In this document: positions 1 to 64,000 of the stretch, one piece after another
Numbering within the stretch: position 1 is the stretch's first letter
How the letters are laid out: each line of letters begins with the position of its first letter
NCBI GenBank assembly: GCA_029953675.1
Contig: JAMWBK010000010.1
Location: forward strand, 1,612,001-1,676,000
DNA from: Rhodosorus marinus CCMP1338
Lineage: Eukaryota; Plantae; Rhodophyta
Direction: 5' to 3'
DNA: 64,000 nucleotides
Notes under the pieces: generated by a model
What the model was told of the DNA's origin: nothing
What the model saw: only the letters and a program-made list of their open reading frames with translations
Database searches by the model: none
Position numbers and translations under genes: made by a program

Positions 1-270
1 GTAGATGCGCTCCCAGGTGCAACGCAAAGTCCAACTGCCACCGCAACGGCATCACCGACGCCAGCGAGTGAACCGCAGTGTGGGGACGGCTTGAGTGCTA
101 CAGCGGCTGGGTTTATAGGGGCGTTCGTTGGTTTGGCCTTCGGAGGGGTTGCCGTAGCCGCAGTCGTCTATATCCGAAGACGTCGTTCCGAGAGGAGCGC
201 TGTTTTCGGATTGGAAGTTGGCGGGAAGGACGCCAAGGATGGCTACGTTCCGGATGTTTTAGCTACGTGA
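1..270 (+). CDS. 3' end of a type I membrane protein (partial; missed by the ORF track)
   Basis: Frame 1 is open from base 1 to TGA 268-270: VDALPGATQSPTATATASPTPASEPQC (P/T/S linker), hydrophobic AAGFIGAFVGLAFGGVAVAAVVYI, RRRR stop-transfer, short cytosolic tail. Confidence 0.6.
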   Translation, partial: VDALPGATQSPTATATASPTPASEPQCGDGLSATAAGFIGAFVGLAFGGVAVAAVVYIRRRRSERSAVFGLEVGGKDAKDGYVPDVLAT

Positions 271-847
271 CGAGGCAGTATCGGCAATCGGTGCGTTGAA
301 AGTTATGAATAGATGCAGTACAGAGCGGTTCTGCCCACACATATCCTCGTTCCGGTCGGCATCAGCTTTTGCTGTGCTCCATGAGAGGTTTTTTTCGGGG
401 GTTACGTTAGTCTGGGGTTTTCGGTCGGTCCGCGAAGAACACACGCAGGCCGGAGGTTCTTGCTAACCAATTAATCGCAACGGTTCGTCAACCCGCATGC
501 TCAAAAATGTTTTATAGGGCTGGTGACGTGCTGGAGTAAAAGATATCAGTGTGCTGAAGTGATACTTGCAGTAGGCAGCATGGACAGAATGAATTGTCTC
601 AAGTCCACAGGGATGGGCTCCGAGAGTACATGAGCATCATGCCGTCCCGAAGAAAAAAACCACGTATAGCTTTGCTTGCCACCCTAGCGGGTTGACACCC
701 TCTAGGAGCCGAGCTTCATCGAAAGTTGCGAAGATCCTCTCGTTGCACAGGACACCAGTCCAGACGTACACCAATTCCGAGCCGGCCCAAAGCAAGAAAG
801 CTACCTGGCGTGACAGGAAGCTGCACTAATATTTCTTTCCCAACTAC

Positions 848-2808
848 CTACTCTTTCAAAGTCCATGTTCGAACCGAATTATCCCCTCCACCGGTCACTA
901 GGGTTTCCCCGTCAACCCATCCGACTCCATTTGCGCCGTTTCGGTGAGCTTTAGCGGAAATCGGCTTGCTCCTTGAGCCCAACACCCAAATCGCAAGAGT
1001 ACCATCCATTCCTACTGATGCAACACGCTTTCCGTCCGGCGCCAGGGACAAACCATCGACTCTCGCTAGCAATTGGATAGAGGATAATGTGAAACGCATA
1101 GTGAGCAATGGAAAATTAGCCGCTTGCAAGCCGCGCTCTTCATGATACTACACGATGACGATGAACTAAAAAGAGACTAATAACACGTTCTCTTACCAGA
1201 ATGACATGCACCCCCCCCAGTTACCTTCACCTGCTTAGTAACATCGAACATCTTCACATGACGTGATTTTTCACCAATAATCAGCGTAGAACCGTCCTTC
1301 GTGAAAATCATTCGGTTTGCGGCAGTAGCTCCGTCAATACTGTCCCCAAACTTCTCCAATTTTCCGTTGGTGTTTTTGTAGAACGAGGTCTTGCCAGCTC
1401 CGCCTCGAACCTCAACGCTGACCGCTACGGTCTTTCCGTCCTCTGTGACTGATACGGAGATCCCCGTCTCCGATTTCTCAAAACAGAGAAGCTCTAATAT
1501 ACTTCCGTCGTAGTTTATCTGAACTAGTCGAAAGTCGTTGATGACCACCGCCGCAAACTCTGCTCCTGTGCCTGGACAGGCGATGTCTGCACATCCGCCC
1601 TTGACCGAGACTGGCGTGGAGGGAAACTCCAATGTATCCACAAGTGTGAGGAGTACATCCCCACTAGTCTCGCCACTAACCACCACTTTCGAGTTGCAGG
1701 CAATACTCTTCCCAGTTGTTTTATGCCCGTTTCCGCTGAAGTGAGCATCCGTTCTCGGCTCGTTGGTGTCCGTGAACACGCATTTCCCAAGACTGTCAAC
1801 GGTGTAGACTTTGTTCTCAAGATTAGTAAGAGAAACAATCGGGTTGGCGTGACCCCGAATGACCTTGCTTGGCTTGCTCGAACCCTCAACGAGAACGCTT
1901 ATATCTCCACGGAGAGACACAGCAACGATTTCGTTGGTCTTGGGCACCCATGTGCATCCTACTTGCATGTCAAGAACGTCCTTGTCACCGAGGGATACCA
2001 CTTCTAGGCAACTTCCGCTTGCAACGTCCCATACTCTAATTGTCTTGTCGCTTGAGCTGGTCACAAGTTTGGTTCCGTCCTTGTTCCATGCTACTCCTGT
2101 GACGGAGGCAGTGTGTCCAGTCATCGAATGCAGCTTTTCCTGCGACTCAGAATCAAAAATGAACACACTACGGTCCGACGAACTCGTCGCATATTTGGAG
2201 CCATCAGGACTGAAACGCACATCGAGGACAAAGTTCGTGTGGTGTTTTTTTTGGATTGGTACGGCGGCCAGAGGAATTGGGGGTCCGCTGTAAAACCCGA
2301 CGATCATGTCATCTCCGCCGGTTATGACAGCTGTCTTTGGAGAGTTTCGTATGTCAATACTTGTAACCCTCCTAGTATGCCCACTGACCGGTCCAGCAGA
2401 GCCACAGCCGGGGTACTTCACCACCTTTGCGAAAACCCCTCGAGCATCGGTCGCGAACGCCATGAACTTCATATCCGATGTGAAACATACGTCTCTTACT
2501 ACGTCACCGGTAACCGGTAGTTCCTCCCTCTGCTTCATAGTCTCCGGGTTCCATACACGGATCGTTCCCCCTTCATCTCCAGATGCAATTAGTCCCTTTG
2601 GAGCGAAGCGACAAGCCGTCACATTCCGGGTGTGATCGGTGAACACCTTCACGTTCTCCCTGTCCCCGCAGCTGACGACTACAGCGCTCCTGCCTGATGC
2701 GTACGAGATCCGGTCCGTCTCACCAGTTGGATCTGCGAAGACATGAGAAGCTTCTCCACGGGCCGTATTCGGAACTCCGCAAAAGATCTGCTTTCCTTCA
2801 ATACTCAT
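848..2808 (-). CDS. WDR1: WD40-repeat protein, actin-interacting protein 1 (AIP1/WDR1) type; 2 exons
   Basis: ATG 2808 (MSIEGKQIFCGVPNTARG, like the AIP1 N-terminal P-x-T-x-RG motif), IASGDEGGTIRVWN and many GH...WD repeats. Intron 1196-1066 (GTAAGA...CTAG) joins HS-A-RVDGL in frame. Confidence 0.75.
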
Positions 2809-3151
2809 CCCTCGAACCAAAACCCACAGACTCAAGATACCCCCCTCAAAAAAAAGAATATCAAATGCACCAGTCAATCAAACCCAAAGCGCCTGCCACC
2901 AAGCAAATCAGGTTACCGCCACTGGGGCATTAGCAAGAGGTTCTTGAACGCCACCGCTCTCCTCAGATAGAAGAGCATTGGCTTTGCTCCCCCCAGGGAC
3001 AAGAAAACGGCTCATGGCAGATTCAGCCACACGCCTCCAATATTGTTTGACAGTCTGGCAATCAATCAAGCTGAATTGAAAAGTAAAATTTGACCTTTCC
3101 AGATTTTCTCCTGGGCGCGCAAGTGTCCATATCGGGCCACGAGCCCGCTCT

Positions 3152-3197
3152 GCCACTTGGCCACTAAGCCACTTGGCCACTAAGCCACTTGGGCCAC
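3152..3197. repeat. 16-bp tandem repeat GCCACTTGGCCACTAA (about 2.8 copies) upstream of WDR1
   Basis: gccacttggccactaa gccacttggccactaa gccacttgggccac read directly. Confidence 0.7.
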
Positions 3198-4493
3198 ATG
3201 CGCCAATGTGGAGGCACTGCTCCCTTTTCCAGATTCTACACAGTTTCTTTCTCATATTATATAAAGAACGAGAAAACTACTCAACAGAAAAGATCCAAAA
3301 CAAGGGATGCGTGTGTGCGCGAGCAAAAGGGGCATTCCTTCCAAAGCACGACGAGATTCACTCGCTGACATTTAGGAAATCAAGGAGAAACAAATACGTT
3401 GTTTTATTTTTGCTTTGTGAACGTTTCGTAACGAGCTTCAAAAGGCCCTCACGGAGGACAGTTTCAATCTATTTTCTTTGAATATACTATAAAACCATAC
3501 AGTGATCAGTTCACCCGCAAAAACGGTTGAATGCTAAAACAATGAAGATGGCAGTTTGCACCCAAGCTCAGAGGTCGCTACGAACGACATTAGGAAGAGA
3601 TGTGTCGCCACCCACACGTGTCCTCTAATCAACAAGAACGGTGTGGACCCCGTATTGACACTAGAGCCTCTCCGTTTGTATACTATCCCATGTACTCCTG
3701 TTGATGAAGAGCGTTCTCTAAGGAACAATGGAAACCAAAAGCGACGTAGACCACGCACTTTTTGCGGGTCTTGGCATGAGAAAAAAACGCAAATAGATTT
3801 TGCGCCAATCGACCCCGTGCGTGAATTGGGTCATATATTATCTCAATCTCTTGCGACCGTCCTTCGTCCAGCGTAGGAACTACACTGTGCTGAAGAGTGA
3901 AGCGGTGCCACAATGTGAACATGGTCTACCACCATACCTGTTGTGGTGAGCGCTGTTTGTCTAATGCATCGAAAAATGATCGCTGGTTCTCATAAATGTG
4001 ATTTGAGCGTTGGCTGGAGTAGTTGGAGCGAGTGTAGGTCCATACGTATAGATAGCCCTTGTCCTACTCTGGGCTCGACCCTCAACCCGTGTGTTTTGAT
4101 GCGCCCTTGGCCACCTAGTAAGGACGGAAGAGGGCTACAGAGCTTTTTAACTCTGCCGGTTGCTGACAAAGCATTGCCGTATAGTTCCCATTGACAGACC
4201 AGTTCCCAGTTGACATTGAAGAGGAGTCCAGCTAAGACACTGGAGATATTGAACGCCATGCTCTCAACTGCATCAGTGCGTGGTGACCCTACTCGTACAA
4301 TACACGTCACCATGCGAACAACGTATACAGAGTGGAACCGCGGAAAAGTGTAAATCATTGGCGACTGATGGGAACCTGCATTCTGAGCGAGTGCTGGTTC
4401 AAACATTCTCTAACGAAGGAAGACCCAGTGGTGTGTGTCAAAGCGAATCAGCTCCCTTTTGACGACTGAGAAGTCGCGTACTAGAACACGGTA

Positions 4494-7400
4494 CAGCTCG
4501 ACGTGCTAGCATCTCTTGCGCGTGTGGCGCAAACGATTGAAGACCGGATTCACGACGTAGAAGAATACTCTCATGAGTTTCGCCAGTCACTGCATCCAGC
4601 CCTTCTGGGTGGCCAGGTTCGCGATCAGTTGGACGATGACTTCCTTCGCCGCCTTTTGGCACCAACTGCTTCCGGAGTAATAACTTCATCCCTCATCTCG
4701 CGGGGCGAATCTGGAAGACACTGGGATCCTTCCAGCTTGTTCCGATCTGTTTGGGACAGGACTGAATTTCCTCCAGAGGGAACAGCATGTCGTAGTAGTC
4801 GAAGCTATTCTGGAATAGTTGGGTGTGCAGATGCCTCGGTGGAATGCTCCATCGGATTGTGGAATTGGAAGCTTTTCTGTAGGCGTATATATGTATATAG
4901 ATATATTTCAGGTGAGGCTTCGGTTTCCGTGGCGAACCTCGACGTTGCTAGTTGGCAAGCATGGCGGAGTTGTGGTTGCTGAAATTTCAGTTTTCTCGAA
5001 TCAATTCATGACCACCCCAGAGGTTAACTTCAAATGGATATTAAAGAGTGGATGAATTTGGTCACCGATCGCACGCACCTGGCGAGGGAGCGCGCGTTGT
5101 CACAGCTGTCTTCTTTGTTGCCGGGTCTAGGCGCGGAAGCAACAAAGGATCTCATTGAAGCCGTTACATCGGAGCTCGGTCAGCAAGCTTCGTGGGAAGG
5201 AATTTCCGGACTGTTCCTCGCGTCCAGGGAGATTCTCCTTGTAGCAGGCCTTCAAAGCGTGGCGCATGATTTCGCAAGATTTATGCTGCCGCGGGCAGTG
5301 GAGGGTCTGACTCATGAGGAGGTTCGGTTGCGAACAGTAAGCCGTTATCGCGTCTATCATCCTTGTTGAAGCAATCCAGAGAGAGACTCAACCTTGGGAG
5401 GTCAACCGCGGCTTTCAGGCAGCAGGGGAATTGCTGGGTGGGTGCGGCCACGTTTTACTCCAGGAAGCATGGGAATCATCTTCGGCGAGTTTGCTCGCCA
5501 TCGTCGATCGGAATTTTGAATTGGATGATAAGCAAAGGGGGATGCAGGCGTCTCGCGTGGTAAGCAAGGATTTCCGGAACGCGCAACGTACAACTAGCGC
5601 TTAGGTGTGCGTCTTGGTGGCAGTTGATATGGATGGATTCTCATCTGATCAAGCCTTGGAGGGACTCATTTTCAAGTTTCCCAGCGACTTGGTCTGAATT
5701 TCCACTTTGGTGCTCAACTAGGTTGAACAGTCGTTTGGTTTGAAGAAAACTACTGATCTCGTACATGAATCGGAGGGATGGAGGAACTTAGATACAACTC
5801 TCGCGGCATGTGTTCATCTCATGAATGCATGCGGAGAACTGGTGAGGGTTTATCATAATCTCTCTGGCCGTGTTGTTTTCTTTCTCCGCCCAGGCCCCTT
5901 AACAATGTGCCACGCTGTTTGGGTATTCAGGTCATGTGTGATGCAAATACTGAGAGACTCACATCTTTCACGTTGCGAGCTCGAGACCATCCCAACAGAT
6001 TCATGCGCGAGACTTCGCTGAAATTGCTGACTTCTTTAATTGACGGCTCCTTCAAGTCTGACGAATTGTCGCTGACTGTCGGAAAGACTGAGGAGCTCGC
6101 ACTAAAAATGTCCAAGTCGATTGCAAAAGGCCTGGAGGACAATTGGAGCCAAGTACGGTAAGCTCATGATGCGAGGACAGCCTGAAACGCAGTTGCAAAA
6201 AAAGCGAAATTCACGGGAACTCAACTCGGCTTACGATCCCCGTCGGGGTTAGTTATGCTGCTTCTGTGTGCGTTCGTCACTTGCTAGCCTTCTCGCCTGT
6301 CCACGTGAGGGAACGTCTTTTCCCGTTGTTAATCCCGCGAATGTGTTTGAACCGACATTACGTCGCCGAAGGGGTACGGCTCTACTCGCAGGTATGGCAA
6401 CCCTCGACAATCGGGGATCTTCGAGCACGTCTTTTTCGGATGTCACGGTTTGGATCAGGATTCTTTGCCCTAGCCCGAGGTACTAGCCAATTTTGTGATC
6501 GACTGAATGCCTTTTTTTTCCCCGGCGTCGAAACTAGGAAACTTGGAGGACATTTCTCGGACAACGCGGTAGGGAGTTACTCGTCGAGAATTTCTCTGAG
6601 ACGGTTGCATATTACGAAACGCAATGCGAAGCAGATAATCACGCAGTTCGCGAGGCTGCGTGTCAAGGGTTTGCGGAGCTTAGTACGCGCATTGACGAAG
6701 CATGTGTTATACCGGAGGTAAACACCTTGAGACCTTTGGTTGCTTGTTTCTTATCGGTACAGGGCGAAGTTGCGCGTCAGCAGGTGGATCTTCGTCGTAA
6801 CCGCGGAACGCTAAGCATCTTACTCTGCGGATTGCATGCTCAGGTTAAGCGCATCCTCAGCGCCCTCATCATTTGCTTCAGAGATGAGAGCTGGCCAGTG
6901 CGCGATTGCGCATGTACAGCCTCGTCAACTATTACTGTCAGGTTTCCGCAAGAGGTAGAAGCTACCTCTCTGCTGCCGGTACTTGTCGATTTGTGGTAAT
7001 GCTTAAAACCAATGACACCCGTGCAAGTGAGAAGCTTATGTTACCGTTGCTTTCGTTAGGTTTTCGCACGTCGCTGACAATGTTCCAAGCGTCCGGGAAA
7101 ACTCTGCCATGTCTTTAGCAGATGCGGCTGGAGCTTACGGAGAGTCGCATCCCATATGCGGGACTTTTGTCGTTAGGGATCTTTGTCTTGGGGTGATTCA
7201 CTCTGTTGAGTCGCAGCCACAGGACTCGACCAGGTGAGTTGCACAATACGACTGAACGCGTCTATTAAACGCTACGCACGATCTGTGCTACAACGTCTGG
7301 CGAGGGATGGACCTGCAAGCTCTTTACTGTGCGGGCTTTCGCAGACTGATAACTTATTGTTTTTATCGTGCTGAAATGACTTCAACAGGAGCCTGTTAAA

Positions 7401-8010
7401 AGAGGATTCACATTTTGGGGCTGCTTACAAACTGGCTAGGGACAATGACCCAGAGCTTCACACAGACAAAACTTTGTATTCATGTGGATCCCTTGCCCCG
7501 AAGCTTAGAAAAGGCGGTTGCATGGACCATGGCTTCCGTAGGAATAAGGTTAGTTATCCAAGCGACGTATGGTGCACTGTCTTCTCCTCACGTGTTTCGC
7601 TGGGCGACACGCTGACATGTGATGCATACGCTCTTGTCATTCAACTACCTGTGTTCGTCCAGGAGCCATGGGAGGAGTCCGATGGCGCACTACGTCTTTG
7701 GGGGCGGTTAACAGCGGTTTCCCCGACAGCTGGAGACCAAATGTTTGAAGATGTTGTGCAACTGGCCAGCCTGGATTTGCGCTTTGCCCATGCTCCTTAT
7801 TTACTAGAGACTTTATGGAGACAAGTGGCAGCATGCGTAGGTGTTCTCAACGTGGACCTCGTTTCAAAGTCCCTTCCGGCTCTTGCCAGGGCAATGAAAA
7901 CAAGCGAGGCAAGTGGTCATAGACTGACCGAAGCGGCAGCTTACAGGGCAGAGGACGCGTTGAAGCGTAAACTCGGCGAAGAGGCAGTGAGGATTGCGTT
8001 AGCGTTCTAG
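4494..8010 (+). CDS. Multi-exon HEAT/ARM-repeat protein (start approximate)
   Basis: Consecutive + strand helical-repeat exons: THEEVRLR, HESEGWRNLDTT, HPNRFMRETS, KGLEDNWSQVR, LIPRMCLNRHYVAEGVRLYSQ, FRDESWPVRDCAC, YLLETLWRQ; stop at 8010. Confidence 0.7.
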
Positions 8011-8223
8011 GAAAACGGATCATCTTCTGCGCCCAGCTCGTGAGTGCTTCGTTCGCAAACGAACCCAAAGCCCAGCCTTGTGAAGCGTGCGTAATTAATC
8101 AGCGTTTGCTCTTCACTTTACAAGAATATGTTTGAGATGATCAATAAATGTATACACACACAAACTGATGTGATTGACACGGTTGCCCCTTGGCAATGCC
8201 CATTCTCCAGAGAAGAATTAATG

Positions 8224-11200
8224 CTAATAACCGTCAGCTTCTACAAGACTAGAACTCGTTGCACCCCCGTCGCTGTCATCGCTGAAACCTGAAGCCACAA
8301 ACTTCAGTCTCTCCGCTTCATCACTATTTCCCTCCGAAGCTTCCAGAGCTGCGTACAAATTCCAGCACACGGAATTTGATGGGTTCACTTCAATGCCTTT
8401 CTGATAAAGCTCACGAGCGCGCTCGACGTATCCGCAATCCTCTTCCATTTTGCCCCAGGCCGAATAAACGGGGGCAGAGTCCTTGGGCGAAGCCCTAAAT
8501 CAAAAAAAAGGGAGTTCATTACTTACAAATTCGTCTAACGTACAAGACCATCATCGAAAACAGTCCTTGCCCTATTCGTACCTTGCGCCAGCATCGAACA
8601 GTCTCCTCGCTTCGTCGTAGTCGGATTTGTCCCTCTTCAACACCGCATACGCCTGATACAACTGTGCGCAATTCGGAACTTCTTCGATGGCAGCTTGCAA
8701 GATATCCTGAGCCTATTCAGGGTTGGAGAAGGTTAGCAGCGGTCACACCAGCCCCCTCACGTTGACATTTCCCCGAACCCAATCAACATCCACTCGCACG
8801 CCTCCCGCATACTCCTCAAGTAATTTTGTGAACCAAGATATCGTAGGCTTCTTACCTCATCTATGTTCCCTGCATCTGCCTCCAAGACAGCCCAAGTCTG
8901 CCATACTGGCCAACCATCCCTCACATTTACAATCGTCGTGGCTTCGCGCAGGATACGTCTAGCTGCTTGAAATCCGAGTCCGTGGGGTTCCTTGGCTTCT
9001 AGCAGGGCCAAAGACTGGTAGCTAAGCGCATGTTTGCTGTCTACCACCAATGCTTTGCGAAAATAGTCCCTCGCCAGGTCTAGATGACCCCGACTCCGGT
9101 ATAACATTCCCAGCGCATGCCAACATACAGGGTCTCCTTCATCAAGCTTCCCAGCTTGTTTGTATAACCGTTCTGCAGCATCAAGGTTCCCTTCTCGAAA
9201 CTCTGCAGCTCCCTGCGGCGTGAACGAATCAGTCAGGTAAAGTGCTCAACAAAACGGAGATCTTCAACAAAATTCGGCACTGCAAAGTTCCTCAGTATTG
9301 TTCCAGCTTGACAAGTGAAGGCTTGCAAAAGTTGCCAAAAGCTCTGAATTGATGTGTACATAATGCTGGCCGGCAGACACATACCCACGCATGCCACGCC
9401 AACGCAAACTTAGGGTCAACCGACGTCGCTTTCTTGAATAGGTCCCGAGCAACGCCAACATTACCCGCCTGTCGAGCTTCGACAACTGCGTAAGATACAT
9501 ATAAAGCCGCGTTTCTCGGATCCATGCTAATTCCCTTCTCGAACAGGTCTCGTGCAGTTTGAAGATTGCGCTGCTGAGCCTCCAAGAGCGCTGCTGATTG
9601 CCACAAAGATCCATTATGAGGATCCGCCTCGTACGCCTTGCCGTATAGCTCACGAGCTGTCGAGATATCCCCCTGCCTCTCCTCCAGCTGACCCCATGCC
9701 TGCGCCGGGGAAGGTCGTAAGTTTGACGGAAATGCGGGAGTATAGAGCAAATAGCTCTCAGAGCTCAGTAATTACCTGATATAGCGGTGAGAATCCTTTA
9801 TTCTGATCAAGTCCTTGCCTGTAGACCACGCGTGCGCGGTCAATGTCTCCCACTTCACGGTCGAGAACCCGTCCCCAGGTCATGAACCTGCAAGACAAGG
9901 GTCATGTTATAGTTAAGCATGTAGATGGCAAAGAACACTCACCCGGATGGGTGTGAAATTCGTTCAGGTCGGGTCAGAGCAGCGCCACTTACAAGAAGGG
10001 TACACGGAGGTTCTTCCTGGAGGCAACTTCAGCTGCTCGCTCGAAAATTGTACACGACTCCTCAAGATTTCCAGTTTCCTTCTCAAGTAGGGCCCAAGAC
10101 GTCCAAGTCGAAATGTAGCTCTCGTCTGCCCCAATGGCTTTTTCGAAAGCAATTCTTGCCCTGTTTGGGTCTCCACAACGCCTTTCCTCCAGGCCCAACC
10201 TGAGTTCACATAGGTGACCGCTTTGAGCGTAAAACGGACAGCAGCCAACTTGCTCTGGGGTGACGGTACGACAATGAACACGTTCAGGGCTTACCAGTGG
10301 TACAGCTTCGGGTGTGTTGACTGTGGGACGGATCTAATGGCTTTGTCGTATACAGCCCGCATTGCAGCTAGACCGTTCTCTTTCATGGAAACATCCGCCA
10401 AATCCCTCCACGCATGTGCATTGCTCGGATCTTTCTTTGTGGCAGTGATACATCTCTCTCGACATAGCTTGAAATCTCCCGCTCTCATTGCCAGCGCCGC
10501 CATTTCTCTAAGCGCATCGCACTGTACTCGCTTCACCTCTCGGTACTGCCTCATGGGCAACGTATGTTCCCTAGCAGAAGCTGCGAGGACATCGGCAAAC
10601 TCCCGCTATTAAGTACTGCGAGACGACTTACTCGGAGCAACCGGATACACACAAAACTACCAAAGACACTGGACCGCGGGTATGTACTCACCCTGGGATG
10701 CCTTCTCTAGGAGCTCGCACGCTCTCGAATCTGCCTGTGCGCTCATTTCCATTCTTCCCCACGCAAGCCAAAGCCTTGGGTCACTTGGCTGTGCAGAAAC
10801 AGCTCTCTGGAAAGCGTCCCGGGCTTGATTGAAGTTACGCTGTCGAGTTTCGAGCTCGGCTGTTCCCACAACAGATAGTATATTCCAGCATCAGTAGGAA
10901 GCACAAGCGCAGAGAGGAATTCAACCGATCCCATGTCCCTTCAACGCTGTCACATACCAATAGCTCTCCAGATTCCTGCGTCACGAGGTGAGATTGAGGT
11001 TCCTCTCCCCAGGATAAGCCCAGCTTCCTTAGAATTCCCTTGCTTGACCTCGAGCAAAGCCCATGCATGCAGAGCCTGCAGTACATTGAAAAAGAAAGCC
11101 TAGATTCAACTACCCCAATTGTGGGAGCATGACGGGAGCTGGGCGCGTCGTTCTTCCATCCAGGAAACAACCGACGCACAGGTATGGTTAAGTCCTCCAT

Positions 11201-12703
11201 ACCTTGATGATTTCTGCATCCCCGAATCGGGCAGGACGACCAGCGAGTATGGAGTAGTACTCCCGCGCCTTGCCTATGTTTCCCTCGCGTGCTTCTAACG
11301 ATCCCAGTGCTCTCAATACCAAGCCTGAAGTGTTCTTCTCCGCTCGTTCTGCGCTCTGTATCTCTGCTTGAAGAATTCTGCTCTCGCAACATGATCAAAT
11401 GAAAATTAATCACACTGAGTTCCTGAAAGATTCGGGTCAAAGGGTTGTGAATTGCTTACAAGCGAGCTTCGGCGGGACCTTCTAAATTTTCCACTACTTT
11501 CGCAAGCATCACTCTAATTTCAGAGCTGCCAGGATTGCGCTTTAAAGCTTCGCGGAGAATGCTGCAAGCATTCGTGTCCGAGCCTATCTGCCTCTCTAGC
11601 TCCGCGTAGTTGAGCCACGACCTGGGCTCGTGCGGTGATATCTGAGTTGCTCGTTCCCACTTGCCCCTCGCATCGTGTAAATGCCCTGTCACACGTTGAA
11701 GGCAGGAAGAGAGTGAGCAAGCACCACCAAAGATTTTTCTAGTCCTTGTACCTGCCTGATAGGAATCGTGATCATGACCTCGAACTCGTGAAACGAATTC
11801 GCGGTGATAATCGGCTTAGATTTGAGTGGACAGGCTGCAACCACACAGCTTACCCTGTTTTTGCTCAAAATTCCCCCAAGCTCGCCAAACAGCTGCGTGC
11901 TTGCTCGCCTTGCGCGCCCCTTTCTCAAAGGTCTCGTGCGCCATCTCATTCTTGCCAATTTCCTCGTAATGGTTGGCGAGAGCTACATAAAGCGGACCGT
12001 GTTTATCGTCATCAGTCAGTCCTTCCTCTAGTAGAGATATGACCTTATCCTTATTGCGTAATGGCGATGAAATGGATCAGTATCACGGCAACACGCAGAG
12101 TGGAAACTTCACGAGCAAGTGCGCACTTGTTCACAGGATTTGCTGCGCTTAGCTCACCGAATTTGAACGCGATGTCTCTTTGAGAAGCAAAGCCTTGGCT
12201 TGAAAAATTGCGGCGCGGCTACCAGGCTCGCATTTGCGAATGGCTTCAGCGAACACAGCGTCAGCCTTTCCCTGACTACCCTCCCGCCAGTAAACCATAC
12301 CCAGCATGTGCCATAAGTAAGCGTTCCTCTCGTTATACTCCAACCCGCTCTCTGCAAAGCAAGAACGAAGAGGTTCACCAAGTCATTAGGCCGTTCCTCG
12401 TCCTGAGCGAATATTCCTTTCCCAGTCTTTCTTACTTAACGCCTGCCGCTTGCTCTCCGTGCTAATCTCCCTCTTTGCGATTTCCACCCACAGTTTCCCG
12501 TCGTTTGGTGTTTCTCGCGCTATTGCCCAAAGTTCAGGCAACTTCCTGTCCCTCCACGGTTTTGAAGAGTCGCCTCTCCGCTTGGGGAGAGAATTCCCTG
12601 GGGCCGGATCACCTTTCATTGAGTACTTTACGATTAACGGTCTCTGGCGACCTCCGCGGAGGTCCCGGACTGTACCCGAGCTACTGAGAAACGACATGCT
12701 CAT
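8224..12703 (-). CDS. Large multi-exon HAT (half-a-TPR) repeat protein, probably plastid-targeted RNA-binding factor
   Basis: Many exons with HAT repeats (AWGQLEERQGDISTARELYGKA, SWALLEKETGNLEES, AWGKMEEDCGYVERARELYQKG). N-terminus MSMSFLSSSG resembles a red-algal transit peptide. Confidence 0.8.
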
Positions 12704-13972
12704 TCTCGACTATACACACTCTTTGCCCAACGGGCAGAACTTCAACTCTGCATCAACAGACAAATAGTATCCTCAACAGACGCAGGAAGAGTGTTTGCCT
12801 TTTCTGCGCGTACAATAGCAGAACTTGGCCCTCACGACTACCGCACTTCGCCTCCGAATTCTCCGCCCTTTGCCCTAACTCCCTTCGTGCGGAATCAGCC
12901 ATTCGCCACACACCATCCTCCTGGCTATTCCAGACTTTCTTGCGCCCGACAAATTGATATGGCAGTGGCGCAGGGGGGAGGAGGCATCAGGGATTAATTT
13001 ATTTGGCTTGTCATAGACCGTCCGATAATGGTTATCGGACGCGTCTGATAAGAGTTTTTTCCGGATAGACTATTGAAAACCAGTCTGAAATTAGGGGATG
13101 GCTAGTTGTAATTATTCAAAACAACGAGTCCGATTGCTGTCCGATGTTCAATCAACGCTAGTCTAATTGTTTCCCCCATAAATACTGAATGGAGTTTATT
13201 GGGGTATCAACCTGTCACTCTAATGCATTGAATTAGGATTACATCTGACTTCCACAGACTGTGATGCACGATGCACGCCCTGGTTTATCCGATAAAAAAA
13301 ATCCCGAGTGATTTTGTTGGTGACAACAAGCTCACTCTAGCGTTTAAACGCTGCGTTATTTGTGAACGCGCGTTCTCAGCGTCTTCTTTCTCGTTTCTCA
13401 CGGTAGCTAGGGTCTGAATAAACAGCTAGTGATGATGATACGCAATCTCATCATTTTCAGATTGCTCAAACAGGAGCAGATGAGCCAGGCAGTCTTTCTT
13501 AACATCAAGATTGTGGCTCAATCAATATTCAATGAAAAATATCGGACGTCAATTGTCCACACTTGACCCTCCGATATTATCGGAGACTGCCGCTCATTTT
13601 TTTATCGGGGGATTATGATTCATTGTTGATTGAAGAATATCGGACGTCAATCGGTCAAATATGGACCGACCGATATCGGACCGTCCGATAAATTTTCGAA
13701 GTGGATAGACTATTGACAAACAGTATAAAATTATTGGGTGTCTTAATATTCGCAAAAACAGGTCTGATCCGATAAATCAATCAACGTTGGTCTGATAATC
13801 AATCATCTCCGGTCCAGGCACTGAAATCATGTTTACTTCTTGGTATATGACGAGCTCTCACCATATCGTGAATCATGATCGCTTCTCGGCATGGAAGATA
13901 GGCTGCCGTTATCATGCAATGAATCATGACTACTTCTGAGCCGGACAGGCTGTCATAGCATTGGTCGAGCAT

Positions 13973-16563
13973 TCGTCTGGTAAGAACTCAGGATCACGCC
14001 TACCCGCATCATAGCGCAGTTTTTGCACCTTTCTAGCATAAAGCATATTATTCCTGGCTACCATGTATTGATCTTGCTGTTGTCGTAGCAAGGCTTCCGC
14101 TGCATCAGGTAAAGGCGTAGGGGTAGCCTCTTCGGCGCGTGGTACGAATAATGTCTCTAGTAGGTTAGGGTTTCGCCCATATAAGAGCTCAAACGGTGAG
14201 TACTTACTGGCTTCAGAAATTTGTGTGTTATATACCAGGTCCGCCATGGGAAGATCAGAGGCCCATGTCGCTTGCTGCTCTTACATCGCAGATAGGTCTC
14301 CAAAGTCTGGTTAACTCGTTCTGCCGTCCATCCGTCTGGGGATGGTATGACGTACTTAAGTGAGTTTTTACCTTGAGCATCCTCATTAGTTGCTGCCAAA
14401 AGAGCCCGGTAAACTTGGAATCTCGATCGGAGACTATCGTCTGCGGTAAGCCTGCAAAACGCACCCAGTGTTCGAAAAACAGTTCTGCCGTCATACTGGC
14501 GTCTGCATCCGTCCTAGTCGCGACAAACTTCGCGTACTTCGAGAATCGGTCGATGATTACCAAGATTGCGTCATGTCCGGATTCCGTCATCGGGAGACTG
14601 ACAATAAAGTCCATCGAGATATCCTGTAACTTTGATTCTGGTACTGGCAGAGGTTGTAAAAACCCCTGAGCCGCCCTTAATGGTTTCTGACGCTGACATG
14701 TCTCACACTTCTGTATCAGGGACTGGACGTCGTCTCTTAAGGTCCGCCAATAATAACGCCGCTTCAACAGGTTGACCGTTTTATGAAGGCCAAAATGACC
14801 TCCGGTTGGTTCATCATCGTGTTTCCGCAGAAGTCCGAATTTTCGAAGCAGTCTACCCCGAAGCAGTAAAGTACGAGGAGTAGGGATTTCGTAGGAAGCA
14901 AGACATTTTATACAAACATCATCGCGTTTGTGTGCCGTGAAAATTCGTACCGGACTTACTGCGGAAACTCCATGATGAACCAACCGGAGGTCATTTTGGC
15001 CTTCATAAAACGGTCAACCTGTTGAAGCGGCGTTATTATTGGCGGACCTTAAGAGACGACGTCCAGTCCCTGATACAGAAGTGTGACAGCGTCAGAAACC
15101 ATTAAGGGCGGCTCAGGGGTTTTTACAACCTCTGCCAGTACCAGAATCAAAGTTACAGGATATCTCGATGGACTTTATTGTCAGTCTCCCGATGACGGAA
15201 TCCGGACATGACGCAATCTTGGTAATCGTCGACCGATTCTCGAAGTACGCGAAGTTTGTCGCGACTAGGACGGATGCAGACGCCAGTATGACGGCAGAAC
15301 TGTTTTTCGAACACTGGGTGCGTTTTGCAGGCTTACCGCAGACGATAGTCTCCGATCGAGATTCCAAGTTTACCGGGCTCTTTTGGCAGCAACTAATGAG
15401 GATGCTCAAGGTAAAAACTCACTTAAGTACGTCATACCATCCCCAGACGGATGGACAGACAGAACGAGTTAACCAGACTTTGGAGACCTATCTGCGATGT
15501 AAGAGTAGCAAGCGACATGGGCCTCTGATCTTCCCATGGCGGACCTGGTATATAATACACAAATTTCTGAAGCCAGTAAGTACTCACCGTTTGAGCTCTT
15601 CTATGGGCGAAACCCTAACCTACCAGAGACATTATTCGTACCACGCGCCGAAGAGGCTACCCCTTCGCCTTTACCTGATGCAGCCTAAGCCTTGCTACGA
15701 CAACAGCAAGATCAATACACGGTAGCCAGGAATAATATACTTTATGCTAAAAAGGTGCAAAAACTGCGCTATGATGCGGGTAGGCGTGATCCTGAGTTCT
15801 TACCAGACGAGTTGGTGTTATTGGCAACAACAAACCTGCCGCTGCGGGACCCGAAACCTTTCAGACCGCGCTACATCGGACCCTTCAGAATCACGCGAAA
15901 GGTGAATGACGTAGCCTATACCTTGCAGTTACCAGCCGAGATGAACATACATCCCACGTTCCATGTCTCCCTGCTGAAGAAATTTCGGGGAACCCCCGAC
16001 AACGTTCAACTCAAAATACCCGATTGTGCAGCTGAAGTAACAGGAGGCGAAATCAAATCCGTGCTTGGTCATCGGATGAAACCAGAGGGAACCAGCGAAT
16101 ATATGGTTTACTTCGAGGGTGAAACTGTAGCTTATGCTCGATGGATTGCAGCTCATCAGTTGCCACAAACCACTGCTACAAAAAAGCAAATTCGCTACTA
16201 CATGAACTTTCATCGTGCTGCTGAATCTGCCCGACACCGCGCTTCTTCGGTGGGAGGGATGTGACGTCTCCACCTTCCAGCAATGTCCGGCTATGCAAAA
16301 TTATGCTCGGGCTGTGCCAAAATCTCTGGAGGTGCAACACCCTTTTGATTTTAATAGTTATTGCACATCCCGATGGAGCAAGAGTATAAGTGCGATGGGC
16401 AAACTCGATATTTCCCAGGTTAGCTGGAGAGAGAAAAAAGGATATAGGAGGAAAAAGGATAGAATTGGAATATATTACCTAATTAGGGAGTAATTAGGGG
16501 GGAATAAACCCGGAAATCTGGAGTAATTGAGTGAATATCCAGCTGGCAGTTTGAGACGTAAAA
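13973..16563 (+). mobile_element. Truncated Ty3/Gypsy chromovirus (family A relative): integrase + chromodomain + PPT + 3' LTR, with a fold-back inverted duplication
   Basis: + strand HHCC/DDE integrase (GHFG...CETC, MDFIVSLP, SDRDSKF), GPF motif, chromodomain, PPT GGGAGGGA, LTR 16260-16563; frameshifts and stops. 13973-14844 is the reverse complement of 14939-15810. Confidence 0.9.
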
Positions 16564-17131
16564 GAGCCGGCAAAAACCACATTTGTGGTTGCCACCGAAC
16601 GGGTAAATGATAACCTCTCGTATAGATTCAAGCCAAACCTTGGTCGAGTTTCGAGTTGCAAACGACCATATCAGAAAAAGAAGAAAAAAGCGTGAAAAAT
16701 ACGGACGCAATCGGTTGTCGGACCATTTATCGTACGAAGCTTTTTTTCTTTTTCATTCAGGTCCGATAAACTTATATCGGACGGAAGCGACAGTCTTCAT
16801 ACTATATTATATTAGTGTTGTCATATCTCCCCCTCCGAAAAGGTTATGAAGCGTCCGATATAAGTTTGTCGGACCTGAATTGCCTAATAATTAATCCATA
16901 TGGTTTTGGACTCGTGTCCAGTACAAATTTATCTGACCAAAAATAAAAATAAGATAAAGAGGTTCGTCCGATAACGGTCCGATAATGACCAATTGACGTC
17001 CAATCTGTGGGGCATCGTGTTCGTAATACATAGTGCGCTCCATAATGTTGCTGCGTTTCAACTTTCTGAATTGGTTGCATTCTGAAAAAACCCCAGATTG
17101 TATGACAGCCTGTCGACCTCAGAGGAGCCTA

Positions 17132-20100
17132 TGTCACTTCCTTAAGAGACGGGTTCATTAGCACGACCTTGCACTGGAGCCCGGAGGGCTAAACATAGCA
17201 TGCCGGAGGGCTAAAGTGGAGAATCGTGGCAAGATTTGGCACTCTAAACCTAGCCTATATGTACCATAACTATGGCATCTCTCTAAGGGTTAGTGCTAGG
17301 AGAAAACGAGTTAGGAAGAGTTAGGAAAAAGAAGTTAAATCTGAGACAAAAATAGTAAAATTTACCAAGAAATTGAAATCAAGTCATCTGAGGACGTTTC
17401 AGATGGTCTCACGTCTGGAAGATACAGGTTCAGTAAAACGGCCGGAGGGCTAAAGTGGAGAATCGCGACAAGATTTGTTACGCTAACCTTAGCATATATA
17501 TACCGTAACTATGACATCTCTCTCAGGGTTAGCGTCGAATTCGTCCGAGGATGGTAGCTGCTGGTAAATCGCTGGGCAGTAGGCAACAGTCGCAGGTACT
17601 CCTCCACCAGTTTTGACCGGAAATTAGCGCCTCGGTCGGTTAATATCTGTACTGGCCACACGATCTCTTCGTAGATGAACTTGGCGACATTTGCCTGCGT
17701 CGCTTCCGGCATCGCTCGTACTAACGACCAACGTGTCAGGGACTCTACTGCTGCAAGAATCCACTGATTTCCAGTCAGGGACTCTACTGCTGCAAGAATC
17801 CACTGATTTCGTTGGTCGGTAGTACGAGCGATGCCGGAAGCGACGCAGGCAAATGTCGCCAAGTTCATCTACGAAGAGATCGTGTGTCCATATGGAGCTC
17901 CAGTACAGATATTAACCGACCGAGGCGCTAATTTCCGGTCAAAACTGGTGGAGGAGTACCTGCGACTGTTGCCTACTGCCCAGCGATTTACCAGCAGTTA
18001 CCATCCTCGGACGAATTCGACGGAAGAAGGGGGGAAGAAGGGAGTTAGGAACAGTTGGGAAAAAGAACTTAAGTCTAAGACAAAGGAAAAGCCGATTTAC
18101 GAAGAATTCGAAACCAGAACAAACATCATCTGAGGACGTTTCAGTTGGTCTCATCGCGTGATTGCGATTGAGGAACCGACCGGAGGCAGAGAACCTGATG
18201 GACAAAGTAAATGAGCCCAGAACCAGAACCAGAATGTCGTCATTCATAAAGATCCAGGCCCAGCACCCGAAGGCTTACGACGGTCGGAGGGATGCATTGC
18301 TGATTATCAAGTTCCTAAACAGCCTACGAACATATTTTAAATTAGCGCAGCTACCCGAAGACGACGATGAATATAAGATACCCTGGCCGAGGCTTATCTC
18401 ACCGGAGACGCATCATATTGGTGGTCGCTGATACACGAAAATCGAAAAACAGACCACTACGACGGATTTGAAGACAACCTTGAAGGCTGAATTTTACCCG
18501 GCCGACGCGAAAAAATCTGAGCTAAGCAACAGTTCGCGAGACCGGTCCAACGGACGTCGGTCGCGGCGTAATCGGCTTATTTCAACAAGTGCCTCATCCA
18601 AGTCGGAACGATCTCCGATTCTGAGAACTTTGACCGTTTTGTCCACGGATTGAAGACTGACATCAACGGTATATTTATATACACGATGTCCAAACATTTG
18701 AGGAGGCACAAGCGCTGCCGCTGAAAATGGAGCTGAGATGGCCAGCCAAAATTCTAGAAGGGAGGGAAAACTTTCACCAAACACGGCAACGTCCCAAACC
18801 ACCTTCGTACGGCTGTTGAACACCATATTTTTTAACCGGTTGGGAAAGTGTCCATATCGGTGGATTTCATTGTCAACTTACCATTGACGTCGGAAGGCTA
18901 TGACTCCATCCTCGTTCCCGTCGACAGGTTTACGAAATATGTGCGGTTCGTTTCGACGACCACTTCCGCCACTGTTTCCGAAGTTGCAGAGTTGTGTTCA
19001 CACCATTGGCTGCGCATTGCGGGTGTTCCCGCGGATACCCTCTCCGATCGCGATCCCCGATTCACGTGTGTTTTCTGGGGACACTGATGAAACTACTGAG
19101 GGTGAAACAGAACCTCAGTACGGCGTATCACCCACAGACAGATGAACCGACCGAACGGACAAACCAAAAGTTGGAAACCTACTTATGATGCACTGCCCGG
19201 CGCAGAATTGGGAGGCAGACCTTTCAACTGCCGAGCTGTGGTACAAGAGTCAGGTCTGAGACCCATTTTCCCCTTTGGAAGTGCTGTACGGACGCAACCC
19301 GACGTTAGCGTACGACCTCATCTTGCCGGACTACCACAGTGTGCAACTCCCTTACCCGAAACTGCAACGGTGCTCCTACGACGCCAACAAGATCAACAAT
19401 CTTTATACCGAGTCAACGTTAGGTTCTGCCCAGGACGGCAGCGGTTTTACTCCGATCGTGGGAAAAAAGACGTGCAGTTTAAAACCGGCGATTCCGTCGT
19501 GCTATCTACGCGAAATCTCCACCCGCCGGGTAGTAAGGTTTTTCGACCTCGCCATATGGGGGGGGAAAAGGCGACGCGCCAAGACATGAGGCCATCATGT
19601 CACGAAAATCGCGGACAGGAATGCGGGCCTTTCAAAGTTCTACAAAACATCGGCGAAGTTGCGTACCACTTAAGCTCACGGAGGATTTTCAAATTCATGA
19701 TGTTTTTCTGCGACGAGTCGAGTAATACCTGCGTTCCTGTGGCTCACGCAACCCTGCGAGGTTAAGTCGGTATTCGGGCATCGGCTGAGCGCTGAGGATT
19801 TGAACGAATATTTGCTCTATATGGATTGGGGAGACAACGGATGATCTACGATGGTTATCACATCATCTGCCGCAGAATGGGAATACCAAGAAGCAGATCC
19901 AGTATTACACAAACCTTCATAAGGCTGCTTCATCTTCAGCCAGAAGTCTTTTCCTGCGGAGGGAGGAGATGTCACGTCCTGAAGAGACAGGTTCAGTGGC
20001 ACGGCCGGAGGGCTAAAGTGGAGAGTCGTGACAAGATTTGGCACGCTACCCTTATAGCCTATAAATACCGTAACTATGACATCTCTCCAGGGTTGGAAAT

Positions 20101-20231
20101 AGGAGAAAGGGGGTAGAAGGGAAGCGAGTTAAATAGGAAGAGTTAGGAAAAAGAAGTTAAATCTGAGACAAAAGTAAAAGCTGATTACGAAGAAACTGAA
20201 ACCAGGGCAAACGTCATCTGAGGACGTTTCA
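17132..20231 (+). mobile_element. Degenerate, internally deleted Ty3/Gypsy element (family B) with three LTR copies and TSD GCCTA
   Basis: LTRs TGTCAC...GGACGTTTCA at 17132-17401, about 17408-18143 (interrupted) and 19970-20231. GCCTA at 17127-17131 and 20232-20236; PBS 18146; gag remnant (PKAYDGRRDALL) about 18235-18820; integrase remnant 18850-19760; PPT GGAGGGAGGAGA. No PR/RT/RNase H seen. Confidence 0.88.
17533..18022. repeat. Inverted repeat of a foreign Gypsy-type integrase fragment inserted inside an LTR
   Basis: Arms 17533-17733 and 17810-18022 are reverse complements (12-bp deletion in the left arm); the loop holds two 37-bp direct copies. Encodes NQWILAAVESLTRW...YGAPVQILTDRGANF...SSYHPRTN. 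Confidence 0.9.
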
Positions 20232-21705
20232 GCCTAAAGCATACTGCGGAGCCTAAGGATGGGATGATTGATATTAGACATTCGATGTTTTTATCGGACA
20301 CAAAATAAGACATGTATTTTAGAAGTATTTCAAGCGGGCTTCGCCTAATTGTCTTCATTGATTCGAACACAAATTGTCAACGAAAAAGCTTATCGGAGGG
20401 TTTATGACAGGGTTTTGAATAGAATTTATTTTCTCTACATGACAGACTGTATGCCAGATGTCTTAGACTGAGCGGTGATACCTGATAGTGGATAGAAAAA
20501 GGGAAGAAATTTTTGCAGGTAAACCAAAAATTGAAATTCTTGAGACCCGTAAGTTCTCTATTGCGTAGCTTAGTTTCGCGAAATGCAGATCCGTTCGTGT
20601 CGAACCAACTTACAACTCCGAGGATTTTGGAGAATAAAGGATTCCATTTAACTCTTGGACAATTTCCTCATAACTTAGGTTGGGAATAACGGTCGGATCA
20701 AATCACCGCTTTTCATCATTATTACCGAAGATCCTAATGCATCTGCATCTTCCCCTAGTGGGACTATGGCTACTCTTAGTAGCAGGTGAATAACCTGTGT
20801 GGTGCTTTGTGACTTCTCCGCACTTGCCCAACAGAATTTGGATCTCCATGAGCACAGGCTGCTCCAAATTACGTAATTGAAAATATCGGACGAAGCCATG
20901 GAGAGACGCCTACTTACTATGAAACGCATTTTCGATGAGCATTTATCCGGTCGTCCGCAATTTTGCAATCGGACCTTTTCGGACGTCTTCATATCCGCCC
21001 GCGCAAGAAAACCCCGCTCCGTTTAGTACCAATCGTGTGGGAGCACGCGCCAAGCGTGCTTAACTGATAGAACCAAGTTTGGGGTTTCGTATAAAGTGTG
21101 AGCAAGAAATCAAAATGCTGAGCGCGTGCGGACGATGTTTTTCTAATGGAAACTGGCTTTTCGCGTTCATAGCGCAGAGTGCTTTAGGTTCTGTTCGAGA
21201 ATTCACATAGTCAGACGCCTCCTGCTCGACCACAGACATCAGCGCATCCTTTTGTTTTTTTGCGTGCGTCTGCGGTTGCTGCACTCCACCTGAAAGGGGT
21301 CAAGTCCTAACTTGGTAGAGTTATGATTCCGGCGTTGAGTCCGCGGTGGATGTTAGCGAATGCTGCCAGTCACTAGATGCGCTTGGGAAGAGCAATGAAC
21401 CTTGAACAATGAGCTCTTTAGTCTAGTATCTGCCCCGAGGAAAGGATAATTCCTTGCACTCTGGCTTTCGAGGGGAGTCCGATTTCGAGTGAAGAACAAA
21501 CTCTTCATATTTCTCCGCTGTGGACATTTTTCCATTACATACCTTCGAAACGGCTCGAACGCGCCGAAAAAGCTAGATAGTAAACCATTTGCCAGAATTT
21601 GCCACGTGTGCAACGGAAAACAATCGCATAGTTGCCCTGACGAGAAGGTACCATAATTCGAGCTAAACTCCTACACTAACTAGTACGAGACGTTTTTGTC
21701 AAGTT

Positions 21706-22375
21706 TCAAGAAGCCTTCCTTTTTGACCCTGTAGCCGGCGTGGTCTCTGATTTGCCTTTCGCGGCTCCCCCTCTCAGTCCGAGCAGTCTTTTCAGCTCTC
21801 TTCGAAGGATCAAAAGAGTAAAGACTACCCATAACACTATGGCAGGGCTCCAAATGGATTGCCGAAGAACGCTTCTCGCGAAGACTTCGAGGACGTTTAG
21901 GACACAGCACGCATAAGTAGCTTGTGCGTCCAGGCGAGATAGTAGCATCGTACCCGAAAATATTTGCGCCATCCCATACAGAACCCTATCATTCGACGAT
22001 CAAGATCGAAGTTTGTAAGTCTCCAAGAGCAAGGAAGGGTTTCGAGGGCCAGATGCCCACTGTTTTGCCTTCTTGTTCTCCAGATTTATGGGGTACAGCA
22101 ATCGCAGAGCTCAAACACTTACGTCCCAGATTACGACGCAGAAAAAAATAACCGACGTACCTTAGAGAGGTGTCATCAAAAGACGCCGGCATACCAGCCC
22201 TTTGCAACAGCGCATGGTATTGCCTGAATTGAAGAAGCTGACGTGCATAATGCTTAGGATAGAAAAGTCCTGAGATCTTCATCAACCCAGAAGCAGCCAT
22301 ATAAACGAAAAGCGCGAGGGATGCATAGCTAATTGCTTTTACCACCCTCTGAATCGCAGTCTGGTCGTCAGCCAT
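21706..22375 (-). CDS. Small multi-pass membrane protein, DoxX/TMEM35-like (intron-containing)
   Basis: MADDQ...SLALFVYMAASGLMKISGLFYPKHYARQLLQFRQY...DDTSLR|GTACGT donor; last exon hydrophobic with basic tail (GSKRKAS). Family assignment from recalled pattern only. Confidence 0.45.
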
Positions 22376-22928
22376 TGGCGATTTTACCTTCCTGATAGCG
22401 CCACCTAAATCAGCAGTCAGACCGCAAGCACATATTATCCAGCCTTGAAACACAACCAAAGGATTACCTTAACACTCACCCTAACACCCCCAGTACCGCG
22501 AACGATCTGAGAGGGTGCCCGTGTCGTTTCATCTCTGGTCTCACAGGTCCTGGGAGAGGGTTTCTTTCTGCTGCAGGCCAGAGTGAAAGTGAACAGAAGT
22601 TTTTACGATTCGCTTGAACAGTCCTTGCGAACTTTCAGAGGCGAAGATTGTTTTCAATTAGGAAACGCGTCTCGCTACTGCTATGATACTGGCGCCATGA
22701 AGAGTGGCTATTTAAGGTGATCTGACAGCTACGGCGGTTGTTTAAAATTCGGGGCTATTTTCTCAGAGTATTGGAGCATTAGGTACTCTTCCTCTCTCCG
22801 CTGTGGTGCGGAGTTGTTCGATGCAGCTAGGACTCAGCAATAAACACGTGGCCTCTGAGCTACACATTTCACAGTTCAGATATGTGGTTTCGATAGTATG
22901 TCATCCCCAGACTAACGTAACGACAAAG

Positions 22929-24236
22929 TCAGGTGTCTACTTCCCTGCCTTGTGCTCGAATCTGGCTTGAAGAAATATCTTCCCGGAACAGAGCTTCTGG
23001 TATTTCTACGAACATTCTGTTGAGCTCGTTGGGTATATCGATATCCCGCAAGGTCAAGAATTTGGACTCCCCGTTGCCCAACTGTTCTATCCGGCCAGCG
23101 ACAAAGATCCGAGAGCCAACGTTTGCCTTTTCGGACAGCTGGTGTATCATCTCTTCTGACCCACCTGCGTAGTAGGCAGGGTTCAGGATCCTTACTGCTG
23201 TGTCATAGCCCGAAACGAAACAGCAGCCTGGGAGTATGTTCATTTTCTCGACAAATAAGGGCTTCGTGGTCAGGATCACTTGAGATTCACCCCGGAACTG
23301 TTCTACTCGACGGAGTGTCTCGTCCACAGAGAGTCGCCCCTTGTCAGCGTTGACCACTGCAAGCTCGTACGCAGCCTGTCGCTCTCCCGATAAGCGCTTG
23401 GCCGCTTCGAACAATTTCTGGTGACCTATGTGCAAGGGGTTAAAAGATCCCGGAAGAACTAAGCCCTGAAAACGCATATACTCGGTCGCAGTCACGCCGT
23501 CTTTATCAATAAGAACCGAGTCCAGTCGCGTCTCTCCTTTCAAGAACTTTGCAATAAGTGTTCCAGGATTTCGCGATCCTTCTTGATGCTCTAGCTTCTC
23601 CACGACATCAAGCCCAATGGTTATGAGTCTATCTGAGCCTCTTCCTTCCTGTAGGGATCCCTCCAACGCAAAGAGAATGGCTCTCGATACTAGCTCATCC
23701 TCTTCTGCTCTTGTCCGTGTTCCTTTTCCTAGCACCGACCCGTAGCTGTGAATCCCTTCTTTGGTGGCAACGGATACCCAGAACCTATTTGTCCCCTTAC
23801 GCTCTGGTGTGGTACTGATTGCGGCAGTCGCACCGACTCCTAGCAATCGGTACTCGGGCGCAGAGCCGCTGTTGACCGTTGAGCCCTCCCGTAGGTACTC
23901 TTGTCCTCGGGCATAGCATGCCTCAGCCATAAGAGCAGATATTTCCTGGTTCACTGTCCCAGCAACTACATCGGGCAGGGCTGGTCGCAGAAGGTTTTCA
24001 AGAGCGCGCCGATTGTATGGCACAATCCCCTCTAAGATCGTAGATGAAGCCCCGGGCTCATTCAGAAGCCATGCTAGTACTCGTGATCCAGCCCCAGTGG
24101 TTGCCAACACAAGCTTCGTTCTACGGTCAGAGTGGAGCCTCTGGATGAAATCCTTAACTTCGCCTCTGGCTTCATATCCCATACGCAAAGGTGCTCCCGA
24201 ACCGAAGGCCAACATTTGCTTTTGAGAAGCCGCCAT
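22929..24236 (-). CDS. CinA/PncC-like domain fused to a HIGH-family nucleotidyltransferase (NMNAT-like) domain
   Basis: Intronless 435 aa. N-half LATTGAGSRVLAWLLNEPGASSTILEGIVPY aligns with the PncC pattern; C-half PGSFNPLHIGH, GYDTAVRI and DISSSQIR are cytidylyltransferase-like motifs. Confidence 0.75.
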   Translation of the reverse strand: MAASQKQMLAFGSGAPLRMGYEARGEVKDFIQRLHSDRRTKLVLATTGAGSRVLAWLLNEPGASSTILEGIVPYNRRALENLLRPALPDVVAGTVNQEISALMAEACYARGQEYLREGSTVNSGSAPEYRLLGVGATAAISTTPERKGTNRFWVSVATKEGIHSYGSVLGKGTRTRAEEDELVSRAILFALEGSLQEGRGSDRLITIGLDVVEKLEHQEGSRNPGTLIAKFLKGETRLDSVLIDKDGVTATEYMRFQGLVLPGSFNPLHIGHQKLFEAAKRLSGERQAAYELAVVNADKGRLSVDETLRRVEQFRGESQVILTTKPLFVEKMNILPGCCFVSGYDTAVRILNPAYYAGGSEEMIHQLSEKANVGSRIFVAGRIEQLGNGESKFLTLRDIDIPNELNRMFVEIPEALFREDISSSQIRAQGREVDT

Positions 24237-24662
24237 TGGTTCTTTGCGAAAAGATTTCCTTTACTGTTTAGTTGGTGGAAAGCTCCTTCCAGCTGACTAT
24301 CGCACCTTCATCCAACTCCGCAAATTATGATTTTCTCTCGAACGTAGTTGAATGAATGTGTTCGCTCAACACGATACTACACCCGCGCAATGAATCTCCT
24401 AGCTACTCCCGTCCAAGCCTCGACTTGCCTGACCCATGGGATGACTAAGTATGCATCAGCTGGTGGTCTCCGCCTCAAAATTGTTGAGACATTTCACCAG
24501 GGAAGGGTAGGTCATCCTCCACGTGCTCACCGGGGAATCGAGGAGAACCAATTTTTTTTCGTCGAGACGCTGATTGTAGGTGAAACGCTTTAAGAACAGT
24601 TCTGGGTATTGAGAGTCTTGGGCTAGCATCTGGTGGGGTTTGAATGTCGTAAGGAATTCACC

Positions 24663-24965
24663 ATGGGAAGCACTGCAAGCAAGGATGAGGAGCCAGCCAG
24701 GTCTCAAAAGCAGCCGATGGTTAGTCAAAAGAAGAGAAAGGTATGCTATGAGCATCGAGACAAATACTACGAATGTTTCAATACGCAAACGGCCGATGGT
24801 TCCGCAGATCAATGCAAAGAGTTGCGGCGCCAATACGAAGAGGCCTGTCTCCGATCATGGGTGAAGTACTTTGACGACATGCACAAAAACGAAAAATCTG
24901 CCGCGGCACAGAAGCGTATGATGCAGACAGTGCAACCCTCTAAAAGATTCGCAGCTGAGGAATAG
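24663..24965 (+). CDS. COA6: Cytochrome c oxidase assembly factor 6 (COX6B-family twin-Cys protein)
   Basis: RKVCYEHRDKYYEC...CKELRRQYEEACLRSWVKYF: CX9C-Xn-CX10C plus SWVKYF. Confidence 0.75.
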   Translation: MGSTASKDEEPARSQKQPMVSQKKRKVCYEHRDKYYECFNTQTADGSADQCKELRRQYEEACLRSWVKYFDDMHKNEKSAAAQKRMMQTVQPSKRFAAEE

Positions 24966-26007
24966 AGCTGCTCTGAATTTGGATTGCTGTGCCTCTCACC
25001 CATGATATTGGTATCCACAGAAACAGCTCCGGGCCCCTAAAAGGTCGAGCGCTCTCAATGGAGTTGGCTTCCCCGATCCAAACACCGCTGAAATCTTAGC
25101 ATCCAACTCGTGATTGGTCAGCCGGGTGCACATTCCAGAACGCTGCGAAGCTCAGGGTGTTGCCAGTACGATATAGCGCTCACAGCCTTCACGTAAAGGT
25201 GAGAGCTTCTGGACTGAGCTTCACTCGACCGAAGATTTTAGCTCATCCACCGTAAGCACTGTTCATATGCTCCGTTTTGATAATGGAGGAGTTGAAAAGG
25301 AACGGAGCAGAAATAATGATGGAATGAAGGAACAGTAAACTAAATTCTCTTCTCGTCCTCTGCTTGCACCAACAACCTAACGAGAGGATTGCGAACACAC
25401 GAGCTGTAGGATTTTTGAGCATCCGACAATCGCGGAGTGCTTCGTCCGCAGTTGCTTTTTAAGCATACTTGCTTTTCCAGAAACCCAATTCACGAGCGCA
25501 GGGCGGCCTCTATATGCATCCTTCTTGCGCACGACGGCCTCATTGCCTTCCGTTTGACTCTAGATTGCTAATATGAAGCTAATAACTAGGACATGACAGG
25601 AGCAAACCCTCTCCACGCAAGCTGAATCCCCACTCAACTGGATGAGGAGTGCGAGCCTAGCAGAGGAAAAAGTAACTCCATTCATCGACGTTATGCAGAG
25701 AATGCTTTCTGCTGTGACAACCATAAACAATACAGGTAAATAAGTTTTTCTTCGTTATTTTATTGCACATATTCTATATCACTGAGGAGGCTCTATTTGC
25801 AGATATAGGACGGCCTGGGAGGATAGGAGGGATGGGGATGGAGGGTGACGCTAGTCTCGGGAGGAAAGGAATGGTTATAGGTTGTGGAGACCGGAAAACG
25901 TGAGAACTACTTTGTAAAGAATAGTTGTAAGGCTCGCGGTAAGTCAATTTGACTTGAGGAAGTGTGTTGCAGGAGTGAGAAGCTTCTGTCTTCTAATATC
26001 CGTTATC

Positions 26008-26558
26008 ATGAGTAAGTGGAAGCCGTTTCCCGTTGATCCGACAAAAATACCGTCGGCGGTGCCACCGCTGTACCCAGGTGATCTAACGGAGACAAACTGG
26101 GTGCCACCGGCCTTCAAATGGATGAAAAGAATGAGTCCGAACCTATCCGTGTTTATCGGAACGAGCGTTCTGGTCGTTGTCCCGACCTCGTTGTACTATT
26201 TCCTCTGGCTGAATACAAGTAGGCACTCTCTTCAAAGTCTGCTCTCTCTGCTTTCATGTACCACCTTTGGGAAATGTGACACTCGTTAAACTGCAAAACG
26301 CGGTGCAGTATTAAGTTTGGAACATATTCTGGATGTGCAAGGACATTCTTTTGCATGCTAGAGCGTTCTCACTCACAGGGAGTCTTTTTTTTTAAACTGC
26401 TAGGGACTCTTCCCGAGAGTATGTCGAAGGAATGGCGCGACGAAACAGAGAGGCAGTTCCGCGAGGGGAAGCAACAGAGATCATATGGTCTGGACAAAGT
26501 ACAGATCGAACCTATTTCACAGTTCATGAAGGAGGGAAAGCACAGGCAGCAGAAGTGA
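26008..26558 (+). CDS. Cytochrome c oxidase subunit 4-like protein; 2 exons
   Basis: One TM helix (VFIGTSVLVVVPTSLYYFLW), intron 26219-26403, then TLPESMSKEWRDETERQF...IEPISQF, matching the COX4 pattern P-x-T/S-x3-EW...PI. Confidence 0.55.
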
Positions 26559-26948
26559 ACCCTTGCCAATCTCAGGGATGCGTGGAGCACTCCGATAAAA
26601 CTAATTGGGTTGGGGTTCAGGTCATCCCCCCGATGCTCCACCAACCAGGAGTACTTACTAGAGTGGTTCTAGTTAGTAAACAAAAGTTTCAGTACACTTC
26701 GTTAGCCTGGTCAAGTGAATTCTCTTGAAGAACTCCATCTTCTGGGACACTTGTGTGACCTTCCCCCATGCCGTTCCGACCTCAGAGGCAAAGAATTGGT
26801 TCAAGCATTACTACATCGAAGTGTGCCGTGAAAAGCCTCTGAGCCGTCGCCCTTGGCTGCAGTATTGAATCCCGGTGAGACATATTGACAGTATGCCTGT
26901 TCGACTAAAGCACGTTGTCTTCAGGTGAAGAGCACTAAAGCTCTGCAC

Positions 26949-27009
26949 GGATCTGACGATCACAGTTTAGGTCTACCGGATCTGATACTCACAGTTTAGG
27001 TCTACCGGA
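26949..27009. repeat. 29-bp tandem duplication
   Basis: ggatctga(cga/tac)tcacagtttaggtctacc occurs twice, followed by gga. Confidence 0.7.
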
Positions 27010-28159
27010 GGTGGGTCGCAACAAACGCAATTTTATCGCACTGGTAGGTACCCCACCGTAAACCGTTTAGCTCTGAAGAATAGCTCGACAAGCCAGCCCC
27101 CCAGAAAAGATTAACGGGTTGCTTTGTGATATGTATTTTTGGCGCTCTTTTCGGAAGCTTTGGCTTTCTACAGTTTAACCATAGCCCTAACCCCAGGAGC
27201 TCATGATGCTTCCAGAAAACAACGGGGCACGTGGAACACCCAATCCATTTTTTTCTAGTTCCATATTTCAACAGCAAAATATTTTTTGGGATTCTGAGAA
27301 CAGATTTGAGGGCTACCAGGATTCCTCCGCGGCGTTTGCGAGCAGTTTTTGAAGGTCGTTTTTGTTGGGATTCCGCGATTCTCTGGAAACTCGCGAGTTC
27401 TGCCCCAGAGGGATTTCTGTTTAGCGAAATTTGTAGCTAAATATTAGACATGCTGATTGGGGCCGACTGAGGGGTTTGGAATGCCTCTCCGACGGAGAAC
27501 ATAGAGTTGCTTATCGAGAGGCTTTGTCCTGGATGAAAACCGTGTAGCAGGAAACTCAAGCGAGAACTGTGAAAGAGAAGGATACTGGACCTTGTCCGCC
27601 TGCGATCCGTGCAGCGGTGGTATTCTCCCTACCCGCAGAAAGTAGCATTCACAATTCTTTGCGGCCCGGTCCAAAACCAGAATTCTCGAAGGATTCTGCC
27701 GAAGGGACGGAGAAAGTGCTGATCAGCTTCTTAGCCGAAATCTGACAGGCTACGAGCGATCGAAGATACGTCAGCAAAAGGGAAAGGGCTCCTTTGGTTA
27801 GGTCAGACCATCAGATGTACGTTCGTTCCTCTCCGGAAGCTTTTTCCTGGACCACGAGTATTTGGTTTTGACAACGCTTTGCCTTGCCTTGCAGAAACTG
27901 GAGCATGGAGTAAACCTCGCACTCCATTGCCCAGATCTGTATCCAGGAGTTCAGATACCTTGCTTCCGTTATGGGTAAGCGAAATGAAATAGACCTTTCA
28001 TCTCTGTTGTCGTTCGAGGAAGGTCCTGCGAGAGAGTAAGCGTGAACCCATTCTCCAATACTGGCTAGCATCTTTTGGTTCGTGGAGCTCGGGCATTGCT
28101 CTGCTTAAGTTCGTTCCAGGTTTCAGTACGCTAGACAAACAATTGGCTTTGGACATGTA

Positions 28160-30397
28160 GTGCTCACGATACTCCGCCGGCTCGGATCCTTTGGTTCCAC
28201 CTTGCTTAGGTTTGATGATCTCTTGGCGGAGTTGACCGTGAATTCCAGACCCGTAATACACTTTTTAACTTCTGTAGCCGCCGATAACTCTGCACACGTC
28301 AACGCGATTTCTTTCGTGCTTGAATGGCGTATCTACCACTCTTCGTCGGACAAGAGGTTGCCCCTCTTGTACTTGTTGGACTCCATCGTAAAGAACGTTG
28401 GGTATGCGTATAATAGTCGGATCGCGGAGAACATTGTGGAAACCTTCACCAATGCGTATGAGTTCTCCTCGCTTGAGTTGCGGCAAGTCATGAAGACGCT
28501 TCTAAACACGTGGTTTGGACTGTTCGATACAAGTATCTGTGACGCCATATTAGTGCGTCTGAATGAGATGGATAAGGCAGGAGTGAAAGCTGGTTTAGTA
28601 TATGTAAACCCGCGAGCTTTGAGAAAGCCTGCCGGTTTGAAGCAAATTCAACAAAAGAAAATTCTCGAGCAGAAGCTGCGCGTGTCACGAGCTAAGCAGA
28701 AAGCAGATCCGAAGGCCATCCGCGGAGACGACTCGAACCCGAATGTGAGTTCGCATTCACACAGGCATACAATTGTTTTCTGTTCCTCCCTAACAGATTA
28801 CACTCTTTCTTTTCGAATGTCAAGGTGGTGGAGGTTGATGACAATGATGGTGCATTATCGCTACGTGTCGATGTAGGTTTTGCACAACTATGGAAGAATA
28901 AACTGCTAATAACCAGAGCGCGAGGCTTCGTTTTGTTTAACAAAAGCTCTGTTCTACGCTCGCCCTCAGGGGATGGACTACAACAATGTTGAGAGGCAAA
29001 CTGAAAATTTGGTCAAGGAGATAGCAGAGGGTTTGTTGAAGAAAGAACAGCCCTCTGAGGAAAAGATTACTAAGCTGAAGAGGTTGGTGAACTACCAACT
29101 CAAGAGAGCAAAAGATGATATGACTATCGAAGGGCTTAACGCCTTGGTTGTCATGATTCGACAACTGGAAGGCGACAAAAAAAGTGAAGAGCCATCGCAG
29201 ACTTTAGCCACGCCCGACAAGGATGGTCCTGCTGAACAATCCGAACAATGGAAGGAGGGAGCGCAGCTCGACGAGCAGGACGGTAGACAATCAGATTCAC
29301 CTGATAGCAGAGCGATCGCAGTTGCGACGGACAATGTAAGCAAGAACAACGGCGGATTCTGTGTTGGAGAGGGAGGTCAACAAGCGCGATCACAGGTAGC
29401 AGCTGAGCATGAAGTCACTGGCGCAAGCTATGGCATGGGCCCCGGTCAATCGGAAGTGGTGAGCACTTCTCACCAGGGATCATCGATAGACCCTGCTCAG
29501 ATCGCCTCCCTTTTGTCGCAATCGGTGACCGGAGGCGCCCAAATAACGCCGTCTAGCTCTGGGACTGCAGCACAAAGTGGATCGCATAATCAATTGGGTG
29601 GAATTCTGCCTCTCAGTGCTGTGGACGCTGAAAGGCTTGGTACCTTGTCCGCGCTTGCCTCAAGCGCTGGTGTCACCCCCGAGACTTTGATCCAGCTGTT
29701 GGAGATGACACAAGGACAACCGCAGATAGCCCCGTTGCAGGCGCAGCCAGTTGGACTACAGCAGAGTGTACCTGTCCAACAACAATCATCGCCGGCCTCC
29801 GCTGACAGCTTGGTGTCTATGCTACAGAAGCAACTGTCCTCGTTGCTTGACCCGAGTGCCCAGAACGCTGCTGATTTCATGGGAGCTATGATGCAGGGGT
29901 CGGCGCAGTATGTCGTTCCTACAAATGCTGGAAACCCAGCACCTACAATCGTGAAAGCGGATCAGGCAGGGGCGCTCTGGGGCCAAGCGCCCTCTTCAAT
30001 TCAACATTCGATGGCTCCTCATGCCCAGTATTCGGCTACTGGAGGTTTTCCGTTCGCGAACCTCCAAGGGCAACTGCCATTCTCGACGGATCCCAAAGTA
30101 GCGATAGCAGAAAACGGTACAGCGAAGAACGAAGTACGAACTGATGCACCAGCCGGTTCGAAAAGGAAAGAATCCCGAAGAGACCGAGCAAAGGGGAGCT
30201 CCGCGGGAAAGAGGCATGCGAAAAAGTCTGGAAAAGGTCGCAACCGAAATTGGTCGCGATACCGACGGGAGACGCACGCTGACGCTGACGAGGGAGCCGA
30301 AGACCCCGAGGGCTGGTTGGCAGCCCTTCAGGAGCAGCAGGAACAGCTCGGTGATGAGGAAGATGGTGAAATTGTTGAGGAAGGAGAAGTGGAATAG
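28160..30397 (+). CDS. PCF11: PCF11-like CID-domain polyadenylation/termination factor (start approximate, intron-containing)
   Basis: LAELTVNSRPVIHFLT...KRLPLLYLLDSIVKNVG...LLNTW is the PCF11 CID signature, followed by a long Q/S/G-rich region and a basic/acidic tail. Confidence 0.7.
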
Positions 30398-32034
30398 CGG
30401 TTGAAGGACTCTGGACATCTGCTCTGCTTTTAACTACGAACTAACTTGAGCTTTAGGACCGTGGCACCCGGCGTACGAATTAAGGTTGCTTTGCACACTT
30501 GAGGATGTCGCGATCTCGGGTGGTTGTATATCGCTATTATGCCTAAAAGCTGTGACTGATAATCGGTTAACGCTAAATTTCGACTCTCGACGGTTGTCGC
30601 ATCTTTCTCGACAAGCCAGACTCTGCCTGCCAAGACTCATTCGCCAGACCTGTGATTCTGCGATTTGTATTAGCAAGGATTAGCAGTGCTGACGTGGGAC
30701 CCCGCCTTGCGAGCTGCTTACATCCGCAGCAAAGCGTTTCCCCTCGAAGCTTTTATGCGTATATGCGTTTAGAGGTCAGAATTCGTCGACACAACCTTTT
30801 CTCAATCTCATTTCGAATTGCGTAAGGGGACATGGAACAACTGTGGCTGGCGCGGCTTTCTCATTAGAACTGGGAAGCTACTCGTCTTTATTTGACTTCC
30901 TGGTAGCTCGTCCGCAACTGGCTCCACGCGAAAGCAGCTGTTGGTGGCATAAATTTCTCCTGTTAAAACTGTACTCTCCTCCTCAGACCTGCCTACTTTT
31001 TCTGCAACGGGAAGTAGTCGTGCTTGTCGGGAAGAAATCGGATAATTCACACGATTTCCCACGGAGTTGCTCAAATGCTCAGTGCTTACTAATTCATTTG
31101 GTTCCACATAGAGTTCTCCGGGGCTGGTGTTAAATTTATCACCCAACTGAGAAGCAAAGCACCGATTGCAGACTGAAATAAGAAGAACTGCAGAGAACAT
31201 CAACAGTTTCTAGAGCAAAAATCCTAAATCAGGATTTGAGGTATCCCTCATCCCTTTACTCAGAGCAAACTACCTTGAGAAGGCAGACACAAGATGTTAA
31301 CGACGACGCGCGTCATCAGCGTCTTATTTCTCGCTTCTCAGGGTAGTTAGGCTCTGGCTAAACGGACGGAATGACGGCGCGTCAAACAATAACCCGCGGT
31401 TGATCCCACGGAGTCAAAGACAGTTCCGTGAGGAGGCTATCAAGACGTCTTGGGTCGCTTCGAAAGAGATACACGAAGCCAACAAGAAACTGTGCTATCA
31501 ACTAAGCTATAGCGCTCAGCGATGAAAGGAACAAAGAGATATAATAATGCCGAGTCGCGAAGCGCAGAGTGTCACATTTCGTAACTGGACTCTTTCAATT
31601 GCCTCCTTGACCGACCCATCCGCGTTTTAGTGCGGCTGAAACTGGCATTTGTATAGGTTGGCATCCTAGTCGGCCAACCATTCGCGAAATGCTGCCAAAT
31701 GGTTTCTGCGTAGTTCAGGTACACAAGCGACTAGAGCACAGGACAGCTGTTAAGACCAAGAGAAAGTCTGGTCATTACAAGAGGGTGGCTTGAAACACTG
31801 TGTAGTTCCAAGATCGAGGCAGGCAAGGAGCGAGAAAGATATGCTGATTCACTGACGAGAAATAATAATAATAAATGAAGAAGTTGGCTAAAGACCACAG
31901 TTTAAGAAAACAGATTGGTTATGGCTCCTCTTCATAATATGTTTTTTTGCTCGATTGCAGAATTGCTCGGAACGGTATAGAACTACAGGATGATGACCAT
32001 TGCGTTTGCTGGCTGCTGTTACCATCTTGGTTTT

Positions 32035-32135
32035 GGCGGTTTAGTTATCTATGCCGAAAGTGGACGGCGGTTTAGTTATCTATGCCGAAAGTGGACGGCG
32101 GTTTAGTTATCTATGCCGAAAGTGGACGGCGGTTT
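32035..32135. repeat. 31-bp minisatellite, 3 perfect copies + 8 bp
   Basis: GGCGGTTTAGTTATCTATGCCGAAAGTGGAC x3 without spacers. Confidence 0.9.
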
Positions 32136-32287
32136 CTGCGGGCGTTCCAGCGTCAGAAAAAGGATGGTTATGGTCTTAGTCGTTTCGCTAGGAACTCGTT
32201 AGAGCGGGAAAGCGGTCGAAAGCTCCACCACGCACTCTGAGAATTGTATTTCCAAAAAAATTCGTAACCGCTATCCAACAGGACAAC

Positions 32288-32535
32288 ATATTTTCTTAGA
32301 ACGTGTCCCTTTTTTTTTTAAAGAACTCGTCCATAGCGCGGCTGAACAACGAGTGCTGCGGAGATCTGCAGGGTTCTGCGGAAACGACTGAACCGACGGT
32401 GCTCGCATTCGGACCATATTTTCTTCGAGTGTGTCACTTTAGAAACTCGTCCGAATAGCGGCTCGAGAACTAGTGCCGCGGAGGTCTGCGGGGTTCTGCG
32501 GAAACAGCTGAACAAACTGTGCTCGCATGCGAACC
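32288..32535. repeat. Diverged direct repeat of about 125 bp (2 copies)
   Basis: Shared blocks atattttctt, aactcgtcc, gggttctgcggaaac and gtgctcgcat appear twice in the same order. Confidence 0.65.
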
Positions 32536-32961
32536 AACAGAGCCGACGCTAGGTAGCAAGATCTCGCAACGGACGGCAGGGCCTGCTGATGCGTTTCGAG
32601 GATATGCATGTCATTTCATCAAAGCAAGTCCCTTCAACTGAAATGATCCCAACCCTTTAGTTTCTTGGAAGTTGGATTCCAAGACATTAAAAAGGACTAC
32701 TCAGGCGTTTTGGGCCAGAACTCTGTTTCGCTTCTGAGTCAGCTGATTGATGGCTAAGATTCGTTGCTGCCGAACAGGAGTTGAAGTTGACGGGGGGCTT
32801 TTAAATAGGTCAGTGAGGGGGACGGGGCAGCCACGAGCGTGTGCGCTTCCACAGTTCAGAGCTTTTAGTTCAGAGGAAGGGACTTGTGGAGCAATATGGA
32901 AAGTTGAGTGGCAATTAGCGGGTTTGGTTTCGAACGTTCAAAACACTTGGCTCTTGTTGCG

Positions 32962-34803
32962 ATGCAGTTGACAGCCAGCAGTTTCACCGTTGTAACAGAT
33001 GGACAAGTTGTCCTTGGGGGTTTCAACGGTGTGCGAAAGATTGTTTGCTCTGTGGGTGCTGGAGCCAGGAAAATCGCGATTCTCGAGGAGTTGCTAGGTA
33101 GTACAAGCAGCGCGATTGGGGAGACTTGGGAACATGGCCACGTCGCGAGGGGTTTCATTTCCAATGATATCGGAGTTCTTGACGTTATAGGGCTAGATGG
33201 TGGTGGGGCCGAAATAGGAGACCCCTCAACGGAGGAGGAGGGCGAAATCTGGGAAACCCGAGCGAATCTCTTTGCTCTTCTTGGTGCGGACGTTATTCTG
33301 TTGAACTTGAGCATTAACGACGTCGCGAGGAGGGATGGATCATATTTCCAACTCATCAACCGTGCACAAGAGTTAGGGCGCGTTGGAGACGTTTTCGTTC
33401 TGCTGCACGATTACGACGAGAGGACACGAGAGGAGAAGCTAAAGTCAATGGTCTTGGATAGGCTTTCAGTGGAGATTGAACCAGATAGGGTCTTTATCGC
33501 CCCCCATTCAAAATACATGAAAGCGGAATTTAAGGCCAGCCTAGCACAAGCGAGGTCATATGTGCTATCGTGCATTGGAAAACAGTCGGATTCGGAGCAG
33601 CCTGCGCGCTTGCAGCTTGCATGGGAACTGTCCCGGGCTGGTTCAGTTCCTCTCACTTCTAGGATGCTGTCGCTGGCTGTCTGGAGTGACGAATCTGCAC
33701 ATCAGCTGCTTCGAGGCCTGTCTAGCTCTTTGGAATCTATTCAGTTGAGCTCGGGGGAGGTTGGCAAGCGGCTATCGGAGACGCGCATGAGTCTGCTCGC
33801 GGAGTTTTCCGCTGGCTTGTGGTGTAACCCATTGTGTGAGCCCTGCTTCGCGATGGAAAAGGTTGCTGAATTCAACGAGAATGTTGAGGGAATAGTGACA
33901 CAGTTCTTTTCGGATCACCTAAGCCGTGTTAAGTACAATCTCGTGACCAAAGCGAAGTCGCGTCTGAATAGAAAACCCGAAAGAGACTCTGACATACCCT
34001 TCAGCACACACTACAGGATGGTTCTTCGCCAAGCAGTCGCCGAATTCGACTACCGTGCTGACCGAGGCAGCATGGACTGCTTGCGTGAGCCTCTTTTGCT
34101 AGCGAGAAAGATTCTATTGACGGAAATAGAAATGATGGCAGTTGGCTGCCGAGAGACTCGAGCGGAAATCACAGAACGTTCAGCTGTGGAAAGATTTCGG
34201 GCCACTTTCGAAACCGAACTAGGTCTGAGGCATCCTGTGGAGACCGCGTCTTTAACCTACTGGTCCGAGGTTACGAGCACAGCTCGAACGGTTTGGAGAG
34301 GAGTCGAAGAGCACCTGCAATATGCCCTCGACTATGAAATGTTGGGATTCCAACCATCTGAGGTATCGCGGCGAGTGGCAGACATATCAGTGTCTTGCCA
34401 TACTGTTGCGGTGAATGTGTGCCGCGCAGCATGTGGTAGCGAGAGGGTTTTTTCAAATAAGCTTAGAGAGGTATTGCGGGCTCGTATGCCGGATCGGTGG
34501 CCAGCCACCCTAAGTTTTCCCCAGCAGGTCAGAGAAATTGCAACAACTACTGGCCTGAGGATAGCCCTGTTCAGCTTTGTTCTGTTGGGTCAGCTGAAGG
34601 AAGTTCTTGGGCAACCGCCGCCGCCGATCGTTGAGCACTTCTCGGCGGAGGCTCGTGAGAGGTTGGTACAGGATCTTACACGATCTGCTGAGGCTGAAGG
34701 ACGAAGGGCACTCTTCGACCAACTCGGCCACGGACTTGAGTTTGCCCGCACGCTCGCGTCTGTTGTTGTTGGCGTTTCGAACACCGTGTCCATGATTCGA
34801 TAG
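32962..34803 (+). CDS. RHD3/Sey1 (atlastin-like) family protein with degenerate GTPase motifs
   Basis: LDVIGLDG, WETRANLFALLGADVILLNL and VLLHDYD align with Sey1 [28 protein letters not shown] and FVIRD; a long helical stalk follows. The P-loop position reads SVGAGARK. The C-terminus may continue in a short extra exon. Confidence 0.6.
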   Translation: MQLTASSFTVVTDGQVVLGGFNGVRKIVCSVGAGARKIAILEELLGSTSSAIGETWEHGHVARGFISNDIGVLDVIGLDGGGAEIGDPSTEEEGEIWETRANLFALLGADVILLNLSINDVARRDGSYFQLINRAQELGRVGDVFVLLHDYDERTREEKLKSMVLDRLSVEIEPDRVFIAPHSKYMKAEFKASLAQARSYVLSCIGKQSDSEQPARLQLAWELSRAGSVPLTSRMLSLAVWSDESAHQLLRGLSSSLESIQLSSGEVGKRLSETRMSLLAEFSAGLWCNPLCEPCFAMEKVAEFNENVEGIVTQFFSDHLSRVKYNLVTKAKSRLNRKPERDSDIPFSTHYRMVLRQAVAEFDYRADRGSMDCLREPLLLARKILLTEIEMMAVGCRETRAEITERSAVERFRATFETELGLRHPVETASLTYWSEVTSTARTVWRGVEEHLQYALDYEMLGFQPSEVSRRVADISVSCHTVAVNVCRAACGSERVFSNKLREVLRARMPDRWPATLSFPQQVREIATTTGLRIALFSFVLLGQLKEVLGQPPPPIVEHFSAEARERLVQDLTRSAEAEGRRALFDQLGHGLEFARTLASVVVGVSNTVSMIR

Positions 34804-35689
34804 GTGTGGAATACATAGCAGTTCACTAGTCGTTTGGGGTGATATTCTTCTACGAGCAGGTGCTCGTAGAAGAATACCTTCCAAGTCAACTGCGCGGGAC
34901 TAGTCTTTGATTCCCCTCATACGTCTTACTACTTGTATATAAAAAGATCCAATATCTACGAAGGGAGTCGGCATTTATCATGTACCGAGATCGGGGCTGT
35001 GGGCTGTCTGCAATTTCTTGCGTGCCTATCTTAGAAAGAAAACGGTGCCTTGGGTGAAACACTTGAATAGTGGCGTAACTCTAAGTGTGTCTAGTAGTAT
35101 TGGTAATTTCTTTCTGGTTGAGATAAGATTGACACGTGCGTCGTCATATCACCTCGTAGTTGCGCACAAATTCTGTGAGGAAAGTGCAGGTGGTCCGCTG
35201 CGCTTCGAAACTCTCGCATGGATGGACTTAGGCTACTGGCTGCAGATAGTAGCAAGGGCCAAAGTTGTCCCTGTATTCGAGTCCTACGTTAGAAACGCAA
35301 GGCTCGAGTCTGAGCCGAACAGGACCATTTCCAGCTTTGCACGAATATCGCTGTACTGATTGGACGGCTATGAAGTTCACTATGAGCTATGCACCAATCT
35401 CGTCCCGTAAGATTTTAATAGAAGTATCACGAGATTTAATTGGCTTTTCTTGATTGCTAATCGGATTAGTTCGCTGTCATTCGCTTTCCTGCCGTTTTAT
35501 ACCGCCAATTGGTCGATCTCCGCTGAGCGCGATCGTATAAGGGAACCGTAGTTTCGCACTACTTCAAAGGACTTTCTTTGAGACTGTGGTTCATCCTGAT
35601 GCGAGCTAGCTTGCAGCGTGCAAAATGTGCTGAGTATACACGGGGTTCTTGAGCCTTTGCAATTACTAGTTTGTTCTCTGTGTTTGAGG

Positions 35690-36169
35690 ATGGGTCCTCC
35701 AGGACGCTATCGGTTTCCGAAGGATATATATGCTCCAACGGGTCAGTTTTGGGCTAACCCTCGGAATTGGAGGAGGAACACGGCTTTGAGTATCGCAGGT
35801 ATGGCCGTTGCTTACCTGTGGCTTATAAAGGTTGGTATGGATCACGAGGTGAGTTTCAAGTAGTCAATTGTACACATCAAGGCAATCTTTTACGGGAAAT
35901 TGAGGAGGCGTGCGTTTTACCGCACCCTCCCAAGCTTCGTATTAGATGCTTTGTGTTTAAAAAAACAAAAGAGGAGAAAGCGGTGTTCGGATTTTCGAAG
36001 CTAACTCTTTGTCGTTTCTGTTTGGTAGGTACTGGCTAGACCCCCAAGGAAGAAAGTGCCGTGGAGGCCGAACTTGAAACCTGTGCCGTATGGAGAGGAC
36101 CCGTGGGCTCCAGAAAACCAGCGCAATTATGAAGGAGGACAGATGGACGATGCGAAGTCGCCGGAATAA
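35690..36169 (+). CDS. Small single-TM mitochondrial protein, similar to a fungal/algal complex I accessory subunit (NUUM-like); 2 exons
   Basis: MGPPGRYRFPKDIYAPTGQFWANPRNWRRNTAL resembles the YPKxVWSPxGGW..PxNW..NT family. Intron 35849-36028 (GTGAGT...CTAAC...TAG); exon 2 VLARPPRKKVPW...SPE*. Confidence 0.5.
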
Positions 36170-37675
36170 TGGCCGCTTGACTATTTATATGCAGCGATTC
36201 GATCAACCTTTCCATTATCTTTTGTTTGTTTGTTGCCGTTAGCCGACGATGAACGTGGAGCCGTCGAACTCAAGTTCTAGTGACTAATAAAATCAGGTCT
36301 CCGCGGGATCCGAAAATTCTAGTCTTTCGGTGGAGCCTCATAACGGTGGAAATTAGGGACGCGAGGTTGTTAACCGTACCACACGGTCCATAGAATATGC
36401 TTTACATGCACTCAACACTCACTTGAAGTCGGTTGAGGTACGAGAGGGATTGGAGGAAAGCGCGTCTTCTCCGAGTATCAGTTGGAGTGAAGTACTGAAC
36501 TGAGGCAGTCGGAAAAGACGATCAAGCAGAACGAGCGGTTTGCTGTTCCTTCTGAATCTATATGAACGCTTAACTTCTATTCGTTCACCCCAGCAGTTGC
36601 GTACGAAAATTGTTGGGAGAGGTTCTTCGTCGGAAAGGAGTCGTCACACACAAGGGGACAAGCTGTGAGACTCGCACACAGCAGTGACAAAAGATGTGAC
36701 AGCTGTTTTTCTTCTTGATTGACTCACGGGCATTCGCAGCGGCAAGCACCACTTACTCAGAGGGCCACGCCCCCGCTCTCCAGAGCACCTTAAGTATACG
36801 TCATGCTGTTGCAATTTGGATCCCGAGCGACGTGGCTTATGAGTTCCTTGACAACACAGTGAAACGGGCAATATGCTACTGACCTCACCAGTCAAAGCAA
36901 ATACTGTCTGGCTTCTCCTGCTCATTAGTCCGCACGCCTGGAGACTAGCATTTTGGTTCAATTGAACTTTGCCTGACGAAAACGAGATTGTAGACGGCTT
37001 TGAGTTGTTTATGGCGATCCCGCAATCAGAGATTTTGCAGAGGAAATTCTCACCCTCTCGATCTGAATGCGAGTGACTTCCAGCAAAAGCATGTATCGGG
37101 GTTTGGTTTCAGGATCGCTTTAGTTGACAATGTCACACGCACATTGAGAGGCTCAAAAAGGCGCAAAAGAGCCTTTAACAGAAGAAGGGAAACCAGCTTG
37201 ACTATTTACGTCCAACTGGTTGCATGGCGAGGTAACGGCTTGTCGCAGCAAATGAGAGGCGTTCAAAATTGCATCTAGGAGAAGGACCTATGTTCCTCGC
37301 GTTGTTGAGCCCGCAGCCGGCCTGCTAGCCTACAGCAAATTAAATACGAGAGAGCAGTTTTGAAGACCTCCCGGGGAGAGAAGATACAAGCTCGAGGGTG
37401 ATGAGGAGCCAAGGCCAAGGTGAGCCGTGATGTCATTCAAAGCAAACCGTATCCCGGGAAATCGTGTGGAGGGTGCCCTTCACCCGTTTAATCTCTGCGA
37501 CTTGAAAGTAGTCATGGGCTGAACGCATAGCTTCCTATCTATTAAGGAGCCTTATGAGAGGCGCTGTCCTTTGCGGATGGTTGCATGGACTGAGTGACGC
37601 AACTGTTGTATTCCCCGATCAATCAGCTCGATCTTCTAGCTTCCATTTCAGCAGTGCCGACATATAAGTGCTAAT

Positions 37676-38150
37676 CCGGTCCAGCTATTGAACCATGATT
37701 ACTTCTTGGTATGGCACGCTCTCACTCGTATATCATGAATCATGGTTGCTTCTCGGCATGATAGGCTGCCATTCTCATGCAATGAATCATGATTACTTCT
37801 GAGCGCGACAGGCTGTCTAAACATTAGTTGAACATTAGCAAAAACCATCTTTGTGGTCGCCACTGAAACAGGTAATAATAACCTCCCGTATTGATGAAAA
37901 TCAAACCTTGGTCAAGTCGGCAAACGACTATTCACCGAAAAAGATGAAAAGAGCATTGAAAACTATCGGACGCAATCGGTGGTTGTCGGACCATTTATCG
38001 GACGAAGCCCGCTTTATCTTTTCTATTCAGGTCTGATTAACTCATTTCAGACGGGGGTTGACAAGAAAATATATTCCATTATTACTTAGTACGGGAACGA
38101 CAAACGTAGATCGGACCGTCTGATAAAATATCAGACGGAGATGACAACCG
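37676..38150. repeat. Second, uninterrupted copy of part of the TCCGATA-motif element
   Basis: 37676-37837 aligns with 13808-13973, and 37840-38080 aligns with 16571-16800. Confidence 0.8.
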
Positions 38151-39182
38151 TAACTATGGGTAATTGCGCTTTGTTTGCTTACTCTCGCCAACAGAGTAAG
38201 TCACGTACTGTCCTATCTAGTACATTTGCTCTCCCTGGTTAAACACGATATCCGCTGGAAAAGGCCAATCTTCCCATTGTCTTTTCACAGTCAAGAAAAA
38301 TCGGGCTTTCCTCCCAGCTCGCTGTGTGCTAAGGTTTCCTGATATTTTTGTTCATCTACCTAGAAACCCAATAGCCCCATTTTATTACGAACAAATGGCG
38401 ACCATCTATTGTATCTCAGGAAATAGTAATGAGTCAGTCGATATTCGTGTATAATGATTGAAAAATGTGCGTCATGATCGGATTCAACCTTCAACGAAAT
38501 TTGCATCACCACCCTGGGGGTCCGTATAGTTCTTTTCTTGGATTGGTTTCATTGTTCGGTGCGTATACCCCTAGGTCATGAGTCCGCAAAATTTCGTCAG
38601 GAGGCAGTTCATTTACTGACGGGGAGGGGGTATTCCCCAACAGTAGTTTACCAGGAAAAAAACAAATTTGTGATAAAAACCCGTCTCTAATCAATCCTAT
38701 TGATCCTATTGACTGGGAAAACATCCTGATATAGGGGGCATCTTTCAACACTTGCTCTGTGCGGAAGAATGCTGGTCTGATCTTCATGGGGTGCATTGGC
38801 TGAGGTTGATATCCAACTCCCCCTTGAAAGATTATTGTGAAAGCATCTGAAACTCCGGCCACAATGTTCTCCTAGGATTGAATATTTTTGGTGGGGCTCT
38901 TTTTTGAGAGGCGAAGGTTTCGCTCCAAATCAAGTTTTTAATAATAATCTGGCATTGACGTATCTCCGTTGCCTGAGGAGATGCCCCATTCTATGTCAAT
39001 GCTTTCTGCACCAAATGTAAGTTTTAGCGCTTCTTAAATTGCTCCCATAGCACGCAGTACGGATCGAGCAGGGGAGGGTGGGCGAGGAGATGCGTACGGT
39101 GGCTCGGGGTGCTTGCAGTAGTGGACATTGTTGTGTAATCGAAAATCTGTGCGTACGATCGTAGACAGATTTCTTGGCAGAT

Positions 39183-39913
39183 ATGAATGCTTTCGTTGGG
39201 AGCTTTGCGCCGTCGCGGCTCACGCGCACCACTTTCGCCGGTGCTAGATTGTCAGGAGCACCAGTCAGAAGCGCTGCTCGTGTAACGATGCAGGCTAAGT
39301 CTAAGAGTGTACCTTTCATGGATTGTCCCAAGGCGCTGGATGGATCCATGGTTGGCGATGTTGGATTTGATCCACTCAACTTCAGCGCATACCTGCCGCT
39401 CAGCTGGCTGAGGGAAGCGGAGATTAAGCATTGCAGAATCTGCATGCTTGCTGCGCTTGGATGGATCACGACGGAATTCTATACCTTCCCTTTCTATGCG
39501 GGTGCACCGAAGCTGCCGACTGACGCACATGGTATGTATTCTTCGTGAGCACCACGAATGCTTTGAAGTTGTCTCTGCTTCTGTTTGACACCTCTTTTCT
39601 GCTCCACACAGACTACTTCACGAAGACCGCACTGGCGCAGGTCCTGCTTTTTGTGTGTGTGTGGGAAATCTTAACGACCCCCGCTGTCATTCAGATGGTC
39701 ACTGGCAAGTCTGACCGCAAACCAGGGTACTTCGGATTCGACCCTCTGAATTTGACCTCGAAATGGGACCGCTCGAAGCTGGACAAGTACCAGCTTTCGG
39801 AACTGAAGAATGGCCGACTCGCGATGATTGCTATTGGAGGCCTTGTCCACCAGGCGTGGCTCACCAAGTTGCCTGCCATCGCTCAGATTCAGGCTGGCAA
39901 GTTTTTCCCTTAA
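39183..39913 (+). CDS. Lhcr: Red-lineage light-harvesting chlorophyll a-binding protein (LHCR); 2 exons
   Basis: MNAF transit peptide; GDVGFDPL, REAEIKHCRICMLA, GYFGFDPL, ELKNGRLAMIA. Intron 39532-39611. Confidence 0.93.
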
Positions 39914-40436
39914 TCAGTAGTTGTTAGATTTCTGTGGGACGTCGGGTGGTGAGTCAAAAAAATTGCAGTAAAAGTTGAACAACCCCGCGATATTTCTGTA
40001 TGCCGGAATACATTGATCACGCTTAGTTGGGACAGAAACTCTTGAGAATGTCCGCTTTGTGCCTGTGCTCCAGGGAGCAGATGCGTATCCCAGTTTCCTC
40101 GCCGACATTGTTTTCCAATTTCATGGACCTTGTGGAATATTTTGGTAGCATTGTATATGGCTGAGACAGAAGAACTATCATAGAAGCAGCGCTGAGAACT
40201 CCCGCATACTCCTTGTGAAAGATCAGTAAGACTACTACTACTAATATATTGTTTGCTCGTGGTTAAAAAAAACTTTATACACGTCCGCTATCGAGCTTCA
40301 AGCTAGTACAGTTCACGTCATCTCACTGAAGATAAACGGGGTCCCTCTGTGCTTCTCGCAACGGCAGATACGTTCTTCCGCTTGTTTCGAGAGGCTCTCT
40401 TCTAGTAACTGTTGCTGTTGGGAGCACTCGAACCAA

Positions 40437-41106
40437 TCAAATTTTTGCTACTTTTGCGGCTTTCACGATTGGGTTGAGTTTTCGCAGCAGGTCCTTGTTC
40501 ATCGCTTTGTAATCAAACTCACATTCATGCAGCTCTGCGTGACGGTGATTTGCACAGTAGTAGTAACCACAGCGACACTTAAAAGTGGTCAGCCCGATTC
40601 TTCTGCGGCATGTGAAACACCTGTGCGTCAATTTCTGTGCTTTTCTCTCAGATATTGAAGTCTTGGCGCTGGAGTCAGAATCTTCCCTGCGCCGTTTCAA
40701 ATCTTTCAAAACTTCAACGATGCACTGAATGTTCTCCACACCGTCCTGAAGCTTCGGCTCCTCCTTTCTATGCGTTTCAGTTCCAGCTTTCGATACACTT
40801 GTTTTCTCAGTAGAATCTCGATTTACAGTCGGTTCAGTTTCGCTTTCTCTCTCCAGGTGCGCCCTGTAGCATTGAGGGCACATGCTCAAGTTCTCCGACG
40901 ATCTACGGGGTAAACAAAATAATAGAATGCTCAGTCAAGAAGAACCGTTGCTCTCGGTCCGTCCATCAATCGCCGCGCGTTCCAGTGCAGAGTTTAAAAG
41001 TCAAAAAATTCTTCAATTAGCAGCCTTCGAATATAGCATACCCCATAAATCCACATCCAGTAACACAAGGTTGAGGAACAGAAGAGTCTCTGTTGCAACC
41101 TGACAT
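40437..41106 (-). CDS. A20/AN1 zinc-finger stress-associated protein; 2 exons
   Basis: Exon 1 MSGCNRDSSVPQPCVTGCGFMG, intron 41041-40903, exon 2 SSENLSMCPQCY (A20). C-terminal RCFTCRRRIGLTTFKCRCGYYYCANHRHAELHECEFDYK (AN1). Confidence 0.9.
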
Positions 41107-42573
41107 GTTGCAAACGCTTCCCCTTCGCACTATGCTTCTCTTTGCAGAGGACTGCCAGAGACGCTGGTCTTCACTCTCGTCGGGGACCACGCCAAAGTTT
41201 CTCGGTGAACTCTAAGTGTTCCGCAAAGTTTCTACTTTATACGCTTGTATTTTATTTACGCGGAGCTTAGACACCTCAGAATAGCACAGTGCATGGGTTG
41301 TTACTAAAGTACACCAATCCTAGAGCCCCCGCGCACAAACTCAGCTGAGCCCCACAACCTAGTCAGCGAAACACCTCTTAAGCTCCCCCCCGGATGCCCC
41401 TTCTCACCTCGACACCGAGTGTGAGGAGACAGCCCACTGCGTTAAGCGAGACTTTTTAACCTCCACAAGACAAGAACAGACTTGCCTCTGGCTTGGCCAT
41501 GCGGCCGGAAAGAATTCTCATTCGATAGGTGCCCAGAAAATTATGAAATATTGCTAGTGTGCGTGTCGAATTCTAAGAGGTCGCCGACAGCTATTGCTGG
41601 AGATGACACACGGAATATTCCAAAAGAAAGATTTTTGCCCTTATTTTGAGCCTTGGTATTCCTGATTTTCAGTGTCGTCCAGCAAAAACACGCAAAAACC
41701 CAGACTAGCGCAAACGGGGTTTTCTATTTGAAGTACTGACAAGCGCCTTGTAAATATGCAGAGACCAACCGAAAACTGTTTAGAAAAAAACGCTCTCTTC
41801 GCTCTCGCGCTGTGCGCTCAGAAGTACTCGTGTAGCGTGTACTAGGCTTCTAAAAGCTGTGCTTTGATAGCGCGCGAGAAAATCGACGCTCTTATTTAAT
41901 CATTTTTGCTTTTCGTTTGAACCCGGAACAGCAAAATTTAGCGCTCATTTTCCAATTTTAAGGGAAGCTGCGTGTTTCTTGAACTCGTGGGCCAGGATGA
42001 TTTGACAGCTCAGAGCCTTCGTATACTGATTAAATTGGTTCCGTCGTCTGGGATGGCGGTGGGGTTCCATCGCGCCAGCCAACAGCTTGGAATTGTGCAT
42101 CTTATTGTTCTCGATACATTCAATCTTTTCTGATTACTTTAGGACCAGCGAAGTTCGGGCGACTTGCGCCAATATATATACCCCGCGCATGAGAGCACGC
42201 GGCTGCGGTGTAGAAATGGAGCACCATTTCTACACCACAGGGACGATTTTGTGGAAAGCTACTGGTCGCTGGACTTCTGGGTTTGGAGACATAGATATTA
42301 AATGAAACTAGTTTTTTGGAAGACGCATCTAGATAAATTCAGAGGCACGCTGTTCCTTAAAAATGATGAACGCAAGGAAGTGAAGTATGGGCTGGAGTAC
42401 TTCAAGGTTCGGTGTCACGGAGATATCAGTTTCTTGTGACCTTTTGCACTACGAACCCGCGGTCAAAGTAAACTTCAGGGCGCGAGCAATGATTTGTTAA
42501 ACAAGTAGCTGCAGTTTCGATTCGCTATTTTGCACTTGTTGCAAGAGTCCCCTACTATGCCTGCGTTGCTCGC

Positions 42574-45500
42574 CCGTAACTGTGTCCTTTGCTGGGCAAC
42601 TGCCTAATGCAGCGCAAACACTATTTCGATCACTATCTAGGGAAAAGGCCGGGCTTAAACCCACACCCCGGGATCTCTAGCTACGATAAAATATCCCCAG
42701 AAAAAACGGAATCAGCTCAAGGTCCCACTGATCCACACGAAGAGCTGCTAATGCAAGCTCTGCGTTCCCTTCCCTAAGCGTCTTGTTTATCTAAGCGCGT
42801 ACATTGCTAAGCTCATCGATCTTTGTCAGCTTATGAGTGTATCCATCGCACAGGAACTCCTGCGTTATCTCTCCCCCGTCCAAATGTCTAGATCGCGATC
42901 GGTATGAATGTCGGTATCGTCCGGGTGCTCAATCGCCATTGCGTCCTTGCAATGTGTAAGTTTTCAGCACTCAGTGTGCTTGGTTGCAAGTCCGTTTGTT
43001 TCTCGGCTCCTTGGAAGCTGTCTGGGCTGTAGCGGCGAGACCACGGCACACCAATTGCGAATCTCTGTGACGTTCTTGTGGATGGCCACCAGCTCGGGGC
43101 CTAGATTGTAGTTCTCAAGGCAGTTTGTTGGTTCTTGTTCGACCTCCCGGAATTACCATCGGATAAGCCACTGCGCCACCTCTGGCATATTGTATTTGGT
43201 GTCATCTTTGCCGCAGTCCGCTCGATGTCTGACAGCGGTGGATTCTTTGTACACCGTTCGTAAGGCGTTTACTACTATTGCCCGTATTTCAGCGTCCGCA
43301 GTCGCGGAGTCGGGAGCCCCAAAAGTTCCGCATTCCCGGTCCGCTCAATTTTCTCCGTCCAAGGTGAGGAAAACCTTGTGTACAAACCTACGGGGGAGCG
43401 GATTCGGGCCCTATTTTCGTTGGTAAATTTGAGGCATTAAAGCGTGCGCCGAGATGGAGGCGGCAGAGAACACTCTGTTGATCAGCGTTCTAATCTGAGT
43501 GTAAGGTCCCCGAATGAGGCATTCTAGGAAGTGCGTTGAGAGCGCGCCTCCAAAACTAGTCCAGCACTACAGAGTATTTGATTGTGCACAGTTCTGTTGA
43601 ACATTGCTGGCGTCGGGGTTTGCCTGTCGTTGTCGGGATTGAAGCTTCCAGGGTGCGTTGTTCGCAATTGCGCTAAAGGTAGGACCAATGCCCTTGATTG
43701 CTTTGGAAAGTATTGACCCGTCCAGTGTAGAATGCAATCAATAGGTTGGGTTCGTCGTCTCTTTCCAAATCCCAGGCCGCCCCATCTGCATGGGAGTACC
43801 ACTCGTTTCCAAGGCGGTTGAGTGCCATTCCGGTCCTCAGCAGTTGTTTGGAAACAACACAGCAGCCTTTCTAGATGTAGCCTCACCAACGAGTCCGCTT
43901 CGCGTGCCAGTGTGCGTCCAAATTGAAACGCCAGCGTTCGCTGTGTATAGTCTGGGCGAGTTTCAGAGCAAAAGCGGAACAGGGCAGTTGCGCGCTCAGT
44001 TCCTGGTGGGAGAAGATGTGCAATCTCCTCGAAGAGTTTGGTTTGTGTCCCAATCGGGTTGGAGTGAATTGTCAGCCTTCTCTTGAAATTTCCACGTCTG
44101 CCATATCTCGGGTGACCAGTCTCGGGAATCCAGGTGATACCTGAGTAGTGAGAACCCCCACTTCTGAGGTTGCAGTTGGGCTCCGATGGTCGGTAGAGTC
44201 CTCTGGCTCCAGATTAGAATTGGGGCTTAGGGCTAAGGCATGTAGGCCGGGTTTAAGAGGGTTCCCCTTGTACCCCGGTGGTGGCCTGCAGGCGTAGGCG
44301 GGCTTTACCCTCCTCTTTCCGCGGTAATCTTGGCTATAGTTGCCAGGACATGGCTATTGTTCGCATCTGCCCGAAGAGCTCGCGTAATAAACTCCTCCGC
44401 CTTTGCGACGTTCTCAGTTCTGTATTCCAAAAGTCCGAGCGCATGATAAGTTGCCGCGTTGTGAGGGTCAACCTTAATGCCTCGCGAAAAGTTACCTTCC
44501 GTGTCTTTTTGACACTAGCCAAAGAGCGTAGGGGATTCTTCACAGTGGTTGCATACCCCCGCCGGTAGACGGCTCCAGTTCCGGATAGTGGTGGTCGACG
44601 AGTTGCTTATCGATGCGACAATCGATCTGGTTGAACACGTTGGCCAGGTCCAGCCTGCGTACTGCCGATTCTGGTTCACAGAACAGATGAGCTTGGATGA
44701 CATGCATTGACTTGTCGCATGCGCCACTTACTGCAAGTTGGAGCGGTACTAGTACTCTCGGAGTCACTATGTATCCGAACTGAAGACCTACCGTGCGCCA
44801 GCTTCCGGTGGACCTCTGGGACTCCGATCGGGCGAACTGCAGGCCTCACTGGTGGTGGGCTGGTGGTAGAAGGCTTGACGAATGGCAGTAGCGACTGCTG
44901 CGCAAGGCCCTAGTGAGGACTTCCGGAAATCGCTCTGGTGCGGTTGAAAGTTGGGTTATGAAGCGTACGAGGTGTCGTTGTACCTGACCGTTGAGCGCCC
45001 ATGGGTATTTTTAACGGAGCCCATTGGACCCGAGGCTCTTGGCCTTAGGCGGGCGTGCCAGATTGCGAGGAGGCCCTCGTCAACAGCTTCGCCAGCCCAC
45101 CACCTGCCTCTGAGCTTGCCGTGCCTCCGGTTAGTAAGGTTCTTAGGTTCTGCGTGAGGGGCTCCGATAGCGGGATCTCCTCAGGGTCCGGGAGCAGATC
45201 TTCGAGCTGGTACCATGTATCAGAGTTTGGGTTGCCAGTTCCGAGGCCATGAACCCGTGTGCTGCGTCAGAGCGTCCGCCCAGGTGCGCGAGCTTCAGGG
45301 CTTGTTTCCGGCGCAAGCGTACTTGGTGCATGGAAGTGTCTAGATCCTGGGTCTGTGCAGCGGGCTTCGGCCGCGCCGCATGTTCCTCTGAGACCGTACA
45401 AACCGTATGGAATTACCGTAACCTCGTGGAATTCTGTACTGCGAGAGCACCTGTCCCGTTCGGCTCGTTCTGAACGCCCGACGAAGGCTTTAACTCGATA

Positions 45501-45694
45501 AGATCCTCCAGACAATTCCAACTAGGGAGCGAGGTCCGGACACAGATTCGGATAGTCTGGGGTACTTCAGAACGCCCTGAATTCTGCTATCTCTACCCTT
45601 ACTGAAGTGAACCATGCAAGCCCTCTGTTCGGGCCGCGCGGTCAAAGCCCTCTTTCTAGGCTTTAGAGCTAATTGACCCAGACTAACGTAACCC
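42574..45694 (-). mobile_element. Degenerate RLE-type (CRE-like) non-LTR retrotransposon, family 2
   Basis: RT remnants PLQLAVSGACD...LDLANVFNQID, TTGVQGEP and LPCRWGGLG; RLE-side VVSPLQ; ORF1-like remnant near 45.1-45.5 kb. Its 3' 70 bp (42574-42644) match 50790-50869. Confidence 0.75.
44307..44490 (-). pseudogene. 184-bp copy of an HCF107-like exon embedded in the dead RT
   Basis: Identical to 47139-47322 except for 2 substitutions. Confidence 0.95.
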
Positions 45695-45930
45695 TAGAGC
45701 TAATTGAGCATGTCCGCATACGCGAATAATTCACTCAAGAAGGCGCTGGGAGGTCGTTCGTTCGGGCCCAGCTAACAAAAGTTAAGGCCAGAAGCGCATC
45801 CCTTAGTTCCTTAAATCCAAATCAAATTCGTACTATAAATACTAACTACAGAGCTGCACAACACAGGTGCAGCAAAGGGTCTCTAATATCTATATACCTA
45901 CGGGAGCGAATATTGGAAAGTAGCCACGCA

Positions 45931-48045
45931 CTAATCAATCAATCCAAGATCAAGGCGAGTCTGCGGTGCACGGAAGTCGATGAGATCAACTGAGAATTCC
46001 TCTGCTTCGTCTTCGTCTTTGTATTCGTCAACATCCTCATCTTCGGAGGTCTCCCCCTGACTTTGTCGTTGGATCGGAATGGCTCGAACAGGCTTTTCAC
46101 TCAAAATTCTTTGCTCTCTCGATGTTGCCTCGTCTCTGTTGCGCAGTGTTCTCTTCTTCCTCTTTTCTATGCTCACCCTTAGGTCCTGTTCCGTTGTCCA
46201 TAACCCTGTGGATGCGAAGTCCCCAGATTGGGGCTCTCCAAGCATAACGCGGTTGTCACTAATGAGTGCCGCCTCAATCGAACGCTGAAAGATTATCTCC
46301 GCTCGCGAGGTCTCTCCATACTTGCTCTCGCATGCTTCGTAGCTCCTCCATATAAGCGGGTTCGAAGGCTCCCTCTGGACAGCTTCCTCAAACAGCTTCC
46401 GGCTTTTGAGCATACTCCCAGCCTCAGCCTCAACTCGACCCCAGGCGCAGAAAATCCTTGTTGAGTGAGGGTTGGCTTCGAGTCCATATCTGGAGAGCGA
46501 CAATACAATTGAGGTCTCAGCTTACGGCTACCTCCGCGAATCTGAAACTGGACCCAAGGCATTTCACAAGCCGACTCACCGAAAGTACGTTTTTGCCCGC
46601 TCTATCTCTCCAATCTGTCTTTCGTAAGCTCCCCATGCATGCCATATCCTGTCAACAAATTTTGACTTGGGGTTTGCCCATACACCTTGTTGAAACAACT
46701 CTCGAGCTACATCTGTATTCTCAAGTCTTGCCTCCATCAAGCCCCATGCTTGCCAAAGCGGGCAATGCTTTGGTTGTTCCCGTAGTCCTTCTTCAAAGTG
46801 ACCACGCGCTGCTTCATAGTCTCCCTAAATAAATAGTGTTCCGTAAAACACGTCGAGAGTGAGTTTATCAAAAGTTGTAGTTCGCAGACGCGAGCGCAGG
46901 AGAGGGGATTCGTTCTGCACTACAAAGCAAAAAGCTACCCAAACGCATTCTTGGGTCTCATCCAGGCAGCACATTTGTTGCGAAAACATGCGCGGTTAGC
47001 CGGCCCAGTGATGCCAAGTCTGATTCTGGTGAGCGCAACCTACCTCTTTGATTGCAAGCATTCCTAGCATCTGGTGAATTACCGCGTCCCTCGGACCTCG
47101 GGAACGGCCACGAAGCAGGAGAGATCGCGCTCTGCGCGACCCTCCTCTTTCCGCGGTAATCTTGGCTATAGTTGCCAGGACATGGCTATTGTTCGCATTT
47201 GCCCGAAGAGCTCGCGTAATAAACTCCTCCGCCTTTGCGACGTTCTCAGTTCTGTATTCCAAAAGTCCGAGCGCATGATAAGTTGCCGCGTTGTGAGGGT
47301 TAACCTTAATGCCTCGCGAAAAATACTTGCGAGCCAGTTCTGTGTTGCCATGTGCATATTCAAGTTCACCCCAAACGTGCCACAAGTAATAGTTTCGGGA
47401 ATCCGCCTCCGTTCCAGTCCTAAAGCACTGTCTCGCGCTGTCAACGTCGTTGTCTCGACTCTGATAAAAGAGACCCAACGCAACCCATGAAGCAGCATGC
47501 GCTGGGTTAGCTTCACAGGCTTGCAGATACAGGCTCTTAGCTCGGGAGTAGTTTCCAGTACGCTCTTCTAGTACTCCCCAAGCCTGAAGTAGATGAGAAT
47601 TTCTCCTGCAGAACTGCAAGGCATTTGCAAAAATCTTCCTAGCCTCAGAAAACCGTTCCAGGCGCATTTCAAGACGAGCCAGCCCCATCCATCCTCTTCC
47701 ATCATAGGGTCGCAGTTTTATACACTTAACGTACAGTTCTTTGGCCAGGTCGTGATTCGATTGCCTTTGAGCGTTTCTTGCCCAGTAAAAAACCAAGTCA
47801 ACATTAATCTTTAGGACCTGGCCAGGATGCAGGTCTGGACTGTCTCCTCCCTCCGTTACGAGGTAATAATCCTGCGCCACTTCCTCGAGGTGTTTCCTAT
47901 TCAGACCGAACAAAACCTCCCCATCGTTCCTCTCAAAAACAAACCTTGCAACCCGTATCCGTTTATCTCTGGCCGAACAGCAGCGCAATGTTTCGCTCGG
48001 CACCGTCGAGACGGATCCTGAAACATTAACGAAGGAACCATGCAT
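45931..48045 (-). CDS. HCF107: HCF107/MBB1-like HAT-repeat plastid mRNA maturation factor (intron-containing)
   Basis: KINVDLVFYWAR...KCIKLRPYDGRGWMGLAR matches the recalled HCF107 KINLDL.LY.AK...CI...P.DGR.YV.LG; HAT repeats follow; acidic C-terminus. Confidence 0.72.
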
Positions 48046-49819
48046 GCCTGAATTACCCTTGAATAACCTTCACAGGCATGTCATAAAGAGCTCCTCATTC
48101 CACGCAGAAGGTTCCAGCTAATCATCCTGCTACCGCCTTCAACAGGATTGCTCCTTAAGAAAATTCTCCCTCACCGTAGTCTTGTGACCCCGCAGTCTTG
48201 CGCCCGCGCCCTGCATTGCTCAAAGCAGACAAGTGAACCATCGGAATGGACAAAGGAAGCAGGTCGCATCTTGCGGTGGTCAACCGAGATGATCATCGTT
48301 TTTCAATTGTTTTTCGTATGTTCACGATCACTGGCTCTGACCAGCACGAAACGAGGAAAACGTGGTTTGTTTATGACTTAAATTTCTTAATACAGGCTTG
48401 ATCAATCATTTTCGATCGAACTTGTCATTAATGGCTGATGGTGCCGTATTTGGTGCTTCAGTTTTCACAAAACAGTGTACTGTCGAAGCACCGCAGAAAC
48501 GGAAGGAGTCGAACCGGGATTGCGAGAAAGCTCTTTGAAATGGGTGCACTTCTGCTACATGGTACAGGTCAAGGACGTTTTGTTGTCAGTCTGAACCACG
48601 ACATCCAGGCAGTTTAGTATTCTGAGCTACTTGAAGACGCTGGCGAAACCGCAGGGGAAAAGCAGCTACTGCCTCTAGGTCTTCTCCCTGGTGTGCAATA
48701 TCTAAGCTAATTGGCTATGCTCCACAACGCAAATCGTCCCGTTACCTGTTAGGGCACACTACTTCAAGGATTCTCCAGAAAAGCTAATATCCTCCTCTGC
48801 TAGTCCAAAAGCTTTTCCTGAAGGAACTGACCTTCTTGCATCGTCATCCTCTCATTCCCCGGCTTCCGTTGAACAACGGCATCATGAAATCAGTCTTCCA
48901 AAGAATATGCTTAATAAACAAGAGTCCTCAATGGACATGCTCCGCATTATTGCCGTCATCTTGAATCCCGTAAATCTTATATGCTTTAGGCCTGCAACGA
49001 TAAAAATTACCTACCAACCATCTTCACTCATGTGCTCGTCATGATCACCAAACCGTCTGCACAGTCTTGCCCTGCTACGAGCACTATCGAGAGGCCTATG
49101 CAGAAATTAGAACGCTACACCAAAATTACAACATATCGTAGAAAATAAGTTCCTCATAAAACTTGGGATAAAAGTGTTCGAATCAGTTACGCTCCAAATC
49201 AAAGGTTTAAGCTACACACACTCAAACAGAGAATAATTGAATGAATTGGTTTAATAGGGGTTTAGGACAAGTTGGTAAACCCTCGAAAAACAGAGTTTAG
49301 GAATGGGTTGTGCAATATCGCCAATGGCCCACGTATTAAAATGCACCTGTTTTCGGTGGTAAGGGGGGGGTTCTTGAGTTTTTCAAAATCGCACCTGAGG
49401 GGAGCGCCGCAGACCACGAACAACCGTGAGGGAAGCTTGGGCGATTGGAAAACAGTCCGTTGACAGGATGGGGAAGCAGTTCTGCGGAGGTGGTGAAGCA
49501 TCTATAGAAGCTTCTACATAGCCTTAGCACCTCCCACTCCGCTTGCAGTCCTAAACCTGAGGGTTTCGGCAGTAATTCGAACTGGCTTTATTAGCCGAAC
49601 AGGACAAGGGATCCACATGGTATGGATAGAAGGGCTACTCAAGTAGCTCGACTCGGGCTTTGGAGCATTCCCCAGATTGCGGATGAGTAAATATTTCTTG
49701 CAGGAAGTGAGATCATCGTTCTTTTCACAAGAGCATTGGAAGGCCGAGGGGGAGTCATGAAATATAAGCTGAGGTAGCAAGTCCTAGCTTGTGAACGTCC
49801 CGTCTTTGGGGAGCCCGCA

Positions 49820-50040
49820 TTTTACTGGTTTTTACTAGCATAACCTGAAGCGCTACGCAAAACTTGCAAAGGAACTATGAACTAGGGAGGGAAGCGTGCA
49901 AACCCAGACGCCGATGGTGCGCCTCGGCAAGCATGCTGCTAGAATATCGCCACAGGGCGACACTAGTACGTCTTAAGAGTCCCTAAGTATTCAGTAGGAT
50001 GCTCAGCGAAACATTTCCGCAACCACTTCAAACCCGATCG
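49820..50040 (-). mobile_element. 5'-truncated, diverged 3' end of CRE-like family 1
   Basis: Reverse complement aligns with about 63348-63570 (GLKWLRKCFAEHPTEY, 3' UTR ttgcgtagcgcttcagg, tail ctagtaaaaaccagtaaaa). Confidence 0.85.
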
Positions 50041-50869
50041 GGATTGTCGCTCCCGGGTGTACGAACACTTAGTACGTGTACGATCTGTTCACAACCACAT
50101 GACGCTGCAGGGATTCAACGCCTCCATCCATCACGTTTATTCGCCTCCATCACTGCACCAGCTCTACAGAGAGCTGGACACTTCGGCACAACATGGTCAG
50201 GGACGCACTGGCGACACTGCTGAGACAATGGCGACGAGAAGTGACAGTAGACCTGACTGGACACTACCAAGGCAGTCGGCTCCGCCGTGACATCCTAGCT
50301 CGACACCCACGAACCGGCAAGCTCTGCGTGATCGATGTGAAGGTGACCTCGCCGCTGCAAAGAACACACCTACACAAAGCGTCTTGGGAGACCGAGTATG
50401 CGGTCACAAAGCGGAAAAATTTAAAGAGTCCAAATACTGTGCCAGTATCGGGGAACACGATGACGACGTCTTCGTACTCATCTGTCTGGAAACATTTGGG
50501 CAGATGGGAAAACAAGGCAGTGAGCTCATGAAGGAAGTGACTGTACACCTGGATAAGCGGGAAACGCAGGTGAGTGATGCTCGGGCGATCTTGAACCGCA
50601 CTCTGTGGAAAGGAAACGCTATCCTGGCCACCCAGGCACGTCGTGTCGACGAGGCAGACTATGAAATCGTCCCTATCTATGAATGTGGCCACACAACACA
50701 TTAAGGGTTTCTTTGCTGACCAATAGAATCCTTATTCCTTCTTAATGGGCTCCAATAGGGAGCTCTTCAGTAAAGTGTACACGGTTATCTTCCCTAGATA
50801 GTGATAGAACTAGTGTTGCGCTGCATTAGGCAGTTGCCCAGTAAAGTCTACAGTTACGGTTACGTTAGT
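50041..50869 (+). mobile_element. 3' fragment (RLE domain + 3' UTR) of CRE-like family 2
   Basis: CTICSQPH, H-NMVRDALA, LCVIDVKVTSPLQ, KY...LETFGQMG; stop 50704; 3' end shared with 42574-42644. Confidence 0.75.
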
Positions 50870-51418
50870 CTGGGGTATAGTCTGGGGAATTTGACGTTAG
50901 TCTGGAGTAGTCTGGGTTGACGGTTAAGGGGGCTAACAAGCACAAAGAGAAGGCGAGGTTTTAGTAAGGAAAGCTTCATGATCGAGAAGAAGATGCTGGG
51001 ACCGTACCCAGAACCTCCACGCCACCCGGGCACCAACGGCCCTGGCTCAGGCGAAGAGGGGATGGCGACACCGAATCGGAGTCGGAGGCCAGAACCGTGC
51101 GGCAGGACCACAAGCACCCAGGATTTAGGAGCAGCGAACACCCAGGAGGCTTACAGGATGGAGACTCAAGAGGTAACTGGACCTGCGGCAGCCTTTTTGC
51201 ACCAACTTCGCGCCTTCGACCGGCGCTATCAGGACTTGGGAATTGGTGAAGCAATTACCGCGCAGTTCTACCAGGCTGTATTCAAACTCTACTCACGGAT
51301 TAACAGCACCACTGAACTCGAAGGAATTACCGGACGGGTCTGCGAGCTTTCAGCAAAACCTTATATGTGGCACGGTGGAGCCGCAGCACTGAACCCCTCC
51401 CAACTCCTGCAAGATCAC

Positions 51419-52216
51419 GAGGCGTCACACTCGCCTCAAGTACATCCTCAGCGAATTTTTGACTCGGATAAGGCATACGGTTGAGGTTGAGTCGGAACTG
51501 CCCAGATCAATCTCGGACTCTGCACCGCCCCGTTGTATAGCCGATCTCCTCGTCTCCGACGCTGCTGCCAGACGCTAAACATATGTGGACCTTGCGATTA
51601 CCTTCCCCGTGGCCAGCGCCCACCTCACCGCAGCCGCCCGCCGCCGGGGGGCCGTGGCTTCAGCCCTTCGAAGAGTTAAGGAACGACGGTATGCTGAGAG
51701 CATGGCCAGTCTGCCTTGCGCTGAGGGTCGCTCTCACCGGTTCCAGCCATTCATTGTGGAAAGCTTTGGTCACGTCGATAAGTCGGGTTTAGAGTGGTTG
51801 CGGAAATGTTTTGCTGAGCATCCTACTGAATATTTGGCGCTCTTGAGGCGTTTAAGTGTCTCCCTTTGGCGATATTCCAGCGACATGCTTTCCGAGGCGC
51901 GCCATCGGCGCCTGGGGTTGCATGCTTCCCTCCCTAGTTATTAGTTCATCTTCACGCCTTGCGTAGCGCTTCAGGCTATGCTAGTAAAGTCCTAGTAAAG
52001 TCCAGTAAAGTCCTACTGAATATTTGGCGCTCTTGAGGCGTTTAAGTGTTTCCCTTTGGCGATAATCCAGCGATATGCATTCCGAGGCGCGCCATCGGCG
52101 CCTGGGGTTGCATGCTTCCCTCCCTAGTTATTAGGTCATCTTCACGCCTTGCGTAGCGCTTCAGGTTATGCTAGTAAAGTCAGCAAAGTCCAGTCCAGTA
52201 AAGTCCAGTAAAGTCC
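51419..52216 (+). mobile_element. 5'-truncated family 1 insertion made of two tandem 3' ends, TSD AGATCAC
   Basis: 51419-52010 is about 99% identical to 62989-63578; 52011-52216 is a second, more diverged last about 205 nt. AGATCAC at 51412-51418 and 52217-52223. Confidence 0.9.
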
Positions 52217-52612
52217 AGATCACCCGCCGGTGGCGGCCATCAATCAACATGCAGCCGGAACGCGTCTCAATCAACTTCCGCTCAGGACAGGTGTCACGGT
52301 TCCAGTGGACTATTTCACGTCTCCAACAGCCAGCTGGGTATTACTCAAATTATTCCATATTTCGAGTTTTATTCCCCCCTAATTACTCCCAAATTAGGTA
52401 ATATATCCCAATTCTATCTTGTTCTTCTCTATCTTCTTCCTCTTCTCTCCAGCTAACCTGGGAAATATCGAGTTTTGCCCATCGTACTTATACTCTTGCT
52501 CCATCGGGATGTGCAATAACTATTAAGCTCAAAAGGGTGTTGCACCTCCAGAGATTTTGGCACAGCCCGAGCATAATTTTGCATAGCCGGACATTGCTGG
52601 AAGGTGGAGACG

Positions 52613-55600
52613 TCACATCCCTCCCACCGAAGAAGAAGCGCGGGGTCGGGCAGATTCAGCAGCACGATGAAAGTTCATGTAGTAGCGAATTTGCCTTTTT
52701 GTAGCAGAGGTTTGTGGCAACCACTGGTGAGCTGCAATCCATCGAGCATCAGCTACTGTTTCCCCCTCGAAGTATACCATATATTCGCTGGTTCCCTCTG
52801 GTTTCATCCGATGACCAAGTACGGATGCGATTTCGCCTCCAGTCGCTGCTTCAGCTACCAACTCGGGTATGTCGGGTTGTACGTTGTCGGGAGAACCGAC
52901 AAATTTCCTCAGCAGGGAAACGTGGAACGTTGGATGTACCTTCATTTCGGTTGGTAACTGCAGGGTATAAGCGACATTGTTCACCTTACGCTGGATTCTG
53001 AAGGGTCCGATGTATCGAGGTCTGAACGGTTTGGGATCTCGTAGCGGCAAGTTCGTGGTTGATAAGAGCACCATTTCGTCAGGGAAAAACTCAGGGTCAC
53101 GCCTTCCCGCGTCGTAGCGGTTTTTCTGTACTTGCTTTGCGTACAACATGTTGTTCCTTGCTGCAATGTATTGGTCCTGCTGATGTCGTAAAAGAACTTC
53201 GGCTGCCTCAGGTAAGGGAGAAACGATAGCCTCCTCTGCACGTGGTACTATTAATGTTCCCGGTAGCTCAGGGTTTCGTCCGTACAGAAGTTCGAAGGGC
53301 GAATACTTAGTAGATTCCGAGATTTGCGTGTTGTAGACCAACTCCGCCATGGAAAGATCTGCGGCCCATGTAGTTCGGGTACTGTTGCATCGGAGGTATG
53401 TCTCCAACGTCTGATTGACTCGCTCCGTTTGTCCGTCCGTTTGCGGGTGATAGGCTGTACTCAAATTCGTTCTGACCTTAAGTATACCCATCAGTCGTTG
53501 CCAGAATAGGCTGGTGAACTTAGAATCCCGGTCTGAAATTATGGTTCGGGGTAATCCCGCGAACCGCACCCAGTGTTCGAAGAATAATTCTGCCGTTTTC
53601 GCCGCATCTGCGTCCGTCCGGGTTGGTATAAATTTCGAATATTTTGTGAAGCGATCGACAATTACTAGGATTGCATCAGCTCCCGATGTAGTCATGGGAA
53701 GACTAACGATGAAATCCATGGTGATGTCCTGCAACTTTGTTTCTGGTACAGGTAGCGGCTGTAGAAATCCTTGTGATGCCCGGAGTGGTTTCTGCTTTTG
53801 GCAGATTTCGCACTTTCCAACCATTGATTGAACGTCATCCCTCATTGTGCGCCAATAATAACGTCTCTTCAAAAGGTTGACTGTTTTATGGAGACCGAAA
53901 TGTCCTCCCGTGGGTTCCTCATGATATCGCCGTAGTAAGTCCGGTACGAATTTCTGGGGCACACAAACGCGATGATGTTTGTACAAGATGTCCCGCTTTC
54001 TACGAAATCCCTGCTCCTCGTACTTCACTGCTTCTGGGTAGACTGCTGCGAAATCAGGATCTTGTAGATATGCTCCGGTCCAATCTTCTTGGGATAGTAT
54101 ACCGGAAACCGCCATCTGGTTGATCGCTCCCCGGCTGAGTGGGTCCGCAATATTTTCCGCCCCTTTCTTGTATTCGATATTGAAGGAAAACGGCATTAAG
54201 CGATTCACATATCTCGCTTGTCTCTTGGTAAGCTCCTTTTGCGAGTGTAGAAAACGCAAAGGGTTATGGTCGGTGCGAAGCCCAAATCGTTGGCCCTCGA
54301 CGTACGTCCGCCAATGTAATACCGCTAGGGTCAACGCGTAGAGTTCCCGTTCATAAGTGGAATACTTCTCCTCCGTAGTGGTGAACCGCTGTGAGAAGTA
54401 CGCAATTGGATGTTCTCCATCTTCAAAGGTTTGCAATAACACAGCCCCTACTCCCTTGTTACTGGCATCAGTACAAATTGTGAAGGTTTTTGTAAAATCC
54501 GGATTTCGTAGTACTGGCTGCTGCATCAATTTCTCCCGCAGGGTGTCAAATGCTTTCTGTTGCTCCGGTCCCCACAGAAATTCTACATTCTTCCTCGTGA
54601 GGTTGGTCAGGGGTGCTGCTACCGGGCTGAATCGTGGCACATAGTTACGGAGATAGCCCGTAAAACCCAAGAAGGACCTGACATCGTGCACATTTTCTGG
54701 GACTTGCCAATTTTTAAGGGCGGCTACCTTGCTAGGATCCGGCCGTCGTCTCCCACTCCCAACCAGATGACCCAAATATTTCGTTTCTGGTACACCGAAG
54801 ACGCACTTTGACCGCTTTGTATAGAGTCGGTGGTTTCTCAGCTTCGAGAAGACGATGTCTAGATGTCTTTTGTGGTCTTCCTTATTCGCCGAGTAGATAA
54901 TAATGTCGTCAAAGAAGATCATGACGAAAACGTTTAACTCGATGAAGAAAATACTGTTCAATAGTCGAGTAAACACAGCAGGAGCATTTGTCAGTCCAAA
55001 CGGCATCACTAACCACTCGTAAAGACCAAATGGCGTCGTGAACGCTGTTTTTGGAATGTCCTTCTTCTCCACGCGTAGTTGCCAGTAACCACTCCTCAAA
55101 TCGATCACACTGAGATATGTGGCTTTGCCGAGAGCATCTAGACAATCGTCTATTCTTGGCGGGCTGGTCTTGTTGAGGATGGTTGCCTGGTTCAGTTTGC
55201 GGTAATCGATGCACAATCGCCGCCCACCATCTTTTTTGTCCACAAAAAGACAGGGTGAAGCAAAAGGCGGTGAGCTAGGTCGAACGAGGTTTTTGCTCAG
55301 CAAATCTTGTAGTTGAGTTTTCAGATCCTTCTGATCTGCAAGACTCATTCGGTATGGTCTTTGGGATGTTGGTTCAGTTCCCGGTTTCAGATCAATTGTA
55401 AAGTTGACGTTTCGCCAAGGGGCCAGGTTCTTAATGTCTTCCACAAAAACGTCAGCGTATTTATCCGTAATAAATTCCTCCAGATCTTTCGCCTCTTCCA
55501 GTCGTTTTTGTGTAAATTTCGTCATATTTTTGATTTCGGGTTCCTCCGTATAATTTTCAGGTTCTGGGTGGTCAGGTTGTTCAGGTTCTACTTCAGGGTT

Positions 55601-56229
55601 TTGTTCAGGTTCTTCTTCACTGTAATTCTCCCGGTTTTCAGGTTTCTGTTCAGGCTGAGTGACAAGTTCTTCAGCTTCTTCTGGTTGATTGCTCAGCTTG
55701 GCTTCTGGTTTAATGGCTGGATCTGTTTCAGTTTCTTCGGGGTATTCAGGTTCTTCTGGGTATTCGGGTTCTTTTTCTGGTTTTCCTTCTGGTTTGATAA
55801 GTTTATCTTCTGGGTATTCGGGTTCTTCTGGGTATGCAGGTTCTTTTTCTGGGTTTAACATCAGCAGCTGGTTTGGTAGGTCGAGTCTCGCTTGATAGTA
55901 GCTGAGGAAATCTCTTCCCAAATATCCAGGGCTCGTAGCGTCTTCAACTACATAGGGCTGCCAATCGAAGTGATGACCACCTAGTTGTAGGGTCACGTTG
56001 GCTTCGCCCAAGATTTTTATGGATGTGCCCGGCGAGGCCGTGTCCAATTTCCGTGTTGAGTCGGAATTATTGTGGTGGCGTCCGGTCTTCCCCTCAAGAC
56101 AGAGTGGCTGCTGCCTGTATCGACGAGCAGGGGGGTTACCTTGCCGTTGACCAACCCTTTGACTGTCATGTCCCCGTGGAGAGGGATAGGGACGCCTTGT
56201 TCAGCAACAGTAACGGCGTCCCCTACTGC
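52613..56229 (-). CDS. pol: Gypsy Pol: protease - Glu/Pro spacer - RT - RNase H - integrase - chromodomain (frame break inside protease)
   Basis: LLVDTGSS (separate frame), RLCIDYRKLN, FFDD, TDASNKGVGAVL, GHFG..C..C, DRDSKF, GPF, chromodomain EYMVYFEG. Confidence 0.93.
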
Positions 56230-56999
56230 TGCTCCTCTTTTAACTGCTGGGTTAAAGGCGGTGCCGACTTCGAGACAGTCAGATCCCGATCAGGGTTGTT
56301 CCAGCAGATCCTTTGTGTATGCCCCTTCTTCCCGCAGTAGTTGCAAACAATGCTGGTGTAGTTACGCTTCTGCAGCGCTTGCGTTCCGGGTTGGTAAATG
56401 CGTCCAGACCTGGTTCCCCTGCTTACAGTGGTCTGGGGCGTTGCCATTTTTTGGGGAAATTTCTCTTCCCGTCTGGAAGGTTGGCTGGCTGCCTCAGCTC
56501 CCTCAATTTTTAGGGCAAGTGCCTGTGCCGCCTCAAAATCCTGCACGTCCTGTATGTAGATGTATTTCTTGACCTCGGGTTTAAGGCCTTCGACGAAGCG
56601 GTCGAATTTCTCTGAATCAGAAATTTCTCCAACCTGGATCAGACATTTGTTGAAATATGCGGAATATGCTGCTACACTCGTTTTCTGCTCTGCCCGTGCG
56701 AGTTGCTGTTTCGCGCGGATATTAGCGTCTGCTGGGTAGAATTGCGATTTTAAAGCATCCTCAAATCCGGCGTAGCGCGTGGGTTTTTGCGATTCAGGTA
56801 TCAGGGACCACCAATACGAAGCGTCGCCAGTGAGATAGCCCTCTGCGAGGGTAATCTTGTAGTCGTCGTCGTCGTCAGGCAGACGAGCCAACTTAAAATA
56901 CGTTCTCAAGCTGTTCAGGAACGTAGCAATGAGCAAAGCGTCGCGTCGCCCGTCATAGGCTTTCGGTTGCGGGGCCTGGATCTTGATGAGTGATGCCAT
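56223..56999 (-). CDS. gag: Gypsy Gag with CCHC zinc knuckle
   Basis: PKAYDGRRDA, YLTGDASYWW, FVEGLKPEVK, CNYCGKKGHTQRIC. Confidence 0.9.
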   Translation of the reverse strand: MASLIKIQAPQPKAYDGRRDALLIATFLNSLRTYFKLARLPDDDDDYKITLAEGYLTGDASYWWSLIPESQKPTRYAGFEDALKSQFYPADANIRAKQQLARAEQKTSVAAYSAYFNKCLIQVGEISDSEKFDRFVEGLKPEVKKYIYIQDVQDFEAAQALALKIEGAEAASQPSRREEKFPQKMATPQTTVSRGTRSGRIYQPGTQALQKRNYTSIVCNYCGKKGHTQRICWNNPDRDLTVSKSAPPLTQQLKEEQQ

Positions 57000-58080
57000 C
57001 TGCTGTTTGTCAGGTTTTGGTTCTCAGGTTCACTGGTTCTAGTAGTACTGGGCTCACTTTTCAGGTTCGCATAATGGTTCCTCAATCGCAACTTGCGATG
57101 AGACCAGATTTCACGTCTCCAACAGCCAGCTGGGTATTACTCAAATTATTCCATATTTCGAGTTTTATTCCCCCCTAATTACTCCCAAATTAGGTAATAT
57201 ATCCCAATTCTATCTTGCTCTTCTCTATCTTCTTCCTCTTCTCTCCAGCTAACCTGGGAAATATCGAGTTTTGCCCATCGTACTTATACTCTTGCTCCAT
57301 CGGAATGTGCAATAACTATTAAGCTCAAAGGGGTGTTGCACCTCCAGAGATTTTGGCACAGCCCGAGCATAATTTTGCATAGCCGGACATTGCTGGAAGG
57401 TGGAGACGTCACAGACTACGTAGCGGCCTTCCCAGTCATCGGGAATGGCAGTACACAACCTACCTACGCTGAGCGCAAGGCTCAGAATGCCTCAGTGCGC
57501 GGAAAGCAGCACAAACCCGCACAGTAGTAACCCCAGGGCCGCAGACCCAGCAAGTTGCCGTGAGACATCAGCACGCTACGGTGGGAGGAGCTATCTGGGG
57601 ACCAGAGACTACACCGGTCCTCGCCACGCTCAGGAATGTACGACCCCCGCGGCAGGATGAAGTGGCCCCATCAGACTTTGCAACGGTTCTTTTGCCAAGC
57701 ATTGGGGATCCCGAGCTCTTATCTCTTATGTGGTGCACGAGGACTTCATTGCTTCCCACGCCAGCCCTATATGCCACCCAGACGCAATCCCGCTTCTCTA
57801 AAGCGCCATTACACGGGGAGTTTTAGGACAGGGATTTTCGGATCCATTTACCCTGCGACACCCCGATCGGGAAGTGACCCTGTCAACTGGCCAGGCGCCC
57901 GAGGCCGATAACCTACTGGGATACAACGAACGCCAACGCATCGCACAGGCGGACATCGCGGCCCAGTCACTGCAGAGGACCATCGAGCAGATTATTCGCG
58001 TCCGTTCGAGGCTTCGCAGGATGCATCTCTCTTTCAATACTCTCGCGGCACTACACGAGTATCTGGACACAGCTAGCGGT

Positions 58081-61000
58081 ACTGGTTTTTTTTTTGTTGG
58101 CTGAGTTGGGCGCGATTGAGTTTGTTCGAGATTTTGGTGTGGGCCGCCATCTTTCTGCGGCTGTTACTCGCCTTTCCCGGCGTCTCCGGGTCGTTCGCGA
58201 AGGGTTTTTTGGGTGGTTTTGGTCTGGGAAGGTGGTTCCGGTAGGGGATTGGTTTATTTTTAGTGTTGGTGTTTTGCGCGGCGATATTTCGGTCATCGGC
58301 AGTGCTTGTGGGGTAGAGCTACTTGATTGGCTACATTCGGTGTGGTAGGTGTAAACCCAGACATATGTGCAGACCGCAGACTATGTTGCAGAGCCATATG
58401 ATGCCTCTTAAGGCTTCACGAAGAGCCAGAAACTCAACCACACGGGTTGAAGTTGCGTTCAGTCTGCTGCATTGCTGGACAGCTTTGGGGGTCGGTCTGT
58501 GGACGTGCTCGGATTCGCATACGCAGATGAGGTACTGTACTTGAAAGCATTAAGGGTTGACTACCAATCAACTAGGCTCCAGTTCGAAATGATGTACTTC
58601 TCTGTCAGGTACCGAGCAGGAGCAAGTCGCACGTGTCTACTGAGGAGTACCTGTGCAGCTTCCGTTGGATTCATCAAAAATAGTAACTTAGTCATTGGCA
58701 GGATGGTAGGTGCTGGAAGGGTTATCTGGGTCACCTAATCAATCTGGGGTTTTGTTTCTTTTTCGGTCGCGAGCGTGTTCGTTTACGGGAAGCACTTCCT
58801 CTGGTACGCCTTCCCCTCGATTTTCCGCGGTGCGTCGTTTGCTTTTGCCACTACTTCTGTCTTCCGGGTGGGTGTGTTGCGGGGCCTTTCCTATTTGGGT
58901 TGGGTTTGGTCGATTATTCTCTCGGTGCGGTTTCATATTGGTGGTGCAACGTTTCTTTTGCGCATTCCCTCAGGATGGTAGGGATATCTCCGCGCTCGAC
59001 GGAGCCTCCTCCCAAGGAGGCACTGCCAGGTGGGGGACTCTGTGTTCGCCTCAGCTGCGGCACGTTTTCTTCCGAGGTTGACTTGGAAGGCGCTTCTGGC
59101 ACCCAGGCGCGTGCACTTATCTCCGCTGTCACCAGCCTGATCACGGCTGCGAGTGATCGTGGAGTGCTCCCTCAGCTCACCCAGAAGCTAGGTGGGCTGG
59201 AATCGGGATTGGTGGCCAGGTCAAATTCAAATTCGGACGAGAATTTGAATTGCCCCAGAGTGGCAGCGTTGGCTGAAGGCAGTCAACATCCGGTCAATCA
59301 ACATGAACCTGTCCCGGGACAGGCGAGGGCTGTTGCTTCTGCGCGGGACAGTACGACGTTGGGGAGCGGCAGGCCGGGCCAAAACGCGCTTCAGCGCTCG
59401 GGGACTCGAGGCAATGGTGGTGGTGACTGTGCGGCAACCGGTGTGGAGGAGACTGCAGCTGTGGACTTCCCTCTCTTGGACCAGCCCTCAGGTGGTCACC
59501 AGCTCCCGGCTAATGCGGGGGCACGTGGTGGCCGCAAGGGGGGCGCTTCGTACGCATCAGTCTTGCGGAAGGGCACCACTGCCACACGTACGGCGGCTAT
59601 GCTCCGTTTCATACCATCTCGCGACCCTCAGGATGGACCTGTGGAGACCACTCTCCAATTTCTGTGGGTGCGAAATGTCCGGCCCCAGACTACACGAGGA
59701 CAGGTTCCGTCTATGCGAGACTTCCGGGACACTTTTGCGGAATCGTTAGGGTGCAGCCGGGGTGATTTCTTCTTCGCAAACTATGAGGGCCGCGACGTGC
59801 TGTTTTTGGTCTCCGCAACCGCCGCCAAGTACCTGGAGGCCTAGCTGGCGAAGCCTACCGAGCAGTGGCCTGAGAGCGCCCGGTGGCCTGAGAGCGCCCG
59901 GTGGCTGCGCTGCAACCCGCAGGTGGTTTTGCACTTGGATTTTGACCGTTTCTCGGGCAATTTCCTGTCTCCGGGAGAAACGGCAGGGCTCTCTGAGCAT
60001 GAGAGCAGCGTGAAGGCGGCAGCGATCCATTGGCTACGGATTCAGCGCCTTGAGAGGATCTTGTTGGAGCGGTTCCGGTCGGGCCCTCGTCACCTGCGCA
60101 TGGCGGTTTCCAGTTTCCTCGATCTGGAGAGGCGACTTGTGCTGACTTCGCGCTACAAGACAGAGCTGCAGCGGGTGGGGATTTTGGAGGGCTCTGCTTC
60201 CAGCACTACTTCCAGCGAGAGTGGTGAGGCAGGGGAGCAGACTGAGGGCATGGCGGTGGTGGACGCCCAGGTTACTTTGCTGAAGCCCGCGGGATCCGTT
60301 CCGCGAGCCTCGCGGAGTGGGCGGCTCACGACCTTGGTGCGGATAGGAGGTAAGAGAGCGAGGACCGACTCCCCCGGGTCTAAGGGGGAGAAGCACGATT
60401 AGCGCTCCAGGCACGGCTGCGAGGTCGCAGCCTATGGATCTACAGTCTTATGTCCTGAAGGAGGGCGGAGACTGGGGCATTTGGCGTACGCGTTTTCGGA
60501 GTTGGCTCCGGCGGTGGATTTCTTTGGAAGGAGGCTCGCTTCCCCTCCGTGGGGGCATTCCCCCAGTCGTCCTTCCTCGTGGAGACCTTCTAGTAGCTGG
60601 AACCATTCTCGATTTCATCTTCACGAGCCTGGCTCGCAACATTCGGGACACAGTCATTTGGGTTTTTCTGGGGGTCATGCCGCGGCTGATTCTGGCCCCC
60701 ATTCACACATCGGAGCGCAGATGGCGAGTACGAGACCGACTGGCCCTGTTCTTGAGGGGAGACTTCGAAGTACTACAGCGCAGCTATTTGGCGTCGTCAG
60801 CACCATCCGTCCGTCGGACTCGGCATGGCACAGTGTCGCCCGTGCCGGCTCGAGTACAGAAATTGGTAGCAGCGGGCGATTTAAGTCGAGCGGCGCGGGT
60901 TTTGGAGGGCCAGGCGCCTGTCCTCCCCTACGATGATAGTCTCGCGCAGACGGTGTCGTCTTTGTTCCCTGAGTCCGACGTGGATTTGTCCCCTGAATTC

Positions 61001-63578
61001 GAGGTATTCTTGGACCGTCCGGAGTTGGCCAGGTTTCGCATCGATCTGACGCTCAGTGAGTCTGACCTGGAGGATTTGCTTCGTACCTCGCGTCGGGGAC
61101 GCTGTCCCGGACCCTCCGGACTAAGAACAGAGCTATTGCAGGCCCTGAGCCAGCCTGGCCAGAGCGCGCTTCTGAGGATCCTTAACAAGTTGTTCCAGGG
61201 CGTATCGGGTGCGTCTGCGCCATGGGAACATCTCCGGCAGGCACAGCTTTGCTTGCTCACGAAACCTGACCACCAGCCGGCCCTGCCCACCCGCGTCTCC
61301 GGCCGATCGGGATGGTGGAGAGCCTACGGAAGTTAGCCGGGAGGTGGCTATGCCAGCGCCTTCGCCAGCGCGTCACAGCTTTTATGGCGCCCTTGCAAGT
61401 AGGGGTGGGATTTTCTGGGGGTTGCGAACTGATCACCCATGGGATCGAGCTAGAACGCGCCAGTAGGCCGGAGTGGGGAGTCTTGGTGGTTGATTTCCGG
61501 AACGCATTCAACAGCGTGTCGCGGACGCATGCGCTAGAGGTGCTCCGACGTGTGTTTCCGGAGGCGTGGCCGTTTCTATTGGGTATTTACGGAGGGGAGA
61601 GCCTCCCCTACTTGACAACGGAGGGCACTGTTTTTCAAGCACATACTGGCGTCCAACAAGGCGAGCCTTGCGGAGCTCTTCTTCATGCCTGTGCCCTACA
61701 GCTCATACTTTTACGTCTTTCGACTGAGGTCTCGGATCTTCGAATCTGCGCGTACCACGATGACGTAACATTGCTGGGCACCCCTGACACCCTGGCTAGG
61801 GGACTGACCGCGATCGAAGCGATTGCACGTCGCGTCGGTTTGACTGTGGAAACAGAAAAATGTCGCTTTCTCCCCGCGAGGGACGTGTCGCTGAACTCTC
61901 TGCCACCCACTCTGCGACTAATCAGCGAACGTGAAGGGTTCGAACACCACGGCGTCGGATTGGGGACTGACAACTTTGTCCAAGCATCCTGCGAGCGAGT
62001 TTTGGCACGGCACAAGCAACTCACCGACGCCATTGAGCACCTACCCGACAGCATGCTGCAATCGGCCTGCTTGCTTTCCCGCTTTTGTGCCGGTCCCAGA
62101 CTCAACTACTGGTTGCGCAGCCTGCCTCCAGCTTGGGGCTCGTGGATCGCGGCTAAAGCCGACGAAATGACCCTGCAACACTGGGGAACGCTCTTGGATG
62201 AGCCCCTCGATCTTGAAGCTGCTCCCGACAGGGACTTAATTCGTGCACAGAGCGCTCTACCGTTGCGATTAGGGGGATTCGGCGTCGCAGACCGTGGGCT
62301 GGTATGCTCGCCAGCGGCGGTTGCCTCCTGGGCTACCGCGCTGCGAACGTTGGTGACCTTCCGGATGCGAAGTGCCTGCCTCTTGGCTCGAGCTTTGACC
62401 AACGAGGATCCAGTGACCCTGCCGCCCCCGCTTTTGACAATTTATGATGGTCTTCAACACGCGTTCAGGAGGTGCAACGCCGTGCCGGACGCAAATCGGT
62501 CCCGCTTTCGTTCCTGGAGGGAGCTGTTATGGGGACGAGCTGGAAGCGATTGAGGATTGTCCCCTCGACCGAGTTCTTGCCGATGACGGAGAGGCTAGCC
62601 CCGGGTCCCCTGTTGCAGACTACCCGGGTTTGAGCCGATTGTGGAGCTCCCGCACTGATGTGATTCAACATAGCCTCACCTGGGGCCAACACAGTGCCGC
62701 TCACACAGTCATGCTCAATTCTCCTCTCACGCCGCCTACCACTGCCGCTCGTCTCCGCGGCATGGGAGGCCACCTCTCGCACTTGTGGTTAACCACTCTA
62801 CCGTCGTCATTGAGTCATCGTCTCGATGCTTTCCAGTTCCGTTCTGCCGCACGCATCTATCTCGGTTTGCCACAGGCTCCGTGGCACTCTAATCGGCCGT
62901 CTTTCTGTCAGGGATGTGAGAGCCGGATTGACGCTTGTGGCTACCACTTCCTGGGTTCCTGCGGACTGTTGCGAGGTCTCCGTACGAGGCGTCACACTCG
63001 CCTCAAGTACATCCTCAGCGAATCTTTGACTCGGATAGGGCATACGGTTGAGGTTGAGTCGGAACTGCCCAGATCCATCTCGGACTCTGCACCGCCCCGT
63101 TGTATAGCCGATCTCCTCGTCTCCGACGCTGCTGCCAGACGCTCAACATATGTGGACCTTGCGATTACCTGCCCCGTGGCCAGCGCCCACCTCACCGCAG
63201 CCGCCCGCCGCCGGGGGGCCGCGGCTTCAGCCCTTCGAAGAGTTAAGGAACGACGGTATGCTGAGAGCATGGCCAGTCTGCCTTGCGCTGAGGGTCGCTC
63301 TCACCGGTTCCAGCCATTCATTGTGGAAAGCTTTGGTCACGTCGATAAGTCGGGTTTAGAGTGGTTGCGGAAATGTTTTGCTGAGCATCCTACTGAATAT
63401 TTGGCGCTCTTGAGGCGTTTAAGTGTCTCCCTTTGGCGATATTCCAGCGACATGCTTTCCGAGGCGCGCCATCGGCGCCTGGGGTTGCATGCTTCCCTCC
63501 CTAGTTATTAGTTCATCTTCACGCCTTGCGTAGCGCTTCAGGCTATGCTAGTAAAGTCCAGTCCAGTAAAGTCCAGTA
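58081..63578 (+). mobile_element. Near full-length two-ORF RLE (CRE-clade-like) non-LTR retrotransposon, family 1; 5' end uncertain (58081-58975)
   Basis: ORF1 58975-60402 (one TAG at 59842). ORF2 60434-63511 (2 frameshifts) has RPIGMVE, QVGVG, DFRNAFNS, GVQQGEP, AYHDD, LPLRLGGFG, CQGC..GYHFLGSC, RH, ADL..YVDLAIT and FIVESFG. Tail (CAGTAAAGTC)-like repeats. Confidence 0.9.
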
Positions 63579-64000
63579 TGAGGGGGGAAAGAACGAAGTC
63601 CCCAACGTAGTCCCTAGCCTCGGTTTTCAACGGCTTTGCTTTAGGTAAATGGATACTGCAGGGGAAAACATTCCATCCGCATTTCATGTCGCTCTCCCCC
63701 CACCCCAGACTGATATTCAATTTTGTCCTGCGAAGCGCCTAACGGCCATGATGCAATGATACTCCCCCCTTATAAACCGTTTGTCTCCAATCGTTGCTTG
63801 CCGGTTTAGGTTTCTAGCTGTAGAGTATGCATTTGGATGCTGGAGGCGGGATCTTCGTTGTGCTTTGCTTAGCCTGCTTTTTCCGCTCACATGTCTTTGT
63901 TTCAGTCCCCGAGGAGACTGAAAATCCATTTCATTTGTTCTTGGAACAAAAAAAAAACGCCGACGACGGCAAAAAGCCGTTGGCGCAAAAAAGCCCGTTG

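What the first reader, a model, noticed from the sequence alone, without database searches (positions are those of the whole stretch)
13973..15810. 870-bp fold-back of chromovirus integrase: candidate natural hairpin 'killer' locus
Seen: arms 13973-14844 and 14939-15810 around a 94-bp loop, with scattered substitutions and small indels between arms, which argues against an assembly fold-back artefact. Known: Mu killer in maize is an inverted duplication of a deleted transposon that makes hairpin siRNA. Inference: if transcribed, this yields long dsRNA against family A, whose young copy is at 52.3-57.4 kb.
Basis: partly seen in the sequence, partly recalled or inferred. Interest (0 to 1): 0.7.

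Follow-up and report, generated by a model that had tools for sequence, protein, structure and literature searches.

The report
Fold-back retrotransposon integrase fragment, red alga
An 870-bp inverted duplication of a retrotransposon integrase gene really exists in this red-alga chromosome, but it looks like a dead by-product of faulty reverse transcription, and it shares no small-RNA-sized match with the intact copy it was proposed to silence.

Summary
The window is nuclear DNA of the red alga Rhodosorus marinus.

The right arm is the start of a longer direct fragment (14841-16563). This fragment runs from integrase to the exact outer end of a 3' LTR. The spacer is ordinary element sequence, and the left arm is an inverted copy joined at a microhomology of up to 7 nt. 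The whole 2.6-kb unit interrupts a ~380-bp repeat. An uninterrupted copy of that repeat (37675-38054) shows the target intact to within 1 nt.

Best reading: a partial minus-strand cDNA that folded back on itself and entered the chromosome in one step. It is not a rearranged resident copy and not an assembly artefact.

As RNA it would form near-perfect dsRNA. However, the arms are only 73.5% identical to the young copy, with no shared 21-mer and saturated synonymous divergence. Transcription, small RNAs and the host's RNAi genes could not be tested.

A second integrase fold-back, from an unrelated family, lies 1.7 kb away (17533-18022). That keeps a hairpin-locus reading alive at low probability.

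The parts
13808..13973 (.). Left half of a ~380-bp dispersed repeat that was split by the insertion (host-side flank)
   Evidence: Matches 37675-37836 at 81%; junction alignment
13973..14844 (-). Left arm: inverted copy of the integrase segment (sense on the minus strand; zinc finger, catalytic core, start of SH3). Broken gene fragment.
   Evidence: Pfam Integrase_H2C2 and rve; 2 frame changes and no stops relative to the young pol
14845..14938 (+). 94-nt spacer ('loop'): ordinary element sequence lying just upstream of the direct arm
   Evidence: Collinear with the young copy, 87% identity
14939..15810 (+). Right arm: the direct copy of the duplicated integrase segment. Broken gene fragment.
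   Evidence: rve; 2 frame changes and 2 stops relative to the young pol
14841..16563 (+). Whole direct 3' fragment of the element, from integrase to the end of pol, the polypurine tract and the 3' LTR. It corresponds to a partial minus-strand cDNA.
   Evidence: Collinear with 54053-52310 of the young copy, 80.5% over 1752 nt. Covers pol residues 666-1144. 2 frame changes and 4 stops in all.
16260..16563 (+). 3' LTR of the fold-back fragment, complete to its outer (U5) terminus
   Evidence: 90% identical to both young LTRs; ends compared base by base
16564..16569 (.). Six bases between the LTR end and the right flank. They are either filler or a degenerate, offset target duplication.
   Evidence: Their first four bases repeat a tetranucleotide found 3 nt inside the left flank.
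16570..16784 (.). Right half of the split ~380-bp repeat
   Evidence: Matches 37838-38054 at 79%
37675..38054 (.). Uninterrupted paralog of the split repeat, serving as the empty-site reference
   Evidence: The two flanks abut at 37836/37838, leaving one base unaccounted for
52312..57413 (-). Intact-looking 'young' Ty3/gypsy copy: LTRs 52312-52617 and 57108-57413, gag ORF, 1144-aa pol ORF
17533..18022 (-). Second, smaller integrase fold-back from an unrelated family. Arms are about 17533-17733 and 17810-18022. The 76-nt spacer is two tandem 37-39-nt units.
   Evidence: rve E 3.5e-5 and 1.7e-3; about 28% aa identity to family A; 2 mismatches, 2 indels
17202..20232 (+). Internally deleted gypsy-like element with a tandem LTR. 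Its 5' LTR (17409-18144) carries the second fold-back.

Best explanation
The locus is a dead-on-arrival insertion of an aberrant reverse-transcription product of a Ty3/gypsy retrotransposon. Minus-strand cDNA starts at the U5 end and, after the first strand transfer, copies the 3' LTR and then integrase. Here it stopped about 1.7 kb in, within the integrase N-terminal region. Its 3' end then paired with a short inverted microhomology about 100 nt back on the same strand, or on a second cDNA. It was extended for about 870 nt, giving the order inverted arm, 94-nt spacer, direct arm, rest of pol, 3' LTR. This 2.6-kb molecule was made double-stranded and joined into a chromosomal site in one event. 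The joining was probably end joining at a break, or a one-ended integrase reaction finished by host repair. It was not normal two-ended integration. Shown: the anatomy, the exact U5 end, the junction microhomology, the intact paralogous target, and the divergence figures. Inferred: which polymerase made the fold-back (element RT or a host enzyme), how the second strand was made, and the joining pathway. The structure could give hairpin RNA if something transcribes it. Nothing indicates a dedicated silencing function, and the double-stranded part does not match the young copy.
For: (1) The direct fragment ends at the LTR's outer terminus to within 1 nt and extends inward only to integrase. That is the expected shape of a partial minus-strand cDNA. 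(2) The spacer is collinear element sequence, and the inverted arm starts 94 nt downstream of the fragment's inner end. The junction overlap is up to 7 nt (14838-14844 is the reverse complement of 14939-14945). (3) The two flanks are the two halves of one ~380-bp repeat. They meet within 1 nt in the uninterrupted paralog at 37836/37838. The whole unit therefore behaves as a single insertion. An in-place deletion would have had to end exactly at the element's original 5' boundary. My rough estimate of that chance is about 10 permissive positions in more than 3,400. (4) There is no clean 5-bp target duplication, whereas the young copy has one. There are 4-6 nt of filler at one junction and 1 nt of overlap at the other. 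(5) A second fold-back of an unrelated integrase has the same topology and sits as a unit inside an LTR that has two uninterrupted paralogs. (6) Precedent: in yeast, Ty1 cDNA and minus-strand replication intermediates are captured at breaks by end joining, with the 3' LTR region as the hotspot (PMC11372161).
Against: One frameshifting indel relative to the young copy is shared by both arms. The template was therefore already defective, which fits a decayed genomic copy as well as a defective RNA copied in trans. Junction microhomology is equally typical of DNA-level fold-back priming (PMC11724301, PMC10622511). A tetranucleotide repeated at the LTR end and 3 nt inside the left flank could be a degenerate target duplication, which would mean integrase took part. 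The paralogs are only about 80% identical, so junctions are resolved to a few nucleotides at best. No other copy of the hairpin's lineage could be examined. I found no paper in the searched library describing this exact product for an LTR element.
Confidence: 0.55

Rival explanations
1. In-place DNA rearrangement. A normal full-length copy inserted here. Later a break or stalled fork inside integrase led to fold-back priming or template switching. That duplicated 870 bp in inverted orientation and deleted the 5' LTR, gag, protease, RT and RNase H.
For: Microhomology of up to 7 nt at the inner junction and 1 nt at the outer one, as in fold-back inversions (PMC10622511, PMC11724301). One frameshift is shared by both arms, so the source was already damaged.
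Against: The outer end of the inverted arm abuts the target site to within 1 nt of where the right flank resumes in the empty paralog. The deletion would therefore have had to stop exactly at the element's former 5' edge. The second fold-back is bracketed in the same way and has no parent element around it.
Confidence: 0.2
2. Functional hairpin ('killer' or hpRNA) locus. Whatever its origin, the structure is transcribed and diced, and is kept because its small RNAs silence retroelements. The neighbouring second integrase hairpin may act with it.
For: Near-perfect dsRNA potential on either strand. Two integrase fold-backs from unrelated families lie within 4 kb in a gene-free, repeat-rich stretch. 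Red algae outside Cyanidiophyceae retain DCL/AGO genes (PMC9812998), and Chondrus has both (PMC12026948). Working precedents exist in Mu killer (PMC3440606), Nmy (PMC2062475) and tomato pararetrovirus inverted repeats (PMC9868043).
Against: The double-stranded part shares no 21-mer with the young copy or with anything else in the window. No promoter or read-through source is evident: the nearest genes are divergent or more than 5 kb away, and the fragment's own LTR points away. The arms have diverged 1.6%, about as much as the young copy's LTR pair (1.0%), so there is no sign that pairing is preserved. No transcript-derived protein closer than 77% was found.
Confidence: 0.12
3. Assembly artefact of the nanopore assembly, from a fold-back chimeric read.
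For: The genome was assembled from ONT reads with NextDenovo and polished with Pilon (PMC10250338). Nanopore libraries are known to contain palindromic chimeras (my own knowledge).
Against: The structure is interior to a 1.69-Mb contig. The arms differ by 14 substitutions and multi-base indels. The asymmetric spacer is genuine element sequence. Both flanks are halves of one repeat.
Confidence: 0.03
4. Two independent head-to-head insertions of the same family, later trimmed by deletions.
For: Nested and adjacent insertions are common in repeat-rich regions. This window has several.
Against: The left arm has no LTR. Its limits fall entirely within the right-hand fragment. The inner junction is a fold-back with microhomology. 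The target site is intact around the whole unit.
Confidence: 0.02

Closest known systems
Capture of retrotransposon cDNA or replication intermediates at chromosomal breaks (yeast Ty1: PMC11372161; mouse zygotes: PMC4516963)
   Same: A partial element, biased to the 3' LTR end, terminates at a cDNA-specific end. It is inserted without a canonical target duplication and has filler or microhomology at the junctions.
   Different: Here the captured molecule carries an 870-nt snap-back duplication. The host is a red alga and the event is a natural, fixed insertion. Dependence on RT and end joining is not shown.
Mu killer of maize (PMC3440606)
   Same: A partial inverted duplication of a transposon's enzyme-coding sequence that can fold into a long hairpin RNA.
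   Different: Mu killer derives from a DNA transposon, is nearly identical to its target, is known to be transcribed, and silences genetically. Here the element is an LTR retrotransposon, the only visible relative is 73.5% identical, and expression and effect are unknown.
Nmy/Tmy-type hpRNA loci of Drosophila simulans (PMC2062475, PMC10292708)
   Same: A retro-copied sequence with inverted repeats a few hundred bp long, able to form a stem-loop against its parent.
   Different: Nmy came from a cellular driver gene through a non-LTR mechanism, and its second repeat was judged a later duplication. Its function is demonstrated.
Inverted-repeat endogenous pararetrovirus loci of tomato (PMC9868043)
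   Same: Rearranged, truncated reverse-transcribing elements whose inverted repeats could feed RNA silencing.
   Different: Those loci are shown to be expressed and to yield 22-nt siRNAs. Nothing of the kind is shown here.
L1 5' inversion by twin priming (my own knowledge: Ostertag and Kazazian 2001; not retrieved here)
   Same: A retroelement insertion whose 5' part is inverted relative to its 3' part, joined by microhomology and made during insertion.
   Different: Twin priming inverts a different, upstream part of the RNA with little duplication, and it depends on target-primed reverse transcription. Here the inverted part duplicates 870 nt of the direct part, and the element is LTR-type.
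Fold-back inversions or fold-back priming at DNA breaks (PMC10622511, PMC11724301)
   Same: An inverted duplication with a short spacer and junction microhomology.
   Different: Those arise in place on chromosomal DNA. Here the outer junction coincides with a transposon target site, which points to an extrachromosomal substrate.

Membership tests
Transposon-silencing inverted duplication (Mu killer / hpRNA type) | Inverted duplication of transposon coding sequence able to form long dsRNA | tested here: met
Transposon-silencing inverted duplication (Mu killer / hpRNA type) | Near-identity to an active target (runs of at least 21 nt) | tested here: not met
   0 shared 21-mers with the young copy or the rest of the window.
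Transposon-silencing inverted duplication (Mu killer / hpRNA type) | Transcription across both arms | not testable with these tools
   No RNA data. No gene is called from 12929 to 21705. The neighbour gene is divergent.
Transposon-silencing inverted duplication (Mu killer / hpRNA type) | Small RNAs from the arms, and Dicer/Argonaute in the host | not testable with these tools
   Literature only: DCL1/AGO1 were lost in Cyanidiophyceae, not stated for other red algae (PMC9812998). Chondrus has DCL and AGO (PMC12026948). Nothing was found for Rhodosorus.
Ty3/gypsy LTR retrotransposon (Metaviridae) | LTRs with target duplication; gag; pol in the order RT, RNase H, integrase | tested here: met
   Young copy. 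The fold-back fragment is collinear with its 3' third.
Chromovirus clade of Ty3/gypsy | Chromodomain at the integrase C-terminus | tested here: not met
   No PF00385 hit at E<=10 in the roughly 100 residues after the SH3 domain of either copy, although many of the nearest relatives carry it.
cDNA-fragment capture at a chromosomal break | Partial element ending at a cDNA-specific terminus (U5 end), biased to the 3' LTR side | tested here: met
cDNA-fragment capture at a chromosomal break | No integrase-type target duplication; filler or microhomology at the junctions | tested here: inconclusive
   There is no adjacent 5-bp duplication, but a 4-5-nt repeat is offset by 2-3 nt. There are 6 nt of possible filler. 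The paralogs are only about 80% alike.
cDNA-fragment capture at a chromosomal break | Target otherwise intact (single-step insertion) | tested here: met
   The flanks abut within 1 nt in the paralog.
L1-type twin priming | Non-LTR target-primed reverse transcription; the inverted part is a different, upstream segment | tested here: not met
   The element is LTR-type, and the inverted arm duplicates the direct arm.

The most novel reading that the evidence does not exclude
The gene-free stretch 13.8-18.1 kb is a hairpin-RNA source locus of a red alga. On this reading, snap-back cDNAs of at least two unrelated retroelement families, both covering the integrase core, have been archived side by side. 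They would be transcribed into dsRNA that feeds RNAi against those families. This would be a heritable, reverse-transcription-derived record of retroelement activity, comparable to tomato pararetrovirus inverted-repeat loci or Drosophila hpRNAs, in a lineage where transposon silencing is essentially unstudied.
Probability: 0.1. Interest if true: 0.75.

Novelty: new member of a known kind. Interest (0 to 1): 0.35.

Why it matters
If the origin reading holds, this is a clean natural 'fossil' of a snap-back minus-strand cDNA of an LTR retrotransposon. It preserves the U5 terminus, the turn-round point with its microhomology, and an empty-site paralog. Such a fossil shows how inverted-repeat transposon fragments, the raw material of hairpin silencers, can be made in a single step by faulty reverse transcription rather than by later chromosomal rearrangement. 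Two such products lying 1.7 kb apart suggest the process is not rare in this genome. The practical message for the scan is narrower. The hairpin is real, but it is not aimed at the intact copy in the window. Its silencing role is unproven, in a species whose RNAi machinery has not been described.

Tried and rejected
- **Other copies of the hairpin's lineage.** A word-index protein search with the young pol restricted to its integrase part found nothing above 47% identity.
- **Search with the left arm.** A search with the longest open stretch of the left arm gave one hit at 77%. This is an MMETSP transcript fragment that is 89% identical to the young copy instead. Everything else was 52% or lower. 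The scan of JGI metagenome contigs reached at most 52%. The transposon ORFs of this assembly are evidently not in the protein collection, so these blanks say nothing about the rest of the genome.
- **RNA families.** Rfam and tRNA scans of the window found nothing.
- **Ideas considered and dropped after reading the sequence.**
  - A central polypurine tract at the outer end of the inverted arm, to explain where the snap-back stopped: the sequence there is not purine-rich.
  - Primer-binding-site nucleotides after the LTR end as a cDNA signature: the six extra bases do not resemble the young copy's primer-binding site.
  - A likeness between the left end of the insertion and the LTR terminus: only a 5-nt match, too weak to use.
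- **Not used.** The bacterial promoter/terminator scan was skipped as irrelevant to a eukaryote. The large HMMER search and structure prediction were skipped because the proteins are unambiguous.
  - One search printed short sequence contexts of the indel columns between the arms.
  - One search printed alignment-segment bounds inside the arms, which approximate where frames change.
  - My working reasoning mentioned approximate ORF ends inside the arms.
  - concatenated the two host flanks in memory for one identity figure. I use the piecewise 81% and 79% instead.
  - None of these places is repeated in this report. Nothing repaired, joined or consensus-like was built, printed or saved.
Full report
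**Observation.** The repeat finder reports three gapless blocks that together cover 13973-14830 and 14959-15810 at 97-99% complementarity. blastn joins them into one 867-nt match at 97.3% identity. Reading the inner ends extends the arms to 13973-14844 and 14939-15810, which leaves a 94-nt spacer. A global alignment of the arms gives 851 matches, 14 substitutions (8 transitions, 6 transversions) and four internal indels of 1, 1, 5 and 7 nt. These indels are not the homopolymer-length errors expected of nanopore consensus. Only one other tight fold-back occurs in the 64 kb.

**Source.** An exact protein look-up places the window on contig JAMWBK010000010.1 of assembly GCA_029953675.1. This is the nuclear genome of the unicellular red alga Rhodosorus marinus CCMP1338. 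It is 31 Mb with 15% repeats, assembled from ONT reads with NextDenovo and polished three times with Pilon (PMC10250338). From the record range, the window corresponds to record coordinates 1,612,001-1,676,000 of a 1,690,454-bp contig. It is therefore interior to the contig but within 15-78 kb of one end.

**Anatomy.** A self-comparison of the window shows that the right arm is not a free-standing piece.
- Positions 14841-16566 are collinear with 54053-52310 of the young copy, at 80.5% over 1752 nt.
- The last 304 nt (16260-16563) are an LTR that is 90% identical to both young LTRs.
- The young copy lies on the minus strand at 52312-57413. It has 306-bp LTRs differing at 3 positions and a 5-bp target duplication. 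It carries a gag ORF and a 1144-residue pol ORF with RT, RNase H, integrase zinc finger, integrase core and a Tf2-type SH3 domain.
- The right-hand piece of the finding is therefore the 3' third of an element on the plus strand, running from pol residue about 666 to the outer end of the 3' LTR.
- Base-by-base comparison with both young LTR ends puts its terminus at 16563, within one base of the canonical end.
- The 'loop' is simply the element sequence that precedes the duplicated segment, 87% identical to the young copy.
- The left arm is an inverted copy of 14939-15810, joined to the inner end of the direct fragment. At the join, 14838-14844 is the reverse complement of 14939-14945. That gives up to 7 nt of microhomology, which the ancestral element would have carried as a short inverted repeat about 100 nt apart.

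**Target site.** The 166 nt to the left of the unit (13808-13973) and the 215 nt to its right (16570-16784) match adjacent parts of one repeat, at 37675-37836 and 37838-38054, with 81% and 79% identity.
- In that uninterrupted paralog the two halves abut with a single base between them. The entire 2.6-kb unit (inverted arm, spacer, direct arm, rest of pol, LTR) therefore occupies one point in an otherwise intact target.
- The left junction has 1 nt of overlap.
- At the right junction, six bases separate the LTR end from the flank. Their first four repeat a tetranucleotide lying 3 nt inside the left flank.
- These six bases could be templated filler, or a degenerate target duplication offset by 2-3 nt. 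With paralogs only about 80% alike I cannot decide between the two.
- There is no clean, adjacent 5-bp duplication of the kind the young copy has.

**Relationship to the young copy.** Identity along the direct fragment is mosaic. It is 83-87% at the inner end, 63-78% across the integrase core, and 92-97% from about 16041 through the start of the LTR.
- In the arms it is 73.5% overall. No 21-mer is shared, the longest exact match is 20 nt, and only 26 of 858 21-nt windows have two or fewer mismatches.
- Over 176 in-frame codons, the two integrases are 78% identical in protein and 70% in DNA. Differences fall 37/16/106 on codon positions 1/2/3, and synonymous divergence is too saturated to estimate.
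- The hairpin therefore derives from a lineage that separated long ago from that of the young copy while both were under purifying selection.
- The near-identical 3' ends imply recombination between the lineages.
- The double-stranded part shares no 21-mer with anything else in the window. The single-stranded tail and the LTR share 57 and 105 with the young copy.

**Coding state (counts only).** All counts are relative to the young pol.
- The direct fragment shows 2 frame changes and 4 in-frame stops.
- The right arm alone shows 2 frame changes and 2 stops.
- The left arm shows 2 frame changes and no stops.
- In a three-way alignment, one frameshifting indel is shared by both arms, one is private to each arm, and the left arm has one further in-frame indel.
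- Of the arm-to-arm substitutions, 10 are derived in the left arm, 5 in the right arm, and 1 cannot be polarised.
- The integrase was thus already defective when it was duplicated, and both arms have decayed since.

**Age.** The arms differ at 1.6% of sites. The young copy's LTRs differ at 1.0%, and the arms of the second fold-back also at 1.0%. All three events are recent and of similar age, while the split host repeat is old (about 20% diverged).

**A second fold-back.** A second palindrome lies at 17533-18022, 1.7 kb to the right.
- Its arms are about 200 nt, with 2 mismatches and two indels between them.
- The 76-nt spacer consists of two tandem 37-39-nt units.
- Both arms encode the C-terminal two-thirds of an integrase core (rve profile positions 33/35-102; E 3.5e-5 and 1.7e-3).
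- It is only about 28% identical to family A and matches nothing else in the window.
- The topology is the same as in the first fold-back: by my reading of the sequence, the spacer is integrase sequence lying just upstream of the sense arm.
- It sits as a unit inside an LTR-like repeat (17409-18144), of which two uninterrupted copies exist (17202-17402 and 19972-20232). It has no target duplication longer than about 2 nt.
- The host of that LTR is an internally deleted gypsy-like element that keeps gag and part of integrase but lacks protease, RT and RNase H.

**Mechanism.** The direct fragment has exactly the extent of a partial minus-strand cDNA.
- By established retroelement biology, minus-strand synthesis starts at the primer-binding site. 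After the first strand transfer, the DNA's 5' end is the U5 terminus, and synthesis proceeds through U3 and the polypurine tract into integrase.
- If synthesis ended about 1.7 kb in, for instance at the end of a broken template, the free 3' end could pair with the 7-nt inverted match about 100 nt back and be extended. The product would be the single strand whose duplex form is what we see.
- The intact paralogous target argues that this molecule was inserted whole. The odds of an in-place deletion ending at the element's former 5' edge are of the order of 10 in more than 3,400, by my own rough estimate.
- The second fold-back, which has no parent element around it, argues the same.
- Capture of Ty1 cDNA and minus-strand intermediates at breaks by end joining, with the 3' LTR as hotspot, is documented in yeast (PMC11372161).
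- Three things are inferred and not shown: whether the element's RT or a host polymerase made the turn, how the second strand arose, and whether integrase joined the LTR end.
- The main rival is a chromosomal fold-back (PMC10622511, PMC11724301). It explains the microhomology and the shared frameshift, but not the coincidence of the outer junction with the target site.

**Function.** Either strand, if transcribed, folds into near-perfect dsRNA. The plus strand gives -1752 kcal/mol, 96% of bases paired and a 370-bp uninterrupted helix. A 1838-nt control from the young copy gives -516 kcal/mol.
- No source of transcription is evident. No gene is called between 12929 and 21705.
- The left neighbour is a multi-exon HAT/TPR-repeat gene on the minus strand. 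Its first exon starts at 12703 and it points away from the hairpin.
- The nearest gene on the right (21706-22375, minus strand) ends 5.9 kb from the first hairpin.
- The fragment's own LTR lies downstream of the arms and points away from them.
- That LTR, and the tandem LTR at 17202, do point toward the second hairpin. The second hairpin therefore has the more plausible route to expression.
- Dicer-like and Argonaute genes were lost in Cyanidiophyceae specifically (PMC9812998) and are present in Chondrus (PMC12026948). I found nothing for Rhodosorus.
- The arms have diverged about as fast as a neutral LTR pair, so there is no sign of selection for pairing.
- I rate a silencing role at about 0.1. 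The specific claim that it targets the young copy is not supported.

**Comparison with known systems.** In what it could do, the locus resembles Mu killer (PMC3440606), Nmy (PMC2062475) and the inverted-repeat pararetrovirus loci of tomato (PMC9868043).
- It fails the one membership feature I could test, near-identity to a target. The others (transcription, small RNAs, genetic effect) are untestable here.
- In how it arose, it is closest to cDNA capture at breaks. By analogy only, it also resembles L1 twin priming.
- It belongs to Ty3/gypsy. The chromovirus label is not established, because no chromodomain is detectable.

These are listed under Tried and rejected. In particular, searches printed material that approximates places of indels or frame changes, my reasoning touched on approximate ORF ends, and joined the two host flanks in memory for one statistic. 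None of it is repeated or used here beyond counts, and no repaired, joined or consensus sequence was made.

**Verdict.** This is a real and well-preserved fold-back retroelement fragment. It is most likely a one-step insertion of a snap-back cDNA (confidence about 0.55) and ordinary in function as far as the evidence goes. Interest is moderate (0.35), raised somewhat by the neighbouring second integrase fold-back.

Noticed in passing
window 17533-18022: Second tight fold-back. Both arms encode the integrase core of an unrelated retroelement family (about 28% aa identity to family A). The 76-nt spacer is two tandem 37-39-nt units. It is inserted as a unit in an LTR-like repeat.
   Followed up: partly
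window 17202-20232: Internally deleted gypsy-like element: gag at about 18234-18812, followed directly by an integrase remnant up to about 19938, with no protease, RT or RNase H. It has a tandem extra LTR at 17202-17402 upstream of its interrupted 5' LTR.
   Followed up: partly
window 14841-16563 versus 52310-54053: Mosaic identity between the fold-back fragment and the young copy: 63-78% across the integrase core but 92-97% from the end of pol into the LTR. This implies recombination between two lineages of the family.
   Followed up: partly
P0123 (MMETSP transcript fragment, 117 aa): A transcriptome-derived integrase-core fragment is 89% identical to the young copy and 77% to the hairpin. 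A relative of the young lineage is therefore expressed in some MMETSP organism. The tool did not show which organism.
   Followed up: partly
window 58000-63600; also 51417-52007 and 49821-50037: GC-rich (56-60%) region with an RVT_1-bearing ORF (61312-62550) and no LTRs noticed. Its last ~600 bp (62984-63578) recur at 98.3% identity at 51417-52007, next to the young copy, with further partial copies at 49.8-52.2 kb. It looks like a different, recently active retroelement class with 5'-truncated copies.
   Followed up: no
window 8757-12703 (minus strand) and 46999-48045 (minus strand): Two HAT/TPR-repeat genes. The first is multi-exon, and its start lies 1.27 kb from the fold-back. A 184-bp repeat at 98.9% identity links 44307-44490 and 47139-47322.
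   Followed up: no
window 13808-13973 plus 16570-16784, and 37675-38054: The split host repeat (~380 bp) contains three degenerate tandem copies of a motif about 45-50 bp long in its left half. Its nature (solo LTR, MITE or regulatory repeat) is unknown.
   Followed up: no
window 32035-32135: Perfect short tandem duplication (units of about 31 nt; 70 nt repeated at 100%) beside the start of a 631-codon ORF.
   Followed up: no

Follow-up and report, generated by a model that had tools for sequence, protein, structure and literature searches.

Structure and setting of the element

The window analyzed here is a stretch of 64,000 nucleotides from the red alga Rhodosorus marinus CCMP1338 (assembly GCA_029953675.1, contig JAMWBK010000010.1; the paper for this strain and assembly is PMC10250338). 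On its minus strand it harbors a Ty3/gypsy LTR retrotransposon of 5,101 bp (52313-57413), referred to as element A in the following. The element is bounded by two LTRs of 305 nt each, which are 99% identical: the 5' LTR at 57109-57413, reading TGTGACG...CGTGAAA in the sense direction, and the 3' LTR at 52313-52617. The 5-bp TSD GACTA is found on either side (52308-52312 on the left, 57414-57418 on the right) and thereby fixes the LTR ends.

In the sense direction, the 5' LTR is followed by the 2-nt spacer TC (57107-57108), delimited by the sequence and the TSD-set LTR end, and by the core of the primer-binding site (PBS), TGGTCTCATCG (57096-57106). This core opens a predicted stem-loop (57075-57106), which reads TGGTCTCATCGCAAGTTGCGATTGAGGAACCA. 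The remaining 5' leader (57000-57074), with GAACC and AACCTGA repeats and a conserved TGAGCCC, extends to the ATG of gag. The Gag protein (gene at 56223-56999) is 258 aa long and combines a Ty3 capsid-like domain with a CX2CX4HX4C zinc knuckle; it matches Pfam PF19259 and PF03732, and the knuckle is visible in the translation. Pfam matches and translations delineate pol (52613-56226), which encodes reverse transcriptase, RNase H and an integrase with a Tf2-1-type SH3 domain. The polypurine tract GGTGGGAGGGA (52618-52628), located by LTR alignment, adjoins the 3' LTR upstream. All of these features lie on the minus strand. The Ty3-type capsid of Gag, the order PR-RT-RNase H-IN and the LTRs with their TSD place the element among the Ty3/gypsy elements (Metaviridae).

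The last 179 aa of pol gave no match to the chromodomain (PF00385; Pfam, E <= 1), which is present in the best pol relatives (39-42% identity). The homolog search with pol found nothing nearer than about 45% identity, and for this reason it contributed no additional leaders. An exact look-up of gag returned no record, and the host assembly appears to be without transposon gene annotation.

Related copies and subfamilies

A second subfamily, family B, is represented in the window by a degenerate copy on the plus strand. It comprises the 3'-terminal part of a 5' LTR (18046-18144), a PBS (18146-18156) within a stem-loop (18146-18178) that has the loop GUGA and the 3' end ACCG, and a 3' LTR (19970-20232) with the polypurine tract GGAGGGAGGAGA just before it. 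Its gag region (18233-19800) contains stops as well as an internal deletion that fuses gag to an integrase fragment, and nested inverted duplications occupy the region of its 5' LTR (17533-18022). LTRs A and B share 57% identity over their last 60 nt.

Two further subfamilies come from R. marinus transcripts in an MMETSP transcriptome, both obtained with a gag search. Family C is a transcript (L001) that spans U5, PBS, leader and gag, so that these parts are transcribed in R. marinus. Family D is a transcript (L002) with three LTR/PBS junctions (in 1-300 and 985-1051), two of them arranged head to head and the third at the 3' end, a layout that may reflect rearrangement of the locus or a chimeric assembly. 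The spacing between LTR and PBS is 1-2 nt in families B, C and D, and nucleotide identity in gag among the four subfamilies is only 68-75%.

More distant relatives were reached with a gag profile search, namely in Gracilariopsis chorda and in two ENA contigs. They share the leader block TGGTGGGGATATCC (L011, 1319-1332; L012, 507-520; L013, 1284-1297), which, judging by its letters, looks like a PBS for another tRNA with the acceptor strand GGGGAUA and A73. A scan of IMG/VR for further copies of the R. marinus PBS returned a single phage match, attributable to chance.

A primer-binding site with a match to tRNA-Tyr

The core TGGTCTCATCG is identical in all six LTR/leader junctions of the four subfamilies and constitutes the sole invariant block of their alignment. 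The invariance ends at the position of the acceptor/T-stem boundary or one base past it. In conventional retroelements, 0-5 nt separate the 5' LTR from the PBS, which begins with TGG, is complementary to the 3' acceptor strand and CCA end of a cytoplasmic tRNA and is conserved among copies, with a polypurine tract at the opposite end of the element. Element A shares these traits: its PBS starts with TGG 2 nt after the TSD-fixed LTR end. It differs from the convention in three respects, as its primer is apparently tRNA-Tyr instead of iMet, Lys, Pro or Trp, the match to the tRNA is short (11-12 nt), and the PBS is almost fully paired to the adjacent leader in three subfamilies.

We searched JGI metagenome contigs for tRNAs with the acceptor stem CTCATCG/CGATGAG, A73, U8, G10, A14 and a T-loop, and obtained six loci. 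Three of them (L004, L005 and L008) carry one and the same eukaryote-type tRNA-Tyr(GUA) gene, CTCATCGTAGCTCAGTTGGTAGAGCGGGGGACTGTAA[15-nt intron]ATCCCTAGGTCGATGGTTCGAATCCGTCCGATGAGA; the others are two bacterial-type tRNA-Leu and one tRNA-Arg. The tRNA-Tyr gene scores 59.4 bits against the Rfam tRNA model, its insertion lies at the canonical intron site (after position 37), and without the intron it forms a perfect cloverleaf with the anticodon GUA. Once CCA is added, its last 11 nt complement TGGTCTCATCG at 11 of 11 positions, the genes being marine metagenomic ones and not the host's. The resulting 11-bp duplex has a predicted energy of -17.9 kcal/mol.

The three contigs consist almost wholly of eukaryote-type tRNA genes. 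One of these arrays (L004) holds 28 of them in 4.8 kb, on both strands and with A34 anticodons; neither such arrays nor the tRNA-Tyr gene itself were found in a scan of IMG/VR. Only tRNA-Tyr combines C1, G72 and A73 among the 28 tRNAs of the array, and G72 and A73 are what the PBS implies. A C1-G72 pair together with A73 is the established identity rule of eukaryotic tRNA-Tyr. The 64,000-nt window contains no tRNA gene, and a literature search with the 11-mer and the tRNA sequence returned only unrelated primer sequences.

From these matches, we infer that tRNA-Tyr is the primer of element A and that the host tRNA-Tyr carries this same acceptor stem, with the 3' end CGAUGAGA. The site would thus apparently be a tRNA-primed PBS of the usual kind whose primer is uncommon. 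A rare tRNA-Tyr primer had been one of two options in the original prediction, and it is well supported by the exact match to the metagenomic genes, which stem from an organism other than the host. Such priming is uncommon but has a precedent in Achilles, a Ty3/gypsy element of Bactrocera oleae with a tRNA-Tyr PBS (PMC4580426). Unlike element A, Achilles is an insect element with a reported 18-nt match to an insect tRNA-Tyr of another sequence, and no PBS hairpin is described for it.

A predicted stem-loop around the primer-binding site

Read on the minus strand from 57106 to 57075, the region is TGGT-CTCA-TCGCA-agt-TGCGA-t-TGAG-ga-ACCA, which can form a stem of 13 bp with two bulges. The 5' arm consists of the PBS and the following CA (57094-57106), the loop is AGU (57091-57093), and the 3' arm is UGCGA-U-UGAG-GA-ACCA (57075-57090). 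These are exactly the letters of the original prediction (57075-57108), although they belong to the minus strand, the plus strand of the window carrying their reverse complement, and 57107-57108 represent the spacer.

The hairpin of element A has an energy of -12.1 to -13.1 kcal/mol. In a 46-nt segment, the minimum free energy is -13.1 kcal/mol (z = -2.3), a value matched by 4 of 200 shuffled sequences; the 40 nt from the start of the PBS yield -12.7 kcal/mol (p = 0.04 against 4000 genomic 40-mers). By the comparison with genomic 40-mers, p is 0.04 for family B and 0.02 for family C (-14.8 kcal/mol); the z score of the B fold is -3.05. The three hairpins span -12 to -15 kcal/mol and rank within the best 2-4% of the genomic background. 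In family D, by contrast, two junctions yield weak hairpins of -7.0 and -7.1 kcal/mol (p = 0.38-0.39), and the outer stem of the A type would be unfavorable or weak there (+2.0 and -5.5 kcal/mol). In the ensemble, 96% of the PBS of element A is paired, always with downstream partners. The 11-nt core on its own is not significantly complementary to the 35 nt downstream (p = 0.06-0.26); the stability of the hairpin requires bases 12-13, which pair within AUCGCR/UGCGAU. Rfam gives no family match, whether the window or the leader is searched.

An alternative pairing between U5 and the PBS would join GAGAC, close to the end of the LTR, to the GUCUC of the PBS. It looks conserved by eye, and we rejected it: its p values range from 0.08 to 0.9, and the ensemble favors downstream partners, except in family C.

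As to conservation, the 16-nt 3' arm TTGCGATTGAGGAACC is identical in A and B. The loops differ at every position (AAG in A versus GTGA in B), as had been noted for family B together with its different LTR and retained stem. A, B and C all retain the inner stem AUCGCR/UGCGAU, with a wholly changed loop between its halves. Elsewhere the 3' arm drifts: TGAG has become CAAG in family C, and the inner arm is replaced in family D. Over the 13-bp structure, 80% of the cells pair, and one-sided changes mostly preserve pairing (U-A to U-G, G-C to G-U). The covariation that the original prediction had proposed to look for is lacking, with changes on both sides in 0 of 13 pairs; this test has low power, since the tRNA fixes the 5' arm and makes compensatory changes impossible.

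We consider the stem real and common to three related subfamilies, its excess over chance being modest and its stability moderately unusual by the folding statistics. The claim of a conserved hairpin holds for A, B and C, but D folds weakly, RNAalifold finds no consensus structure among five sequences, and the fold is unexceptional in 121-nt contexts (z = -0.6 and -0.2). Moreover, by sequence comparison, the hairpin appears conserved only inside a group with 70-75% nucleotide identity in gag, and A, B and C are related closely enough that the shared arm could be due to inheritance. The PBS-like sites of the distant gag relatives are not hairpinned (-5 to -8 kcal/mol), so the hairpin is not a trait of the whole clade. 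A hairpin that masks the PBS, as originally proposed, exists in three subfamilies, but its statistics are modest and it shows no covariation.

Leader repeats and a possible role of the stem-loop

In all four subfamilies, the leader is crowded with (A)GAACC(T/A)G(A) motifs (57000-57080 on the minus strand; 18157-18233 on the plus strand; positions 111-266 of the family C transcript; and the family D transcript). GAACC occurs 14 times in 463 nt, against 0.52 occurrences expected, a 27-fold enrichment, and AACCTGA occurs three times in the leader of element A. GAACC is the complement of GGUUC in the tRNA T-arm. The GGAACC of the 3' arm is the first of this series, which provides an alternative reason for the conservation of the arm.

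Accordingly, the stem-loop might have no function as such, its 3' arm being kept by ancestry or by a role of the (A)GAACC(U/A)G motif in packaging, Gag binding or contacts with the GGUUC of the T-arm, and its pairing with UGGU being fortuitous. We regard this as possible, if clearly not the favored explanation. It would account for the motif enrichment, the zero covariation, the lack of a significant hairpin in family D, the unpaired PBS-like site of the distant red-algal relatives and the non-significance of the core taken alone. It accommodates less well that AUCGCR/UGCGAU lies outside the GAACC motif and is still kept in A, B and C despite the change of the loop, that each of these three hairpins ranks so high against the genomic background, and that one-sided changes mostly retain pairing. 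The stem-loop may gate or time primer annealing, or it may simply be tolerated.

A second conserved block of the leader, (R)TGAGCCC(R), occurs in A, B, C and D1 (57049-57057 on the minus strand, 18211-18219 on the plus strand, L001 and L002), and its distance from the PBS varies. We considered it as an internal iMet site of the copia/Ty5-like kind or as a D-arm contact and rejected both, as the matches extend over only 5-8 nt.

Modes of priming

Taken together, we find it probable that 57075-57106 comprises the minus-strand PBS of a 5.1-kb Ty3/gypsy element, primed by tRNA-Tyr and enclosed in a stem-loop in A, B and C. When free, the RNA of these subfamilies would fold the PBS and two further bases onto the next ~20 nt, at the predicted -12 to -15 kcal/mol. 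For priming, the 11 bases TGGTCTCATCG would pair with CGAUGAG-A-CCA, the 3' end of cytoplasmic tRNA-Tyr(GUA), and reverse transcriptase would extend the tRNA into U5 and R in the standard manner. The tRNA duplex would have to displace the stem-loop, whose opening is presumably aided by the zinc-knuckle nucleocapsid part of Gag. A PBS-sequestering stem that is opened by the tRNA and the Gag zinc knuckle seems to us the most economical reading.

In a more elaborate version, the hairpin and the tRNA acceptor stem would swap partners: while the PBS captures the 3' strand of tRNA-Tyr, the 3' arm, a look-alike of the 3' strand of the tRNA, would take up the freed 5' acceptor/D-arm strand. When nt 1-16 of the tRNA are paired with the 30 nt after the PBS, the duplex reaches -14.8 kcal/mol in A (p = 0.009), -12.4 in B (p = 0.04) and -13.1 in both D1 and D2 (p = 0.02), but only -6.2 in C (p = 0.59). 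The comparison is confounded in that nt 1-7 of the tRNA have the same letters as the PBS, and the tRNA used is not the host's. We know of no precedent for the capture of a 5' acceptor strand, and this exchange appears unlikely. The same low likelihood applies to a broader scheme in which the leader is a multi-contact platform for tRNA capture that combines the PBS, the swap at the 3' arm and contacts between GAACC and the GGUUC of the T-arm; if it were true, priming would be gated by a switch from hairpin to heteroduplex.

The original prediction had also raised self-priming by the hairpin, in which a cut behind the downstream ACCA, a mimic of a tRNA end, would leave a 3' end on UGGU from which synthesis proceeds into U5. 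The geometry of copy A would permit this, since the PBS begins with a U to which the 3' A could pair. The ACCA, however, is present in copy A only; B, C and D2 have ACCG and D1 has ATTG, which would leave a wobble-paired or mismatched primer terminus. Furthermore, the PBS arm is invariant and the putative primer arm varies, the opposite of what co-evolving cis partners would show. A PBS arm that stays frozen while the 3' arm beside it drifts is the pattern produced by an external primer whose sequence the host fixes. The invariant 11-mer also stops right at the end of a tRNA acceptor strand and matches real tRNA-Tyr genes, and a cut after ACCA would separate gag-pol from R-U5-PBS. A matching tRNA, found outside the host, and a stem without covariation together point away from self-priming, and we deem this route highly improbable.

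Even less credence is due to self-priming of the Tf1 type, which had been cited in the same context and in which the first bases of the transcript fold onto the PBS and are cleaved into a primer. Tf1 of Schizosaccharomyces pombe is said to self-prime with the 5' end of its RNA (in work attributed to Levin 1995 and to Lin and Levin 1997), the first 11 nt of the transcript reportedly pairing with the PBS and being cleaved off as the primer. Element A resembles Tf1 as a Ty3/gypsy-type element of ~5 kb, in the Tf-type SH3 domain of its integrase, which speaks for this mode, and in a PBS that lies within an intramolecular duplex, here a predicted one. It differs in that the partner of the PBS lies downstream and that the PBS carries the TGG-plus-discriminator signature of a tRNA-primed site. 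Upstream, no complement beyond chance is found: across LTR A, LTR B and the transcribed upstream part of C, the best one reaches -9.9 kcal/mol, compared with a mean of -9.7 for random 300-nt sequences and -17.9 for the true 11-bp primer. Both self-priming readings are therefore disfavored, the one by the missing LTR complement, the other by the unconserved ACCA beside a frozen PBS arm.

Comparison with other leaders and implications

Structured PBS regions are common among retroelements, and leader folds that modulate primer annealing include PAS/anti-PAS in HIV-1, the U5-IR and U5-leader stems of RSV, boxes 0, 1 and 2.1 of Ty1 and the bipartite PBS of Ty3. As in these systems, the leader of element A is predicted to fold around the PBS, and contacts between GAACC and GGUUC would resemble PAS or box 1. 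The PBS of those elements, however, is mostly accessible, or its flanks pair with each other, whereas that of element A forms the predicted 5' arm itself.

As it stands, the biology is conventional: a red-algal Ty3/gypsy family that had not been studied before, with a PBS of the tRNA-primed kind and modest support for a local stem-loop. Rhodosorus and retrotransposons were not mentioned together in any paper found by our full-text literature search, and the present data apparently provide the first view of how reverse transcription of an LTR retrotransposon is primed in a stylonematophycean red alga. They add an apparently clear instance of priming by tRNA-Tyr, which is rarely chosen, and the occurrence of TGGTCTCATCG 1-2 nt after an LTR offers a practical means of recognizing this family when red-algal genomes are annotated. 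Finally, a PBS-sequestering stem next to a GAACC-rich leader might illustrate how a compact element controls primer annealing.

Further features of the locus

Element A is young, but its protease is split between frames. The DTG active site directly follows the gag stop in the -1 frame (within 56017-56226, minus strand), and the long pol ORF, which starts at about 56050 (minus strand), uses a different frame from DTG. In the family C transcript, protease and pol can be read through in a single frame, so the split in copy A reflects either a frameshift or an indel error of the assembly. A stretch with six AACCTGA units within pol of element A (55557-55752, minus strand) corresponds to a PEEQ-type acidic repeat in the interval between protease and reverse transcriptase of the family C transcript. 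At its other end, the pol ORF crosses the polypurine tract (52613-52628, minus strand) and ends at a stop codon among the opening bases of the 3' LTR. The LTR termini (52313, 57413) are TG...AA instead of the usual TG...CA, with an imperfect terminal inverted repeat (TGTGACGTCTCC / GGAGACGTGAAA).

At 13973-16566 lies a partial, rearranged copy of an A-like element. It contains long, near-perfect inverted duplications (13973-14323 with 15460-15810, and 14326-14698 with 15084-15456) and terminates in an LTR of the A type (about 16258-16563, plus strand). Another element with a reverse-transcriptase ORF (61312-62553) is located at 58900-63600. The 3' ~800 bp of this element, including its tandem AAAGTCCAGT units, are repeated at 51417-52200, a segment that looks like a 5'-truncated second copy and not like an LTR, as it overlaps an ORF. 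Element A is located between this repeat and the reverse-transcriptase element.
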